64,000 nt of DNA from Desulfomonilia bacterium. GTDB taxonomy: Bacteria > Desulfobacterota > Desulfomonilia > UBA1062. The notes under the pieces were generated by a model. That model was given only the letters and a program-made list of their open reading frames with translations, did not search any database and was not told the DNA's origin. Positions within the stretch are counted from its first letter, which is position 1; the number at the start of each line of letters is the position of its first letter. A program made the position numbers and the translations under genes. Below, one piece after another: positions 1 to 64,000 of this stretch. The stretch covers positions 32,001 to 96,000 of the forward strand of contig JBEKDT010000003.1 of the NCBI GenBank assembly GCA_050014195.1, read 5' to 3'.

Positions 1-863
1 TCCGGCATATACAGGGTAAAAATCACCACGGTGTATGTATCCCCTCTTGTTTTATGTTTCAGCTGAGCATGATACATGACATCGAACTGCCGCTTGGAGT
101 GTAGGCCCGATAATTCATCCCGCAATCCTTCCAGGCTATGGATGACCTCGTCTTTGAAAGGGTGATCGAATTCATCAAGCTCTTCCGGAGTGCCCTGAAA
201 AACGATTTTTTTATCATAGAGGGCAAGAATACGGTTTGAGATAAAATACACATCCGGAATCTCGTGGCTGACCAGGACCGCGGTAAATCCGAATCTTTTC
301 TGGTTCTGGGCGATCATGCTCAGGATTGCATTTTTCCGGACAGGGTCCTGCGCGGAAGTGGGTTCGTCAAAGAGGACAATCTGAGGATCTATGACCAGTG
401 CCCGTGCCAGGGCAACCCGCTTCTGCATACCGCCGGAGAGTTCTGAGGGAAACTTGTCGGCTGCATCAGCCAGTTCCGTTTGTTCGATCCTGGCAGTCAC
501 CATAGAGTCTATTTCAGCCTCGCCCTTTTTCGTTGTTTCCTGCAGCGGCAGTGCAATATTTTCATAAACGGTCATGGAATCGAACAGGGCATTGTCTTGA
601 AACATGTAGCTCATCTGGGCAAAGGAGGCGGTCATCTCACGCCTTTTCATTTCAGCATAGGGTTTGCCCCGGAAAAGAATGGCCCCTTCATCGGGCTTGA
701 GCAGCCCGATGATATGCTTGAGGAGGACACTCTTGCCGCCGCCACTCAGGCCTATGATGGTCGTGACCTGCCCCTCGTATATCTTGAGGTTTACACCTTC
801 GAGAACAGTTTTGGATCCGAATCTCTTGGTGACATCCTTGAATTCAATCAATGGCGTATCCAT
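1..863 (-). CDS. mlaF: MlaF/Ttg2A-like ABC transporter ATP-binding protein; runs off the window edge and has a C-terminal extension
   Basis: Manual translation from ATG 863 gives MDTPLIEFKDVTKRFGSKTVLEGVNLKIYEGQVTTIIGLSGGGKSVLLKHIIGLLKPDEG (Walker A). It directly follows mlaE, and I saw no stop before position 1 in the parts I translated. Confidence 0.85.
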   Translation of the reverse strand, partial: MDTPLIEFKDVTKRFGSKTVLEGVNLKIYEGQVTTIIGLSGGGKSVLLKHIIGLLKPDEGAILFRGKPYAEMKRREMTASFAQMSYMFQDNALFDSMTVYENIALPLQETTKKGEAEIDSMVTARIEQTELADAADKFPSELSGGMQKRVALARALVIDPQIVLFDEPTSAQDPVRKNAILSMIAQNQKRFGFTAVLVSHEIPDVYFISNRILALYDKKIVFQGTPEELDEFDHPFKDEVIHSLEGLRDELSGLHSKRQFDVMYHAQLKHKTRGDTYTVVIFTLYMP

Positions 864-871
864 AGCTCTCT

Positions 872-1720
872 CTACATCAGAAGGGATGTCACGACATAGT
901 CCGACACCAAGATCAGGACACAGGAGATCACAACTGCCGAGGTGGTGGCAAGTCCGACGGCCTTGGCCCCATGGCTATCCGTGCGCATATGTGCGAAATA
1001 ACCCTGATAACAGCAGACAGTGGCGACGATGACGGCAAAAACGATGGTTTTAATGAAACCGTCGTAGATATCTTTCATGTATAGACTGGTTTGAACACGA
1101 TAATAATAGGTGCCGGCATTCGCACCCAGGAGCAGTACCCCGGAGATATACCCGCCGATTATGCCGATGAGATCAAACAGGGCGGTGAGCAGGGGAAAGC
1201 TGATGACGGCAGCGGCAATTCTTGGGCTAACAAGGTACCTGAGCGGGTCAATACGCATGGTGTAAAGTGCGTCAATCTGCTCGGAAATGCGCTGGATGCC
1301 TATCTCTGCACTAATGGCGGAACCTGCCCTGGCTGTAATCATGATGGCTGTGAGGACAGGTCCTAACTCACTGACCAGGGTCAGGGATACCAGGGTGCCG
1401 AGTGCTCCTTGAGCGCCGACTTTATTCAATGCATAATAAGTTTGGAGGCCTAAGACCATACCGGTGAACAGGCCGACGAGCATGATGATCATCATGGACC
1501 GCATCCCGATGTAATAAATTTGCTGAACAATCTTGGATAGCTGCTTGGGCCTTATGATCTTCAGCAATGCCAGAATGAGGAAAATAGCCGCAGCACCTAA
1601 ATTATCGATCCCGTTGATCGCCACCCTACCGATAGCAGCAAATGGTCGCGATATGAGCATAAATAGCCACCATCCGGTTTCGCTCTTAGGAGGGGGCAGA
1701 CTGTTTGCTTTAAGCGCCAT
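872..1720 (-). CDS. mlaE: MlaE family ABC permease
   Basis: ELGPVLTAIMITARAGSAISAEIG, EQIDAL..M.IDP..YLVSPR and VGLATTSAVV motifs. Confidence 0.92.
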   Translation of the reverse strand: MALKANSLPPPKSETGWWLFMLISRPFAAIGRVAINGIDNLGAAAIFLILALLKIIRPKQLSKIVQQIYYIGMRSMMIIMLVGLFTGMVLGLQTYYALNKVGAQGALGTLVSLTLVSELGPVLTAIMITARAGSAISAEIGIQRISEQIDALYTMRIDPLRYLVSPRIAAAVISFPLLTALFDLIGIIGGYISGVLLLGANAGTYYYRVQTSLYMKDIYDGFIKTIVFAVIVATVCCYQGYFAHMRTDSHGAKAVGLATTSAVVISCVLILVSDYVVTSLLM

Positions 1721-2349
1721 GGTTAAGACTCCTGAAGATCATAGGAATTTAGAGACATATGCTAAATCCAGCATCGTCGATTGCCCCGGCGTAAGCCTGC
1801 ATGGGCGTGTGTTCATGATAGGCGTTGACTGCATGTTAATCCTTCACACTACACAGAGATAAATACAGTTAATGGCTAAAGGCGACGACGGACAGACAAG
1901 CAACGGCACGGTGCGCACCAGGCATAATAGGACCAGGGTACCAATCAGGCCTGATCTTCTAAGAAAGAGAGTTAAAGACACGAGAAGGGGCAGAGGATGT
2001 TGTTTGACTTGACTCAAAACAACACTATTAGGCAGAACGCTCAGGATAATAACATCCCATAAGAACGATAGCTTTCGATAAAACATCTTAATCCATGACC
2101 TCTGAAACCTCTTTTAATAGAAACCTTAAATAAGACCGGGCCTTTGTTTGTCAAGGAGGATAAAAGAGGATCAAAATTATCTTATAGTGCATATTTCAAC
2201 CGAAGATCTCTATAGGTCAAGAAGAATGGTTCAGTATAAATATCTATAGTGCGCCGGGAGACCGGCAAGAAGTAAAGGGTAAAAGACACACAGTAAAGAA
2301 ATAACAAAACATACTGTTATCAAGTCATGCACGGAGTGTTTACGAAGCG

Positions 2350-2425
2350 TTAACAGGGATACGTGAATTGCTAACAGCAGGGATTAGTGCTGGGGGTGTT
2401 CCGTAAGGGGCATCCCTAACGTGAT
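2350..2425 (+). mobile_element. Possible decayed group II intron 3' end (domain V/VI-like)
   Basis: gatacgtgaattgctaac...ggattagtgctgggggtgttcc-gtaa-ggggcatccctaacgtgat resembles bacterial group II intron termini (..ggatctgtgcggggggtgcc..gggcatccctaccgcgat). No RT ORF is nearby. Confidence 0.3.
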
Positions 2426-2550
2426 ATAAATTGCTGGCCCAAATCTCAGATTGAACCATTGATTCCTATGAAAGAATGTCATGCTTAAGGCAAAAAATAT
2501 TATGACCCAAATGCAGGCCCAATTGAAGGATAGCATCCACATTTATCTTA

Positions 2551-2790
2551 ACTATTGGAACTACTCCCGCCTCAAGGGATCTCCAATAGTTTGGATAAAG
2601 GGCATCATGTATAATTGTATAATAATCTTTCATTGGTCGGGGTGGAAGACCCTTCCATGGGTGATTTTTGCGATAAATTGGTGCTTTCGAAAGGCTCTAA
2701 AATTGAAGATTTTGGTTTGAAACCTATGCTGCAAGGCGCTCCATATCAGAGCGTGTCCTATGGCACGTGATCTATGGATTAAGTATTTCA
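2551..2790 (+). repeat. Dispersed non-coding element, copy A (inverted homolog of 19020-19250)
   Basis: actattggaactactcccgcctcaagggatctccaatagttt...gtataataatctttcattg...ggaagacccttccatgggtgattt aligns with the reverse complement of 19020-19250. Confidence 0.85.
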
Positions 2791-2903
2791 ACAGTATATT
2801 GCCTTGCGCTCAATATATGGATATACTGCATCTGTGATTCGGCTAACAATGGTTATATATTGCAATAGTGCAGTATAATAATTAGCCCCAACATATACCA
2901 ATC

Positions 2904-3524
2904 GTGCAAAAGCAGGCTCTCAAAATATTTAAGAAAAAGCTGTACGACGCTTTATGCGTTGTGGATGACGCAACCCTATCAGAGGGGAGTGCCATATTGA
3001 AGGACATAAGCCCGGCCTCATCATGCCCATTTGCCAGAGATGTCATGCGAAATATCCAGCATGTTCTCGCTCGTGGGCAGGTATTACGCGAGCAAGTCGC
3101 ATTGAAACTCATTTCAAAAACAGTAACCTCGTATGAAAATCTCATATCGCCTAAATTCATCGAGGAGTTGATGGAGGTCGTGACAAGAGCATTCCCGAGA
3201 GATCACTATGTTCAGTTCGCTAAGAACGTTCAAAGTGTGTATGAGTGGAGGGCATTCGCACAGAAGAACAAATTCGATGAGCCCACCTTCGAACATGAGC
3301 TTTCCCTTATCTCTGTGAGCGCAACCAACATGTCGAATCAAGTTATATCTAGAGTGCGCACAATTCTGGATGACGCCCTTCTAAAGAAGGTTATCAATAA
3401 ACCAAACTGGTGGGTACGCGCCTTGTCGATGTTTTGGGAGTTTCTCACCGCTCCGCTGTTCAAGTGGGTGTTCGGCATTCTGACCGCCATATTGGTGACA
3501 GCTTTAGTTGCTTACTTCGGCTGA
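2904..3524 (+). CDS. Hypothetical protein with a C-terminal transmembrane helix
   Basis: 206-aa ORF in AT-rich DNA ending WVFGILTAILVTALVAYFG; flanked by GGCTAAC heptamers at 2841 and 3547. Confidence 0.55.
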   Translation: MQKQALKIFKKKLYDALCVVDDATLSEGSAILKDISPASSCPFARDVMRNIQHVLARGQVLREQVALKLISKTVTSYENLISPKFIEELMEVVTRAFPRDHYVQFAKNVQSVYEWRAFAQKNKFDEPTFEHELSLISVSATNMSNQVISRVRTILDDALLKKVINKPNWWVRALSMFWEFLTAPLFKWVFGILTAILVTALVAYFG

Positions 3525-3629
3525 AAATAACTGAAATAACTATATGGGCTAACTAGAGCATCCAGAAGGATACGGGTTAATGCTCAGCGTTATCACAAAT
3601 TAATATTCCTGCAATTTCTTCTCTCTTCT

Positions 3630-3766
3630 GTGGTGTCTGGAAACTGTAGATCTTGAGTTGAAACATACGCAGTGAGACACTTCATACCAGAACGTTGCAC
3701 CTGGCACGTTATCTATGGTTTTGAAAATCCCAACTCAGTTCGTTGCCTTTGACACATAATCTATAC
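3630..3766 (+). repeat. Dispersed element, copy B
   Basis: gatcttgagttgaaacatacgcag..cacttcataccag matches revcomp 19038-19093; 3704-3761 matches 4544-4601. Confidence 0.75.
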
Positions 3767-4074
3767 TTATACTCAAAAGAATTTATGGATACATGACAAA
3801 CATAATCATCTTTTCCGTGTTAATGTTGCCATATTCCTTGTAACCGGTTTATTATGATCAATTATTTTAATTCACAGTTTGTGAAAATTAATTTTAATTT
3901 AATTGTGATTTTATATTATTAATCTTGATATTTATTTTGTTAAGTGTATTATAGCAAATAGCGGAAACCTATGCATTTGTGATTCCCTATCATCTTTGTT
4001 CCCTATCATCAGTGATTGTGGTGGTTACATCCGGAAGGAGAGATATTGTGTCAAGAGCAGAAAGAGAGGAAATC

Positions 4075-4257
4075 ATGGAACCTATTGTCGAACAAAGGGC
4101 TAATATCATGCGCACGCAGAAGAGGATCTTCAAACTACTAACTCAGTGCATTAAGGACATCAGGAAGACAGTTACAGCATCGGGTCTTACGATTAAGGAC
4201 GTGAGGTCAGAGTCGAAAAATTCTATACAGGCTTGGATTCTTGCATCAATAGCCTAA
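4075..4257 (+). CDS. Small hypothetical protein
   Basis: GAGAGG RBS before ATG 4075; 60 aa, MEPIVEQRANIMRTQKRIFKLL... Confidence 0.3.
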   Translation: MEPIVEQRANIMRTQKRIFKLLTQCIKDIRKTVTASGLTIKDVRSESKNSIQAWILASIA

Positions 4258-4481
4258 CACCAAGCTTTAATAGTCTTTTTTAGTATCTGATGGGGGAGCT
4301 GCAGATAGCCCTATCAGATTGATAAGAGATATGTATTCAAGATCAATGAAGCTGATCACATAGGGTTAAAGCAGATCTGTTGGAACAAATTTTATGCTTT
4401 CATGTATACATCATCATGATCCACCATTCATGGGATCACCAATGTAAGAAGAATCCTTGAGTGTGATTATTTATTACCTAC

Positions 4482-4601
4482 AACGTGAATATCTTGAGGT
4501 ATAAGCTCTGTTGTGAAGATGCTCTCCCAGACTGAGGAGTGTAGCACGAAATCAACGGTTTTGAAAATCTCATCTCAGTTCGTTGCCTCTGGCACAAAAT
4601 C
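4482..4601 (+). repeat. Dispersed element, copy C
   Basis: ggttttgaaaatctcatctcagttcgttgcctctggcacaaaatc versus ggttttgaaaatcccaactcagttcgttgcctttgacacataatc at 3717-3761 (840 bp apart). Confidence 0.75.
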
Positions 4602-5087
4602 ATCAGTCGACGTCAACCAGAAATTACCTCAAAAAAATATAATTTTATGTTCCCATAGAACATCCCCTAATATGCACGGAATTGCAGTCATGGGCCGATC
4701 ATTTTGCTTTCATGTTTCTGGAAGTTGCCTATAGATACATCTTCCCCGTATAGAGAACCTTTGTCTGATTCTACGCATCCAAATATTTTGGATCTGGAAC
4801 CGTGGCAAGGCGAGTAATCGCCCGATATCTTGCCTAGGGCTTATGATCGAGAGAAATAGCCTTTACAGGGTATTTCTTAAGACATGCAGAGATACGTAAA
4901 ACGTAATCTGAAAAGGTTAGAGACATCTTACCGCCGGCCAGGTTCTAGACCCGTTTTTTACTGAACATATTGTTTTCCTATTTTAATTCACCTCTGTTCT
5001 TTGCCTCCACTCTTCGTCTTTATTTCCGTTTGGCAATCTCGGCCTGGAGCTCCTTGTTTGCTTTTGCAAGCTTCTGCGTGCGTTCCG

Positions 5088-7709
5088 CTACCGCTTCTCT
5101 CTTTCTTTTCGTACCCTGCGCAATTCCATCTCCAATGTTTTGGATTTGGTTATGTCCGTAAAGGTAATCACCACGCCGTCAATTTTGTCTTCCAGCGTGC
5201 GATAAGGCATGATGCGCGTTTCGAACCAGCGCCCGTCACCGGTAGAGACCTGCTTTTCTTTAAATACCAGGGTCTTCAGTACCTCATGAATATCATCGAA
5301 CATCTCGGGGTAGATCAGCTCTGATACGATGTCGGTGATGGACCGTCCTACATCGCCTGGAATCAGCTTGATGATCCGTTTCATATGAGGGGTGAACCGC
5401 AGCAGAAGGAGCTCTTTGTCCAGAAACATGGTGGCGATGTCCGTGCTGTTGAGCAGGTTCTTCATGTCGTTATTCGATCGCGTAAGCTCTTCCACCTTGG
5501 ATTGCATCTCGGCATTGACGGTCTGCAGCTCCTCATTCATCGACTGCATCTCTTCCTTGGACGTGGTCAGTTCTTCATTGGTGGATTGCAGCTCCTCGTT
5601 GGTGGACTGCAGCTCTTCATTGGTGGCTTTGAGCTCTTCCTGCGAGGTCTGCATCTCTTCACGGGAGTTCTGCAGCTCGTCGCGCAGCCGTTTGATCTCC
5701 TGCTCCAGTTCTGAGATATCAGCGCCTTGTGATGAGATGCGGTTTCTTGATTTTGTAACCGAAGAGGCCGCCACATCCTTAAAGACCACTGTGAACATAC
5801 CCTTGAGGGCTTCCGGTTCTTCTATCGACTGGATTGTGAGATCCACGATCTGCTCTCCGCCATTGGTCCCTACCTTTAGACCTTGTACGGTGATTATGCC
5901 TCTTTGATTCACCACCTTCTGGAAGGCTCGTGTCAACCCATGCTGAAGCCCTTCCCGGGCCATGGCGAAAATATTCAAGTTGGCCTTGCCTGCTGCAGGT
6001 TCCAGATACTTGCCTGTCCGCCCGCTGATGTAGATGATGTCTCCTTTGTTGTTGATCAGCACGGATGGAGGGGCATATCGCTCCAGTATCAGCTGATCCG
6101 CAAGCGATTGGAGATTTACCGCGGGTTTGGTCGCCGCTTCCTCCTTGGAGAAGGCTGAAGAGAAAGAGGAGAGCGAGGACGGAAAGTCCACAATCTCAGC
6201 TTGCCTGAGGGATTCTTTTCGATGATAGATCCTCCATTTGCCTTCCAGTGGCGTGAAGAGATCGATATGGCTGCCGATGGTTTCCGCGCTGCCCAGGAAC
6301 AGGATACCGCCGGGATTCAAGCTGTAGTGGAACAAGGACAGGATTTTTTTTTGTATTTCCGGAACAAGGTAGATGAGGAGATTCCTGCAGATAAGGATGT
6401 CCAGCTTGGTAAAGGGAGGGTCCATGATGACATTCTGTACAGCGAAGACTACCATCTCACGGATTTCCTTGACGACCCGGTAGTTGCCGCTCTCTTCCTT
6501 GACGAAAAACTTTTTTAAGCGCTCAGGCGGGACATCCGAGGCTATGTTGGGGGGATAGACAGCCTGACGGGCTTTATCAACGGCATCCCGGTCGAGGTCG
6601 GTGGCAAAGATCTGTAAGCTATAGTTCCCTTTGGGCTTGATAAGATCGAGTGCCTCTTTGAACACGATCGCCAGTGAATAGGCCTCCTCGCCTGTTGAAC
6701 AGCCGGGAGTCCACACGCGAAGAGTGCCGCCTTCAGGTTTACTTGCTATGAGCGCTGGTATGGCCTTTTCCTTCAGTTGTTCCCAGGCAGGCGGGTCCCG
6801 GAAAAAATTCGTTACCCCGATGAGGAGCTCTTTGAAGAGAAGATCCCGCTCCTGGAGATTTTCCTGTAAGAAACGGACATAATGGGCGATCGTGTCAATC
6901 TGGTGGATGCTCATGCGCCGCTCGATCCGGCGGTACAAGGTGCCTTTTTTATACATCGAGAAATCCTGGCCCGTGTGGGTCCGGAGCAGGATGACGATCT
7001 TTTCCAGAGCCGAGACAGCCGTGCTTGCCAGGACAGGCTCGCCACCCTTGCCCCGAGGAGGGTGGGGAAAATGGAGAAGCTCTATAAGCTTGCCGGACAG
7101 TTCTTTTGCCGGAGCCACGTAATCGACGAGCCCTGTTCCTATGGCGCTGCGGGGCATACTGTCGAATTTGGCTGAGGCTGGGTCCTGCACCAGGACCATA
7201 CCCCCATTTTCCTTGATGGCCTTGATGCCAAGTGTGCCATCTGTGCCCATACCTGAAAGGATAATGCCCACACTGTGTTCCCGCTGGTCCTCTGCCAAGG
7301 AGCGGAAAAAGAAATCAATCGGCAGACGAAGCCCCCGGGGCGATGTGGGATCGAGCAGATGAAGTACCCCATGCAGGATCGACATGTCCTTGTTCGGCGG
7401 GATCACATAGACTTGGTCCGGGTTAACCCGCATGCGGTCTTTTACCTGGGTGACCTTCATGTGTGTCATGCGTTGCAGAAGCTCGGGCATGATACCCTTG
7501 TGGGTCGGGTCCAGGTGCTGGACGATAACATACGCTATGCCCCTGCCCTCTGATACATTGCCCAAGAGCTCTTCCAGTGCCTCCAATCCACCGGCGGACG
7601 CACCAACACCGACAATATGGAGAACACCGCTCTTGGTGATCGGGGGTTTTGATGGAAGATTCTCATCAATCTTTTTCTTTGTTTTCGTCTTTTTAATTAT
7701 TTTGGCCAT
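5088..7709 (-). CDS. CheB methylesterase-CheR methyltransferase-coiled coil-PAS fusion protein
   Basis: GVGASAGG (CheB), VWTPGCSTGEEAYSLA and DILICRNLLIY (CheR), ELQSTNEE heptads, PAS_10-like C-terminus. Probable start 7709; the ORF is open to 7769. Confidence 0.92.
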   Translation of the reverse strand: MAKIIKKTKTKKKIDENLPSKPPITKSGVLHIVGVGASAGGLEALEELLGNVSEGRGIAYVIVQHLDPTHKGIMPELLQRMTHMKVTQVKDRMRVNPDQVYVIPPNKDMSILHGVLHLLDPTSPRGLRLPIDFFFRSLAEDQREHSVGIILSGMGTDGTLGIKAIKENGGMVLVQDPASAKFDSMPRSAIGTGLVDYVAPAKELSGKLIELLHFPHPPRGKGGEPVLASTAVSALEKIVILLRTHTGQDFSMYKKGTLYRRIERRMSIHQIDTIAHYVRFLQENLQERDLLFKELLIGVTNFFRDPPAWEQLKEKAIPALIASKPEGGTLRVWTPGCSTGEEAYSLAIVFKEALDLIKPKGNYSLQIFATDLDRDAVDKARQAVYPPNIASDVPPERLKKFFVKEESGNYRVVKEIREMVVFAVQNVIMDPPFTKLDILICRNLLIYLVPEIQKKILSLFHYSLNPGGILFLGSAETIGSHIDLFTPLEGKWRIYHRKESLRQAEIVDFPSSLSSFSSAFSKEEAATKPAVNLQSLADQLILERYAPPSVLINNKGDIIYISGRTGKYLEPAAGKANLNIFAMAREGLQHGLTRAFQKVVNQRGIITVQGLKVGTNGGEQIVDLTIQSIEEPEALKGMFTVVFKDVAASSVTKSRNRISSQGADISELEQEIKRLRDELQNSREEMQTSQEELKATNEELQSTNEELQSTNEELTTSKEEMQSMNEELQTVNAEMQSKVEELTRSNNDMKNLLNSTDIATMFLDKELLLLRFTPHMKRIIKLIPGDVGRSITDIVSELIYPEMFDDIHEVLKTLVFKEKQVSTGDGRWFETRIMPYRTLEDKIDGVVITFTDITKSKTLEMELRRVRKEREKR

Positions 7710-7839
7710 ATATTCATGATAAAAGGAACTTACCTGTAATACAAGAGAAGAGCGAAGGATGCGAAACATTTAACTCAACAGCAGGGCCAATGTCTCCCAT
7801 GATGGGTGCTAAGGCTGTGGTAACATCGCTTCAGAAACA

Positions 7840-9114
7840 TTATTCCACCCCTTTCAACGTAAAATAGAAGGTCGAGCCTTTGCCCGGCTTGGACTCCACC
7901 CATATCCTGCCCCCAAGCCGGGCAATGATACGTTTGCAGAGTGCAAGCCCTATGCCGGCGCCTTGGTATGTCTCCCCAGCATGAAGCCTCTCGAAAAGAA
8001 CAAATATCCGTTCGAAGTATTGGGGTTCGATGCCCATTCCGTTGTCTTTCACCGAGAAGACCCATTCATCCCCGATCTTACCGGCCGAGACATGGATGCG
8101 TAATGGGTCATCTCTGCGAAATTTTATGGCATTGCCTATGAGGTTCTGGAAAACCTGTACAAATTGGGAGTGGTCTGCCATCACTACGGGCAGGAAATCA
8201 TGGATAACTGATGCCCCTGAATCACTGATGGCCAAATGGAGGTTTGCCAGGGTCTCATCGATAACACTGTTCATATCTATCGGAACAGGCGCTCTTCCCA
8301 CGGAGATGACACGTGAATAGTTCAGCAGGTCTTGGATCATTCTCTGCATGCGGTTTGAGCCTTTTACAGCGAACTCAATGTAATCCCTGGCATTCTGGTC
8401 GAGCTTGTCCCCATATCGCCTGGCCAGGAGCTGGGTGAAGCTCGATACCATGCGGAGCGGCTCCTGCAGGTCGTGAGACGCCACGTCTGCGAACTGCTCG
8501 AGGTCCTTGTTGGAGCGTTCGAGCTCGGCAAGGAGCTTGATTCTCTCTTCCTCCGCCTTTTTGCGCTCGGTGATGTCGATCAAGGCAGTCTGGCACACAA
8601 TAGATCCACTCTCATCCTCCTGCACTGCGTTTGCCTTCAAAAATGCCCAGAATTGGGAGCCGTCTTTTTTAACGAACCGCAGCTCGTACTCCTGCGGTAA
8701 GCCCGTGTCAAAGAGTTTCTTGAGATGAAGGTAGTGAATGTCCTTATCATCCCTATAGATAAAACTAGTAATTTGCTGTTTGACCACAAAGCTTCTTCCT
8801 ACTCCGAGCAATTGTGTGGCAGTGAGATTCGCCTCCTTGATCGAACCCTCCTTGTCTATGGTGAGATACCCAACCGGGGCAAAGTCATAGAGATCAAAGT
8901 ACTTGGTACGGGAGATTTCCAGTTCCTCTTGCGCCCGATGCAGTTCTTCATTCTGCATCTCCAGCTCGATCTGGTGGACCTGCAATTCATGGAGCAGACG
9001 CCGGGCTTGTTCTGGAGAAATGTCGCTCTGATCGGTAGATTGTTTCTGCAACCGTTTCTCTGCTTGTTTACGAAGGTTGGCTAAACGTTTCTTTATCGTA
9101 TCTTCTTTAGTCAT
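7840..9114 (-). CDS. PAS/PAC sensor histidine kinase (Cph1-like HisKA/HATPase)
   Basis: LLHELQVHQIELEMQNEEL, H-box ASHDLQEPLR, N-box NLIGNAIKF, G-boxes DNGMGI and GAGIGLA. Confidence 0.92.
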   Translation of the reverse strand: MTKEDTIKKRLANLRKQAEKRLQKQSTDQSDISPEQARRLLHELQVHQIELEMQNEELHRAQEELEISRTKYFDLYDFAPVGYLTIDKEGSIKEANLTATQLLGVGRSFVVKQQITSFIYRDDKDIHYLHLKKLFDTGLPQEYELRFVKKDGSQFWAFLKANAVQEDESGSIVCQTALIDITERKKAEEERIKLLAELERSNKDLEQFADVASHDLQEPLRMVSSFTQLLARRYGDKLDQNARDYIEFAVKGSNRMQRMIQDLLNYSRVISVGRAPVPIDMNSVIDETLANLHLAISDSGASVIHDFLPVVMADHSQFVQVFQNLIGNAIKFRRDDPLRIHVSAGKIGDEWVFSVKDNGMGIEPQYFERIFVLFERLHAGETYQGAGIGLALCKRIIARLGGRIWVESKPGKGSTFYFTLKGVE

Positions 9115-9341
9115 CCTAATCTCTAAGGTAGTAGTATTTACACATACCCTGTCATAGTGAATCACAGGGTATAGGCGATGGATCTTTCAGATACTATATT
9201 TATAAGCATACAATCTTAAAATAGAAGTGCTGGACCTGATATACTGCAAATGTAAACATTTCCTACACGGTTTTTTGTGAGTTGGTGGTATACTTGTTTT
9301 ATGGCAAAAAAGGAGAGTTCTTATCATGGGAGTGCTTGTCA

Positions 9342-9938
9342 ATGAAAGCTAAGAGTGTTGCAAAAGACTTTCCTGTCGTTTGCGTGGGCGGTTCGGCTGG
9401 TGGCCTCGACGCCTATACCCGGTTACTACGGCATATGCCGGCCGATATGGGTGTTGCTATCGTCATCGTAAATCACCAGAGAACCGTAGCCACCATGCTC
9501 CACGAGATTCTTCCGTACTACACAAAGATGCCGGTTGAACTGATCACGGAAAGATTACTCATCGAGCCCAACCATGTGTTCATCATCCCGGAACAGCGTG
9601 ATTTGCACGTGCTTGATGGAGAGTTCCGTCTAAAGCCGATATCAAAGCCTAGAGGATGGCCCGATGTGATTACGGTTTTTCTACGTTCCCTAACTGAGCA
9701 CTGGGACGGCAAACTTATCGCTGTCATTGTCTCTGGCTATGATGGTGATGGTGCAGCAGCGCTGTGCGGCATAAAAGAAGTGGGGGGCATTACCATCGCG
9801 CAGAAGCTCGACACAGCCGGGCAGCAAGATATGCCTGAGAGCGCAATTGCAAGCGGATGTATAGATTTTGTTCTTTCACCTGAGGATATCGCTCAAGAAA
9901 TTGTACGAATTGTGCACGCGGTGTCAAGGGCGGAGTGA
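9342..9938 (+). CDS. cheB: Stand-alone CheB methylesterase domain protein
   Basis: VCVGGSAGG, SGYDGDGAAAL, DMPESAI; no receiver domain. Confidence 0.85.
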   Translation: MKAKSVAKDFPVVCVGGSAGGLDAYTRLLRHMPADMGVAIVIVNHQRTVATMLHEILPYYTKMPVELITERLLIEPNHVFIIPEQRDLHVLDGEFRLKPISKPRGWPDVITVFLRSLTEHWDGKLIAVIVSGYDGDGAAALCGIKEVGGITIAQKLDTAGQQDMPESAIASGCIDFVLSPEDIAQEIVRIVHAVSRAE

Positions 9939-10003
9939 ACCGGGACCACCGAGGAGAATCAGGGTCATCCAATTTTTTAATATTTGGATAGACCAGAGAT
10001 TCA

Positions 10004-10169
10004 ATTTCATATCGGCTTTATTATGTCTAAAAACTGAAGATCGGTAGCACGCTAACCAAAGTACCGGGTAATCCTTCATTTCAAAAACAGCTTTTCCAAC
10101 GGTCTCGTTTAAGATCTATGGTATTTAGGCTACAGACTCACGGCGACGGTCCTGGCATAAAATCTACAC
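10004..10169 (+). repeat. Dispersed element, copy D (diverged)
   Basis: atttcatatcggctttattatgtctaaaaactgaagatc versus revcomp atttcatcttggttttgaaatacctgaaaactgatgatc (19090-19128); also carries the gatctatgg and tggcataaaatctacac sub-motifs. Confidence 0.6.
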
Positions 10170-10221
10170 TTTGCCCAAGATTATAATACCCGGGAGGTTA
10201 TTATACTCCATCAACAGGTGG

Positions 10222-12570
10222 TCAGGCGATGGCAAGATGCCGGAACAGCATGACCTTCACTATGTCCAAGCAGAAGGCCAGCATGATTGCCGCGCCGAAT
10301 ACGCATGCTACGATGGTTACCGGCAAAGGCGCCATCAGGATACCCTGGGTCGCGAGCGTGCTGAAAAGCATGATGTCGAGGATGGACGACGCGATCAGCC
10401 AGGAGCCGGGTCGGGAGCTCCACAAATGTCGGCGCTCGCGCGAGACATAGAAAATCGCTTGGCCACTGTATACCAGCGTAACGACCGTCAGCGTCCGCAA
10501 AGTATTGCTGTCGAGGTCGAGGGCAAAGCGCCCGACCGCGAGACTGGCGATACAGAAGACGAGATCGCAGAACCCCAGAATGATGCCGGCGATGGTGAGG
10601 TTACCGATCCGCCAGACATTGGGGATAGACGACGCCCGAACGTTGTCGGTTGCCGACGACAGGGCGAAGAAATCGCCGGCCACCATCATCAGCACCATCA
10701 GTAACGGTGTCAGCACGGCGGTTCCGGAGATGACCAGCCCAGCCAGCAAAAAGAGCACCTGGACGACCTTGTGGACAATGGACCGAAACGTGTAGGTCAG
10801 AATTCGCTGGAACGTCGTGCGTCCTTCCTGCACGGCAGCGACGATGCCGCCGAGACCGGGTTCGGTCAGTACGATGCCGGCCGCCGATTTCGCCACATCG
10901 GTAGCGGTGAAGACGGCGATGCCCATCTGCGCCTGCCGCAATGCCGGTGCGTCATTGGCGCCGTCGCCGCACATGCCGACCACATGGCCGCCACGCTGAA
11001 ATGCCTGGACGAGCGCGTACTTGTCCTCGGGCAATACGCCGGCGAAGACGCCAAATTCTTCAGCGCGGATATCGCGGGGCAGCGGCACGGTCGCGCAGAT
11101 CGGCCCGGTGATTCCGACTGCGTCTGCAACGACGCGGGCCGTCACTGGCGCATCACCCGTCACCATCACCGTACGCACGCCAAGGCCGTGCAATTGGGCG
11201 ATAAGCGCCGCCGAATCTTCGCGCGGCGGATCGCTCAGCGCGATCACTCCGGCAATGCGCAACGGCTCGGCCGACCCCACCGCGATGACGAGAACGCGGA
11301 AACCTTTGGCCTGAAGTTCTTCGACAATCGCAGCTGCAGGAGGAGACGACTCGGCAATCGCCGCTACAACTGCGAAAGCGCCTTTGACGATCCTCATTGG
11401 GTTGCCCTTGGCATCGATTGCCGCAGCCTCCGACATCTTTCGCGTGGGATCGAAAGGCGTGAAGGTGACGAGCTTCCAACGCGCTACATTTGCCGGATGG
11501 GAAGCTGCGCGGATGGCGGCGTCCAAGGAGTCGGTCCCCCCATCGGAACTCGCCAACGCCGCCATCGCCAGGATTTGTCCCTCGTCGAACCCCGGCAGCG
11601 CGTGACAGGCGGTGACCGCGAGTTCATTGCGTGTCAGCGTTCCGGTCTTGTCTGCGCAGAGAACATCCATCCCAGCCGCTTCATCGAGCGCCGAGAGGCG
11701 CGTAGGCAATACACCGCGCTGCGCCACGGCCCGTGCCCCGACCGTCGCCGCGAGCGTGAACATCGACGGCAGTGCCACCGGAATCGAAGCCAGGATAGCA
11801 ACCAACACCAACGGCGCGATCTGCACAAGCGGCATGGCCAAATGCACGGCATAGGCGATCAACAGGAGGGTCACGCCGCCATTGAACAATGCGAGGTTGC
11901 GCACCACGCGAAAAACCGCCTTCTGCTCGGTGCTTTCGATATGGGCGGTACGGATGAGTTCGGCGCTGCGCCCGAATTTTGTGCGCACACCCGTCGCGAT
12001 GATTTCGGCCACCGCCTCGCCCCGGCGGATAAGCGCGCCGGCATAGGTCTCGAAGCCGGGTCCGGCTTCGATCGGTACGGATTCGCCGGTGAGCATCGAT
12101 TGGTCAACGAGGACAGAGCCGTCGATCAATCGAACATCGGCGGGGACTACGGCACCGAGCGACAGCTTGACCACGTCGCCCTGAACCAGTTCGGCCGCCG
12201 ATAGCGTTTTCCAAACACCATCGCGCCGCGCGGATGCGGTCACAGCCAGGCGGGATTTCAGGGCATCGAGCGTCGCTTGGGCGCGGCCCTCCTGGAAGAA
12301 TCCCAAGCCAGTATTGAACACCAAGAGAAACGCGATGGCCGAAGCTTCGACATATTCGCCGAGCGCCAATTGTAGCAGGACCGCCACCTCGAGCATCCAC
12401 GGAACCGGTGCCCACAACTTCCTCAAGGCCCGATTGATTGGATGCTGGACCACATCCTGAACGGCATTCGTTCCGTAGGCCGCAAGGCGGAGCCGAGCCT
12501 CGTCGCTCGTCAATCCTGTCGAGAGCAGGGAATCCTTAACGGAAGATTGCGGAGTGATTGGGTCATCCAT
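10222..12570 (-). CDS. Plasma-membrane-type proton-efflux P-type ATPase (P3A-like)
   Basis: DKTGTLT phosphorylation site, TGES, IPVALP, MVTGD, GDGANDAPAL; much more GC-rich than its flanks. The ORF is open to 12624. Confidence 0.9.
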   Translation of the reverse strand: MDDPITPQSSVKDSLLSTGLTSDEARLRLAAYGTNAVQDVVQHPINRALRKLWAPVPWMLEVAVLLQLALGEYVEASAIAFLLVFNTGLGFFQEGRAQATLDALKSRLAVTASARRDGVWKTLSAAELVQGDVVKLSLGAVVPADVRLIDGSVLVDQSMLTGESVPIEAGPGFETYAGALIRRGEAVAEIIATGVRTKFGRSAELIRTAHIESTEQKAVFRVVRNLALFNGGVTLLLIAYAVHLAMPLVQIAPLVLVAILASIPVALPSMFTLAATVGARAVAQRGVLPTRLSALDEAAGMDVLCADKTGTLTRNELAVTACHALPGFDEGQILAMAALASSDGGTDSLDAAIRAASHPANVARWKLVTFTPFDPTRKMSEAAAIDAKGNPMRIVKGAFAVVAAIAESSPPAAAIVEELQAKGFRVLVIAVGSAEPLRIAGVIALSDPPREDSAALIAQLHGLGVRTVMVTGDAPVTARVVADAVGITGPICATVPLPRDIRAEEFGVFAGVLPEDKYALVQAFQRGGHVVGMCGDGANDAPALRQAQMGIAVFTATDVAKSAAGIVLTEPGLGGIVAAVQEGRTTFQRILTYTFRSIVHKVVQVLFLLAGLVISGTAVLTPLLMVLMMVAGDFFALSSATDNVRASSIPNVWRIGNLTIAGIILGFCDLVFCIASLAVGRFALDLDSNTLRTLTVVTLVYSGQAIFYVSRERRHLWSSRPGSWLIASSILDIMLFSTLATQGILMAPLPVTIVACVFGAAIMLAFCLDIVKVMLFRHLAIA

Positions 12571-12637
12571 AGGGTGCAGGCCTTTAAAATACGCCTTGGC
12601 AGAGCTCGTCAAATAAAATGCCATTATTCAAACATAA

Positions 12638-12868
12638 CTTAGCTAGCAGCTTGCAGATAGATTTAAATCCCCGCTGATGTTTTGCATGGATCTTGGGATA
12701 TGCCATCTTAAGTTCATTAAACGCATCAAGGACAATTTGGGAAACAATCAATGGGGCATTCTCCTTATTATCGGCGGGAACGACGTACCAGAACGCATGG
12801 TAGATGCTTATCGTGTTGAGGCAAGTCTTATAAACCTTCATGTAATGCTTCAAGTAGTTCCTTTCGTC
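12638..12868 (-). pseudogene. ppk2: PPK2 (polyphosphate kinase 2) C-terminal remnant
   Basis: ERNYLKHYMKVYKTCL...WYVVPADNKENAPLIVSQIVLDAFNELKMAYPK matches the PPK2 C-terminus; the N-terminal P-loop part is absent. Confidence 0.75.
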
Positions 12869-13058
12869 AGTATGAGCCTTATTAATTAAGATGGTATTAG
12901 TGCCAATCAAGGGATGTGGACCTGAAATGTCTGACAGCCCCTTGACCCTATGGAAATCAAACTTATATCTATACACCTTAACTACCATTGCCAGTAGGCA
13001 GAAACTTCAACCATACCTGATAAAGGCATCGAGGGTACATTATCCTTCAACGCCAGGT

Positions 13059-13190
13059 ATGAGGAGGAGCAATGAACAAATCTCGGGATACAAAAAGGCC
13101 GGCCAGGACCGGGTTGCGGTCCGAGTCATTCGCACGGACGAAGAACAGATGATCGTGCGCTCGGTATGCAGCGTACTCGGACTTGGCATG
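13059..13190 (+). pseudogene. ackA: Acetate kinase C-terminal remnant
   Basis: N..IS....RVAVRVIRTDEEQMIVRSVCSVLGL is the AckA C-terminal motif (V.VI.TDEE.MIA). Confidence 0.7.
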
Positions 13191-13432
13191 GCCAGTGGAA
13201 AAAGGAGTTCCGACTATGCGACGAAATACATCTCCCAACTAGATACGCTTTCGGCGAGCGGTGCCCACCCATAATCAAAAGTGGGGTTATATCCTATAGC
13301 GAAGCCGCCCCCTCCGGTGCAATATGATTGTTAGCACCAGTGCAGAACTCGGTGAAACCGATTTGTCAAACACGCTGTCGTCCGGACGCAAACAGCGAAC
13401 AAAAACGAAACGCGAGGAATGAGAGGACTACG

Positions 13433-14215
13433 ATGCTAAACAAAGGTAAAACCCTAAAGGGTTACACATTGGACAGCCTTGACGGGGAAATAGGTAAGGT
13501 CAATGAATTCTACTTTGATGACCAGTACTGGACGATTCGCTATCTGGTCGCCGACACAGGAAACTGGCTTACGGGCAGGCAGGTGCTGATTTCCCCATAT
13601 GCATTGGGCGCCGTGAGTAGAGACGAGCAACACATCGCCATCGATTTAACCAAAAAGCAGATTGAGGACAGCCCTTCCTTGAACAGTGACAAGCCCGTCT
13701 CGCGACAATTCGAGGAGTTCTACTACGGGTATTATGGATGGCCGATGTATTGGGACGGCCCATACGTTTGGGGATCTTATCCCTACATTGTGCGTGACCA
13801 TGAAAAGAGGAGAGACTACACGACAGCCTACACCCAAGCTCAGAAAGCGTGGGATCCCCATTTGCGCAGCACTTACGATGTGAGTGGCCATCACATCCAA
13901 GCCTCAGACGGAGAGATTGGCCACGTCGACGATTTTATCATCGATGATGAGACGTGGGCGATTCGTTATCTAATCATCGATACACGGAACTGGTGGCCGG
14001 GGAAAAAAGTTCTGGTTTCACCACAATGGATCGAGCACGTTAGTTGGGAGGAGTCAAAAGTCTTCATCAATCTTCACCGCGAGACCATCAAGCAGTCACC
14101 GGAATACACGGAGGAGTTTCAACTGACTCGGGATTACGAGACCGGACTACATCGACATTACAATCGCAAAGGATACTGGGTCGATGAACCGACTGCCAAG
14201 GATCATCCCTATTAG
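13433..14215 (+). CDS. Tandem PRC-barrel domain protein
   Basis: Two repeats of DGEIG.V..F..DD..W.IRYL..DT.NW..G..VL.SP; GAGG RBS before ATG 13433. Confidence 0.88.
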   Translation: MLNKGKTLKGYTLDSLDGEIGKVNEFYFDDQYWTIRYLVADTGNWLTGRQVLISPYALGAVSRDEQHIAIDLTKKQIEDSPSLNSDKPVSRQFEEFYYGYYGWPMYWDGPYVWGSYPYIVRDHEKRRDYTTAYTQAQKAWDPHLRSTYDVSGHHIQASDGEIGHVDDFIIDDETWAIRYLIIDTRNWWPGKKVLVSPQWIEHVSWEESKVFINLHRETIKQSPEYTEEFQLTRDYETGLHRHYNRKGYWVDEPTAKDHPY

Positions 14216-14524
14216 GCAGCGGTGCCAGCATGGCGGCCCTGAAAGACGGACTCCCCCCAGGACACCACCATGGGGTTCTCTGCCCTGGGCGGGCTCATGA
14301 TGGGCACGAGATGCGGTGATCTTGATCCGGGCATCCTGCTCTACCTCATGGACGAGAAAGGCTATGATGCCCGTCAGCTCGAAAGGCTGCTCAACCAGCG
14401 TTCAGGGCTCATCGGGGTCTCCGGGATCAGCTCCGATATGAAAACTCTTCTGGATCAACGCACAACACAACCGCATGCCGGAGAGGCAATAGAGCTGTTC
14501 TGCTATCCAGAAACAAGCAGGTGA
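14212..14524 (+). pseudogene. ackA: Acetate kinase internal fragment (frameshifted)
   Basis: LGSGASMAALKDG, then an extra C in ctccccccag, then DTTMGFSALGGLMMGTRCGDLDPG...SGLIGVSGISSDM. Confidence 0.8.
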
Positions 14525-14566
14525 TTGTAGTCGCTTTCTTCAGCGTCTTTTCTTCCTTCGATCGGT

Positions 14567-17113
14567 TCATCGTTGCCAGAGGATTCGTGCGTTTTCCAGT
14601 GGGATCGTGGCGCCGTCATAGTGCGGTATCACTCGCGCCGTATAGTCGGCTGGTGGGCGGTCCGCAGACACAGCCGCACTGTACACGTAGTCGCCCGACG
14701 CGACGGCCAGTTGGCGAACGCGCTTCATCTCCTGCCGCACGGGAGCACTGCCCATGATGCCGTTGGCGTAGAGCTCTACCCGCACCGCCTCGGGGTCGAG
14801 GTCATCGAGATAGACCTGAATCTCAAATACGTGCTGCCCGCCGCGAGTCTCAACCTTCACTTCGCCGAAGTGCAGCGTGGCCCATTTCTGTTCCAGGCTG
14901 TGCTGCCAATCGACCATTTGTTTTCCGATTGCGCCTTTATCGGCAATGCGCACATGGTAGGCGGCAGCAGCAGGAAGGTAGTGTTGCTCGGTGTATTCGC
15001 GCACCGTGCGGCTGGCGGAGAAGCGCGGTGTCAACAGCGTCATGCTTTCCCGCATCCGCCTGACCCATGCGGTGGGAATGCCTCTCTCGTCTCGGGTATA
15101 AAACTCCGGAATCACCTCCCGCTCGAGCAGGTCGTAGAGCGCGTCGGCTTCAACAGCGTCCCAAACGGGATCGTCGCCATGCTCCCGGCCGTCCCCCAGC
15201 GCCCACCCCACCTCAGGGGTGTACGCCTCGGCCCACCAGCCGTCCAATTCCGAAAGGTTGATGCCTCCATTCACGAGCACCTTCATGCCGCTCGTGCCGC
15301 TGGCCTCCCAGAGCCGCCGTGGCGTGTTCAGCCAGACATCGACCCCCTGAACCAGGTGTTCGGTCAAATGCATGTCGTAGTCACTGAGGAAGATCACATG
15401 GGGGCGGGCCTCGGGTCGCTGAATGAAATGTGTCCATTCCTGAATCAGGGCCTGCCCAGCCTGGTCTGCCGGATGGGCCTTGCCGGCAATGATGAGTTGC
15501 ACCGGGCGCTGAGGATTGGCTAACAGGCGAAGCAGCCGCTCCGGGTTGTGGAGCAGCAGGTGCGGCCTCTTGTAGGTCGCGAATCGGCGCGCAAAGCCCA
15601 GTCTCAGTACACCAGGATCAAACAGATGCTTCGCTCTATCGACTACATCGGGCAACGCGCCGGAGACCGCCAGTTGCCGGGCCAGGCGCTCACGCGCGTA
15701 TTCAATGAGTGACGTGCGGGCATCGGTACGAAGCTGCCAGAGGCTGGTGTCGGAGGCACGGCGAATATCCTGCTCCAGGGTTTCCGTGGTTCTCAACCAA
15801 CATTCCTTTCCACAGGCCTTCGTCCAAAGATCCTCGGCTGCCTCCGAGTCCCAGCTCGGCATGTGAACTCCGTTGGTCACGTGTCCAACAGGCACTTCAT
15901 CCGCCGGCCAGCGGGGAAAAAGAGGTTCAAAGAGTTTCCGGCTGACTTTCCCATGCAAGCGGCTCACGCCATTGACTGCCCCGCTGCCTCGGATTGCCAG
16001 ATAGGCCATGTTGAAACTCTCCGACGAGTCGTTCGGGTTCTGGCGGCCCAGGGCAAGCAAGTCGTGGAGTGTCATGCAGAGCTTCTACTCGGCATAACCA
16101 CCGAGGTATTGTTCGATGAGAGCCGGAGTGAAACGATCGAAGCCGGAGTCCACAGCCGTGTGAGTGGTGAAGAGGTTGCCGGCGCGCGTGGCCGCCAGTG
16201 CTACTTCGAAGGGCTGCCCTGTCTTTTTCATGAAACTCCACGCTCGTTCCAACACAGCGAAGGCCGCATGCCCTTCATTCAGATGGCAGACTTCCGGCTG
16301 GATGCCGAGCATGGCAAGCAACCGCCATCCGCCGATCCCAAGTACCATCTCCTGCTTGAGGCGCAACTCCGGCCCACCCCCGTACAGCTCACTGGTAATG
16401 GCTCTGTGAACCGGGAGGTTCGATAGGTCATTGCTGTCGAGAAGGTAAAGCTTCACTCTGCCCACCTGAACCTGCCAGGCGCGAAGCCAGACGGGGTAAC
16501 CCGGCAAGTCAAGTTGCAGCCGCAACCAATCACCGTTCGATTCGCGCAACGGCGTGATCGGCAACTGTCCGGGGTCGTTATAAGGAAAGAGGGCCTGTTG
16601 CGCTCCGTCGTTGTCGATCACCTGGCGAAAATATCCTTGCTGGTAGAGCAGGCCCACGCCGACCACAGGAACGCCCAGATCACTGGCTGCTTTGAGCTGA
16701 TCACCGGCCACGTTGCCGAGCCCGCCTGAGTAGATTGGCAGCGCTTCGCTAAACATGAATTCCATGCTGAAATAAGCGACGCAGGTTAATGGAGATCGGG
16801 GGTATGTCTGGTGAAACCACGCATGAGCCTCCGTCGCCTGGCGTCTGGTTTGTACAAGAGCATCCACCTTCTTGCGGAAAGAAGGATCGGCTGACATGCG
16901 TTCGATCTGCTCCCGCGAGACGGTCTGCAACACGATCCACGGGTTTTGAGTAAGCTCCCACAATGCTGGATCAAGCTGTTGCCATACTTCATCGGCGTAA
17001 TGATTCCACGACCAGCGCATATCCAGGGCAAGCTCGGCAAGGGAATCGAACCCTTCGACTTCCGTGGGCAGTAAGCTGTATCTGGGGTGGATGACACGAA
17101 CTTGTTTACTCAT
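14567..17113 (-). pseudogene. glgP: Alpha-glucan (glycogen) phosphorylase interrupted by one in-frame TAG at 16085-16087
   Basis: YFSMEF, YSGGLG.VAGD, HLNEGH, ARRFATYKR, EASGTSGMK; the two ORFs share a frame and read GGYAE*KLCMTLHDLL across the stop. Confidence 0.85.
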
Positions 17114-17345
17114 GGAATCTCCTTAATCAGTTCAATCGATGATTGTTTCATTGGTATAGCAAGTAATATCTTGCCCCTCAAAGAAAGATCGCATGAACTA
17201 AAAACAAAATAAGATCAGGGAAAAGGGTGTCAAGTAGGCAGGGATTAGAAAATAACGCGCGCCGGTAATGTTTGACAACTAATTTTATTAAGATTAGCAT
17301 GAGTGGGCAAAGCTGTTGTACAGATTTCTACACCGTTATTGTCTA

Positions 17346-17459
17346 TCAAGGATTTCTTTGGGGCTGCTTATCAAGCTTGTTTTTTGACTTTTGTTTCTGT
17401 TTTTCAGCGTTCTGTTTCCGACCCTTTTCCTTATCTTTCTTGCCGCCCTTGTCTCCCAT
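17346..17459 (-). CDS. Small Lys-rich protein (37 aa)
   Basis: AGGAG RBS then MGDKGGKKDKEKGRKQNAEKQKQKSKNKLDKQPQRNP*; below the ORF-track cutoff. Confidence 0.6.
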   Translation of the reverse strand: MGDKGGKKDKEKGRKQNAEKQKQKSKNKLDKQPQRNP

Positions 17460-17549
17460 TATGTTTCTCCTTCATTATTAATTGTAATATTGCATACTTT
17501 TGAAAAACCGTTAATTCCGCTTTCAGGAAGTACATCAACCGGATGAACC

Positions 17550-17843
17550 TTATTTTTCATCACTGTCATCTAATTTTGCCCTCAAGGCAGTGGATAAGGA
17601 GAAGGTAATAGCACGCCTCGGGGAGACAGTTATTTCTTCGCCAGTCTTTGGATTACGACCTCTTCTCGCTCGCTTTTCTCTTACATGGAATTTCCCAAAA
17701 CCGGAGAAATTTACATCCTCGCACTTGCTCAGATTTGATTTGATAACCGCAAAGAAAGTTTCGACACCTTCAGATGCAGTTTTCTTATCCAGACCTGTTT
17801 TCGCGTAGATATCCTCGATAATCTCTTTTTTGGTCAGAGTCAT
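17550..17843 (-). CDS. ihfA: Integration host factor alpha-like / HU family DNA-binding protein
   Basis: MTLTKKEII...FSGFGKFHVREKRARRGRNPKTGEEI; AAGGAG RBS. Confidence 0.85.
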   Translation of the reverse strand: MTLTKKEIIEDIYAKTGLDKKTASEGVETFFAVIKSNLSKCEDVNFSGFGKFHVREKRARRGRNPKTGEEITVSPRRAITFSLSTALRAKLDDSDEK

Positions 17844-18136
17844 ACGGTCTCCTTTTAAGAATGAAATTCTCACTGTGTCTATCAGGAATATACCATGTCT
17901 CTATATTTATGGCTATATTTTCAATATGTAAGATAACATTCCATAGGTCATCTTAAAAAAAGCACCGCTGTTCGTTTTTTTGTTATTAATCAACTAAGCA
18001 TGAAAGGCTAATTTCGGAGGGTTGTGAAGAGTCTATGTATGGTTAATGGAGGGTTGTGTTTTAAATGAAAGAACCGTTGTCTGGCCAATACCTAAACCAC
18101 CTCCGGTGACGATAGCTACTCTATCTTTAAACTATC

Positions 18137-18742
18137 TCATGGGTAGCTCTGACCTGTAGGGCGGATCATAATTTCGTTAACGTTGACATGCGGCGGCAAT
18201 GTGAGCAGCCAATGAATACCGTCGGCAATGGCCTTGGGCTCAAGTAGTTTGCCGAATTGGGCTATACCTTTCCCGAAATTCTCTTCGTTGTAGCCGGCCA
18301 CTTCCTGGAATTCACTGAGAACAATCCCGGGCATGACTATGGAAACACGCACACCATGCTGACATACTTCACGGCGAAAACCTTCTGCAATGGCTCCAAT
18401 GGCGAATTTGGTCGAACCGTAAAACCCGCTGAAGGGAGAGACATTCCTTCCAGCAACCGAACCTAAAACGACGATGTCATACTTGTGTCCACCATCATCC
18501 CAGTCCAAAGTGCTATCCAGAAGCAGATCGATTTCAGATTGATTACTTGCATCACCTGCCACAACAAGGGCCTTGCCACCCAAGGCCGCGATCTCTAAAG
18601 CCAGTTCGTCCAGTCTGTCCTGACGCCGGGCATGCATCACAACCGATGCACCTGCCTTTGCCAGAGTCAGGGCTGTTGCACGCCCAATACCGGAACTGGC
18701 CCCGGTTATGATGGCCGTCTTTTGTGCAAGAAGGTTTTCCAT
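18137..18742 (-). pseudogene. SDR oxidoreductase with an apparent internal in-frame deletion
   Basis: TGASSGIG and YGSTK are present, but the NAG motif and helix between KYDIVV and LGSVAG are missing; 201 aa. Confidence 0.65.
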
Positions 18743-18969
18743 TATTGGGTCTCCTTTCTCAAAATCATCAATTAATATAGAATTGCCGTTCGTTTTTCTG
18801 TAAGTCAACCCAACCCAATACCTCCTCACTCTATATATATTAATTCCTGAAGACCAACCATATCTTGAATTCACTCAGAGAAGAGGGACCACCATGTACA
18901 AGTATTAGTAGTGTGGGGTCACCCAATTAAAATACTTAAATCATAGCTTTTGTGCCAAGGCCAATAGAT

Positions 18970-19250
18970 ATTCCAGAGCATAGATTTATTTTGATAATCA
19001 TCGAAAAAGAGGAGCACGGAAAAGTGAAGATTACATACCATATGACACGCACTGGTATGACGTGAGGGGCTTCGTAGGTTTCAACGCAAGATCATCAGTT
19101 TTCAGGTATTTCAAAACCAAGATGAAATCGTAGAAATCACCCATGGACGGGTCTTCCAGCTCGAGCAATGAAAGATTATTATACGGTTATACATCATTCC
19201 CTTTACCTAAACTGTTGGAGATCCCTTGAGGCGGGAGTCATTCCAATAGT
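18970..19250 (-). repeat. Dispersed element, copy E (longest), directly upstream of the ankyrin gene
   Basis: Reverse complement aligns with 2551-2790, 3630-3766 and 10004-10042; 18970-19041 is directly repeated at 20212-20277. Confidence 0.85.
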
Positions 19251-19262
19251 AGGAGAACTAAA

Positions 19263-20123
19263 ATGATTCGGTTACGGAAACACATGCAGGTTTTGGGCAT
19301 ACTGCTGGCTTTGGTATGCGCCTCAACAAGCACTTGGGCCCTTGCAGAAGTGAGCGATCTCTTCAAGGCGGCCTACGATGGTGATCTTTACCAAGTCAAG
19401 GCGTTGATCTCTGCCAAGGCCGATGTGAACGCTAAGATAGGCGACGGTGCCACCGCGTTGATGGCGGCATCGCAGAATGGCCACCTGGAGGTGGTGCAGG
19501 CGTTGATAACTGCCAAGGCCGATGTAAACGCTAAGGCTGCCAATGGCGACACTGCGTTGATACTGGCGTCGCAGCAAGGCCACCAGGAGGTGGTGCAGGC
19601 ACTTATCGATGCCAAGGCCGATGTAAACGCTAAGAAGGGCTATGGCAGTACGGCGTTAATGATGGCGTCGTTGGAGGGCCACCAAGGAGTGGTACAGGAG
19701 CTTATTTCTGCCAAGGCCGATGTGAACGCGAAGGCGGACGATGGCAGTACGGCGTTGATGGCTGCGTCGCTGGAGGGTAACCAAGGAGTGGTACAGGAGC
19801 TTATTGCTGCCAAGGCCGATGTGAACGCGAAGGCGGACGATGGCAGTACGGCGTTGATGATTGCGTCACTGGAGGGTCACCAGGTGGTGGTGCAAGCACT
19901 TATCATTGCCAAGGCCGATGTGAACGCCAAGACGGCTGAAGGTTACACGGCGTTGATAGTGGCATCTGAGAAGGGAAACCAGGGAGTGGTGAGACTGCTT
20001 ATTGCTGCCAAGGTCGATGTGAATGCCAAGACGGGCGATGGCACCACTGCGTTGATGATGGCGTCGCAGCAGGGCCACCAGGAGGTGGTGCAACTTCTCA
20101 AGAAGGCGGGCGCTGTTAAATAG
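19263..20123 (+). CDS. Secreted ankyrin-repeat protein (about 8 repeats)
   Basis: N-terminal signal peptide; 33-aa G.TALM.AS..GH..VVQ.LI.AKADVNAK repeats; gccaaggccgatgt recurs every 99 nt. Confidence 0.92.
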   Translation: MIRLRKHMQVLGILLALVCASTSTWALAEVSDLFKAAYDGDLYQVKALISAKADVNAKIGDGATALMAASQNGHLEVVQALITAKADVNAKAANGDTALILASQQGHQEVVQALIDAKADVNAKKGYGSTALMMASLEGHQGVVQELISAKADVNAKADDGSTALMAASLEGNQGVVQELIAAKADVNAKADDGSTALMIASLEGHQVVVQALIIAKADVNAKTAEGYTALIVASEKGNQGVVRLLIAAKVDVNAKTGDGTTALMMASQQGHQEVVQLLKKAGAVK

Positions 20124-20211
20124 CAAAGTATAGGGTCGCCCATTAAAGGTTCCTGTTTAATGCTGGCTCATCTGAAGATTTATGTGATAAATTTATGAGT
20201 GCTATCTCAGG

Positions 20212-20349
20212 ATTCCAACCATAGATTTGATAATCATCGAAAAAGATGGGCATGGAAAAGCATAGATCACATACCATTTATTACGATTAGCCCAGATTGA
20301 AGATTTCTTCGAATGACCAATTTTGAGTATACCCAAAAACTGATGATCT
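20212..20349. repeat. Dispersed element, copy F (rearranged)
   Basis: catagatttgataatcatcgaaaaaga..gca.ggaaaag...agat.acataccat equals 18979-19041; 20321-20349 is the inverted counterpart of 19089-19116. Confidence 0.75.
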
Positions 20350-20651
20350 CAAAACAAGATCTGCACAAATCATTATCCTTTTAGGGGAATACAAGGGCAA
20401 TTGTCAGATCTTATGTTAACTTTAGTGCTACTTCTGTATGATCAGATCTTAACTATTGCACCTAACGACTTAATAGGTATTTCCGTTTGCTGCTTGGTTT
20501 CCAGACGGTATTTCATTTTTTCAAGTATTACCGTTTGTACTCTCGCATGGTGATCGAAAGCAGTCAATCATTGACTTCAGGAAGAAACTGACCGTTGATG
20601 TTAAGGCCTACATTCTTACCCCGGGACAACGCCACATGTGCCTCGTTTGAT

Positions 20652-20845
20652 AATTCCCTGTTCCGCGATTCAAATTCCCTGATATGTTGAGTAGGGAATT
20701 CTTTTGCAACCCACTGGAATGAGTCATCATATCGATGCCACTTTTTTCATTTCGGAGCCAGAAACGACAAAATTCCTTGCAAATTCCCTGATAAACAGGG
20801 AATATGGTATAGAGAGTGGTTCGCAGTTGACTGCCAGCACCACCA
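20652..20845 (+). mobile_element. Recombinase-type element end: AATTCCCTG/CAGGGAAT repeats ending in a tRNA/tmRNA-like ...CACCACCA
   Basis: aattccctg at 20652, 20673 and 20782; aattccttg at 20771; agggaat at 20693 and 20797; then ggttcgcagttgactgccagcaccacca. Confidence 0.55.
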
Positions 20846-20885
20846 TTTCATATTATAAATTCATATACTTATAAGTCTCATTTTT

Positions 20886-20907
20886 GATTGCCAACAGATT
20901 GCCAACA
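20886..20907 (+). repeat. Tandem 11-bp repeat GATTGCCAACA x2 (integrase arm-site-like); a similar pair lies at 21992-22013
   Basis: gattgccaacagattgccaaca; attttccaacaaattgccaaca. Confidence 0.65.
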
Positions 20908-21019
20908 CTTTTGCCTAGAAACCAGGTTACACTGTCGACTTTCTGAGTAGGGTATTTAACCTTTTGTCTGAGGATACCCCAGAGACTTTAAGACCTCCCT
21001 ATATTATCCCACATAACAC

Positions 21020-21048
21020 TTGACGTTTAACGCTAAGCGTTATACACA
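21020..21048 (+). promoter_or_regulatory. higBA promoter with palindromic operator
   Basis: TTGACG -35-like hexamer and the palindrome TAACGC-TAA-GCGTTA (21028-21042), just upstream of higB. Confidence 0.6.
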
Positions 21049-21054
21049 TCTTAT

Positions 21055-21309
21055 ATGATAAAGACGTTTCGTTGCAAGGATACGCAAGCCCTATTCGAAG
21101 GTCGTACCCCTCGACGATTCAAGGCTTTTTGTGCAATAGCCGAACGTAAATTACAAATGTTAGACTCCGCCATATCCTTAGAGGATCTGAAAAGTCCACC
21201 CGGGAACCGTAGGGGACAATGGAGCATCAGAATAAACGACCAATGGCGGGTGTGCTTCAGGTTTGAAGAGGGAGAAGTATTGGATGTGGAAATAGTCGAT
21301 TACCACTAA
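21055..21309 (+). CDS. higB: HigB (RelE/ParE superfamily) toxin, apparently with a short internal deletion
   Basis: MIKTFRCKDT...LKSPPGNR-RGQWSIRINDQWRVCF...EIVDYH. Confidence 0.85.
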   Translation: MIKTFRCKDTQALFEGRTPRRFKAFCAIAERKLQMLDSAISLEDLKSPPGNRRGQWSIRINDQWRVCFRFEEGEVLDVEIVDYH

Positions 21310-21319
21310 GGAGCGAGAG

Positions 21320-21625
21320 ATGAATATTAAAAATAACATGCGCCCCATTCATCCGGGAGAAATTCTCCGAGAGGAATTTCTTGTGCCTCTTGGAATAAGT
21401 GCACATGCCTTGGCGCTTGAGCTTAAAGTGCCAGCGCCTCGTATTTATGCTATCATGAACGAGCGCCGTGCAATTACCCCGGACACGGCTTTACGCCTTG
21501 CCAACTATTTTGGGACCACACCTGAATTCTGGCTCAACCTACAGACAGCCTATGATTTGAAAGTCGCTCAACGAAAGTTAGGACCTCTGATCAATAAAGA
21601 AGTGCATTCACGGAATGCAGCATAA
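21320..21625 (+). CDS. higA: HigA antitoxin (HTH)
   Basis: MRPIHPGEILREEFL...ITPDTALRLANYFGTTPEFWLNLQTAYDL. Confidence 0.93.
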   Translation: MNIKNNMRPIHPGEILREEFLVPLGISAHALALELKVPAPRIYAIMNERRAITPDTALRLANYFGTTPEFWLNLQTAYDLKVAQRKLGPLINKEVHSRNAA

Positions 21626-21663
21626 AGCTTGATGCTGAAAAAGAAGCTCGCTTAAAAAATATA

Positions 21664-21840
21664 ATGGGGTATGTTCTTAGTAATAAAGGCGACCTTCCAG
21701 GAGCGTTAACTTATAGCCAGCAGGCACTTGGGATAGATACTAAGGTCTTTGGCTCAGATCGTCCCATCGTTGCATCTGATTTGAAAAACATCAAACAGAT
21801 CCTTCAAGAAGAATCTCAAAAAATAACTGAACTCATGTGA
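21664..21840 (+). pseudogene. Single TPR (TPR_12 / kinesin-light-chain type) repeat remnant
   Basis: MGYVLSNKGDLPGALTYSQQALGIDTKVFGSDRPIVASDLKNI. Confidence 0.5.
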
Positions 21841-22062
21841 ATAAATCTAAAAATGAACTAATAACACATGATCAAAGTCTAAGTGCACTTACCCTTGGTA
21901 TTATAGTTGGTGTTGGATTATTATGCTTTTTATTATTTTCTGGATACCAATACTACAGATCTCGTGGTTAGTTTTCAGTTGTTTAGATCCGATTTTCCAA
22001 CAAATTGCCAACAACATCAACTTATTAATAATATTGAATAATGATCTAAAAAAGGCCCAAAA

Positions 22063-22091
22063 CGAGGGTCCAAATCCCTCCACCTCCACCA
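22063..22091 (+). mobile_element. Duplicated tmRNA/tRNA 3' end (att-core-like)
   Basis: cgagggtccaaatccctccacctccacca is a T-arm (with a TTC>TCC change) plus the acceptor 3' strand and CCA; there is no upstream RNA body. Confidence 0.7.
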
Positions 22092-22382
22092 ATTAAATCA
22101 AGCAACGCGCCGGCTGGCGGATCGACGGCACGACCTGCTGCCCTTGAGGCCTGCGCGATTTTGCGCCAGATTCAGCCCGAAACCAAAATATGAAGTTCAA
22201 ATAATTAACACAAATTTGTTCAGAATAGACCCTGCTGAACAATATTGGCCTGCGTAAAAAAAGCATAATCCAGCAAAAAAAATCGAAATTTGGTTCCACC
22301 ACTGGTGAAGAGATGTTTATCCCATTGATATGAAGGGTTTTTTATCATAAAGCATTCAAGGTATGCTTAAGACAACGATTCA

Positions 22383-22398
22383 TGGCATGGTTCTGGCT
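22383..22398 (+). promoter_or_regulatory. Putative sigma54 (-24/-12) promoter
   Basis: TGGCATGGTTCTGGCT has GG-N10-GC spacing and lies about 110 nt upstream of the operon. Confidence 0.5.
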
Positions 22399-22505
22399 GT
22401 ACATAAGGGGCAGATGATGATACAAAAGAAAATTGTTGCGCCGGTGAAAAGTGTGAACGGCCCGACTGGCTTGATTGATTTTTTACACCAAAGGAAACAA
22501 GATTT

Positions 22506-22946
22506 ATGAACAATCGGGCTTTGAAAACATATATTTTTTATTGCTCAAACAATCTTGAAGCAAGCCAGTTTTCTGGTTTATGTCACGGAAACGATGGGGA
22601 TGCGATCAAGACCATCAGTCTGCCCTGTTCGGGGAAAGTGGATATTCCTTACTTGATCAAGGCATTTGAAAACGGGGCGGACGGTGTGGCGATTGTGACC
22701 TGCAAAAAGAACGAGTGTCGCCACTTCGAGGGCAATCTGCGGGCGCGAAGACGCGCCGAGGCAGTCGAAGCGCTGCTGGAGGAAATCGGCGTGACCGCGG
22801 GCCGGATGGCTGTTTTTGAGTGCGGGAAACAGGACGCCGAATCGGTCCTCGGCGAAATCAAGCAGTTCATTGAACGCTTGAGAAATCTGCCCCCGACGTA
22901 TGCTCGAAGCGGCACCGCCAACAAACAGGAGAGCACGGTAGCATGA
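22506..22946 (+). CDS. MvhD/FlpD-like [2Fe-2S] subunit (divergent copy)
   Basis: SLPCSGKVD..YLIKAFENGADGV...C...C..FEGN. Confidence 0.82.
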   Translation: MNNRALKTYIFYCSNNLEASQFSGLCHGNDGDAIKTISLPCSGKVDIPYLIKAFENGADGVAIVTCKKNECRHFEGNLRARRRAEAVEALLEEIGVTAGRMAVFECGKQDAESVLGEIKQFIERLRNLPPTYARSGTANKQESTVA

Positions 22947-23842
22947 AAGTTGACAGCAAACTCGCAAAAAAAATCGAGACGGGAGACTTTATCGTCACCG
23001 CCGAGTGTGCGCCCGGCGCCACTGCGTCAGGTGCAACCGCTGAGGCAGCTTTGAAAGCCCTGGGCAGCAAACCAGTGGCCGTCAATGTGGCTGACAATTC
23101 ACATGGGGTGGCGCTGTCGTCAATGGCCGCATCCGTGGCAGCGATGAAATTGGGTATTGAACCGGTCCTCCAAATGGTCACTCGCGACCGGAACCGCATC
23201 GCGTTACAGTCCGATTTGCTGGGAGCCGCCAGCTTGGGAATCAAGAATGTGCTCTGCATGTCCGGTTATCATCAGACACTGATCGGACGACCGGAATCAG
23301 TTAATGTATTTGATATCGATTCCATTCAGTTTATCGAGTTGACCAACCGGATGTCCGAAAATGGCGTGCTGGCCGACGGAACCAGCATAGACGGTCCGTT
23401 TCCAATGCTGGTGGGTGCTGCGGCAAATCCATTCCTGAAACCGCTCGAGCTGAACCTGCTCAGGCTGGGCCAAAAAGTCGAAGCCGGTGCCAGGTTTGTT
23501 CAAACTCACGCGGTATTTGACATTCAGGCCTTTGGCCAATGGCTTGACGCCGCCCGCAAAGAAGGCTTCACCAAAAAGACTGCCATTCTGGCCAGCGTTT
23601 ATCCCTTGGAAAGCGTGGCGGAAGCCCAAAAGCTCCGCGATACCTATGCCGAATTCTGCATTCCGGACGAAGTCATTGAACGGCTGAAAAAAGCAGGCGA
23701 TGCCGGTAAGAAAGAGGGCTTGGCCATTTGCGTTGAAACCATCAAGCAGCTTAAAGCGCTTACGGGTTTGCGCGGAATCCATATTCTTTCGGGTGGCAAG
23801 GAAGCAGTTGTGCCCGACTTGGTTGCCGCTTCCGGACTGTAG
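22943..23842 (+). CDS. metF: Methylenetetrahydrofolate reductase MetF (MetV-partnered type)
   Basis: VTAECAP, EPVLQMVTRDRNRIALQSDLLGA, KVEAGARFVQT. Confidence 0.88.
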   Translation: MKVDSKLAKKIETGDFIVTAECAPGATASGATAEAALKALGSKPVAVNVADNSHGVALSSMAASVAAMKLGIEPVLQMVTRDRNRIALQSDLLGAASLGIKNVLCMSGYHQTLIGRPESVNVFDIDSIQFIELTNRMSENGVLADGTSIDGPFPMLVGAAANPFLKPLELNLLRLGQKVEAGARFVQTHAVFDIQAFGQWLDAARKEGFTKKTAILASVYPLESVAEAQKLRDTYAEFCIPDEVIERLKKAGDAGKKEGLAICVETIKQLKALTGLRGIHILSGGKEAVVPDLVAASGL

Positions 23843-23857
23843 TAGCGTGGAGAGGTT

Positions 23858-25252
23858 ATGCCGGAAAAATATCACATCAAAACCCAGCCGGTTCCGCCGC
23901 GGCGGCCGCGCATAGGCAAACATGGCGTAGTAGACTGGCGTGAAGACTGCGCCCGGTGTCATAACTGCGTTAAAAAAGCCTGTGTCTATGACCGCTACCG
24001 GCAGGAGGCGGAATACATTCGCAACTTAAATGAAGTCGAGGCATTGTTTTTTGACTGCATGGGCTGTTTTTCCTGCGTGCAGGACTGCACCAAGGGCTTA
24101 TTACGCCTGTCAATAAACCCGGAGTATGAAAAACTCGGGAACAGTTACTGGAAACCCGACATCATAAAAACGACGTGGCTTCAGGCCGAAACCGCGAAAA
24201 TCCCGGTTTCCGGAGCTGGCTACCGGGGGCCGTTTTCCGGCAAGGGCTTCGATTCCATGTGGACGGACATGTCGGAGATTGTCCGCCCGACCCGCGACGG
24301 CATTCACGGACGGGAATACATCAGCACTTCGGTTGACATCGGCCGCAAGCCGCCGTTTCTGGCAATGAATGGAAACAAATCCACGGCCCTGCCACCGCTG
24401 GTCTCGATTCCGATGCCTTTGATCTTTGATTTGAGCTCTCCCGCGCACACGCTGCCTAAGCTTGATCCAATCATCGAACAGACCGCCGTCGACACCGGCC
24501 TGATCGCCCTCATGGACTCGCGTTACCGGCCGGCAAGCGACGCCCACCTGGAGAACATCGCATTTTATCTTGGCCCGGACAGTCCGAGCGTGCCGGATAC
24601 GATGCTGAAAAAAACCCGCCTGGTGGAAATCGCAGACAGCCAGGACGTGGCGAAGCGCATCAAGGCGATCAAAAAAATCCACCCGGAAATTGTCGTCACC
24701 ATCCGGGTGGAACTGACCGATGCGGGAATCGGACGCGCCATAGAGCTGGCGGGCTTAAAAGAGATTGAAGTGATCCACATCGTCTCCGATGCCAACGGCA
24801 ATGAGCTCACGGCGCAAAGCCCAAGGTTCATCAAGGACATGATCCGTCAGATTCATACCACGCTCATCGATAAGGGCATCCGGGATGAAATAACACTCAT
24901 GGCCGGCGGCGGCATCGCGCTGCCCGAGCACCTGGCCAAGGCCATTATCTGCGGCGCCGACCTGGTGACCATCAACCTGCCGCTCCTCGTCGCGCTGGAA
25001 TGTCATCTGTGCGACAGTTGTGAGCCCGAAACGACGTGCCCGGCCAAGCTGGAGAACATTGATTTCAACTACGGCGTGGGCCGGATGACGAACCTGATCG
25101 CGGCATGGCACGACCAGTTGATCGAGCTGATGGGTGCCATGGGCATGCGCGAGGTCCGCCGCCTGCGGGGCGACGTCGGCCGCGCCATGTTTTTCGAGAA
25201 CCTCGAGGAGGAAACATTTGGCAAGCTCTATGGAAAAAGAAAGACAGACTGA
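23858..25252 (+). CDS. Glutamate-synthase FMN-domain paralog with an N-terminal 2[4Fe-4S] ferredoxin; probably non-catalytic
   Basis: CARCHNC..C and CMGCFSC...C, AGGGI...LAKAI.CGAD, CHLCDSC.....C; lacks the GGMSFG and QGAKPG.GG motifs. Confidence 0.75.
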   Translation: MPEKYHIKTQPVPPRRPRIGKHGVVDWREDCARCHNCVKKACVYDRYRQEAEYIRNLNEVEALFFDCMGCFSCVQDCTKGLLRLSINPEYEKLGNSYWKPDIIKTTWLQAETAKIPVSGAGYRGPFSGKGFDSMWTDMSEIVRPTRDGIHGREYISTSVDIGRKPPFLAMNGNKSTALPPLVSIPMPLIFDLSSPAHTLPKLDPIIEQTAVDTGLIALMDSRYRPASDAHLENIAFYLGPDSPSVPDTMLKKTRLVEIADSQDVAKRIKAIKKIHPEIVVTIRVELTDAGIGRAIELAGLKEIEVIHIVSDANGNELTAQSPRFIKDMIRQIHTTLIDKGIRDEITLMAGGGIALPEHLAKAIICGADLVTINLPLLVALECHLCDSCEPETTCPAKLENIDFNYGVGRMTNLIAAWHDQLIELMGAMGMREVRRLRGDVGRAMFFENLEEETFGKLYGKRKTD

Positions 25253-26798
25253 GGACATTCTGCCTGAGAACACGCGCAAGACGCTCGTGCCGCAGGAGCA
25301 AGTGCAGCGCCTCGTCAAACCCGCGCCGTCCCGCTATCGCAACGAAATTGCCAAGTATATCGTGCACCGCAGCCCAGACTGCAAACGCTGCGGCAAGTGC
25401 GTGGAGGTCTGCTCCTATGGCGTCCACGTCCACGAACCCGGGTTCAAATATTTCGGCGAGCCCGAGCATCACTTGTGCATCGGGCCTTCCTGCGAAAATA
25501 CGGATAAGTATTGCGTGGCCCATTGCCCTCAAGGGGCTTTGTCGATCCGGGAAAATCCCACGTTCACAACGCTCGGCGATTATCGCTGGACCGCGGATTT
25601 GATTCTGGCGACATGGAAGATGGCCGAGACCGGAGATGTACCGCCCGAGGCCTACGATTTCAACTACGAATGCGGCAATTCCGGCGGCGGCTTTGACCGG
25701 CTCCGGTTCAAATTCCCGGACAAGCCTCCCGTCGAGCTCGACGAAAGCGAGATCGACACGAGCATCTCGCTGAATAAGCGCGGCGACGGCCGGCCCGAAA
25801 TCAAGATTGATGTTCCCTGGTACGGCGGCGGCATGTCGTTCGGCTCGGTCAGCAACGTAACCCAGCTTTCAAAGGCCCGGGCGGCAGTTGCGTTCAACAC
25901 GTTCACCTGCACCGGTGAGGGTGGTTACATGGAGCGCATGCGGCCGTATGACGACCACGTCATCACACAGGTCGCCACAGGCCTGTTCGGCGTGCGTGAG
26001 GAAACCATCCAGCGCGTGCCCATCGTGGAATTCAAGTATGCCCAGGGCGCCAAGCCAGGCCTCGGCGGTCATCTGCTCGGCGACAAAAACACCATCGCCG
26101 TCGCCCGCATGCGCGAGGCGGTGCTCGGCATCTCCCTGTTCTCCCCGTTCCCATTCCACAGTGTCTATTCCATCGAAGACCACGCCAAGCACATTGAATG
26201 GATCAAGCACGTGAACCGGAGCGCCTTGATCTCGACGAAGGTTTCAACCCCGACGGACGTGGACATGGTGGCGGTGGGCAGTTATTCCGCCGGCACGCAC
26301 ATCGTCCACATTGACGGCGGCTACGGCGGGACCGGCGCGGCGCCGGACATCGCCAAGAAGAACATCGCCATGCCCATTGAATACGCCATCGGCAAGGTAC
26401 ACAATTTCCTCGAAGCCGAGGGCGTCCGCGATAAGGTGACGCTGATCGCCAGCGGCGGAATCCGCACGGCCCACGACATCGCCAAGGCCATCGCACTGGG
26501 CGCGGACGGGGTGGTCATCGGTACCTCGGAAATGGTGGCGCTGGGCTGTGTTCGGTGCAGCCGCTGCGAGAGCGGGCGGGGCTGTCCGCGGGGCATCGCC
26601 ACGACCGACCCCGAGCTTGCCGCCAAAATGAAAGTTGAATGGGGCACCCAGCGACTCATCAACCTTTACAGCGCCTGGCAGAAAACGCTGGTCAAAATTC
26701 TGCAGCGCCTCGGCCTCAAAAGCGTCAGCGAACTGCGCGGACGCACCGACCTCATGATGCATCTGGATTACACCAACGAGGTAATGACAGACAAATGA
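25230..26798 (+). CDS. Glutamate-synthase FMN-binding subunit (GltB2-like) with a ferredoxin domain
   Basis: GGGMSFGS, CTGEGG, QVATGLFGV, KYAQGAKPGLGGHL, CVRCSRCESGRGCPRGIAT; probable start ATG 25230. Confidence 0.88.
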   Translation: MEKERQTEDILPENTRKTLVPQEQVQRLVKPAPSRYRNEIAKYIVHRSPDCKRCGKCVEVCSYGVHVHEPGFKYFGEPEHHLCIGPSCENTDKYCVAHCPQGALSIRENPTFTTLGDYRWTADLILATWKMAETGDVPPEAYDFNYECGNSGGGFDRLRFKFPDKPPVELDESEIDTSISLNKRGDGRPEIKIDVPWYGGGMSFGSVSNVTQLSKARAAVAFNTFTCTGEGGYMERMRPYDDHVITQVATGLFGVREETIQRVPIVEFKYAQGAKPGLGGHLLGDKNTIAVARMREAVLGISLFSPFPFHSVYSIEDHAKHIEWIKHVNRSALISTKVSTPTDVDMVAVGSYSAGTHIVHIDGGYGGTGAAPDIAKKNIAMPIEYAIGKVHNFLEAEGVRDKVTLIASGGIRTAHDIAKAIALGADGVVIGTSEMVALGCVRCSRCESGRGCPRGIATTDPELAAKMKVEWGTQRLINLYSAWQKTLVKILQRLGLKSVSELRGRTDLMMHLDYTNEVMTDK

Positions 26799-29461
26799 AC
26801 ACTGAATTGATCAATAAGCTGACCGGTTCAAGAAAACGACTCGCTGAGAGTCTTAAGTTATCCCCGATCCTTCGGAAGGAAGCAGAGGAAGGCGGCTGCG
26901 GCGTGGTCGGTTTCTGCTGCAGCGAGCCGGTTGCGGGCCGGCACATTTACGAACCGTCGCGCCAGATGCACAACCGCGGGAACGGCAAGGGCGGCGGCAT
27001 CGCCGCGGTGGGGTTCGTCCCGGAGCAGCTTGGGGTCAGCCGCGAGGTGCTGGGCACCCATTACCTGCTGAACGTGGCCTTCATCGACACTTCTTTGCGT
27101 CCGGAAATCGAAGAGGAGTTTATCAAGCCGTTCTTTGACGTCGCCGCCTCTGCGCAGTTCGACAAGGTGGACGACTGGAAATCCGTGCCGGGCCTTGAGG
27201 TGCTCCCGCCGGATGTCTGCCGTTACTTTGTACGCGTCAAGCCGCAGGTGCTCTTCGAGTTCATCGAGAAGAACGGCCTGCAGGCGCTCGACCGCGGCGA
27301 GGCGGAGGACGAATTCGTCAACCAGAACAGCTTCAGCCTCAATCAGAAGTATTACGCGTCCCTGGGCGAAAAACGCGCCTTCGTGCTCTCGCACGGCCGG
27401 GATATCATGATCCTTAAAGTTGTCGGCTATGCCGAAGCCATCGTGAAGTATTACAAAATCGAGGATCTGTGCGCCCACATATGGATCGCCCACCAGCGAT
27501 TCCCCACCAAGGGCCGCGTCTGGCACCCCGGCGGCGCCCATCCGTTCGCGGCCATTGACATGGCACTGGTGCACAACGGCGACTTTGCCAACTACCATTC
27601 GGTGACCGAATATCTCAAGCAGCGCCACATCTATCCCCAGTTTCTCACCGATACGGAAGTGTCCGCACAGCTCTTCGACCTGCTCAGCAGGACCTACCAT
27701 TACCCGCTGGAATACATCATCGAAGCCCTGGCGCCGACCACGGAGCTGGACTTCGACCGGCTCGACCCTGAGAAGCAGAAGATTTACCGGGCCATCCAGG
27801 CCACCCACATGCACGGCTCGCCCGACGGCCCCTGGTTCTTCATCATTGCCCGCAACCTCGCCCGCGTCAAACAGTTCCAGTTAATGGGCATCACCGACAC
27901 CGCGATGCTGCGGCCCCAGGTGTTCGCCTTCTGCGACGGCGAAGTCCAGGTGGGGCTGATCGCCTCGGAAAAGCAGGCCATTGACGCCACGCTCATGAGC
28001 CTGTCGAAGGATGACAAGCGGATCTGTCCCGTGGCGGACCGCTACTGGAATGCGCGCGGCGGCAGCTATGACGATGGCGGGGCGTTCATTTTCAACCTGA
28101 AGAAAGATCCGGCCGGCAAAATCCGGATCACCTGCACGGACAAATTCGGCACGCAGGTCGCTATGCCGGGCGGTACCGAGTCGTGCGATTTTTCCAAGGA
28201 ATTTTCATTATCCTCCGAATCGAGGGAGACTATACAGACAATAATCAGCGAGAGATTTATACCCGGCAACAGCGTCGCGATTTTTGAAATGATCCGCGGC
28301 CTCATACCGAACTCGACGTTTGACGAGATCGATCTGGCGTGCCGGCAGATCATCAACCAGGCCAGGGACTCTTCCAAGACGGCCACGGCGATAGAAGTCC
28401 TGACGCTGCTCAACGACCGGCGCTACTCGACCGGCTCGAAGAGACGCAGCCACGTGCTCCACATCGTGCGCACCGAGCTGAACGCTCTGTTCTCAAGCCT
28501 CCCCAAAATCAGCGACAAGGATGCCGCAAAGGGCGCGTATCGCCTGGTTGATTTTACGTCGCGCGGACACCTGCGGGGGCCGCAAGGCATGGAAAACACG
28601 CTGGTGATCGACGCCGCCGGATTTCCACCCGAAGGATACGACTGCGACGCCGCGCTGCTGGTTGACGCTTTTATGTTAGGCTGGCGCCGTTTCATCTGCT
28701 TCAACTGCATCGGCCAGCGGTACACCGGCTGCGGCCTCGGTCCGGAAACCGGGGATGTTACCATCGACGTGTACGGCAGCAGCGGCGATTATCTCGGTTC
28801 GGGCATTGACGGGCTGACGATCACGGTGCACGGCAACGCCCAGGACCAACTGGGGCAGATCGTCAAGCTGGGGAAAATGGTCATCCACGGCGACGTGGGC
28901 CAGACCTTCATGTACGGTGCCAAGGGCGGCGAGGTCTATGTGCTCGGCAACGCGGCGGGAAGGCCGCTCATCAACTCCGTGGGCCGGCCCAAGGTGGTCA
29001 TCAACGGCACCTGCCTCGACTTCCTCGGCGAGTCCTTCATGGCCGGCGACCCGCTCAATGGCGGCGGCTTCGTGATCTTAAACGGCGTCAAGCTCGATGA
29101 CGAAGGGAAACCGGTTCCGCTTCTTGATCCTTACCCGGGCAGCAACCTATTTTCGCTGGCTTCGGGCGGCGCCATTTTTGTCCGCGACCCGGGAAAGACC
29201 CTGGTGGACCAGCAGCTGAACGGCGGCCGGTTCGCCAAGGTGACCGACGCCGACTGGGAGCTGATCCTGCCGTTCCTGGAGGAGAACCAGAAACATTTCG
29301 GGATAACCGTCAGTGCGCTTTTGACCGTGGATGGCAAGCAGCTCGAGCCGTGCCGGGTGTATCGCAAGGTTGTTCCCGGCAATGTAAAGGACATTGTCCT
29401 GGAGGACACCGACGATGTCTGGGCTGAAGAACCGATTGAAGAACTGGCCGTGAATAAATAA
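26795..29461 (+). CDS. Glutamate-synthase amidotransferase + GXGXG subunit (GltB1-GltB3 fusion)
   Basis: EEGG|CGVVG Ntn nucleophile, HQRFPT, HPF, HNGD, TDTEV, DGPW; C-terminal beta-helix G.AQDQLG, GDVGQTFMYGAKGG; ATGA overlap at 26795. Confidence 0.88.
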   Translation: MNTELINKLTGSRKRLAESLKLSPILRKEAEEGGCGVVGFCCSEPVAGRHIYEPSRQMHNRGNGKGGGIAAVGFVPEQLGVSREVLGTHYLLNVAFIDTSLRPEIEEEFIKPFFDVAASAQFDKVDDWKSVPGLEVLPPDVCRYFVRVKPQVLFEFIEKNGLQALDRGEAEDEFVNQNSFSLNQKYYASLGEKRAFVLSHGRDIMILKVVGYAEAIVKYYKIEDLCAHIWIAHQRFPTKGRVWHPGGAHPFAAIDMALVHNGDFANYHSVTEYLKQRHIYPQFLTDTEVSAQLFDLLSRTYHYPLEYIIEALAPTTELDFDRLDPEKQKIYRAIQATHMHGSPDGPWFFIIARNLARVKQFQLMGITDTAMLRPQVFAFCDGEVQVGLIASEKQAIDATLMSLSKDDKRICPVADRYWNARGGSYDDGGAFIFNLKKDPAGKIRITCTDKFGTQVAMPGGTESCDFSKEFSLSSESRETIQTIISERFIPGNSVAIFEMIRGLIPNSTFDEIDLACRQIINQARDSSKTATAIEVLTLLNDRRYSTGSKRRSHVLHIVRTELNALFSSLPKISDKDAAKGAYRLVDFTSRGHLRGPQGMENTLVIDAAGFPPEGYDCDAALLVDAFMLGWRRFICFNCIGQRYTGCGLGPETGDVTIDVYGSSGDYLGSGIDGLTITVHGNAQDQLGQIVKLGKMVIHGDVGQTFMYGAKGGEVYVLGNAAGRPLINSVGRPKVVINGTCLDFLGESFMAGDPLNGGGFVILNGVKLDDEGKPVPLLDPYPGSNLFSLASGGAIFVRDPGKTLVDQQLNGGRFAKVTDADWELILPFLEENQKHFGITVSALLTVDGKQLEPCRVYRKVVPGNVKDIVLEDTDDVWAEEPIEELAVNK

Positions 29462-29476
29462 CCGGAGATTACTATC

Positions 29477-30043
29477 GTGATAACCATCAAGAAAAACAGG
29501 ATCGGCTATGGGCTGAAGAGCGCCGTCGAGGAGCTGACCGGCGTTGACGGAAACGTCTGCCTGCAGTGCAAGAAATGCTCGAGCGGATGCCCGGTGGCAA
29601 AGCTCGCCAGAACCCGGCCATCGGAAATCATGCGTCTGCTGCACCTCGGCGCCGGGGAGGAACTGCTCGAGCGCGACCTCGTCTGGCTGTGCGTCTCGTG
29701 CGAAACCTGCTCGTCGCGCTGCCCCATGCGCATTGATGTGGCCGCTGTCATGGACTCGCTCCGCCGACTTGCCTTAGAGCGGGGCGCGCCGAAACCTCAA
29801 GGCGACATGCCGCTGTTCAACCGCGCATTCTTGAAGACGGTCGAGATCTTCGGCCGCCCCTACGATATCGCCATGATCACCGCCTACAAGATCGGCACGG
29901 GCAAATTGATGGACGACACGGAAAAATTCCCGGCCATGCTGAAGAAGGGAAAAATCGCGCTGCTGCCGCCGCTTAATGGCGACAGGAAAACCGTGAAACG
30001 TATTTTCAAAAAAACAAAACAAAACCGAGGAACCCGAGCATGA
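29477..30043 (+). CDS. hdrC: Heterodisulfide reductase subunit C-like
   Basis: CLQCKKCSSGCP and WLCVSCETCSSRCP. Confidence 0.9.
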   Translation: MITIKKNRIGYGLKSAVEELTGVDGNVCLQCKKCSSGCPVAKLARTRPSEIMRLLHLGAGEELLERDLVWLCVSCETCSSRCPMRIDVAAVMDSLRRLALERGAPKPQGDMPLFNRAFLKTVEIFGRPYDIAMITAYKIGTGKLMDDTEKFPAMLKKGKIALLPPLNGDRKTVKRIFKKTKQNRGTRA

Positions 30044-30918
30044 AATACGCCTACTATCCCGGATGCTCGACTGAATCCACAGCCCGCGACATGAACCAGT
30101 CCACGTATGCGGTCGCCCGGGCTCTTAAGCTCGATTTCGAGGAACCCAAAGGCTGGACCTGCTGCGGCGCCACCGCGGGTCACCAGACCGATCGAGAGCT
30201 CGCCGTTGCATTGTCCGCCGCCAACCTGGCCAAGGTCCAGGACATGAAGTTGGACATGGTCGTCAATTGCGCCGCCTGCTACAACCGGATGAAGGTAGCC
30301 AACCACGAAATTTCCACCCACGCCGCTGTCCGCCGGAACGTCCGTGACGCGCTCGAGAGGGATTACGACGGGACGGTCAAGGTCCGCCACCTCCTCGAGG
30401 TGCTCCTGGAGGATATCGGCCTGCCAACCCTCACCAAGTCCCTCAAACGAACGCTGAACGGCCTCAAGGTGGCCTGCTACTACGGCTGCCTGCTGGTCCG
30501 TCCGCCGGAGATTTTACAGTTCGACGACCCTGAGAATCCGAAGTCTCTCGACCGCCTGGTGACTGCGATGGGTGGCGTTAGCCTCGACTGGCCCTGCAAG
30601 GTCGATTGCTGCGGCGGCAGCCTGTCGCTGTCGCGGACCGACGTGGTAGTCCAGCTCACCGAGTCCATTCTCGATATGGCGGTCCAGTCGGGCGCCGAGT
30701 GCATCGCGGTCAGCTGTCCCATGTGCCAGATTAACCTCGATGTGCGGCAGCAGGACATCAACAAGCTCTCGGGCAGGAACTACCGCATGCCGGTGATTTA
30801 CATCACCCAGCTCCTCGGGCTTTGCCTGGGCCTTGACGCGAGCGAGCTCGGATTTGAAAAGCTGATGGTCCCCGCTGAAAACGTCTTAAAAAAAATGGAA
30901 GTAAACTCTCATGAGTAA
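30040..30918 (+). CDS. hdrB: Heterodisulfide reductase subunit B-like
   Basis: YYPGC, WTCCG, CAAC, YYGC, CCGG, CPMC (two CCG domains). Confidence 0.92.
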   Translation: MKYAYYPGCSTESTARDMNQSTYAVARALKLDFEEPKGWTCCGATAGHQTDRELAVALSAANLAKVQDMKLDMVVNCAACYNRMKVANHEISTHAAVRRNVRDALERDYDGTVKVRHLLEVLLEDIGLPTLTKSLKRTLNGLKVACYYGCLLVRPPEILQFDDPENPKSLDRLVTAMGGVSLDWPCKVDCCGGSLSLSRTDVVVQLTESILDMAVQSGAECIAVSCPMCQINLDVRQQDINKLSGRNYRMPVIYITQLLGLCLGLDASELGFEKLMVPAENVLKKMEVNSHE

Positions 30919-33900
30919 ATCAGACGACAAGAAAATCGGCGCGGTGCTGGTGCAGGGCGGCGGTATTGCCGGCGTCCAGGCGGCGCTCGATCTGGCAAAC
31001 AGCGGCTTCAAGGTTTATCTCATCGAGCGCGACGCAGCCATCGGCGGCATGATGGCGCACCTCGACAAGACCTTCCCGACCGGCGACTGTGCCACCTGCA
31101 TCGTCTCGCCCAAGCTCGTCGAATGCGCGCGGAACCTGAACATCGAGATCCTGACTCTTTCCGAGCTGGTGGGACTGGAAGGCGTACCCGGCCGGTTCAG
31201 GGCTACCGTCCTGCGGCATCCGCGGTATGTGGACGAGAACAAATGTACCGGGTGCAGCGAATGCACTTTAGTCTGTCCTGTGGACATTCCGGACGAGTTC
31301 AACCGCTGCCTGGGGACACGCAAGGGCATTGCCAAGCTTTACGCTCAGGCCACCCCGAACATTTTCGGCATCCTGAAAAACGGCCACTCGCCCTGCAAAA
31401 TGAAGTGCCCGGCCAGGGTGAACGTCCAGGGCTACGTGCAGCTCATCAAGCAGAAGGAATATGTCAAGGCGGTGGAGCTCATCAGAGAGCGGAACCCGCT
31501 TTCGGCCATCTGCGGCCGCATCTGCACCCACCCTTGCGAGTCCGAATGCACGAGGATGGGTGTCGACGCCCCTATCGCCATCCGGCTGCTGAAGCGGTTC
31601 GCATCGGACAAAGAAATGGAGATGCTCGCAGCTGGCGAGCTGGCCCTTCCGGAGGAAAAAGTAACCGCACCGGATGCCAAGAAGGTCGCGATCATCGGCG
31701 GCGGCCCGGCCGGTCTTACAGCAGCCAATGATCTGGCTGACGCCGGTTTCAGCGCCACGGTGTTCGAAGCCATGCCTGAAGCCGGCGGTATGCTCCGCTA
31801 CGGGATCCCAGAGTATCGCCTGCCCAAGAAGGTGCTCGACCACGAGATCGAGATCATTCGCCGCAAGGGCGTGACATTTGTATACAACTGCCGTATAGGA
31901 GGGGACGTCACTTTCGAGTCCCTCCGCAAGGATTATGCCGCTATCTTCATCTCTGCCGGCGCACAGAAAAGCCGCAAGCTCGGCGTTCAAGGCGAGGACA
32001 TCAAAGGCGTCCTGCACGGCGTGGAATTCCTGCGCGACGCGGCTTTATCCAAAAAACCCAAGGTGAAGGACCGCGTGCTGGTCATCGGCGGCGGCAACGT
32101 GGCCGTGGACGTGGCCCGGACCGCGCTGCGCCTGGGCGCTTCGAGCGTCGAGATGGTCTGCCTCGAAGCACGGCACGAGATGCCGGCCTACGAGGAGGAA
32201 ATCGAGGCCACCCTCGCGGAAAACATCAGGATCCGCAACGGCTGGGGCCCCAAACGCATCCTCGGCAACGGAAAAGTCGCCGGCATCGAGCTCAAGCGCT
32301 GCACCCGGGTCTTTGACGAGATGAAACGCTTCAGCCCGGCCTTTGACGAAAACGACCTCACCACCATCGATGCCGACCAGATCATCGTGGCCATCGGACA
32401 GATGGTGGACGAACAGACCGTCAGCCACATCGACGTCCAGACCGAACGCGGCTGTTTCATGGCCGACCCGGTGACCGGGCAGACGTCCGTTGAGAGCATT
32501 TTTGCAGGCGGCGACAATGCATCCGGTCCTTTATCCGTGATCGAAGCAGTGGCTGCTGGCAAACGGACGGCCGAATCCATCGAGCGGTATTTGAACGGCA
32601 AGGATCTGCTCGGCGGCCGGTTTGAGGAAAGCTTAAGTCCGCTCCCCCAGGAGCTCCTGCCGGAGCTCGACAAGGTCGAGAAAAAGTCCCGGCCGCGTCC
32701 GGAAGAGCTGGCGCCCTCCAGCCGCCAAAGGAATTTCAACGAGGTGGAAAAAGGTCTCACCGAAGAGCAGGCACTCGCGGAGGCCGAGCGGTGCCTCAAT
32801 TGCGCCCTGTGCTCGGAATGCTTCCGGTGCGTCGAAACCTGCAAGCAGAACGCAATTGACCACGCCATGAAGGAACGGACAATCACCCTCGAAGTGGGCT
32901 CGGTCATCCTGACCCCGGGCTTTGACGAGTTCGATGCATCGCTTAAAGGGGAGTTCGGCTACGGCCGCTATCCCAACGTGGTCACATCCGTCCAGTATGA
33001 ACGGATGCTGTCCGCCGCCGGGCCGTTTGAAGGGCATGTCATCCGCCTGTCGGACGGACGCGAGGCCAGGCGCATCGCCTGGATCCAATGCGTGGGTTCT
33101 CGCGACAAGGCGTGCGGCAACGAATATTGCTCCTCCATCTGCTGCATGATGGCCACCAAACAGGCGCTCGTCACCGGCGACCACGTCGAAGGGCTGGACG
33201 CCACGATTTTCTACATGGACATCCGTGCCCATGGCAAGGATTTCGATCAGTATTACGAGCGCGCCCGGGCTCAGGAGAACATCCATTACATCAAGAGCAT
33301 CCCCTCGCGGATCGTCCAGTTGCCCGGCAGCAAGGACCTTCGGCTTGCTTACTTCGACGAGAACGAAGGACTTTCGCACAAGGAGTTCGACCTGGTCGTG
33401 CTGTCCGTGGGCATGGAACCGCCGCACAGCATGGCGGGGCTGGCCGCCAGCATGAACATCAAGCTCAACAAATTCGGTTTCTGCGACACCGACCGGCTCC
33501 AGCCGCTTTGCAGTTCCCGGCCCGGCGTGTTCGTGGGCGGCGCCTTCCAGGAACCCAAGGACATTCCCGAGACCGTGACCCAGGCCAGCGCCGCGGCATC
33601 CATGGCCATGGAGCTGCTCGCGCCGGCCCGCAATTCGCTGATAACGAAAAAGAGCTATCCCACTGAGCACGATGTCACCGATGAAGAACCGCGCCTCGGC
33701 GTGTTTGTCTGCCACTGCGGCATGAACATCGGGTCGGTCGTGGACGTGGAGCAGGTGGTCAAGCAAGTGGAGCATGAGCCGAATGTGGTTTTAGCGACGC
33801 ACACCATGTTCACCTGTTCCGACACGAGCCTGTCGAATATCAAGGACATGATCCATGAGCACCGGCTCAACAGAGTCGTGGTGGCCTCATGCACCCCGCG

Positions 33901-35410
33901 GACGCACGAGCCGCTGTTCCGCGAAACCTTACGCGAAGCGGGCCTGAACCCTTATCTGTTCGAAATGACCAACATCCGCGACCAGTGCTCCTGGGTGCAT
34001 TCGGCCGAGCCGGAATCCGCCAGCGAAAAGGCGACTGAGCTCGTGAAGATGTCCATCGCCAGGGCCCGCAGGCTCCAGCCTCTGGAAGGAGGAACGCTCA
34101 AGGTTGACCAGACCGGCATCGTCATCGGCGGGGGCTTAAGCGGTATGACCTCTGCGCTGGCGCTCGCCAACCAGGGATTCGACGTCCACTTGATCGAGCA
34201 GGCGAATCGTCTGGGCGGCACCCTGCACGATATTCACCGGACCCTCGAGCAGGAGGACATCGCCGCCTTCGCTGAGAGTCTCATCGATCAGGTCCGGAAT
34301 CATTCCCAGATCAAAACATATCTCCAGGCCGAGATATCCGGAATCAATGGTCACATCGGCAAGTTCCATGTGTCGTTCGACCAGGATGGCAAAAACCAGG
34401 AGGTCATCGGCGGCGCCATCATCGTGGCCACGGGCGCTCAGGCGGCCGAGACAGGCGAATATTTACACGGCCGGTCCGAGAAGGTCCTGACGCAGGTCGA
34501 ACTGGGGAAGCGCCTTCACGAGAAGTCTTGGCCCGCCCGGGGACAGAACATCGTCATGATCCAGTGTGTGGGCTCGCGAAACGATGAGCATCCCTACTGC
34601 AGCCGCATCTGCTGCTCCATGGCCGTCCAAAACGCGCTGGCCGTCAAAAAACTGGATCCTGAGGCCAATGTAATCGTGCTCTACCGGGACGTGAGGACCT
34701 ACGGTTTCCGAGAAATCTACTACCAGCAGGCGCGCGAGGCCGGCGTGGTCTTCATCCGCTACGCGGCTGATGCGCCGCCCCAGGTGACCGAGGAGGGCGA
34801 CCTGGTTGTCACGCTCAAGAGCCCCGACTTCCCCGAGACACTCGCGATCGAAGCCGACAATGTCGTGCTCAGCACGGGCGTGGAAGTGGACTTGAAGAAC
34901 AACAAGCGCATGTCTGACATGCTCAAGGTGCCGCTCAATGCCGACGGCTTTTATGTGGAAGCGCACATGAAGCTGCGGCCGGTGGATTTTACGACCGAGG
35001 GCGTTTTCCTCTGCGGCATGGCCCATTCGCCGAAGTTCATTGACGAAAACATTTCTCAGGCGCGCGCAGCAGCCGCGCGGGCGGCCACCGTGCTTTCGAA
35101 GACGCAGCTCGACGTCAGCGCCCAGGTTTCGTATGTAGACCAGCAGAAGTGCATTTCCTGCATGACCTGCGTCACCGTCTGCCCGTATTCCGCGCCCTAC
35201 TGCAACAAGGACGGCAAGGGGCAGATCGAGGCAGCCAAGTGTATGGGATGCGGCATCTGTGCGGCCGAATGTCCTGCCTGCGCCATAGAGCTGCATCATT
35301 TCGAAACCGACCAGTTTGTTGTGATGATCAAGGAACTGTTCGCCGGCAACCTCGGGGAAGACCGGGAAGACGGCGAAACCGCGGCCTGCTCGGCAACCGG
35401 TAGGAGGTAA
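30911..35410 (+). CDS. hdrA: Large HdrA-like flavoprotein (HdrL type) with an inserted GltD/NfnB-like NAD(P)H module and a duplicated HdrA domain
   Basis: GGGIAG, LDKTFPT.DC; CKMKCP...ICGRICTHPCESEC, GGGPAG, GGGNVA; two IQCVGSR...YCS.ICC motifs; VFVCHCG; C-terminal ferredoxin. Confidence 0.9.
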   Translation: MSKSDDKKIGAVLVQGGGIAGVQAALDLANSGFKVYLIERDAAIGGMMAHLDKTFPTGDCATCIVSPKLVECARNLNIEILTLSELVGLEGVPGRFRATVLRHPRYVDENKCTGCSECTLVCPVDIPDEFNRCLGTRKGIAKLYAQATPNIFGILKNGHSPCKMKCPARVNVQGYVQLIKQKEYVKAVELIRERNPLSAICGRICTHPCESECTRMGVDAPIAIRLLKRFASDKEMEMLAAGELALPEEKVTAPDAKKVAIIGGGPAGLTAANDLADAGFSATVFEAMPEAGGMLRYGIPEYRLPKKVLDHEIEIIRRKGVTFVYNCRIGGDVTFESLRKDYAAIFISAGAQKSRKLGVQGEDIKGVLHGVEFLRDAALSKKPKVKDRVLVIGGGNVAVDVARTALRLGASSVEMVCLEARHEMPAYEEEIEATLAENIRIRNGWGPKRILGNGKVAGIELKRCTRVFDEMKRFSPAFDENDLTTIDADQIIVAIGQMVDEQTVSHIDVQTERGCFMADPVTGQTSVESIFAGGDNASGPLSVIEAVAAGKRTAESIERYLNGKDLLGGRFEESLSPLPQELLPELDKVEKKSRPRPEELAPSSRQRNFNEVEKGLTEEQALAEAERCLNCALCSECFRCVETCKQNAIDHAMKERTITLEVGSVILTPGFDEFDASLKGEFGYGRYPNVVTSVQYERMLSAAGPFEGHVIRLSDGREARRIAWIQCVGSRDKACGNEYCSSICCMMATKQALVTGDHVEGLDATIFYMDIRAHGKDFDQYYERARAQENIHYIKSIPSRIVQLPGSKDLRLAYFDENEGLSHKEFDLVVLSVGMEPPHSMAGLAASMNIKLNKFGFCDTDRLQPLCSSRPGVFVGGAFQEPKDIPETVTQASAAASMAMELLAPARNSLITKKSYPTEHDVTDEEPRLGVFVCHCGMNIGSVVDVEQVVKQVEHEPNVVLATHTMFTCSDTSLSNIKDMIHEHRLNRVVVASCTPRTHEPLFRETLREAGLNPYLFEMTNIRDQCSWVHSAEPESASEKATELVKMSIARARRLQPLEGGTLKVDQTGIVIGGGLSGMTSALALANQGFDVHLIEQANRLGGTLHDIHRTLEQEDIAAFAESLIDQVRNHSQIKTYLQAEISGINGHIGKFHVSFDQDGKNQEVIGGAIIVATGAQAAETGEYLHGRSEKVLTQVELGKRLHEKSWPARGQNIVMIQCVGSRNDEHPYCSRICCSMAVQNALAVKKLDPEANVIVLYRDVRTYGFREIYYQQAREAGVVFIRYAADAPPQVTEEGDLVVTLKSPDFPETLAIEADNVVLSTGVEVDLKNNKRMSDMLKVPLNADGFYVEAHMKLRPVDFTTEGVFLCGMAHSPKFIDENISQARAAAARAATVLSKTQLDVSAQVSYVDQQKCISCMTCVTVCPYSAPYCNKDGKGQIEAAKCMGCGICAAECPACAIELHHFETDQFVVMIKELFAGNLGEDREDGETAACSATGRR

Positions 35411-35421
35411 AAGTCAAGTCC

Positions 35422-35868
35422 ATGAAATCCGACGTATTTGAACCCAAGATCGTGGCCTTTTGCTGCCACTACTGCGCCTATGCCTCAGCCGATCTGGCGG
35501 GGACCATGCGCATCCAGTACCCGCCCAACGTGCTCATCATCCGCACCCCCTGCACGGGCCGGCTGGAAACCGAATACTTCATGAAGGCATTTGAAAACGG
35601 TGCGGACGGCGTGTTGGTGGCAGGCTGTCTCGAAGGGGGCTGTCATTTTCTCGAAGGCAACCTCTGCGCCAAACGCCGGGTCAACTACATCCGGGACATG
35701 CTCGAGGAGATCGGCATGGAAAAGGAACGCCTCCGCATGGTCAACATTTCCGCCGCCATGGCGCGGCCACTGGCGGACACCATCATCGACATGGTGGAAA
35801 CGGTCCGCAAACTGGGCCCCAGCCCGCTGAGATCGGGCGCCAAATTAAAACAGGAGTGTCGCTCATGA
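35422..35868 (+). CDS. mvhD: MvhD [2Fe-2S] subunit
   Basis: FCCHYCAYASADLAG, PCTGR, GADGV.VAGC..GGCHF.EGN. Confidence 0.92.
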   Translation: MKSDVFEPKIVAFCCHYCAYASADLAGTMRIQYPPNVLIIRTPCTGRLETEYFMKAFENGADGVLVAGCLEGGCHFLEGNLCAKRRVNYIRDMLEEIGMEKERLRMVNISAAMARPLADTIIDMVETVRKLGPSPLRSGAKLKQECRS

Positions 35869-36533
35869 TCGTCGCACAAAGAAAAAGCATTCCCGAACTG
35901 CTCACAATCGTGGAAAAACACCGCAACGTGCTCGTGCTCGGCTGCGGCACCTGCGTCACCGTCTGCCTCGCCGGCGGCCAGCGCGAAGTCAGCATCATTG
36001 CCTCAGCGCTACGCATGGCGGCCAGAGTGAAAGACGTAGCCCTGGACGTCGAGGAGCTCACCATAGAACGCCAGTGCGACAACGTTTTCCTCGAGCAGGC
36101 CGCCGAGGCGGCCAGGCAGGCTGACGCCGTGCTGTCGCTGGGCTGCGGAGCCGGCGTGCAGGCGCTGGCCGAACGTTTTGTGGACAAACCGGTTTACGCG
36201 GGCCTCGACACCGCATTCATCGGCATTCTGGAAGAACGGGGCATCTGGACGGAAAAATGCGCGGCCTGCGGCTCGTGTGTGCTCCATCTCTACGGCGGTA
36301 TCTGCCCGGTCACCCGCTGCGCGAAGCACATGTTGAACGGCCCGTGCAGCGGCTCGCGTGAAGACCGGTGCGAAGTCGACCCCAGCCTTCCGTGCGCCTG
36401 GCAGCTCATTTACAAACGGCTCAAAGATATTGGGCAGCTGGACCGGTTGAAGGAGATCAGGCAGCCCAAGAACTGGCGTCCAAGCCTGTCCGGCGGCTGC
36501 CGTACCATCATCCGCGAAGACCACCGGGTGTGA
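35865..36533 (+). CDS. metV: MetV (methylene-THF reductase C-terminal-like Fe-S/Zn subunit)
   Basis: MIVAQRK, GCGTCVTVC.AGG, RQC, CGAGVQ, CAACGSC...GGICPVTRCAK.MLNGPC.G. Confidence 0.88.
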   Translation: MIVAQRKSIPELLTIVEKHRNVLVLGCGTCVTVCLAGGQREVSIIASALRMAARVKDVALDVEELTIERQCDNVFLEQAAEAARQADAVLSLGCGAGVQALAERFVDKPVYAGLDTAFIGILEERGIWTEKCAACGSCVLHLYGGICPVTRCAKHMLNGPCSGSREDRCEVDPSLPCAWQLIYKRLKDIGQLDRLKEIRQPKNWRPSLSGGCRTIIREDHRV

Positions 36534-36589
36534 CTCGAAAAATATAAGTTCTTTGTTTAACAACTATGTATTGAGAGGAGGGGATATAT

Positions 36590-36994
36590 ATGGTGACAGC
36601 AACACCCCAAGACCTTACTAACATGGCAAAGTGTCTTAATGGATTCGATATAGTTAATTTTGAAAAGCATGATCAGTGCGGATATAAAATTATTTCAAGA
36701 CATAATCTGGGTCTCTTAGCTTTAAAGGGTCTTTTAGAAAAATGCTACCCTGTTAAAAACCTTGAATATGTCGCAGAAAATAATATGCTTGATCGCTTGT
36801 TTTATTCATTTGATTTAAAAACAGATACACATCAGTTTGTCATCAATTCAAAAGTTCATAAACAATTACTTAATGATAAAAATAATGAAATGAGAGATGC
36901 TGCACTTTCTCTCCTTAATGCAATTGAAGAACTACATTTAAAAGATGAAAACGCAAAAGCACGAGATGAATATGTTAAACTTGTTAATAATTAA
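36590..36994 (+). CDS. Hypothetical protein (AT-rich)
   Basis: 134-aa ORF with GGAGG RBS; sharp GC drop after the operon. Confidence 0.55.
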   Translation: MVTATPQDLTNMAKCLNGFDIVNFEKHDQCGYKIISRHNLGLLALKGLLEKCYPVKNLEYVAENNMLDRLFYSFDLKTDTHQFVINSKVHKQLLNDKNNEMRDAALSLLNAIEELHLKDENAKARDEYVKLVNN

Positions 36995-37018
36995 AATTGC
37001 ATAACGTCAAATAGAGTC

Positions 37019-37141
37019 ATGGAAGAGCCTAGAAAGCTCATCAAAGAATCTATCGGGCTTACTCAATGGCTAAGCACAAATCTTGATGGCCTTAGCATAA
37101 AATCAGATGTACGCCCTCGTATTGCTGTCTCAAGTCTGTGA
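37019..37141 (+). pseudogene. Possible truncated gene N-terminus (DUF6988-like from memory)
   Basis: MEEPRKLIKESIGLTQWLSTNLDGLSIKSDVRPRIAV, running into the 3' end of the convergent MCP gene. Confidence 0.25.
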
Positions 37142-38782
37142 TGTCTTAAACTTCTGCACATCCTCTGCAAGAGTTGTCGCCATAGAACGCAGGTTATCCA
37201 TAGTGCTGGCCAATTCTTCCACCGTAGTAGCGTTATTCTGGGTGGAATGGTCTATTTGAGATATTGCCCGGCTCAGCTCTCCAATATTCTGCGTCTGCTC
37301 CATACTTGATGTGCTGATTGTCTCCATCATCCGGAAGAAGAATTCCATACGACTCATGAGCTCTTCTAAAGAAGATGATGTCTTGTTCATCATCTCATCA
37401 CCGTTTTTGATCCTACTTACCGTGCCATCAATTAATGCCTTAATCTCGCTCGCCGCTCCAGCCGAACGCTGGGCCAGTGATCTTACCTCTCCAGCCACCA
37501 CTGCGAATCCTTTGCCGTGCTCACCGGCTCTTGCCGCCTCTACAGAAGCATTCAGGGCCAGCAGGTTCGTGTGGAAGGCCACCTCATTCACGGTGAGAAC
37601 AATGTCCCCGATCTTTCTTGAGTCGAGAGATATCCCTTGTATGGCCTTCATGAGCTCGGCAAACACCTGCTTGCTTTGATCAATGAGCTTGGTTATTGCG
37701 GATGATGCATCTTGGCCTTCATTGATCAAATTAGCATTATTCTGGATTGTTGAGTTCATCTCTTCGATGGATGCTGAGATTTCCTCTACATTCGCCGCCT
37801 GGTCTTGAGTTGCCTGAGAAAGTCCCCGGGAACCCGAACTTACATCTTCAATAGCCTGATGAAGTTCAAGGGAAGTGTCTCTCACATGACCTACAACCTG
37901 CTCAATATCTCCCATGAATTCATTGAACCAGAAAGAGAGCTCTCCCACCTCATTTAATCCGTTCACTTCGAGTCTTTTGGTGAGATCGCCCTGACCCTTT
38001 GCCATGTCCTGGAACATTACGGACATCCTGCCAACTGAAATCGAGAGGTTTTTCATGAGTAGAATCCCGCAAACGAATGAAAGGATTATGGTCTCAAACA
38101 AGATTACATAAAACCCCATCTGAAGGGATGCGATATTGAGCCCTGTAGCCATGGACAGGTAGAGAAGGCCGAGGATAAGCCCCAGGGGAGGAATGGCGAT
38201 GAGGAGGATCGTGATAAGGTTCTTCTGACTGAGACTCAGTCGGAAAAACCTCATATTACTGTCAAGCACCCCCTTCAGGTTGCTTTTCATATAAAAGGGG
38301 GTGAGACTATTTTCTGAGGCAAGATAAATAATCGGGATTGCCAAAAGGCCTATCATGGCAACGGAATTAACCCCGAACAAGAACTCAGGCAACCGTATAT
38401 ACCCTTTAAGATAAATCGGCAATGTTGCCATGAGATTCCCGAACAGGGCAAACCTTAAGAATATCACGATTGACTCTACAAGGGGCAGTAACGAGGCTGA
38501 ACGTACTGCACGATAAATCTCAGCAGGTGTATATGAGTCTTTCTCCATGACCTCAATGGCAGGGCGAATAAGAATATATTTAGTCATTGTGCCTAATATA
38601 AGGCCGAAATTTGCAGCAACTGATGCCCCCATGATAACAGGTAGGAAATTCTTCATGACCGATTCGGATATGTACCTGAAGAAAAACACCACGATAGGCA
38701 TGAGGATAGCAACGGTTACTGTCTCTTGGAAAAGTAAGGGTCTTAAAAATAGAACTTTTGTACTTTCTTTCATCAACGCCAC
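37130..38782 (-). CDS. Methyl-accepting chemotaxis protein with a multi-TM N-terminus and HAMP domain
   Basis: GDLTKRL...NEVGEL, TNLLALNASVEAARAGEHGKGFAVVAGEVRSLAQRS. Confidence 0.93.
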   Translation of the reverse strand: MALMKESTKVLFLRPLLFQETVTVAILMPIVVFFFRYISESVMKNFLPVIMGASVAANFGLILGTMTKYILIRPAIEVMEKDSYTPAEIYRAVRSASLLPLVESIVIFLRFALFGNLMATLPIYLKGYIRLPEFLFGVNSVAMIGLLAIPIIYLASENSLTPFYMKSNLKGVLDSNMRFFRLSLSQKNLITILLIAIPPLGLILGLLYLSMATGLNIASLQMGFYVILFETIILSFVCGILLMKNLSISVGRMSVMFQDMAKGQGDLTKRLEVNGLNEVGELSFWFNEFMGDIEQVVGHVRDTSLELHQAIEDVSSGSRGLSQATQDQAANVEEISASIEEMNSTIQNNANLINEGQDASSAITKLIDQSKQVFAELMKAIQGISLDSRKIGDIVLTVNEVAFHTNLLALNASVEAARAGEHGKGFAVVAGEVRSLAQRSAGAASEIKALIDGTVSRIKNGDEMMNKTSSSLEELMSRMEFFFRMMETISTSSMEQTQNIGELSRAISQIDHSTQNNATTVEELASTMDNLRSMATTLAEDVQKFKTSQT

Positions 38783-39005
38783 CTACCCTATTTATTTTTG
38801 CAAGTGCATGGAAATATCAATGTAGCTTCCTTTTGTTATCGGAAGTTCTTTTTTCATTCTTTATTCCATTCGGGTATCATGTGCCGGTTGTTACACTCTG
38901 AAAAGATGACCCTCAACAAACCTTGATGATTAAACGTAATCGTTGACTTTAAAGGTTAAGGCCTTATTCATTGTTTCCTTAAGACCGAATATGCAGGAGG
39001 GTCAT

Positions 39006-39515
39006 ATGAAAAAGATAGCTCTGCTGGTGGAAAATATGTATGAGGATCTGGAACTGCATTACCCTTTCCTGAGGTTGAAAGAAGCCAGGTTTCAGGTCGA
39101 TCTGGTCGGGTCGGATAAAGGGGTTGAGTATACCAGCAAACATGGTTATCCCATAGTCAGTGATCTTGCCTCACAGCAGGTGAATGCCAAAGACTATGTC
39201 GCGGTAGTGATCCCGGGTGGATACTCTCCGGATATGATGAGAAGGTGCAAGGCAACTATGGACTTTGTGCATGAGATGGACGGGCAGGGCAAGATCATCG
39301 CTGCCATCTGCCACGGACCCTGGATCATGGCAAGCGCCTGCAACCTCAAGGGCAAGACCGTAACCTCCTTTTTTTCCATCAAAGACGACCTAGTCAATGC
39401 AGGAGCCACGTGGGTGGACAAAGAAGTCGTGGTCTCGGATAACCTGATCACCTCTCGCACACCTCAGGACCTTGTCGCCTTCACCTCAGCCATCATCAAC
39501 GCACTGCGCGGATAG
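39006..39515 (+). CDS. pfpI: PfpI/DJ-1 family protein
   Basis: YEDLEL.YP, IPGG..PD, AAICHGP, LITSRTP.DL. Confidence 0.9.
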   Translation: MKKIALLVENMYEDLELHYPFLRLKEARFQVDLVGSDKGVEYTSKHGYPIVSDLASQQVNAKDYVAVVIPGGYSPDMMRRCKATMDFVHEMDGQGKIIAAICHGPWIMASACNLKGKTVTSFFSIKDDLVNAGATWVDKEVVVSDNLITSRTPQDLVAFTSAIINALRG

Positions 39516-39615
39516 AAGAAAGACGTCTATGGGCAGGATCTCCTAAACAAATTAAATACCTTCTCCAACTTCCCAAGTCATTATTCACTTCTTCCTGATC
39601 ACTTCGCCACACCCT

Positions 39616-42600
39616 TTAGGATGGCAGTGCCTCTCCCTCAGTCGCCCTCTGGCTTGCCGCTTGCTTGGCATGGTCAGTAGCCATTAACATATACACGGCA
39701 GGAACAACAAACAGCGTGAACAGGGTGCCGATGGCGATGCCGGATGTGATCACCAGGCCCATGTTGTATCGGCCAGCTGCGCCTGCGCCGGATGCAAAAA
39801 CCAGCGGCATGATGCCCAGCACCATGGCTCCGGTGGTCATGAGGATGGGCCTCAGCCTGATGGCCGAGGCCATCTCGATGGCATCACGCTTGCTTTTGCC
39901 TTCGCGCTGAAGATCATTGGCGAACTGAACGATGAGGATGCCGTGCTTGCTGATGAGGCCTATAAGTGTCACCAGGCCCACCTCGGTATAGATGTTCAGG
40001 CTTGCCTGCCCTATCCCGAGGCTGATGAAGATGAGCGCCCCGCAGATGGACATGGGCACACTGATAAGCACGATGACAGGATCACGGAAACTTTCAAACA
40101 GGGCGGACAGTGCAAGGAAAATGATGACCAAGGCAAAGAAGAATGTGAGCAGCAGTGCGCTCGACTCCTGCATGTACTGTCTGGACTGCCCTGCATAATC
40201 AATGCTGTAGCCCTTAGGGAGCACACTCCCCGCAATCGTCTTGAGTGTATCCAATGCCTGGCCCATGGTTATACCCGGGGATGTCACTGCCGATATGGTG
40301 GCGGCATTGAGCTGTTCAAAGTGGTTGAGCGACTCAGGCACGACTTCTGTTTTGAGGCTCGCAACGGTGGAAATCGGTATCGACGCCCCGCTTGATGTAT
40401 TGATATAATAATCTTTCAATTGATCGGCATTCAGCCGGTAGCGCTGCATCACCTGCGGAATCACCTTATACGAGCGTCCGTACAGGCTGAAGTAGTTGAC
40501 ATAGTTTCCGCCAAGCATCCATCCAAGGGCGCTCCCTACATCACGCATGGTCAGGCCAAGCTGTGAGGCCTTGTCGCTGTCGATCTCCACCACGGTCTGC
40601 GGTTTGTCGATCTTGAGGTCGGTGTCCACGAACACGAACATGCCGCTCGCCCGGGCCTTTGCCATCAGAGCCTGTGAAACCTCGTTCAGCCTGTCAAAAG
40701 GTTCGGTAGTGCCTATCACAAATTGCACAGGCAGGCCCCTGGACCCGGGAAGCGGCGGCGGCTGGAACCCCACCACCTGAACCCCTGCGATTTCTCCCAG
40801 CCGCTTCTGAACCACAGGTTGCAGCTGCACCGCTGTCCGGGTGCGTTCATCCCATGGTTTGAATACCATGCCGGCAAAAGCGGTGTTCAAACCCGTGGCC
40901 CCGTCAAATTGAAACACATGTTCGGTCTCAGGGAATGATTTGACGATCTTGTATACCTGCACTGAATTGACTCCCGTCTGTTCCAGTGTGGCATCAGGGG
41001 CCCCTGTTGCCAGTGTAATGATGATGCCCTGGTCTTCCTGGGGCGCAAGTTCGCTCTTGGAGCTGATGAACAGGAAATAATTGCTGCAGAGGATTATCGC
41101 GGCGAATACCCCTACAACGCCCAGGGAGTTGAGCGCCCTGTGCAACAACCACGCATAGATGGAACGCACCAGTTTGAACTGGCCGTCAATGAAGTCGGTG
41201 AAGCGGTTCAACACGCCCACTCGCGATTCTGTAAGAAAGCGGGAGCACATCATGGGCGACAGGGTGAGCGCGATGATGGCCGATACGAACACAGAGCCTG
41301 CCAGGGTGTAGGCGAACTCGGTGAACAGTGCCCCGGTGAGGCCCCCCATGAAGCCGATGGGAATATATACGGCAACCAGCACGACGGTCATGGCGATGAT
41401 GGGGCCGCCTAACTCCCGGGCACCCAGTATGGCTGCCTGCATGAGCTCTACGCCTTCCTCCCTGTGGCGATGTACGTTCTCCACCACGATGATGGCGTCA
41501 TCCACTACCAGGCCGATGGCGAGCACCAGTGCGAGCAGTGTCAGCAGATTGATGGTGTAGCCCAGCACGAGCATGATGAAGAACGCTCCGACCAGAGAGA
41601 GAGGCATTGCTATGACAGGGATGATCACCGATTTGATCGATCCCAGCGATAAGAAGATCACGACAGTCACGATCAGCAATGCAGCAATGATGGTACGGAT
41701 TACCTCGTTGATGGAGCTGTTCACATACTTGGTCGAATCGTAAACAATGCGTCCGTTCAGTCCTTCAGGGAGTTGCTGTTCAATTTCGGGAAAAACCTTG
41801 TGCACGTCATTAATAACCGTGAGCAGGTTTGCATTCGGCGCTACCTTTATGCCGATGAACACAGCGCTTGCATTGTCGAATCTTACTGCAGTGTCATAGT
41901 TCTCGGCCCCCAGTGTGACGGTTGCAACGTCGCCCAAACGGACAATGGCATCGTTCATTGACTTGACCACGAGGTTTTTGAACTCATCGACCGAGTGCAG
42001 TCCTGTGGCCGCGGTGAGGTCGACAGTTACCATCTGTCCCTTTGTCCGTCCTACGGCCGATATAAAGTCGTTGTTGGCCAGGGCGGTGCTCACGTCAGTG
42101 GCGGTTACCCCAAAGGCCGACATCTTATCAGGATCGAGCCATGCCCGCAGGGCAAACTGCTTTGCACCAAGCACCTCCGCCGTCTGCACTCCGTCCACGG
42201 TCTGCAGCTTCGGCTGCACCACCCTTATCAGGTAATCGGTTATCTTGTTCGTAGGCAGCACCTTGCTGTAGAAGCCTATGTACATCGAGTCGATGGTCTC
42301 CCCGATGGCCACGCTGATCACCGGTTGCTGTGCGTCTTTCGGCAGCTGATTGATCACGGCGTTTACCTTGGCGTTGATCTCGGTCATGGCCTTGCTCGAG
42401 TCATAGTTCAGACGCAGATTTGCCTGGATGGTGCTCTGGCTGAGTGTGCTGCTTGAGGTGAGATAATCGATGCCCTGGGCCTGGGCAATTGAATTTTCCA
42501 GGGGAGTGGTTATGAATCCCGACACGAGTTCCGGGTCTGCACCGAAATAGGTAGTAGAAACGGTCACCACGGCATTCTGGGTTGCCGGATACTGTCGTAC

Positions 42601-42699
42601 AGGCAGCAGCCCTATAGACCGCAGCCCCAGTACCAGGATCAGCAGGCTGATTACCGTGGCCAGCACCGGGCGGCGGATGAAGATATCGGTGAAATGCAT
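39616..42699 (-). CDS. RND efflux permease (AcrB/MexW-like)
   Basis: FI.RPVLA, GLVVDDAIIVVEN, RLRPILMT; 1027 aa. Confidence 0.95.
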   Translation of the reverse strand: MHFTDIFIRRPVLATVISLLILVLGLRSIGLLPVRQYPATQNAVVTVSTTYFGADPELVSGFITTPLENSIAQAQGIDYLTSSSTLSQSTIQANLRLNYDSSKAMTEINAKVNAVINQLPKDAQQPVISVAIGETIDSMYIGFYSKVLPTNKITDYLIRVVQPKLQTVDGVQTAEVLGAKQFALRAWLDPDKMSAFGVTATDVSTALANNDFISAVGRTKGQMVTVDLTAATGLHSVDEFKNLVVKSMNDAIVRLGDVATVTLGAENYDTAVRFDNASAVFIGIKVAPNANLLTVINDVHKVFPEIEQQLPEGLNGRIVYDSTKYVNSSINEVIRTIIAALLIVTVVIFLSLGSIKSVIIPVIAMPLSLVGAFFIMLVLGYTINLLTLLALVLAIGLVVDDAIIVVENVHRHREEGVELMQAAILGARELGGPIIAMTVVLVAVYIPIGFMGGLTGALFTEFAYTLAGSVFVSAIIALTLSPMMCSRFLTESRVGVLNRFTDFIDGQFKLVRSIYAWLLHRALNSLGVVGVFAAIILCSNYFLFISSKSELAPQEDQGIIITLATGAPDATLEQTGVNSVQVYKIVKSFPETEHVFQFDGATGLNTAFAGMVFKPWDERTRTAVQLQPVVQKRLGEIAGVQVVGFQPPPLPGSRGLPVQFVIGTTEPFDRLNEVSQALMAKARASGMFVFVDTDLKIDKPQTVVEIDSDKASQLGLTMRDVGSALGWMLGGNYVNYFSLYGRSYKVIPQVMQRYRLNADQLKDYYINTSSGASIPISTVASLKTEVVPESLNHFEQLNAATISAVTSPGITMGQALDTLKTIAGSVLPKGYSIDYAGQSRQYMQESSALLLTFFFALVIIFLALSALFESFRDPVIVLISVPMSICGALIFISLGIGQASLNIYTEVGLVTLIGLISKHGILIVQFANDLQREGKSKRDAIEMASAIRLRPILMTTGAMVLGIMPLVFASGAGAAGRYNMGLVITSGIAIGTLFTLFVVPAVYMLMATDHAKQAASQRATEGEALPS

Positions 42700-42713
42700 A
42701 TGCGTATCCCTGC

Positions 42714-43844
42714 TTATTCTTCCTGAGGTTTGGGGTACGCCTCATTTGAGGGCTGGACCCGGTTGTTGATGATAACAGGACTGCCGCTCCTGAGCTTGAG
42801 CTGTCCGCTGGTGACCACCAGATCTCCTTCCTTGATCCCGGCGGTGACAGCCACCTGGTCGCCCCGTGACGGTCCCAGGGTGACAAAGGTCTGCCTGGCG
42901 AACAGGGCCGGTTTGCCGTCTTTCGTTTTACCCTTCTCCTCCACGATATAGACGGTCTCTCCATAGGGGTTGAAGGTCACGGCCGTCCTGGGCAGTGTCA
43001 GGTTGCGCTGGGCCTCTCCTGACAAGACCTCCACCGATGCATACATACCAGGCAGCAGCTCATGCTTGGGGTTTTGTATTGTTGCCTCGATCTGGATATT
43101 CCGTGTCTGGGGGTCCACCTTGGGATTGATGGCACTCACTATCCCCCTGAAGGTCTTGCCCGGATAGGTGTCGGTGGTCACGGTCACAGTCTGGCCATCC
43201 AGTGCCCGGGAGAGTTCCTGCTGGGGTACGTAGAAGTCTACGTAGATGGAGTCGAGCGATTGCAGCGTGACAACCTTGTCACCGGCCTTCACGAACTGAC
43301 CGGGATTGACAAGGCTGATGCCGAGGCGCCCGGCAAAGGGGGCGCGGATGGCCTTTTTGTTTATTAATGCCACCTGCTGGGCGACCTGGGCCTTTTTACC
43401 CTCAATGTCGGCGGTGTAGGCATCCATGGTTGACTGGCTTATGGCCTGCTCTTCAACCAGTTTTATGTTGCGATCGTAGGTTGATTGCGCCAGGTCGGCG
43501 GCGGCCTGAAGCACGTGCAGCTGGGCAACGTCGGGATCCGTATTGAGCTGCACCAGCAGCCGACCTGCCTTGACATCATCACCCGATTTGAAATGAACGC
43601 TTCGCACCATGCCATCGACTTCACTGGACAACTCAACACCCTTGACCGCCCGCAGGGTCCCCACCGCCTTGAGTTGCGGCTGCCACGTATCAGATGCTGC
43701 CTTGACTGTAGACACGGTAACAGGGGGCATCCCGCCTGCGGACATGTATTTTTTCATCATCATTGCCATAAAGGCCTTATAGCCGAAGATGCCGCCGAAA
43801 AGCACAAAGACGGCCACAAGCATGATCACCATTCGCCTGGTCAT
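42714..43844 (-). CDS. RND periplasmic adaptor (membrane fusion protein)
   Basis: N-terminal anchor, IRAPFAG.LG, LLPGMY; directly upstream of the permease. Confidence 0.93.
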   Translation of the reverse strand: MTRRMVIMLVAVFVLFGGIFGYKAFMAMMMKKYMSAGGMPPVTVSTVKAASDTWQPQLKAVGTLRAVKGVELSSEVDGMVRSVHFKSGDDVKAGRLLVQLNTDPDVAQLHVLQAAADLAQSTYDRNIKLVEEQAISQSTMDAYTADIEGKKAQVAQQVALINKKAIRAPFAGRLGISLVNPGQFVKAGDKVVTLQSLDSIYVDFYVPQQELSRALDGQTVTVTTDTYPGKTFRGIVSAINPKVDPQTRNIQIEATIQNPKHELLPGMYASVEVLSGEAQRNLTLPRTAVTFNPYGETVYIVEEKGKTKDGKPALFARQTFVTLGPSRGDQVAVTAGIKEGDLVVTSGQLKLRSGSPVIINNRVQPSNEAYPKPQEE

Positions 43845-43881
43845 AGGAGAGGTCTCCCTCTGGGATCGGATATCATCGATC

Positions 43882-44715
43882 TCAATTCTTTTCTTTATTC
43901 ATTTCTTTATTTATTCCATTATTATATACATATGTCGTGTTTTCCGTATAGGCCTTTATACCTGCAGTTATGCCCTCGATGATATTTTCCAGATGTGCAT
44001 CATTATGCAGGAGCATACAATCGGCAGCATTAGTAATAAACCCCGTCTCGATCAGAATTGCCGGCATCTTTGCGCCCATCAGGACATAGAACGGGGCCTG
44101 TTTTACCCCATGGTCTTTCCCCACATAACCTGTCTTTCTTAAGGATGAGATGATTGAGTTCTGGATGGATGTGGCGAACCTCGATGATTCATTTATCTTG
44201 GCATTGAGCATGAGATCCCTGATGATAAGCGTTAGACCCTGCAAGGATTCAGGGGACATGGCGTTTTCCCTCTCAGCCACCTTTTTGGAAGAGGCATCGG
44301 TAGTCAGGTTGAGGAAGTATGTCTCGACCCCGTCTGTTGACTTTGCCTCGTTTGCATTCACATGGATAGAAATAAACAGGTCTGCCTTCTTCGTGTTGGC
44401 GAAGGCTGTCCGCTCATTCAGCGGCAAAGAGACATCATCTTCCCGTGTAAGAAAGACCTCGAAGCCTTCTTCAGTCAGTCGCTTTGCAAGCATCTTGCCG
44501 ACAACCAGGGTGATATCCTTCTCTTTCTCGCCATTCGGCCCGACCGCGCCGGGGGCCTTGCCTCCATGGCCCGGGTCAATGACTATCTTGAATATCTTAG
44601 GTTTTTCCGATGAGTCGGAATCGGCGGCAAGGACCTTGTTGCGTGTATCCGGAGACAGGAGAAAAACGGCTATGACCATGAGGACGAACAAGGTTTTTGC
44701 TTTGTTCGTATTCAT
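43882..44715 (-). CDS. N-acetylmuramoyl-L-alanine amidase (Amidase_3)
   Basis: IDPGHGG, EKD..L, LTR, ISIHVN, PAILIETGF. Confidence 0.92.
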   Translation of the reverse strand: MNTNKAKTLFVLMVIAVFLLSPDTRNKVLAADSDSSEKPKIFKIVIDPGHGGKAPGAVGPNGEKEKDITLVVGKMLAKRLTEEGFEVFLTREDDVSLPLNERTAFANTKKADLFISIHVNANEAKSTDGVETYFLNLTTDASSKKVAERENAMSPESLQGLTLIIRDLMLNAKINESSRFATSIQNSIISSLRKTGYVGKDHGVKQAPFYVLMGAKMPAILIETGFITNAADCMLLHNDAHLENIIEGITAGIKAYTENTTYVYNNGINKEMNKEKN

Positions 44716-44779
44716 GATGATAATTGTATCTGAAAATTTATTATTAAACAATTATTTCTATCACATAGATACGGCGCCG

Positions 44780-45595
44780 CTATTCCGGCTCAGGGAACTG
44801 CGGTTTCTGCTTTGACAGGAAGGCGGCGATGCCGTGGATGCATTCACCACCCGCAATAAGGGCTACCGCCTCTTCGGTCTCCAGCTCTAGGGCCTTCATG
44901 GTGGTCAAGTCAGCGGTGCTTCTGATCACCTTCAAGGCGTGACGAACGGCGTGCGGGCCGTTTTCGGCTATTGTCCGCGCCAGGACCACGGCCTCCTCCA
45001 GGGCATTGCCGGGTGCGCTGATGCGGTTCACCAGCCCCAGGGCAAGGGCCTCTGGTGCACCTACCTTGCGCGCGGTAAGGATGAGGTCTGCGGCCTTGGA
45101 TGAGCCCACGAGTCGGGTGAGCCCCACAACACCCCCCTGGTCCGGCATGAGACCGAGCCTCACCTCGGAAAAGCAGATGACCGCCCCCGGGTCCATGACC
45201 CGCATGTCGCAGCGGGACGCGATCTCAGCCCCGCCGCCGTAAGCAAGGCCGTTCACGGCTGCAATGACGGGCACTGGCAGCATGACCAGGCTGTCGCTCG
45301 TGGTCCTGACACGCCGGATGAGGTCCATGGCCGGGCCGCTCTCGTGTTTCTCCACGGCATTGATGAGGCGGGCCACCTGGGGGTTTTCGGGGTTCACGTC
45401 AAACCCGGCGCAGAAGGCCTTGTCTCCGGACCCGGTCAGAACGATCACCCGGGGCAGCCTGGCCCTGAGGTCGGCCACCACCTGTTCCATGCAATCCCAC
45501 ATATGCTCGTCCAGAGAATTCTGTTTGTGTGACCGGTCAAAGGTTACAATCGCCACGTGGTCGTGCCGCTCCAAGCGGATACCATAATCTGCCAC
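44780..45595 (-). CDS. Enoyl-CoA hydratase/isomerase family protein
   Basis: AFCAGFD, AAVNGLAYGGGAEIA..CD.R, EVRLGLMP. Confidence 0.9.
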   Translation of the reverse strand: MADYGIRLERHDHVAIVTFDRSHKQNSLDEHMWDCMEQVVADLRARLPRVIVLTGSGDKAFCAGFDVNPENPQVARLINAVEKHESGPAMDLIRRVRTTSDSLVMLPVPVIAAVNGLAYGGGAEIASRCDMRVMDPGAVICFSEVRLGLMPDQGGVVGLTRLVGSSKAADLILTARKVGAPEALALGLVNRISAPGNALEEAVVLARTIAENGPHAVRHALKVIRSTADLTTMKALELETEEAVALIAGGECIHGIAAFLSKQKPQFPEPE

Positions 45596-45638
45596 AGTAA
45601 ACCCCTCCCTATGAATCTGTGGAATAAGCGCAAAATTG

Positions 45639-46196
45639 TTATTTGAATGCCTTCCCGAAGGTGTCGAGATGGACGAAGGCGCTCAATTCCTTGCGGGGCG
45701 GACCCTGCTTGAGTTCCGCCAAAGGCTTGCCCACCGGGAGTACGGCTACAACTTCATAGCCATCCGGCAGGCCGATGACCTTCTTGCAGGCATCATGGTC
45801 CATCAGGCCCACCACCACGGTGCCCAGCCCCAGCTCGTGGGCTGTCAGGCAGAGGTTCTGGACCGCGATACCGAGGTCGAACATGAACCAGGTGGAGAAT
45901 TTGGTAACTTCCTTGCCGCCATAGCAGCCGGACACGCCGGTTTTTGCACAGGCCACAATAAGCACGGATGCACCAAGCGAGCATTTGGTGCCCGGGTTCT
46001 TGTCCGCATAGGTGCCGGCCACCTTCTCGATTATTCCCCTGTCGCGCACCACCACGAACTCCCATACCTGGGTATTGGCCCAGGATTGTGCCAGCCTGGC
46101 GGCCTCGAGAAGTTGCCTGATCTCCCCGTCGGTGACAATATAGTCGGTGAATTTCCTCACGCTCCTCCTGTGCAGGATGGCATCGGTCAGCTCCAT
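45639..46196 (-). CDS. Nitroreductase family protein
   Basis: MELTDAILHRRSVRKF, A.SWANTQ.WEF, QNLCLTAHELGLGT; GAGG/GGAG RBS. Confidence 0.9.
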   Translation of the reverse strand: MELTDAILHRRSVRKFTDYIVTDGEIRQLLEAARLAQSWANTQVWEFVVVRDRGIIEKVAGTYADKNPGTKCSLGASVLIVACAKTGVSGCYGGKEVTKFSTWFMFDLGIAVQNLCLTAHELGLGTVVVGLMDHDACKKVIGLPDGYEVVAVLPVGKPLAELKQGPPRKELSAFVHLDTFGKAFK

Positions 46197-46333
46197 GGCT
46201 CCCTCCTCTTTGGCTGATGTTGGAATAAAATCATAGGACATGATCATACACGAGGCATGCCATGTTGTCATTGGTTTCATAGTGAAGGCGTTCCCAGGGA
46301 TGAAGCTTTTTAGAGCCGGGTATGCTCCCCTGC

Positions 46334-46963
46334 TCAACGCCACAGGGAGATTATTGAGATCAGGATCATGAGAATACCCGACCCTGCAACGATTGCGCCC
46401 GAGATGCGGTTCACCCAGGCAAACCCTGATTCGTTCAGCCTGGACCTGAGCATGCCGGCGCCGCCGCTTAAGATGACCCACCACATGGCCGAGCCGATAA
46501 AGACACCGGGCACGAGAAACCAGGCCGCTTCGAGCCCATGGTGGGGGTTTATTATGCCGAACCCTGCAAACAGGATCCCGTAGGAAAAGATCGTCGTAGG
46601 GTTTGCAAGCGTCATGACGAGTGTGGAGGTATACGCGCCCATGAATCCCCTGGCGTGATTGGAGACCGCATGATCCCCCTGTTTTGCAAGGATGATCCTG
46701 ACACCCAGGTAGCAGAGGAACATACCACCGGCGAAGCGTATCCATATCTGATTTTTTATGAGGATATGGGAGACCAGGGTCAGACCCATTCCGGCGATGC
46801 CTCCATAGACTGCATCCGCAGTGGCGGCGCCGAGGCCCGAGATGGTCCCGATTGCCCGGCCCTGGTTCAGCGTGCGCTGGATGCACAGCACATTGACCGG
46901 ACCTATGGGGGCTGCAGCCAGGAAGCCAATGATGACAGCCCCAAAGAAAAGAATAAAATCCAT
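46334..46963 (-). CDS. LysE family translocator
   Basis: AAPIGPVNVLCI.RTL, GLGAATAD..YG, LTLANP-like motif. Confidence 0.88.
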   Translation of the reverse strand: MDFILFFGAVIIGFLAAAPIGPVNVLCIQRTLNQGRAIGTISGLGAATADAVYGGIAGMGLTLVSHILIKNQIWIRFAGGMFLCYLGVRIILAKQGDHAVSNHARGFMGAYTSTLVMTLANPTTIFSYGILFAGFGIINPHHGLEAAWFLVPGVFIGSAMWWVILSGGAGMLRSRLNESGFAWVNRISGAIVAGSGILMILISIISLWR

Positions 46964-47272
46964 ATGCCTCCCCTGGGTGTAAAGATATGGGCACTTCAGT
47001 GACAAAAATCAAGGGGAAGGACAAGGTGTCGCACGACAAGATCTGAAATGGAATGTTTATATATTTATGGACGTCCCTGCTGCCTACATAAGTCAGTACA
47101 TTCATCAGGCCAATTTCGTTTACCATGTCCATCCACTGCGATCCGTGCAGGGCGGAACTGCATAGATTTTTATGGTGTCAGGCCTTGATTCATGACATTT
47201 GGGTGCGACAATTATTTAAAAGTCAAAAAAAGACACCTCTATTGTTATAGACGTGCCCATCGAGTCTATGTT

Positions 47273-49792
47273 CTACGCAAAATCTTTTTCCAGGGTGTTA
47301 ATCCTATTTAAAACATCCTGGACAGATTCTTTTAATTCATCACCCATTTTTTTCAACTCATCAGAATATTTTCCACCCATCAGGGAAAGGAGTGCGTAGT
47401 AGACTGGTTTATATTTGTCCCTGATATCGTATTTGTTTTTCTGAAAAATATGGTAGACATAATTGTACTGCCTTTTTGCAATGAACCTAAGAAGAATATT
47501 GCTTATATCCGCATTAACTTCGTGCTGCATCTCCTCAGAATCAAAAACCGATTCAAAAAGCATAATTGCCTCTTGGATTTCATCATTCCAGAGCAGTACT
47601 GTCATGTACCCACGAGCCTCGTTTACACCCCTTTTTATTTCGTATGCTGTTTTTTGAAGATGCAAGGCCTCTTGTTTATTTTTCTTAAGATCAAAATAGA
47701 GGTGAGCAAGATTGTTCATTGCATCGGCATGGCCCTTCTCAACGGCCAACTTGTAATACTTCTCCGCCTTTTCGAAATCATTAAATTCAGTCTTGTAGAG
47801 CAAAGCAAGATTGTACATTGCTCCAGAATCGCCCTTTTCAATGGCCATCTTGTAGTATTGTTCAGCCTTTTCAAAATCCTTAAATTCAGTTGCATGAAAC
47901 ACAGCAAGATTGAACATTGCATAGGGATTCCCATTCTCAACAGCCATTTTGAAGTATTGTTCAGCCTTTTCAAAATCCTTGAGTTCATGCTTATAGAGCA
48001 CTGCAAGATTGTTCATTGCATCGGCATGGCCCTTCTCAATAGCCATCTTGTAGTACTGTTCCGCCTTCTCAGGGTCTTTGAGTTCAGTATGGTAGAGCAA
48101 GGCAAGATTGAACATTGCTTCATCAACACCTCTTGCAACGGCCATCTTGTAGTACTGTTCCGCTTTTGCGAAGTCCTTGAATTCAGTTGCGTAGAGCAGG
48201 GCAAGATTGAATATTGCAGTTGTATCACCTGATTTGATGGCATCTTTATATAAACTAATGGCCTCTTGAAAATCGCCTTCATCTTTAAGCAGCTGTGCCA
48301 GAATCATGATTGCTTTTAATGGTAAAAAACCATCAAGTTTGAGTTTCTTTCGAGCCCCATTGATATCTTTCTTTTTCACGTCCTCGATAACTTCTCTCAG
48401 AACATCAATATGAGACGGGCCAATGTCTTTTACATAGTCGCTTCTTTGGGCAGTGAGGCATTTTTTCGTTTCATCCAGCAGTTCATGTTGAAGATCATAA
48501 GGAATATGGGTTTTGGACAAGGCTTGCGAGACATAAAAGGCATGCTTGTCGTAAAGACGTCCTTCATGCATCGCCTTGATGTGCCTTTTTGTCCTTTCTA
48601 CAAGCTCTTTTTCGCCACAGCAGATTTCAAAAAACTTTACGAGCCAGAGCACACGATTTCTGTTTCGTCTTTTACCGAGGCGCATGAGATAGTAAATATT
48701 GAAAAAACGTTCGTTGATCTGATAGAGATGGTTCTTGGTCGATGTCGGTATCTTTTTTATGAGTTGATTTTTTTCGAGTTGATTGAGCTGGGAAGACACG
48801 GCCTTGCTCGGCATTCTCACCTTGGCTGCGATCTCTTTTGTGCTCACGGCATCCCAGTTTTGAGCTATGGCATCTATGATTGCCTGCTGTTGTGTCGAGA
48901 GATTATCTAACCGGTGTTTGTAAAGCGGGGTCACCCTGTCGAGGATAGCTTCGAGGTCCTTGAAGGAATTGCCGTCTACGTCATCGACAAAAATCTCGAA
49001 AAGCAGCACCACAGTCCTGGGGACTCCGCCCGTCAGGCGCCTCAGGGCATCTATTCTTTCCGGTTGCTCCCTGATGATGGTTTTTATTTCATCTGCCCCG
49101 TAAGTTTCACCAAGTTTGGTGAGAAGCAGAATTGTTTCATCGCGATCAAGCTCGTTGAGGGTGATGACTTTAAAAAAGTCGAAGAAAGGCTCTTTGTACT
49201 CATAGTAGAATTCGAGCAATGCGGATGAAGCACCGATGAATCTCAAATAATTTGAGGTAAGCAATACCTCCCTCAGTCTCTGGTTTTCCTTTCGGGTGAA
49301 TTTCCCCAGCAGGTCGTTGAAATTATCGAGGAGGAGGACAAGCTTTTTCTTCCGCTTCTTCAATTCCCCGATGAGAAGTTTATAGATCTCTTCCTCGGGA
49401 TTCTCGGTATCATAGAGGGCATCAATCTTTCCGGCAACCGGTTCAAAGGTTTCATCGCGATCTGCAAGGATTTGTATTACCTCTTCCCATAATCGCGCCA
49501 AGTTGAGAACACCGTACTGCTCTTCATCGAACATGACCGGTATGAGCCGGTCCAGGAGGTCTTTATCGTTTTCAATCTCGATTTTCAGCCGTAAAAGAAG
49601 GGTTGATTTACCATACCCTCTCTGGCCCTGGATCATGTAGTGCTGCGGGGGTTTAGCCATATTGTCGGTCTTTATTGCATGGAAGAGTTCATCGAATTCT
49701 TTCAACCTTATGACGAAATTAGCAACGATCTCGTCCGGTGGCTGCATAGCCGGATTAAAAAGTGATGGAAGACTTGATTTAGTTTGCGACAT
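47273..49792 (-). CDS. P-loop (STAND-like) ATPase + winged helix + Sel1/TPR-repeat protein
   Basis: GQRGYGKS Walker A, LVLLLDN Walker B, LTGGVPR (GxP), HTH-like STKEIAAKVRMPSKAVSSQLNQLEK, about 5.5 33-aa AM.NLA.LY..E.KDFEKAEQYYKMA repeats. Confidence 0.85.
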   Translation of the reverse strand: MSQTKSSLPSLFNPAMQPPDEIVANFVIRLKEFDELFHAIKTDNMAKPPQHYMIQGQRGYGKSTLLLRLKIEIENDKDLLDRLIPVMFDEEQYGVLNLARLWEEVIQILADRDETFEPVAGKIDALYDTENPEEEIYKLLIGELKKRKKKLVLLLDNFNDLLGKFTRKENQRLREVLLTSNYLRFIGASSALLEFYYEYKEPFFDFFKVITLNELDRDETILLLTKLGETYGADEIKTIIREQPERIDALRRLTGGVPRTVVLLFEIFVDDVDGNSFKDLEAILDRVTPLYKHRLDNLSTQQQAIIDAIAQNWDAVSTKEIAAKVRMPSKAVSSQLNQLEKNQLIKKIPTSTKNHLYQINERFFNIYYLMRLGKRRNRNRVLWLVKFFEICCGEKELVERTKRHIKAMHEGRLYDKHAFYVSQALSKTHIPYDLQHELLDETKKCLTAQRSDYVKDIGPSHIDVLREVIEDVKKKDINGARKKLKLDGFLPLKAIMILAQLLKDEGDFQEAISLYKDAIKSGDTTAIFNLALLYATEFKDFAKAEQYYKMAVARGVDEAMFNLALLYHTELKDPEKAEQYYKMAIEKGHADAMNNLAVLYKHELKDFEKAEQYFKMAVENGNPYAMFNLAVFHATEFKDFEKAEQYYKMAIEKGDSGAMYNLALLYKTEFNDFEKAEKYYKLAVEKGHADAMNNLAHLYFDLKKNKQEALHLQKTAYEIKRGVNEARGYMTVLLWNDEIQEAIMLFESVFDSEEMQHEVNADISNILLRFIAKRQYNYVYHIFQKNKYDIRDKYKPVYYALLSLMGGKYSDELKKMGDELKESVQDVLNRINTLEKDFA

Positions 49793-50960
49793 TTGCACAC
49801 CACCATTCGCGCAGTAAGGAGGAATTGAAACGGTATTCCTTCGGGTTATCGCTGTTATTTATGTAACCGTCGTGTTTCAGGGCATTCACTAAATCAGTGT
49901 AGGAATTTTCAAGGCCATATTTCACGGCACAATTGAAGATCTCGCTTGAGGGAATTCTCTTTTTCTCAGAGATTACATTGAGGAGCTCCTTGACAAAGGA
50001 GAATTCATTCGCCTTATATGCCTTTCTCAATCGGGCGAACCAGTGCTCAAAATATATGCGCTGCTTCAGGGCATTCTTTACCGCAGCATCGATATCGCCT
50101 TTGGTGATAACGGTCGAGCCCCGTTCCTCAATGATTTTATATGACTCATCAAGGATGATCTGAAAGTAGTAAGGTATCCACCATTCTGTAATTTCAAGAA
50201 GGTGTTCGAAGGCGTCCTCTTCGAGGGTAATTCCCGATCCATCGAAAATCATGTTTATTAATTTCTTCACTTCCTTTTTCGTCAAAGGCGGAACAGCTAT
50301 GGGGGCCAAATCGGCAACAAGGTTTACATGGTTCATCTTGCTGACAATGTTTTCAAGACCGATTGATCCTGCATAAATGAATTGCAGTTTATTTTGCATT
50401 ACAGGGTCCTGCCTGATTGATCTCTTGGTTTCCAGAAAGTGGATTGCCGCCCGCTCTCCTTCATCCTGCACGATATTTTCAACGGTTGAAGCAAACTCAT
50501 CAATGAGTACGATTATCTTGTCATCATTAAGGACCGCTTTCTGCATGAGCTTGCGCAATTCATCGCAGTAGTCAACAGAATTTCCCGGGTGGAATTTTAT
50601 CCCCTCAGGTCCGACAGACTCGATACATGAAGGAAATTTCTTTGCCAGTGTTTTGACAATCGCCGCATATCTCCTAAGAGTGGTCATTTCCCCCAGGATA
50701 TGGTGAAAGAGTTTCTTGTAGAATTCATTCTCATTGTTGACTGATTCGCTGATGTAGTAGGCGATGAGCAGCTTCTCTTTTGGATTATCAAAAAGATGAA
50801 AGAGGATGGATGATTTACCAACTCTCCGGGGAGCTACCAGCAGGAGGCTGCTGCCACCCTCGAGTTTCCTCCATATCTCGTTGGTAATGTTGGTACGAGG
50901 TAAATATTTCTCGCCCCGTGCTGCCTGCCCGATGACAACATTTAAAGCATTTTTGCTCAT
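49779..50960 (-). CDS. AAA/archaeal-type P-loop ATPase; overlaps the downstream STAND-like gene
   Basis: GQAARGE, APRRVGKSS Walker A, IIVLIDEF Walker B, PYY.Q, C-terminal YRF.S.LLREWW. Confidence 0.85.
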   Translation of the reverse strand: MSKNALNVVIGQAARGEKYLPRTNITNEIWRKLEGGSSLLLVAPRRVGKSSILFHLFDNPKEKLLIAYYISESVNNENEFYKKLFHHILGEMTTLRRYAAIVKTLAKKFPSCIESVGPEGIKFHPGNSVDYCDELRKLMQKAVLNDDKIIVLIDEFASTVENIVQDEGERAAIHFLETKRSIRQDPVMQNKLQFIYAGSIGLENIVSKMNHVNLVADLAPIAVPPLTKKEVKKLINMIFDGSGITLEEDAFEHLLEITEWWIPYYFQIILDESYKIIEERGSTVITKGDIDAAVKNALKQRIYFEHWFARLRKAYKANEFSFVKELLNVISEKKRIPSSEIFNCAVKYGLENSYTDLVNALKHDGYINNSDNPKEYRFNSSLLREWWCANVAN

Positions 50961-51193
50961 AACCACCCCCCAAAAACTCTCTTCATGTTTCAACTACATG
51001 GCAAAATATATTTTGTCAAGTATTATGACAAAAATTATTTTGTCATAGTGAGAGAGCCTCGTGGTCCTGTCGTGGACTTAGTGCAGGTGATAGGATAAGC
51101 TGAAGAGGCGAGTAATCTTGGACGCCGGACAGGGAATTCCGTGGACACAATACCTCACTCACTGCTGAAAGACCCTATGTGATATCTTTTCTT

Positions 51194-51730
51194 TTATCCG
51201 GATTCTTCCGGGATAAAGCCTATGCGCGGTTTCCTCTTTGCATGTCCAGGCTTCATCAATTGCTTCATGAGATTCACCATGGAGAGGATCTGTTCGTCGT
51301 GGTCGGCCAGCCTTATTTCCATCTTGTAGATCCTGCTTGAGAGCTCCTTGTGTTCTCCAATGACCCGGCGCAGTTTTACAAAGGCCCGTACGATGAAAAC
51401 GCTCACCTCTACGGCTTTTGCAGAATTGAGCACGCTGGCGGCCATGATGGAACCATGCTCCGTGAATACATACGGGAGGGACTTGGAAAATTTCAGGCCT
51501 TCGAGGTGGCCGCAGCTTGCGACCAGCAGTGCCTTTTCTTCAGGCGTGAGCTGAAACATGAAATCATGGGGGAAGCGTTCTTTGTTTCTCTTCACCTGTT
51601 CGTTCAGGCGCTTTGTGGGCACGCCGTACAACTCGGCCAGGTCCGAGTCTATGATGACCTTTTCGCCGCGTATGAACAGGATGCGCTCCTCGATTATGCC
51701 GACCCTTACTACCTCATTCTCTGGAGACAT
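51194..51730 (-). CDS. ORF6N (KilA-N-like) DNA-binding domain protein
   Basis: IRGEKVIIDSDLAELYGVPTKRLNEQVKRNKERFP.DFMFQLT, PYVFTEHG, C-terminal RIGF. Confidence 0.9.
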   Translation of the reverse strand: MSPENEVVRVGIIEERILFIRGEKVIIDSDLAELYGVPTKRLNEQVKRNKERFPHDFMFQLTPEEKALLVASCGHLEGLKFSKSLPYVFTEHGSIMAASVLNSAKAVEVSVFIVRAFVKLRRVIGEHKELSSRIYKMEIRLADHDEQILSMVNLMKQLMKPGHAKRKPRIGFIPEESG

Positions 51731-51753
51731 CGTGCCTCACTCCTTAAGGGAGA

Positions 51754-51796
51754 TTTCATAGGGGGTGGTCGCATTTTGCGACCACCCCCTATGAAA
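51754..51796. promoter_or_regulatory. Perfect 20-bp inverted repeat upstream of ORF6N (operator and/or terminator)
   Basis: tttcatagggggtggtcgca-ttt-tgcgaccaccccctatgaaa. Confidence 0.7.
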
Positions 51797-51882
51797 AGCA
51801 GACCTTTGTATTATGCTTAAAACTTCCGGCCGATGCCGTACCATTATCAGCAGGATGTCGGGTTTGTCAAAGAGGGGATAAA

Positions 51883-52809
51883 TCAGTTTCTTCGCTCTCC
51901 TCCGCCTCTACCGCCGCCTCCCGGGGGCGGGCTGATCCAACCACCGCCGTGAGGGGTCGGGCTGCCCATTCTGCCGCTTGGCACTCCTTGAGCATGCGGT
52001 GCATTAAAGATCGTCCTTTCACTCCTTGGAATCCCCGTAGGGATAGAATCCATATGCCGGGGCATGCCTATGCCGCCGAATGTTTTCCCCTTAAATCTTG
52101 CCACGGGGTCGATCCTGAAGGCATGATGGGATCCGTGTTCATGGAAATGATTGGTGATGACCACTACCTTGTTATGCCGGTGCATAATCCGATGGAAATC
52201 GTGCAGGATGAAGAATCCGGGGAACCACAGATCCGACCACCAGAACGGGCAAGGAACCCAGGTATACAAATCATAGTAATCCGGCGGAGGACAGTAGTAG
52301 GTGACCACCGGCGGACCTTCCTCTGTATAGCTGTCGTTTACCACCGCAGGGTTCGGGTAATTCGCGCAGCTTGCAGGGTTAGGCTGGTAGTTTGTTCCGG
52401 CAATGAAAGGTCTGAGAGACAAGCCAAGGCCGACCGTAACAGTATTGAACTTCTTCAGGGCATCTTCCTTGCTCATCGAAAGCTTGCCGGCAGCAGCGGC
52501 TTCAGCAAGTGAATTTTGCAGCTCAACGATAATGTCGGGAGTAACCGGATAATCGGCAATCCACCCATTCCGCGGAGCAATGCCGAGCTCTCCCAGAGAG
52601 CTCTCGGCCTCGGCCTCGTCATCGGTATTTACCACGGCCAATGCAGACGCCAGCTCGACTGCGAAGCCGCCTTCATTTATCAACGGCTGGCTCACGGGCG
52701 GAGCGCCCGGGTCTGACTGCTCCGATTGCGCAAGGATCATTACAGGCATCAAGAGCAGAAACAAGCTGATCATACATATTCCCGCATCTCTCGATGGTCG
52801 CATGTGCAT
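51883..52809 (-). CDS. Uncharacterised secreted protein with a Gly/Pro/Arg-rich tail (paralog 2)
   Basis: Signal peptide; shares GIAPRNGWIADYPVTPD and GPPVVTYY.PPPDY..LY.WVPCPFWW with 52843-53820. Confidence 0.8.
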   Translation of the reverse strand: MHMRPSRDAGICMISLFLLLMPVMILAQSEQSDPGAPPVSQPLINEGGFAVELASALAVVNTDDEAEAESSLGELGIAPRNGWIADYPVTPDIIVELQNSLAEAAAAGKLSMSKEDALKKFNTVTVGLGLSLRPFIAGTNYQPNPASCANYPNPAVVNDSYTEEGPPVVTYYCPPPDYYDLYTWVPCPFWWSDLWFPGFFILHDFHRIMHRHNKVVVITNHFHEHGSHHAFRIDPVARFKGKTFGGIGMPRHMDSIPTGIPRSERTIFNAPHAQGVPSGRMGSPTPHGGGWISPPPGGGGRGGGERRN

Positions 52810-52842
52810 ATCATCCTTCTCCTTATATACGCTCCAACACTT

Positions 52843-53820
52843 TTATCGTTTTTTTATGAACCCCCTGCCGAAAGAACCTCTGCCTCCACCGGAGGGCGAG
52901 CCGGTCGTTCTCTCCCTGGACATCATTCGTGTGCGGGTCCCGTTAAAAATGGTCCTTTCGCTTCTCGGAACCCCCGTAGAGATATAGTTACCTCTATTAC
53001 TATTAGGAGTGCCTCTACCGGTAACGGTTCTTCCATTATGAGAAGCACCTGTACCAGCAACGGTTCTCCCAGTATGAGGAGCACCTATGCCGGCATAGGA
53101 TCTTCCATTGAATCTCGATATGGCATCGACACGAAAAACCCTATGATCTCTTATATCATTGAAATGATTCGTTATGAATACCGCCCTATGATTCACGTAT
53201 TCGATCCTGTGGAAATCATGGAGGATGAAAAATCCGGCAAACCAGAAATCGACCCACCAGAACGGACAGGGGACCCATGAGTACAGGTAATCATAGTCAG
53301 GAGGTGGTGCGTAGTATGTCACTACCGGAGGGCCTTGGTTGGAATAATAGTTGTTTATCACTGTTTGATCGGGTGATTGCCCGGGACCCGATGGGCGGGG
53401 TTGATTGGAGGCATAAGGCCTTATGGATAAATTGAGGTCCGCTACTGTGTCTTGGAATATATGCAGGGCCTCATCTCTTTCGTCGGGTAGCCTTTGGGCA
53501 ATCGCGGCATCACTCACTGATTTTTGTAACTCGGTGATGACGTCGGGGGTAACCGGGTAATCGGCGATCCACCCATTACGCGGTGCGATGCCGACCTCAC
53601 CGAGTCGGCTCTCGGCTTCAACTTCATCCTGGGTTGATCCGAGGCCCAATGCGGTATCCAGCTTGATCGCAAAGTCTCCTTCACGGACCAGCTGCTGTGC
53701 CAACGGAGGCGAGGCCGGTGCTGTCTGATCCAATTGTGCATGAATCATTGCCGGCATCAGAAACAAAAGACACAGACTGACAATACATGATCCCTTATAC
53801 CTGAAAGGCAACCGTTTCAT
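52843..53820 (-). CDS. Uncharacterised secreted protein with a Gly/Arg-rich tail (paralog 1)
   Basis: Signal peptide, AGGAG RBS; same conserved motifs as its neighbour. Confidence 0.8.
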   Translation of the reverse strand: MKRLPFRYKGSCIVSLCLLFLMPAMIHAQLDQTAPASPPLAQQLVREGDFAIKLDTALGLGSTQDEVEAESRLGEVGIAPRNGWIADYPVTPDVITELQKSVSDAAIAQRLPDERDEALHIFQDTVADLNLSIRPYASNQPRPSGPGQSPDQTVINNYYSNQGPPVVTYYAPPPDYDYLYSWVPCPFWWVDFWFAGFFILHDFHRIEYVNHRAVFITNHFNDIRDHRVFRVDAISRFNGRSYAGIGAPHTGRTVAGTGASHNGRTVTGRGTPNSNRGNYISTGVPRSERTIFNGTRTRMMSRERTTGSPSGGGRGSFGRGFIKKR

Positions 53821-53993
53821 TGAACTTCTCCTTTCATCTTTCGCTCTCTCTATATATAGTCTGGGCTCTGAAAATTCCAGTCCCCGTGATCAGGAGAATC
53901 AGGAAATACATTGCCGATTATCTTCATCCGCAATGAATATTCCTGCGATCTCATCTGGGTATAGTCAAAAGATGAAGGGGACCATGGCCTTCC

Positions 53994-54995
53994 CTAGCCG
54001 GCCACCTTGAGCACGATCTTCCCGATGTGCATGCCGCTTTCCATGAGCCGGTGTGCCTCACCGGCTTCAGCCAGCGGAAAGACCTTGTGTATCACCGGGC
54101 CGCAGCGGCCTGCATCCAGAACCGGCCACACCGATTCATGCAGCTCGCTCGCGATCCTCCCCTTCTCGGCAGTGGTGCGCGGCCGCATCATGGAACCGGT
54201 TATGACCAGCCGGTGAGACATCACGTGCATGAGGTCGATCTCGACCATTGATCCCTTCATAACGGAGATCTGCACCAGCCGCCCGTCCATGGCAAGGCAA
54301 CCAAGATTGCGCTGCGTGTTCGGAGCGCCTACGATATCGAGCACCACATCAACGCCCCTGTCTCCAACAAGCCCGCGGAGCGCTTCCGCAAAATCCGTCT
54401 CGCGATAGTTGATGGCAGCGTCTGCGCCGAGTTTCACGCAGGCGTCGCATTTCTCCCTGTTCCCTTCCGTAACAAAGACGCGGCTGCCGAATTCACGCGC
54501 GAGCTGTATGGCCGTGATACCGATGCCGCCCGCCCCCCCGTGCACGAGCACCGACTCACCCCTCGTAAGCCTGCCGATCTGGAACAGGTTCGCCCAGACC
54601 GTGAAGTATGTCTCGGGAAGCGCTGCCGCCCGGATTGCATCATAGCCTTTCGGCCAGGGCAGGCACTGCGGAGAAGGGGCGACACAGTATTCGGCGTAGC
54701 CGCCGCCGTTGGTAAGGGCGCAAACCATTTCGCCCGGTTTCACTGACTTTACCGTCCGGCCCACGGCCGCTACCTGGCCCGCCACATCCAGGCCGATCAC
54801 CGGACTGACACCTTCCGGCAGGGGGTAGACGCCCATGCGCTGCAGAACATCCGGATAATTCACGCCTGCAGCCAGCACCCGGATGAGAACCTCGTCGTCC
54901 CCGGGCTGCGGCACCGGCCCGGTGCCCAGCCGCATGACCTCAGGTCCGCCCGGCTTGAGCGTTTCAATGAAATTCATCCGTTCCGGCATCTTCAT
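53994..54995 (-). CDS. NAD(P)H:quinone oxidoreductase (PIG3/zeta-crystallin family)
   Basis: AAGVNYPD.LQR.G.YP, AAALPET.FTVW.N, HGGAGGIG, HIGKIVL. Confidence 0.92.
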   Translation of the reverse strand: MKMPERMNFIETLKPGGPEVMRLGTGPVPQPGDDEVLIRVLAAGVNYPDVLQRMGVYPLPEGVSPVIGLDVAGQVAAVGRTVKSVKPGEMVCALTNGGGYAEYCVAPSPQCLPWPKGYDAIRAAALPETYFTVWANLFQIGRLTRGESVLVHGGAGGIGITAIQLAREFGSRVFVTEGNREKCDACVKLGADAAINYRETDFAEALRGLVGDRGVDVVLDIVGAPNTQRNLGCLAMDGRLVQISVMKGSMVEIDLMHVMSHRLVITGSMMRPRTTAEKGRIASELHESVWPVLDAGRCGPVIHKVFPLAEAGEAHRLMESGMHIGKIVLKVAG

Positions 54996-55296
54996 GGTTC
55001 ATCCTCCTTCAGACCGGGGATTACCGCTGACGAGAATTTTTTCGCTCATCATGGCCGTTCTCCTTTCCTGGATATTAAGAGATTGGTCTCCCTTTTCAAT
55101 ATGGTCCGGGCAGATTATTATCCAGATATTGACATGGTGATTTAGTGGATTATATTCTAAAGAAGGCTGCAAAAAATTTTACCCATTAAATGCTATAAAA
55201 TGCAATTCGTGTTTTGCTTTGGATTTCAAAGAGAATAATACCAGCACATATTTTTATCGTTGCTTAGCTACCATGACAAATCAGGGAGGGTATATC

Positions 55297-56571
55297 ATGA
55301 AAAAAACCGGAATAAAGTACACATTGGCATTTGTTCTCATTATTGCAGCCCTGTTCGCCAATACAACATATGCATATGATGCAACAGGACGCCAGCTTGC
55401 GCAGAATGCGATAGCATCATTGCAATCCGTTGCAACGACCTCAACGACGAAGAATGTTGCGTGGCTAAACTGGTCATGGTTTGAGGTGAACTTCTATGAT
55501 GGAAAATATCCATATCCAATAACTGTGGATGTTCTCGGCAGCAACCTCGCCAGTGCAAAGAAGGTTATCTACCTGCTCCCGGGTGGAGGCGGCAATTTCA
55601 GTGCAAGTTTCTTTACGCCTATGGACAACAATCTCGCCCAATTCTTTCGCCAGGCCGGATTCCTCGTGATAGGTATAACGCCCAGGGAAGACAATGCACC
55701 ACCAGGAAATTATATGGCAGATTGGGGGATGGCAGCGCACAAAGCTGATATCCAGGAGATCATCGGGATAATCCAGGCGAAGATCAAGCTACCCTACTGG
55801 GTGCTGGGCCACTCCTTCGGCGCAGCATATGCTCTTGATTATTCAAGTACCTGCAGTGATGATCTTTTCAAAAAGGTCATCGCGCTCGATATCTACAGTT
55901 TTGATCCAGCAAAGGTCCCGGACATGGTCACCGATGCAGAGATAACATATGAAGCGTTTGTGGATTTGATCATCAATGAAGGCCAGTATGCAGACACAAC
56001 CTTTTCGGATTTTAAGTCATTGATGTTTATATCCTTGCTTTTCCCAAAATCAGATTCCGGTGAGTTACGGCCGATCGGTGGCGACTTTACGTATGAGGGG
56101 CTGCTCTACTTTTCAATGATCGACAGCTATCTGCTCCCGGGGATTCATACACCGCTTACCGGTCTGGCGAATGACTGGCCTTTGGTTCAGAGTTATGTAG
56201 CAGGGAAATACATATTTGCGGCTAATCCATTGGCTGATATGTACAGGTTGACTCATTCAGATATATGCACATTGAGGACTGCTATTTTCAAGCTTGGGAG
56301 CGGCTTGACTCCATGCGCCGTGTACCGCGATTATTTCGCAGTGAATGCCTATAATGGCGCCTATACAATCAATTGGTCAGGGATTCGTGTCCCGGTCTTA
56401 TGGGTGAATTCGCGGCTCGGGTATGGTGGGAATACCTATGGTGCAACCCTGATTAAGAACTCTGGAAACACGAATGTCAAGGTACCACAGAGTATTCCCG
56501 GATACGGACATTTAGATCTTCTCTTCAGCAACACTGCCCAAGGAGATGTCTGGAACTTGTTCCTGAAATAG
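55297..56571 (+). CDS. Secreted alpha/beta-hydrolase fold protein
   Basis: Signal peptide, LLPGG, GHSFG nucleophile elbow, GYGHLD catalytic His. Confidence 0.78.
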   Translation: MKKTGIKYTLAFVLIIAALFANTTYAYDATGRQLAQNAIASLQSVATTSTTKNVAWLNWSWFEVNFYDGKYPYPITVDVLGSNLASAKKVIYLLPGGGGNFSASFFTPMDNNLAQFFRQAGFLVIGITPREDNAPPGNYMADWGMAAHKADIQEIIGIIQAKIKLPYWVLGHSFGAAYALDYSSTCSDDLFKKVIALDIYSFDPAKVPDMVTDAEITYEAFVDLIINEGQYADTTFSDFKSLMFISLLFPKSDSGELRPIGGDFTYEGLLYFSMIDSYLLPGIHTPLTGLANDWPLVQSYVAGKYIFAANPLADMYRLTHSDICTLRTAIFKLGSGLTPCAVYRDYFAVNAYNGAYTINWSGIRVPVLWVNSRLGYGGNTYGATLIKNSGNTNVKVPQSIPGYGHLDLLFSNTAQGDVWNLFLK

Positions 56572-56600
56572 GTGAATTCAGATCCAGGCATTAAATAAAA

Positions 56601-56634
56601 AGATTGAGGGAGGGCCTTCGCCCTCCCTCAATCT
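56601..56634. terminator. Intrinsic terminator hairpin between convergent genes
   Basis: agattgagggaggg-ccttcg-ccctccctcaatct, preceded by an A-run (U-tract on the minus strand). Confidence 0.8.
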
Positions 56635-56655
56635 CATTCTAGAAGATATCTTTTG

Positions 56656-58371
56656 CTACTCGTTCATTGCGTACTCGCCGTTCAAAACAGACACATACTT
56701 CTCCCAGACCTTGTTGTACTGCTCGGGGTTCGATACGCCCTTGATGAGCATGATCTTTGTGCAGTATTCGCGCTGAGCGTCCTTGGAGTTGTGGTTGCCG
56801 TAGATCTGCAGGGCGAAATGGGCAAAGTCGCGCACCATGAAGTCGAAGATCTGGTTGATGATGTCCGGGTCCACCTTGTCGAACTTGGCCTGCTCTAAGA
56901 TGAGCTGGCCGTAGACCACGATGGAGAACATCTCGCCCACGGGCAGGGACCACGAGGGAGCCATGTCCTGGGCCTTGTCCGGGCCGGCCTTTTCCAGCAT
57001 CTCCTTGAAGATCTCGATCTGCTTGATGAAGGTGGCCACGTTCGGCAGGCCCTTGTTGGCCTCGAACACGGGCTTGTAGTCGTGGAACTGGACCGAGCCC
57101 AGGCCCTTGGTGGGGCCCTGGTTGAACAGGAACGAGTCGTCCTTCAGCGAGAAGTCGGGTGCCGCAGGGGCGTACTCGGCCGGGGTGAAGAAATAGTTCT
57201 TCATGAACTTTCTGATGAGCTGCACGTTCACGTGCACCGTGCCCTCGAGCTTGGACGGGCCGCGCACGTCGGCGGCGGCCATGTGGAAGTAGGTGTCCTT
57301 CTCGAAGCCCTTGGCGGCTATCACATCCCAGAGCAGGTTGATGACGTCTTCGGACTGCAGGGTCACCTTCATCTTGCTCGTGGGGTTGTAGAGCAGGTAG
57401 CGCCTGTCACTGGCGCTCGCACCCCTGAAGTAGTCGGTGGAGCGGCGCTGGTACATCTTCATGGCCACGAGCCGCAGCCAGGCGTCCATGAAGTTCTTGC
57501 GCACGTGGGGCATGTCGGTTACCTTCATGCCGTAGAGGATGCGGTTCGATGCGTGTGTGATGGCCTCGTAGAAGCAGTGCTCGGCAACGCCGATGGATGC
57601 CGGGCCGATGTTGAACTTGCCGATGTTTACGGTATTGAGCGCCGAGTCCCACGCATGGGGGCCCCGGGAGAGGATGTCGTCTTCGGTGATTGGGTAGTCG
57701 TGGAGCGCGAAGTTGGAAACGTACTCCTGGTGGCTGATGACGTTCTTCTTGAGCTCATAGGCCTTGTGGCGGTAGTTGGTGGAGAAGAAGGTGTAGTCGT
57801 CGGTGCCGTCCTTGACCTTGCCCAGGGTGGAGACCATCTCGGCCTCGTTGCCGTTGCCGATGTAGTACTTCTCGCCGTTGGCGACAAACGTGCCGTCACC
57901 CTTGGGGGTGAGAGTCGTCTCGGTGGAGTAGATGTCTGCGCCGTGGGTGCGCTCGGAAAGCCCGAAGGCGAAGATGGCGCCTCCCTTGAGCAGCTGTGCG
58001 GCCCTCTTCTTGGCCTTCTCGTTGGGGCTCATCCAGATGGGGCCCAGGCCCAATATGGTCACCTGGAAGCAGTACCAGTATCCCAGCCCGTAGAAGGCCA
58101 GCAGCTCGGAATACTCGCTGTTGCGCGCCGTGTCCCAGCGGGCATCCGGATCGTCCTCGGCATACTGTTTGGGGGTAAGCAGCTTGAAGAATATCCGTTC
58201 CCGTGCGAGAAAATCGATGAACTCCCGGTACCAGATCTTCTTGTTGTAGTCGTCGAGCAGCCTCTGCTTGCCCATGTTCTCGAAGAAGACAATAGTCTTG
58301 TCCATGATGGCCTTTGACCCTTCATCGGCCATAAGGCTCTTATACTTCTTGGGCTGGATCAGATAATTCAT
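56656..58371 (-). CDS. Acyl-CoA dehydrogenase family protein
   Basis: FAFGLSE..HGAD, NGEKYYIGNG, AAKGFE, LEGT; probable start MNYLIQPKK. Confidence 0.9.
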   Translation of the reverse strand: MNYLIQPKKYKSLMADEGSKAIMDKTIVFFENMGKQRLLDDYNKKIWYREFIDFLARERIFFKLLTPKQYAEDDPDARWDTARNSEYSELLAFYGLGYWYCFQVTILGLGPIWMSPNEKAKKRAAQLLKGGAIFAFGLSERTHGADIYSTETTLTPKGDGTFVANGEKYYIGNGNEAEMVSTLGKVKDGTDDYTFFSTNYRHKAYELKKNVISHQEYVSNFALHDYPITEDDILSRGPHAWDSALNTVNIGKFNIGPASIGVAEHCFYEAITHASNRILYGMKVTDMPHVRKNFMDAWLRLVAMKMYQRRSTDYFRGASASDRRYLLYNPTSKMKVTLQSEDVINLLWDVIAAKGFEKDTYFHMAAADVRGPSKLEGTVHVNVQLIRKFMKNYFFTPAEYAPAAPDFSLKDDSFLFNQGPTKGLGSVQFHDYKPVFEANKGLPNVATFIKQIEIFKEMLEKAGPDKAQDMAPSWSLPVGEMFSIVVYGQLILEQAKFDKVDPDIINQIFDFMVRDFAHFALQIYGNHNSKDAQREYCTKIMLIKGVSNPEQYNKVWEKYVSVLNGEYAMNE

Positions 58372-58639
58372 ACGTATATGTCTCTCCTTTCCTGATTTTT
58401 CTCCTGAGTTTTTAAACGCGGTGCTCCCGAGCAGAACTTTTATCGGAGACAATTGCGTCTTCTTTTCATACACGAACACATGCAAAAAGAAAATCCCTTT
58501 CGTGAAATGGGCATTAACCATACTTTTACCGTCGGGTCTTATGGTCCGTCATTCCACTATGACCTTGATGTCTTCGGAAAAAAAAGGTACTCCTGAAAAA
58601 AGGCATCCGGTACGGTTTCCCAAACCGCAGGGGTTAGGT

Positions 58640-59815
58640 ATGAAGATATTGATCGTTGATCCTATAGGCGGGATCAGTGGGGACATGCTCTTAGGCGGTC
58701 TCGTGCACCTCGGGTGCCCCACCGAATACCTTGAGGAAATCTTCGGCAAGCTTACTATCGAACCGTTTTCCATGCACACGAAAGAGGATTCCATAAACGG
58801 CATCTCCTGCATCGGCCTCAGGTTCGACATACCGGAGTCTCGCGAGGGCAGGACCTATGCCTCTATCCGGGATACTATTCTTCCCGGGCTTCCCGAGGCG
58901 GTCCGGTTCAAGGCGGAAAAGGTCTTCCAGGCACTGGCTCAGGCTGAGTCCGGGGTCCACGGGTGTGCGGTAGAAGATGTTCATTTCCATGAGATCGGGG
59001 CCCTTGACTCCATCCTCGATATCACAGGCATAGCAGCAGCTCTCGATTATCTCGGCGTGGAAACTCTCTATTCTAGGCCCGTTCCGCTCGGCAGCGGTTT
59101 GACGAATTCACTTCACGGAATGATCCCGGTACCAGCACCTGCCACGGTGAAGCTGCTGGAGGGTATCAAGGTGAGGCCCTCTGCCATAGAGGCCGAGCTT
59201 ACTACGCCTACGGGGGCGGCAGTGCTTAAGGCCCTGGCGGAAAGAGGCGAGCCTCCTGAAGTGCTCGTCATCAAATCGGTGGGCTATGGGTGCGGCAGCA
59301 AGAGGTTCGAGAACTGGCCCAACCTCTGCCGTGTCATGCTCTGTGATGCCGATACCACCCTTGATTCAGAGAGCATATTCAAGGTTGAAGCGGATATAGA
59401 TGACATGATGCCGGAGGATGCCGTAGCGGCCCTGGATAGGATTATGGACGCCGGGGCCAGGGACGTGGGCATCAACCCGAGGATCATGAAGCGGGGCAGG
59501 CCCGGCTTTACCATTTCGGCATTATGCGAAGAAGCGGATCTTCAGGATGTGCTTTCTGCATTCCTCATGCATACTTCCACCATCGGCGTGCGGTATCATC
59601 CGATCCGGCGCCTCATCCTGCCAAGGCATCAATACCGGGTAAAAACCAGGTATGGTGAAGTGAGCATCAAAGAGGTGGTTCTGCCTGATGGAACACGCAG
59701 AACCAAGCCTGAATATACTGACCTCTTTGACATTTCATTAAGGACAGGCATCCCGATAACCGAGCTCAGGGATGAGGTGAAAAGGGTGATGCAGGAAAAT
59801 AAGCAGGAGGCATAA
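58640..59815 (+). CDS. larC: Nickel-pincer cofactor nickel insertase LarC
   Basis: GISGDMLLG, VHFHEIGALDSILDI, HG.IPVPAPAT, ELTTPTGAA, MKRGRPG, KPEY.D. Confidence 0.92.
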   Translation: MKILIVDPIGGISGDMLLGGLVHLGCPTEYLEEIFGKLTIEPFSMHTKEDSINGISCIGLRFDIPESREGRTYASIRDTILPGLPEAVRFKAEKVFQALAQAESGVHGCAVEDVHFHEIGALDSILDITGIAAALDYLGVETLYSRPVPLGSGLTNSLHGMIPVPAPATVKLLEGIKVRPSAIEAELTTPTGAAVLKALAERGEPPEVLVIKSVGYGCGSKRFENWPNLCRVMLCDADTTLDSESIFKVEADIDDMMPEDAVAALDRIMDAGARDVGINPRIMKRGRPGFTISALCEEADLQDVLSAFLMHTSTIGVRYHPIRRLILPRHQYRVKTRYGEVSIKEVVLPDGTRRTKPEYTDLFDISLRTGIPITELRDEVKRVMQENKQEA

Positions 59816-59832
59816 CTGTTCCGGGAGGGGCC

Positions 59833-60579
59833 ATGAAGAATCTGCTCGATGCATACAAGAGGGGGGAGCTCAGCGCCGACGAGGTCCAGGAAAGGCTCAT
59901 GCGCATGCTCTACGAGGAAGGGGAAGACTTCCTCCTCGATCTCCACCGATCTCACCGCATCGGCTTTCCCGAAGTAATCTTTGCCGAAGGTAAGACCCTC
60001 GACCAGGTTGTCTCCATTGCCAGGAGCCTGTTTGAGAAGAACGGACAAGTGTTTGTGTCCATCATCGATGAAGAAAAAGAAAACCTCATCAGGCAGCAGT
60101 TTCAACGCGCTGAAGTTTCTAAGTCCGGGAGGCTCCTGCTCATCAAGAGGCATGGCCTTGCTGCCAGGAAAATGCCCGGATGCGCAGGCATCATCACCGC
60201 GGGCACGGCGGATGTCCCGTATGCGCAGGAGAGTGCACTCATCTTGGAGGAACTGGGCTTCGATCTCATCAAGGCCTTTGATGTGGGCGCATCCGGCATG
60301 CACAGGCCGCTTCTCGGCCTTAAAAAGGCAAAGGACGCAGATGTGCTCATCGTTTTTGCCGGCATGGACGGCGTGCTGCCCACACTCATGGCCTCGCTCA
60401 CGGACCTGCCCATCATCGCAGTCCCCACGCCCATAGGGTATGGCCATGGCGGCCTCGGCGAGGCCGCCCTTTCCACCATGCTCCAGTGCTGTGTTCCGGG
60501 GGTCATGGTCATGAACATCGGCAACAGCGTGGGTGCCGCCGCTGCAGCAGCACGAATACTCAAGGCCCTTCAAAAATAG
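59833..60579 (+). CDS. larB: Nickel-pincer cofactor biosynthesis carboxylase LarB
   Basis: GFPEVIFAEGKT, TAGTAD.P.A.E, DVG.SG.HR, AGMDG.LP, AVPTPIGYG. Confidence 0.92.
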   Translation: MKNLLDAYKRGELSADEVQERLMRMLYEEGEDFLLDLHRSHRIGFPEVIFAEGKTLDQVVSIARSLFEKNGQVFVSIIDEEKENLIRQQFQRAEVSKSGRLLLIKRHGLAARKMPGCAGIITAGTADVPYAQESALILEELGFDLIKAFDVGASGMHRPLLGLKKAKDADVLIVFAGMDGVLPTLMASLTDLPIIAVPTPIGYGHGGLGEAALSTMLQCCVPGVMVMNIGNSVGAAAAAARILKALQK

Positions 60580-60608
60580 ACGGGTGGAGAGTTTCGATTC
60601 ACAGCAAC

Positions 60609-60666
60609 GTAGGAGCGCCTTCAGGCGCGACCCGGTTTAAAAAGTCGCGGCTAAAGCCGCTCCCAC
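60609..60666. repeat. GTAG-family REP doublet (REPIN-like)
   Basis: GTAGGAGCGCCTTCAGGCGCGA ... TCGCGGCTAAAGCCGCTCCCAC, an inverted pair between convergent genes. Confidence 0.8.
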
Positions 60667-60726
60667 ACAAAGCCCCTGGATCTGTCCTCTGAGGAGACCG
60701 CTTTTCTCATCCCCACTTCTGCCCTT

Positions 60727-62025
60727 TTATAACCTGAACGCATTTGTGATATTCGCCTTGGTGCCGTGCAGGTGTGCTTCGAGCAGTAATGCCAGGGATC
60801 TGAGCGGATTTATGGGTACGAGCCGTATGGGCGGGATCTTCATGTGTTTCCCGAGCCCGTCGATGGTCTTTGCCAGGTTGTTGCACCCGGGCGAGACCGT
60901 GACCTTGCGCTTGCCGAGCCTGGCTTTGAGCTCCTGGTACCACTCGGCCATGGCGCAGTCGCCTGCGATATGGACCGGGCCTGTAATGCCCGCCACCTCG
61001 GCAGGGTCGATCCCCTTGCCCATAAGGATGGTGAAGCCGCCCTTTCCGCGGAAGTCCTGGCCGAAGACCTCCAGCACAGCCTCGGTATTCCGCTTGCACC
61101 CTTCCCGGCAGCACAGGGTCTTTCCCCTGATAATCCGCACGCCCTCGGGAAACTTTTCCAGGAGGTCCCAGGAGAACTGCTGCTTACGGCCATCGAAGAG
61201 ATCCCTGTTCTCGATGGTGATCCTCTCGAACTGCGACTCCCCGAACCCGTACTCGGCCGCAAGTTTCAAGTGCTGCACCTCTTCCAGGCCGAAGCCCAGG
61301 AACTTCGCCCCTACCACGTTCACGGCCATGGGGTCGCCCCCGCCTATGAGGACGTGCATCGGCACCACGCTGGCCGATTCCTGACTGAGGGCCGGATAGT
61401 GGCCGAAGTTGGTGGCCTCGATCCCGTCTATGAGGGTGAAGTCCGGCCTGATATTGGCATAGATGTCTGCGAGCTTCTGGTGCAGCTTGAAGTTGTGGTC
61501 CGCGATGCGGCTCTTCTGGTGGACAAGCCCGAACTGGTTCTTGATACCCAGGGTAACCGTGGTCATGGAATGGCTCTTGAGCTTGGGCATGGAAATATAG
61601 AGATTATCGCCCCTCTTCCGGATAAGGTTCTCGTGTATGAAGTCAGGGATGTTGATGAAGGATTCCAGCTTCTGAAGATACAGGGGCATCTCGGCGGTCT
61701 CATCGAGGTATATGGGTATGGCGCCTGTCTCCTCGCACATCCGTTTCATGCCCGTGATCTCGTAGACAAGCCTGGTGAAGTTCCCCTGGGTGCTGTTTTC
61801 CATCACGTAGATGTTCCGGGCTCCATGGGCCTTAAAGTACCTGACTGAGGCCGCCACCACCTCGGGAGACGTATAGACGTGTGGCTTGTAGTCGATACCG
61901 TTGACCTTAATATAGACATCTTTGGAGCGTTTCAGCAGGCTCGTCGCTCCCCCGAAGGCATCGAATAACCCTGAGACTGCCGCATCCAACCCTTGGGCTG
62001 TGTCCTCAAACCTCACACGTGCCAT
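60727..62025 (-). CDS. DUF362 domain protein
   Basis: IKVN, TSPEVV, PKLKSH..T.VTLGIKN.FG, PDFTLIDG, C-terminal Cys motifs. Confidence 0.82.
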   Translation of the reverse strand: MARVRFEDTAQGLDAAVSGLFDAFGGATSLLKRSKDVYIKVNGIDYKPHVYTSPEVVAASVRYFKAHGARNIYVMENSTQGNFTRLVYEITGMKRMCEETGAIPIYLDETAEMPLYLQKLESFINIPDFIHENLIRKRGDNLYISMPKLKSHSMTTVTLGIKNQFGLVHQKSRIADHNFKLHQKLADIYANIRPDFTLIDGIEATNFGHYPALSQESASVVPMHVLIGGGDPMAVNVVGAKFLGFGLEEVQHLKLAAEYGFGESQFERITIENRDLFDGRKQQFSWDLLEKFPEGVRIIRGKTLCCREGCKRNTEAVLEVFGQDFRGKGGFTILMGKGIDPAEVAGITGPVHIAGDCAMAEWYQELKARLGKRKVTVSPGCNNLAKTIDGLGKHMKIPPIRLVPINPLRSLALLLEAHLHGTKANITNAFRL

Positions 62026-62120
62026 GGCTTTCCTCCTCGCTCATCATCTAACTGGTTGTGCCCTAATTCCTCGGGTGAGTCAACATTGCGAAGAGGGGTA
62101 ATATTTGTACCTTGTATTTC

Positions 62121-63290
62121 TCAAATCATCTCAAACATCGCCTCCACCCGTGTGCGGATTTGCCGTACATCGCCGTCGGAGTAGTCGGTTTCGATCTTCA
62201 GGAATGGGAGGTTATGCATAGTTTTTACGTGCTCGCCGACCTTGTAAGATTCGACATTGTAGCTGTGGCAGGCATGCAGGATTACGTCGATGACCGCATC
62301 GGGCTTGAAGCGATCGATGAGCCTGTCGAGCTGATCGAGACGCCTGGTGTTCGGCGACATGCAGGAACAGGGGAGCTTCAGGTATCTCTCGGCCAGTGCT
62401 GCGATGGGGTCTAACGCGTCTTCCTCAATGGTATCCAGGAATGCCTTCATGCCGGTACAATTATCAATTGCCACGATTACGCCCCCGGCCTCCTCAATGA
62501 CCTTGAATGCCTTGGTGGCATCTCCACCCACAGGACATCCGGTGATGAGGACACGCGGAGCACCATCTTTCCCTATGCCCTTTCCATTCTTCTTGCGATG
62601 CTCCAGGGTCTCGATACAACGTGTAAGGAGAGGCTTGATGTCGGTGAAGCTTGCCGGCTGTGCAAGGAACGTCAGGTCATACATATCCTGCCAGGAGAGG
62701 AGCGATGGTGTGCAGGCTGCATAGTCAAAAATCCTATCCATCATGGAGTTCTTGCGGTTCGTGTCCTTGATGGCGGCCTCGATGGCCCTGTCATGTATCT
62801 TCTTATTGAAGGTATTCTCCAGGAAGCCTTTGAGCTTGCCGATCACGCCCGCCCAGTTCTGCCGTGCCTCAGCCTCATCCGGCATCTGCGGGAGATCCAT
62901 GACAAACATGGGTTTCTTATCAGCAATGAGCTCGAACATCTTTTTCTTCCCGTCGCAGGTCGTCTCGGCCACCACGGCATCCGACAATCCGAAGAACGGG
63001 CAGGTATCGGTTATGATATACCCGTAACTCGACTTGATGAGCGGGCATAGATTACCGGGCAGAACCGCCTCGGCAGCCTCGATGGTGCCGTTTGAGAAGG
63101 CGCAGAGAACCGCGGGCACGGCATCCATGGCGCGGATAAGCTCAAAGGGTGCATAACCGCAGTAGGCCCCCACTACATTCTTGCCCTGCTCCCTCTTGGA
63201 TTGAACATACGCAAGCGCCCGCTTGCTCGGTGCACCCACGTACTGATCATTCATGAGCGGTTCTAATTGCTCCATACCCTTTTCCGACAT
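62121..63290 (-). CDS. 2-hydroxyacyl-CoA dehydratase subunit family / double-cubane cluster protein
   Basis: GAYC, LCPLIKSSYG, CPFF, ETTCDGKKKM, NCTG.K, PCSC, ACHSY.VE, IETDYS. Confidence 0.85.
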   Translation of the reverse strand: MSEKGMEQLEPLMNDQYVGAPSKRALAYVQSKREQGKNVVGAYCGYAPFELIRAMDAVPAVLCAFSNGTIEAAEAVLPGNLCPLIKSSYGYIITDTCPFFGLSDAVVAETTCDGKKKMFELIADKKPMFVMDLPQMPDEAEARQNWAGVIGKLKGFLENTFNKKIHDRAIEAAIKDTNRKNSMMDRIFDYAACTPSLLSWQDMYDLTFLAQPASFTDIKPLLTRCIETLEHRKKNGKGIGKDGAPRVLITGCPVGGDATKAFKVIEEAGGVIVAIDNCTGMKAFLDTIEEDALDPIAALAERYLKLPCSCMSPNTRRLDQLDRLIDRFKPDAVIDVILHACHSYNVESYKVGEHVKTMHNLPFLKIETDYSDGDVRQIRTRVEAMFEMI

Positions 63291-63429
63291 TGTGCCACCC
63301 CCCTATCGAAGTCTTAGCGCATCATATGCAACACAAGGTGAGAGATCAAATAGGGAAAAGTTATCAAACGTGCAGAGCCATTCCTTAAACGTATGGCTTC
63401 TGTGCGGCAATTAAGGTGTGCCAGGCCGC

Positions 63430-64000
63430 TTAAAACTCCGTCAGCCCGGGGCCCCTCACCCCTTTGAGGTATTCCTGCACAATCCCTATAGCCCGTTCGA
63501 AATCAGAGCGGGAGGGCGTGAGCAGGGAGAGCCTGATGTAGTGAGACCACCGCGCTCCATAGATGTCTCCGGGGGTGATCCTTACGCCGAGATCGAGGAG
63601 TTTTTCCTGGCTGATGCGGCTTGGCACCTTTGTTTTCATCCACAGGCAAGGCCCGCCGGTGGTCCATGCCATCGTGCGTGAAAGATACGCCTGGCGGGTT
63701 TGCAGCTCTGTCTTGAGCCGCTTGACATGTTCTGTTAAGTCCGAAGAGGCGAGCATGGCGGAAAGGCAGCGCTGAAGAATGCCTGAAAGTGAGAGGTCGT
63801 TGATCTCCTTGAGATGGATGATGCTGCCGTACATGGCCTCCGGGACAACCGCAAACCCGATGCGCAGACCGGGGCCCAGGATATTCGAAAGACTCTTGAT
63901 GTATATGACACGATCGTGTGTGTCCCGGGCCTTCAACGGGGTGATGCCGACAACCTCGGAGAGCGGGTCATCCTCGATGATGAAGAAGTCTTTTGTGCGG
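63430..64000 (-). CDS. PLP-dependent aminotransferase-like / MocR family protein (C-terminal part; begins outside the window)
   Basis: IIEDD, VIYIKSLSNILGPGLRIGF, ITPG..Y, YIRLS. Confidence 0.8.
   Translation of the reverse strand, partial: RTKDFFIIEDDPLSEVVGITPLKARDTHDRVIYIKSLSNILGPGLRIGFAVVPEAMYGSIIHLKEINDLSLSGILQRCLSAMLASSDLTEHVKRLKTELQTRQAYLSRTMAWTTGGPCLWMKTKVPSRISQEKLLDLGVRITPGDIYGARWSHYIRLSLLTPSRSDFERAIGIVQEYLKGVRGPGLTEF

Follow-up and report, generated by a model that had tools for sequence, protein, structure and literature searches.

Our analysis of a 64,000-nucleotide stretch of a Desulfomonilia bacterium genome (hereafter the window) shows ten co-directional genes on the forward strand, between positions 22506 and 36533, which in the reading we prefer, and to which we give about an even chance, encode one NAD(P)H-fed, multi-subunit glutamate synthase complex centred on a large HdrA-type protein (HdrL) and possibly bifurcating electrons to ferredoxin. 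This reading rests on the gene content and its conservation, the intact motifs of the glutaminase and FMN domains, the nitrogen context of the relatives, and the substitutions in MetF. Nitrogen enters biomass mainly through glutamate synthase, an enzyme whose known forms draw their electrons from NADPH (through GltD), ferredoxin or, in some archaea, F420. The cassette described here joins glutamate synthase chemistry to an HdrA/MvhD/MetVF module, and it suggests an undescribed, possibly energy-conserving way to power nitrogen assimilation. Were the complex to bifurcate, reduced ferredoxin would be gained from nitrogen assimilation and its free energy would not be wasted; for many anaerobes that are short of energy, assimilation would then be a step that conserves it.

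The sequence-only reading of this DNA had described ten tightly spaced genes in one direction, and the open reading frame coordinates agree (table 1): the genes overlap (by 4, 23, 4, 4, 8 and 13 nt) or are separated by gaps of at most 15 nt (15, 15 and 11 nt). Six of the nine junctions are overlaps, the pattern expected under translational coupling. The gene identities named in that reading are upheld by Pfam and NCBIfam matches. Two of the longest-frame calls, at 25134 and 26639, begin too far upstream; judged by where the preceding genes stop, the likely starts are 25230 (gltB2) and 26795 (gltB1-3). The genes hdrC-hdrB-hdrA-mvhD-metV form a contiguous block, with metF at the front of the operon, metV 12 kb away at its end, and the glt genes in between. 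The promoter of the GG-N10-GC type that had been proposed ahead of the operon is also found, as a sigma-54-like element (TGGCATGGTTCTGGCT) that agrees with the consensus used at 10 of its 12 specified positions (background 0.013 such matches per 400 nt), and the source genome encodes rpoN. Seven close relatives (L004, L005, L006 and L008-L011) have 9/12 motifs upstream. The motif was rejected as a universal feature of the cassette, being present in 3 of 65 loci with the strict pattern and in 9 of 65 at the 9-of-12 threshold, so regulation is not uniform. A scan for terminator-like sites inside the operon was uninformative (16 sites, 19.0 expected from shuffles).

Table 1. Features of the ten-gene operon and its upstream element (positions in the window)
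Feature	Coordinates	Strand	Matches and remarks
sigma-54-like -24/-12 element, GG-N10-GC, TGGCATGGTTCTGGCT	22383..22398	+	108 nt upstream of mvhD' start
mvhD', MvhD/FlpD-like [2Fe-2S] adaptor, 146 aa	22506..22946	+	PF02662 (FlpD) 2.5e-26
metF, MTHFR-fold protein, altered active site	22943..23842	+	PF02219 (MTHFR) 1.4e-26, 93.9 bits
gltB2', degenerate Fe-S paralogue of GltB2, 464 aa	23858..25252	+	Fer4; weak Glu_synthase match (C-terminal half) 9e-14
gltB2, FMN/Fe-S synthase subunit, N-terminal ferredoxin domain, 522 aa	25230..26798	+	Fer4; PF01645 (Glu_synthase) 3.2e-91
gltB1-3 fusion, 888 aa	26795..29461	+	GATase_6 + GXGXG (PF01493, 3.2e-15)
hdrC, two-[4Fe-4S] subunit	29477..30043	+	Fer4_17, Fer4_8; TIGR03290 7.9e-17
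hdrB, two CCG domains	30040..30918	+	PF02754 (two stretches); TIGR03288 1.4e-58
hdrL (large hdrA), 1499 aa	30911..35410	+	Pfam, NCBIfam, PDB sequence matches
mvhD, MvhD [2Fe-2S] adaptor, 148 aa	35422..35868	+	PF02662 (FlpD) 5.7e-49
metV, Cys-rich partner of MetF-type reductases, 225 aa	35856..36533	+	PF12225/DUF5981 1.5e-36

The genes that flank the operon within the window are unrelated to it, with a HigB/HTH pair upstream and an MCP gene downstream, and there are no nitrogen genes among them. Comparison with the flanks of the closest loci gave ankyrin-repeat matches only, and a search for the downstream flank in two genomes of the same genus and one of the same family gave scattered matches of 66-78%, mostly to MCP paralogues. 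A 134-aa open reading frame downstream (36590-36994) matches no Pfam family and has no counterpart in 80 related loci. Twenty-four DNA sequencing runs, from peat or wetland metagenomes, contain half or more of the sampled sequence words; no RNA run is among the matches listed.

Since the glutaminase and FMN-domain motifs are intact and the relatives of the cassette often lie beside nitrogen genes (below), its Glt core is, judged from sequence, most likely a real glutamate synthase of the amidotransferase type; the split glutamate-synthase-like enzyme noticed earlier is in this respect supported. Against the alpha subunit of Azospirillum GltS, GltB2 scores 181 bits over residues 857-1171, with a Cys cluster motif. 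The GltB1-3 fusion, which was aligned to GlmS (glutaminase motifs) and FwdC, has a 34-aa leader, a class-II (Ntn) glutaminase from Cys35, a linker of 200-270 aa that matches no Pfam or other known family, and a GXGXG beta-helix. The motif of the Cys nucleophile is present in 76 of 81 such sequences (the other five have no N-terminus), and 80-81 of the 81 carry the motifs of the Arg, Asn-Gly and Asp that bind glutamine. The glutaminase is atypical, for it falls short of Pfam GATase_2, the family in which canonical GltB and that of M. jannaschii score, and matches only GATase_6. No match to the central domain PF04898 was found in GltB2' or in the GltB1-3 linker at E values up to 10, and GltB2' may itself fill the central-domain role. 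It has an N-terminal dicluster domain followed by a TIM barrel that retains the four-Cys cluster motif and is devoid of the FMN and 2-oxoglutarate motifs; it is 25% identical to GltB2 over its full length, and residues 116-162 form a long invariant block in 39 orthologues. Its AF2 model (mean pLDDT 62.5) is confident only in the barrel core, about residues 185-380, and the Foldseek matches in the PDB are generic FMN-type TIM barrels (IMPDH, and the GltS FMN domain at TMq 0.40-0.42) that do not separate a central-domain from an FMN-domain role. Public records name GltB2' "ferredoxin" or "hypothetical". The remaining core protein, MvhD', has four Cys that are invariant across 39 orthologues and is 39% identical to the second MvhD of the operon. 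A predicted complex of MvhD', MetF and GltB2' (MetF as the scored partner, 39-row alignments) scored 0.01, which speaks neither for nor against their association.

HdrL (a name taken from PMC2702500) consists of one HdrA unit, into which an NfnB/GltD-like FAD/NAD(P)H/2x[4Fe-4S] domain is inserted (about residues 157-660), then another HdrA unit, and a ferredoxin domain at the C-terminus. Its matches to PDB sequences are to HdrA in four stretches, to Nfn/Stn-type subunits (245-369 bits) and to GltD (150-162 bits); the Rossmann and Cys motifs are present and the inserted domain is complete. The window protein is thus of the HdrL type, a GltD/NfnB-like NAD(P)H domain fused to HdrA with mvhD next to it. 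The complete NAD(P)H domain, the two HdrA units and the two MvhD genes count for the preferred explanation. HdrBC normally reduces a disulfide, and that explanation gives this site no role. No solved structural relative of MetV was found.

Of the catalytic MTHFR residues Glu, Asp and Gln, the window MetF keeps the first (Glu21); in alignment with the human and Thermus enzymes Tyr109 stands in place of the Asp of RGD and His189 in place of the Gln of TQ. With the folate-binding Asp and the Gln lost, it is probably not an ordinary methylene-THF reductase, and the coupled methylene-THF reduction proposed from the sequence alone is doubtful for this operon. The Asp is retained, with the full Glu/Asp/Gln triad, in 14 of 14 forms that have no Hdr genes or have metV and metF adjacent (C1, C2 and B2), but in only 1 of 47 in which metF lies beside gltB2' (D-F-b'), where its replacements vary (Tyr, His, Asn, Ala or Arg) and the Gln is often replaced as well; a second sample gave 10/10 and 0/3, respectively. 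The active-site change thus coincides exactly with the move of metF next to gltB2'. Glu21 and a well-conserved pocket persist, which argues against a purely structural relic. Public records call the metF-type genes of the cassette "methylenetetrahydrofolate reductase (NADPH)", and a large set of records with this name or "ferredoxin" may be mis-assigned in Wood-Ljungdahl reconstructions from metagenomes.

These substitutions bear directly on the explanation given by the sequence-only reading, which we consider unlikely and in which HdrL would oxidise NADH and feed both MetVF, reducing methylene-THF to methyl-THF, and the Glt core, so coupling C1 and nitrogen assimilation. It would make use of the two MvhD genes, the two HdrA units and the conserved Glu21 of MetF, a protein under strong purifying selection, and the source genome (G000) encodes ACS and FTHFS, so that a Wood-Ljungdahl pathway is likely there. 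Nevertheless, 46 of the 47 MetF proteins of the window's arrangement have another residue in place of the folate-binding Asp, and often of the Gln too; the source genome has a separate MetF (306 bits), and ACS was not seen in three of five full-operon carriers (whose completeness is unknown). The related suggestion that GOGAT is the missing second electron acceptor in a bifurcating MTHFR does not fit on energetic grounds, as both reactions, by their redox values, have high-potential acceptors. In favour of the dual use of HdrL there is also the gene order hdrC-hdrB-hdrA-mvhD-metV, which is that of the Moorella-type MetVF cluster in the accessible part of PMC5736913.

The gene combination, whose confinement to this genome would have told against the sequence-only reading, is present in full and in the window's order in 34 of the best 80 related loci, and 12 more, cut by contig ends, are consistent with that order. 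Records with the full operon are labelled as at least nine phyla, among them Verrucomicrobiota, Planctomycetota, Bacteroidota, Ignavibacteriota, Spirochaetota, Chloroflexota, Armatimonadota and Myxococcota, so the combination is conserved across loci labelled as many phyla rather than unique to this genome. The cassette recurs in anaerobes of peat, sediment and groundwater whose records are likewise labelled as many phyla, and in the window's own phylum, Desulfobacterota, 83 of 301 sampled genomes (the source genome included) match the fused GltB1-3 with a reported E of 0. Pairwise identities of eight cassette proteins co-vary over 35 clusters (Spearman 0.63-0.96). It is scarcely probable that the operon only co-transcribes separate enzymes, two or three in number (Hdr-MetVF reductase and split glutamate synthase of the ferredoxin type): the interleaved order, with metF and metV 12 kb apart, is kept in loci labelled as different phyla, divergence is correlated across all modules, and the MetF active site changes exactly upon adjacency to gltB2'. 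On the other side, the core occurs alone, HdrL-MvhD-MetV-MetF forms a separate block beside it in L097 and L100, and the cassette enzymes duplicate housekeeping functions. The source genome also has GDH and, on contig 7, a second GltB2 with a GltB3-GltD cluster, so the cassette is not its sole route to glutamate; two of five other cassette carriers have a canonical GltB of 1530 aa.

The shorter forms share a core of MvhD, GltB2', GltB2 and the GltB1-GltB3 fusion (D-b'-b-G), which is extended first by MetVF and then by HdrL, HdrBC being present or not. Among 20 independently sampled loci, five lack both MetVF and Hdr and have just the core or b'-b-G, and 15 have MetVF added, with or without HdrL. 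The minimal forms (MvhD, Glt core and MetVF) have no pyridine-nucleotide module and offer a testable direct link from the folate C1 pool to nitrogen assimilation. They give some substance to a further possibility, in our view improbable for the window, that methyl-THF is oxidised by MetVF to supply the electrons for reducing 2-iminoglutarate, nitrogen assimilation being paid for by C1 oxidation and Hdr serving as an added connection to NAD(P)H or ferredoxin. The MetVF of these forms has the canonical Glu/Asp/Gln (14/14 and 10/10), methyl-THF oxidation with 2-iminoglutarate reduction would be exergonic by its redox potentials, and an analogous fusion of a substrate dehydrogenase to Glt domains exists: a 2531-aa protein, encoded next to glnA, that joins a GlcD-like FAD domain, Fe-S domains and Glt domains. 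Against it, MetF is altered in the window's operon type, the nitrogen assimilation flux is small relative to catabolic C1 flow, and in the five loci without MetVF the core must accept electrons otherwise. The GlcD-like fusion, its split version in L108 and the F420-linked synthases are precedents for interchangeable electron inputs on a Glt core and count for the preferred explanation. Tentatively, and with rather low confidence, the cassettes may be a new bifurcating class in which glutamate synthase would spend the large driving force of reductive amination with NAD(P)H on co-reducing ferredoxin, and whose Hdr-less ancestors would have been methyl-THF:2-oxoglutarate/glutamine oxidoreductases, joining C1 metabolism directly to nitrogen assimilation.

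Genes of nitrogen metabolism often lie around the cassette in relatives. In the same 20 loci glnA lies within three open reading frames of the cassette in six, and other neighbours are glnD (2), nrpR (1), sigma-54 activators (3) and carA or carAB (3); in our first locus set, where neighbours were named by reading the sequences and not by Pfam, they are sigma-54 activators (10 loci), GlnA (4), PII (4) and Amt (3). The sequence-only reading had offered as an alternative an anaerobic methylamine/N-methylglutamate route, with the Glt-like subunits acting like MgsABC and the methyl group passing to the folate pool via MetF. MgsABC consists of the same three domain types (GltB1-, GltB3- and GltB2-like), but this route finds no contextual support and is highly improbable: no DAO, GCV_T or sarcosine-oxidase-type protein was found in the window or among 93 flank proteins of the 20 loci, the neighbours are instead glnA with glnD, nrpR, carAB and NtrC-type regulators, and the Ntn domain retains its motifs for glutamine binding.

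In the preferred explanation the ten genes would be a horizontally mobile cassette for one multi-subunit iron-sulfur flavoprotein whose output is glutamate. MvhD' would be an adaptor, GltB2' a catalytically degenerate Fe-S scaffold, GltB2 the FMN and Fe-S subunit, and the GltB1-GltB3 fusion the glutaminase and beta-helix; glutamine would be hydrolysed in this core, the ammonia passed to 2-oxoglutarate and the imine reduced at the FMN. The donor would be NAD(P)H: the NfnB/GltD-like insert of HdrL would oxidise it, and the electrons would reach the core through clusters of HdrL, HdrC, HdrB, MvhD and MetV. Because the glutamate synthase reaction with NAD(P)H is strongly exergonic and HdrA is a classical bifurcating flavoprotein, the surplus free energy would probably drive co-reduction of ferredoxin. 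MetF would most likely be a flavin or structural relay, or act on a changed substrate. The single complex, the electron path and the role of MetF are parts that we infer, and the bifurcation purely so.

The operon resembles the cluster of Moorella, and that of Sporomusa ovata, which reportedly has a related Hdr/MetVF-type cluster, in its hdrC-hdrB-hdrA-mvhD-metV order, its DUF5981 MetV, its homologue of MetF and its electron donor, presumably NADH. It differs from the Moorella-type cluster in having a tandem HdrA of the HdrL type with an NfnB/GltD-like insert, a metF that is distant from metV and has its Asp and Gln replaced, and four extra genes (the second mvhD, gltB2', gltB2 and gltB1-3). 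With NADPH-GltBD (Azospirillum and Bacillus structures) and the archaeal split GltB1/2/3 it shares a leader-processed Ntn glutaminase, an FMN/Fe-S domain, GXGXG and a GltD-like NAD(P)H module. Its domains, however, are spread over three proteins, with the GltB1-GltB3 fusion; it has a degenerate GltB2 paralogue with Fe-S motifs in place of a Pfam central domain, four Cys in the cluster motif where GltS has three, an MvhD adaptor as part of the core, and a GltD-like module that sits inside an HdrA and has Nfn/Stn subunits as its nearer relatives. From MgsABC it is set apart by gene context, with no gmaS or mgd-type neighbours and glnA, glnD and nrpR instead, as well as by its extra Fe-S and Hdr subunits. 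We found no description of GltB-type genes within an hdr/metVF cluster in the openly accessible full-text literature searched, including the accessible parts of PMC2702500, PMC5736913, PMC7325909, PMC6315080, PMC12054007, PMC9012536 and PMC8359953. The HdrL of Desulfobacterium autotrophicum HRM2 resembles the window protein, in the accessible part of PMC2702500, in being a large HdrA with an NADH domain like the glutamate synthase small subunit, followed by mvhD; there, HdrL loci lie beside dsr or fdh genes and not GltB-type genes, and HdrL is called unique to the HRM2 genome, whereas the window HdrL belongs to a widespread Glt cassette. The archaeal F420-dependent glutamate synthases and FrhB-linked GltS clusters, as discussed in the accessible part of PMC9012536, are similar in combining a split Glt core with a non-canonical electron-input subunit, but their input module is FrhB/F420, while that of the window type is MvhD, MetVF and HdrL.

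The ten genes of the glt/hdr/met cassette are co-directional and tightly packed, as the sequence-only reading had it; the ORF list together with Pfam and NCBIfam bears this out, and when the gltB2 and gltB1-3 starts are placed to fit the upstream stops, all junctions are overlaps of 4-23 nt or gaps of 11-15 nt. The GG-N10-GC promoter proposed in the same reading corresponds to a sigma-54-like motif (background 0.013 per 400 nt), and RpoN is encoded in the genome that carries the window. The flanking genes (the HigB/HTH pair upstream; MCP, DJ-1 and AcrB downstream) are unrelated to the operon.

Locations of the features discussed (window coordinates unless a fetched locus, L, is given)
Feature	Location	Strand	Content or remark
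Cassette	22506-36533	+	mvhD', metF, gltB2', gltB2, gltB1-gltB3 fusion, hdrC, hdrB, hdrA (1499 aa), mvhD, metV
gltB2 start	25230	+	
gltB1-3 start	26795	+	
Sigma-54-like motif	starts 22383		TGGCATGGTTCTGGCT; 10/12 specified consensus positions
HigB-like toxin and HTH_3 antitoxin-like pair	21055-21625		Directly upstream of the operon; ~880 nt of AT-rich non-coding DNA between, compatible with an island border
Metagenome-matched stretch	22400-32300		54-93% of sampled words in peat/wetland metagenome-labelled DNA runs (n=24, 23 studies); one may be the source sample
CheB-CheR-PAS fusion, 893 aa	5088-7769	-	PAS histidine kinase between this and the next
Separate CheB-like methylesterase	9282-9938		
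Split alpha-glucan phosphorylase	14567-17113	-	Two adjacent ORFs: DUF3417 + N-terminal Phosphorylase part (342 aa), middle Phosphorylase part (502 aa); may be frameshift or pseudogene
LarC-like gene group	58421-63290		LarC-like nickel insertion protein, AIRC/LarB-like protein, DUF362, 2-hydroxyglutaryl-CoA dehydratase D-component homologue
Second Glt-like cluster	L002:74-3997 (contig 7, window's genome)		307-aa ORF without Pfam family; GltB2 (Fer4 + Glu_synthase, 198 bits); GltB3-GltD fusion (GXGXG + Fer4_20 + Rossmann domain)
mvhD'-metF single ORF, 437 aa	L037:5711-7021		Bacteroidota-labelled; may be natural fusion or assembly error
Single 2531-aa protein	L090:2106-9701 (G016 contig 4)		GlcD-like FAD_binding_4, Fe-S, Glu_synthase FMN domain, GXGXG, region 33% identical to GltB1-3; glnA directly before, carAB after
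Separate 614-aa protein	L108:3775-5616		FAD_binding_4 + Fer4_8; upstream of gltB2'-gltB2-gltB1-3

Species-representative genomes were searched with the fused GltB1-3, and the best 80 loci of at least 576 confirmed stretches were sorted using the window's ten proteins as tblastn queries; a second sample comprised 20 additional loci from the same phylum as the window. This neighbourhood check upheld the proposed gene combination across genomes, the full ten-gene order being the commonest arrangement among the best 80 loci, 65 of which place metF or metV next to glt genes. The cassette is a conserved unit whose loci bear the labels of many phyla (Verrucomicrobiota, Planctomycetota, Bacteroidota, Ignavibacteriota, Spirochaetota, Chloroflexota, Acidobacteriota, Armatimonadota, Myxococcota, Thermodesulfobacteriota, Nitrospirota and others), and eight of its proteins show strongly correlated pairwise identities across 35 complete clusters (Spearman 0.63-0.96). 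The shared denominator of the architectures is a core of MvhD, GltB2', GltB2 and GltB1-3, to which MetVF, and then HdrL (the large HdrA) with or without HdrBC, are added as modules. GltB1-3 is also encoded in several single-contig genomes of the phylum sample, such as the source of L097, in which an HdrL-MvhD-MetV-MetF block adjoins the core; MAGs labelled Desulfosarcina, Desulfonema and Desulforapulum are among the relatives.

Architectures of the related loci (D, MvhD; F, MetF; b', GltB2'; b, GltB2; G, GltB1-3; C, B and L, HdrC, HdrB and HdrL; V, MetV)
Architecture	Best 80 loci	Second sample (20 loci)
All ten genes, window's order	34	1
Consistent with window's order, contig ends cut in	12	
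Cyclic permutation G-C-B-L-D-V-D-F-b' (second sample: final b' optional)	6 (one cut)	2 (one cut)
Without hdrCB	3	
D-b'-b-G-L-D-V-F-C	2 (one cut)	2
L-D-V-F block, then D-b'-b-G		2
D-b'-b-G-V-F	8 (two cut)	
D-V-F-b'-b-G	6	8
D-b'-b-G only	3 (one cut)	
Core only (D-b'-b-G or b'-b-G)		5
D-F-b'-b-G, then 10 kb lacking hdr and metV	1	
Too short to classify	5	

A true glutamate synthase is the likeliest identity of the core. GltB2 matches the FMN/Fe-S domain of Azospirillum GltS with 181 bits, and the GltB1 part can be aligned to Ntn glutaminases of the GlmS type. Of 81 sequences, 76 have the Cys nucleophile motif, which is preceded by a 34-residue leader (the other five lack the N-terminus), and for the Arg, Asn-Gly and Asp motifs the count is 80 to 81; the roles of the individual residues are those we assume after GlmS. 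A caveat to this identity is that the glutaminase domain reaches Pfam GATase_6 and not GATase_2. GltB2', publicly named "ferredoxin" or "hypothetical", is by alignment a degenerate paralogue of GltB2 (25% identity over the full length); of the GltB2 motifs, those for FMN and 2-oxoglutarate are missing, but the N-terminal dicluster and four-Cys cluster motifs remain, and a block of ~45 residues is invariant among its orthologues. A fold search with its structure model returned a TIM barrel and nothing beyond, and we read the protein as an Fe-S scaffold or wire.

The surroundings of these loci were also surveyed. Flanks in the first set carry sigma-54 activators (10 loci), GlnA (4), PII (4) and Amt (3), the sequences being named by eye without Pfam. 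Among the 93 flank proteins of the 20 second-sample loci, glnA occurs at 6 loci, glnD at 2, nrpR at 1, and sigma-54 activators, carA/carAB and NAD synthase at 3 each. None of the 93 is of the sarcosine-oxidase, DAO or GCV_T type, which speaks against the anaerobic methylamine/N-methylglutamate route that had been offered as an alternative to glutamate synthesis. The cassette is not the sole glutamate route in its genome, where GDH and the second Glt-like cluster (GltB2 plus GltB3-GltD) are also present, and a canonical 1530-aa GltB is found in 2 of 5 other carriers. Six of the 80 loci have, near the cassette, a GltB3-GltD fusion similar to that of the second Glt-like cluster, as judged by eye from the printed sequence.

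As one of two options, the sequence-only reading also had the operon reduce methylene-THF, and of this the presence of MetF stands. In an alignment with solved MTHFRs the catalytic Glu is kept (Glu21), and Tyr109 and His189 take the positions of the Asp in RGD and the Gln in TQ; with these two replaced, an ordinary methylene-THF reductase in this operon type is doubtful. MetF proteins encoded beside MetV (types C1, C2 and B2) have Glu/Asp/Gln in 14 of 14 cases in the first sample (61 sequences, the window's included) and 10 of 10 in the second; those in the D-F-b' arrangement have the Asp in 1 of 47 (in the others mostly Tyr, also His, Asn, Ala or Arg) and 0 of 3. In the second sample, the MetF of two distant L-D-V-F loci is not reliably readable. 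By these alignments the Hdr-linked and Hdr-less forms differ in the MetF active site. MetF is well conserved despite the substitutions, and may here be a relay or have a changed substrate. The window's genome encodes a separate MetF (306 bits), ACS and FTHFS; ACS was not seen in 3 of 5 other full-operon carriers, whose genomes may be incomplete.

The window's cassette nests among copies from Verrucomicrobiota-labelled MAGs (identity up to 85%), no match to it was found in two same-genus and one same-family genomes, the best match among 301 sampled genomes of its own phylum is 69%, and its flanks differ from those of the closest loci. We infer from these observations that it was acquired as an island by horizontal transfer.

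In HdrL an HdrA unit is split by a complete FAD/NAD(P)H/2x[4Fe-4S] domain that scores higher with Nfn/Stn-type subunits (245-369 bits) than with GltD (150-162 bits). Next come another HdrA unit and a ferredoxin domain. The two MvhD genes, each with four conserved Cys, fit this tandem, which suggests two MvhD-tagged client modules docking on it. NAD(P)H would be oxidized at HdrL, and Fe-S chains and MvhD would carry the electrons to GltB2' and GltB2, where 2-iminoglutarate, formed from 2-oxoglutarate and glutamine-derived ammonia, would be reduced. Midpoint potentials are ~-320 mV for NAD, near -120 mV for 2-oxoglutarate + ammonium/glutamate and -400 to -500 mV for ferredoxin; by these values the driving force would be enough for bifurcation at an HdrA flavin to co-reduce ferredoxin.

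We found no description of GltB-type genes inside hdr/metVF clusters in the mostly open-access full texts searched, and the genes predict a glutamate synthase with an electron-input architecture that we have not found described before. Giant ORFs like the 2531-aa protein (~2370-2550 aa) number about seven in the 301-genome sample; this form and that with the separate 614-aa protein, in both of which the core is joined by a GlcD-like FAD/Fe-S dehydrogenase, suggest a 2-hydroxy-acid-dehydrogenase-driven glutamate synthase. F420-linked glutamate synthases are discussed for archaea in PMC9012536, and there, as in the cassette, a split Glt core goes with a non-canonical electron-input subunit. Together with the GlcD-like forms, these archaeal enzymes provide a precedent for interchangeable input modules on a Glt core.
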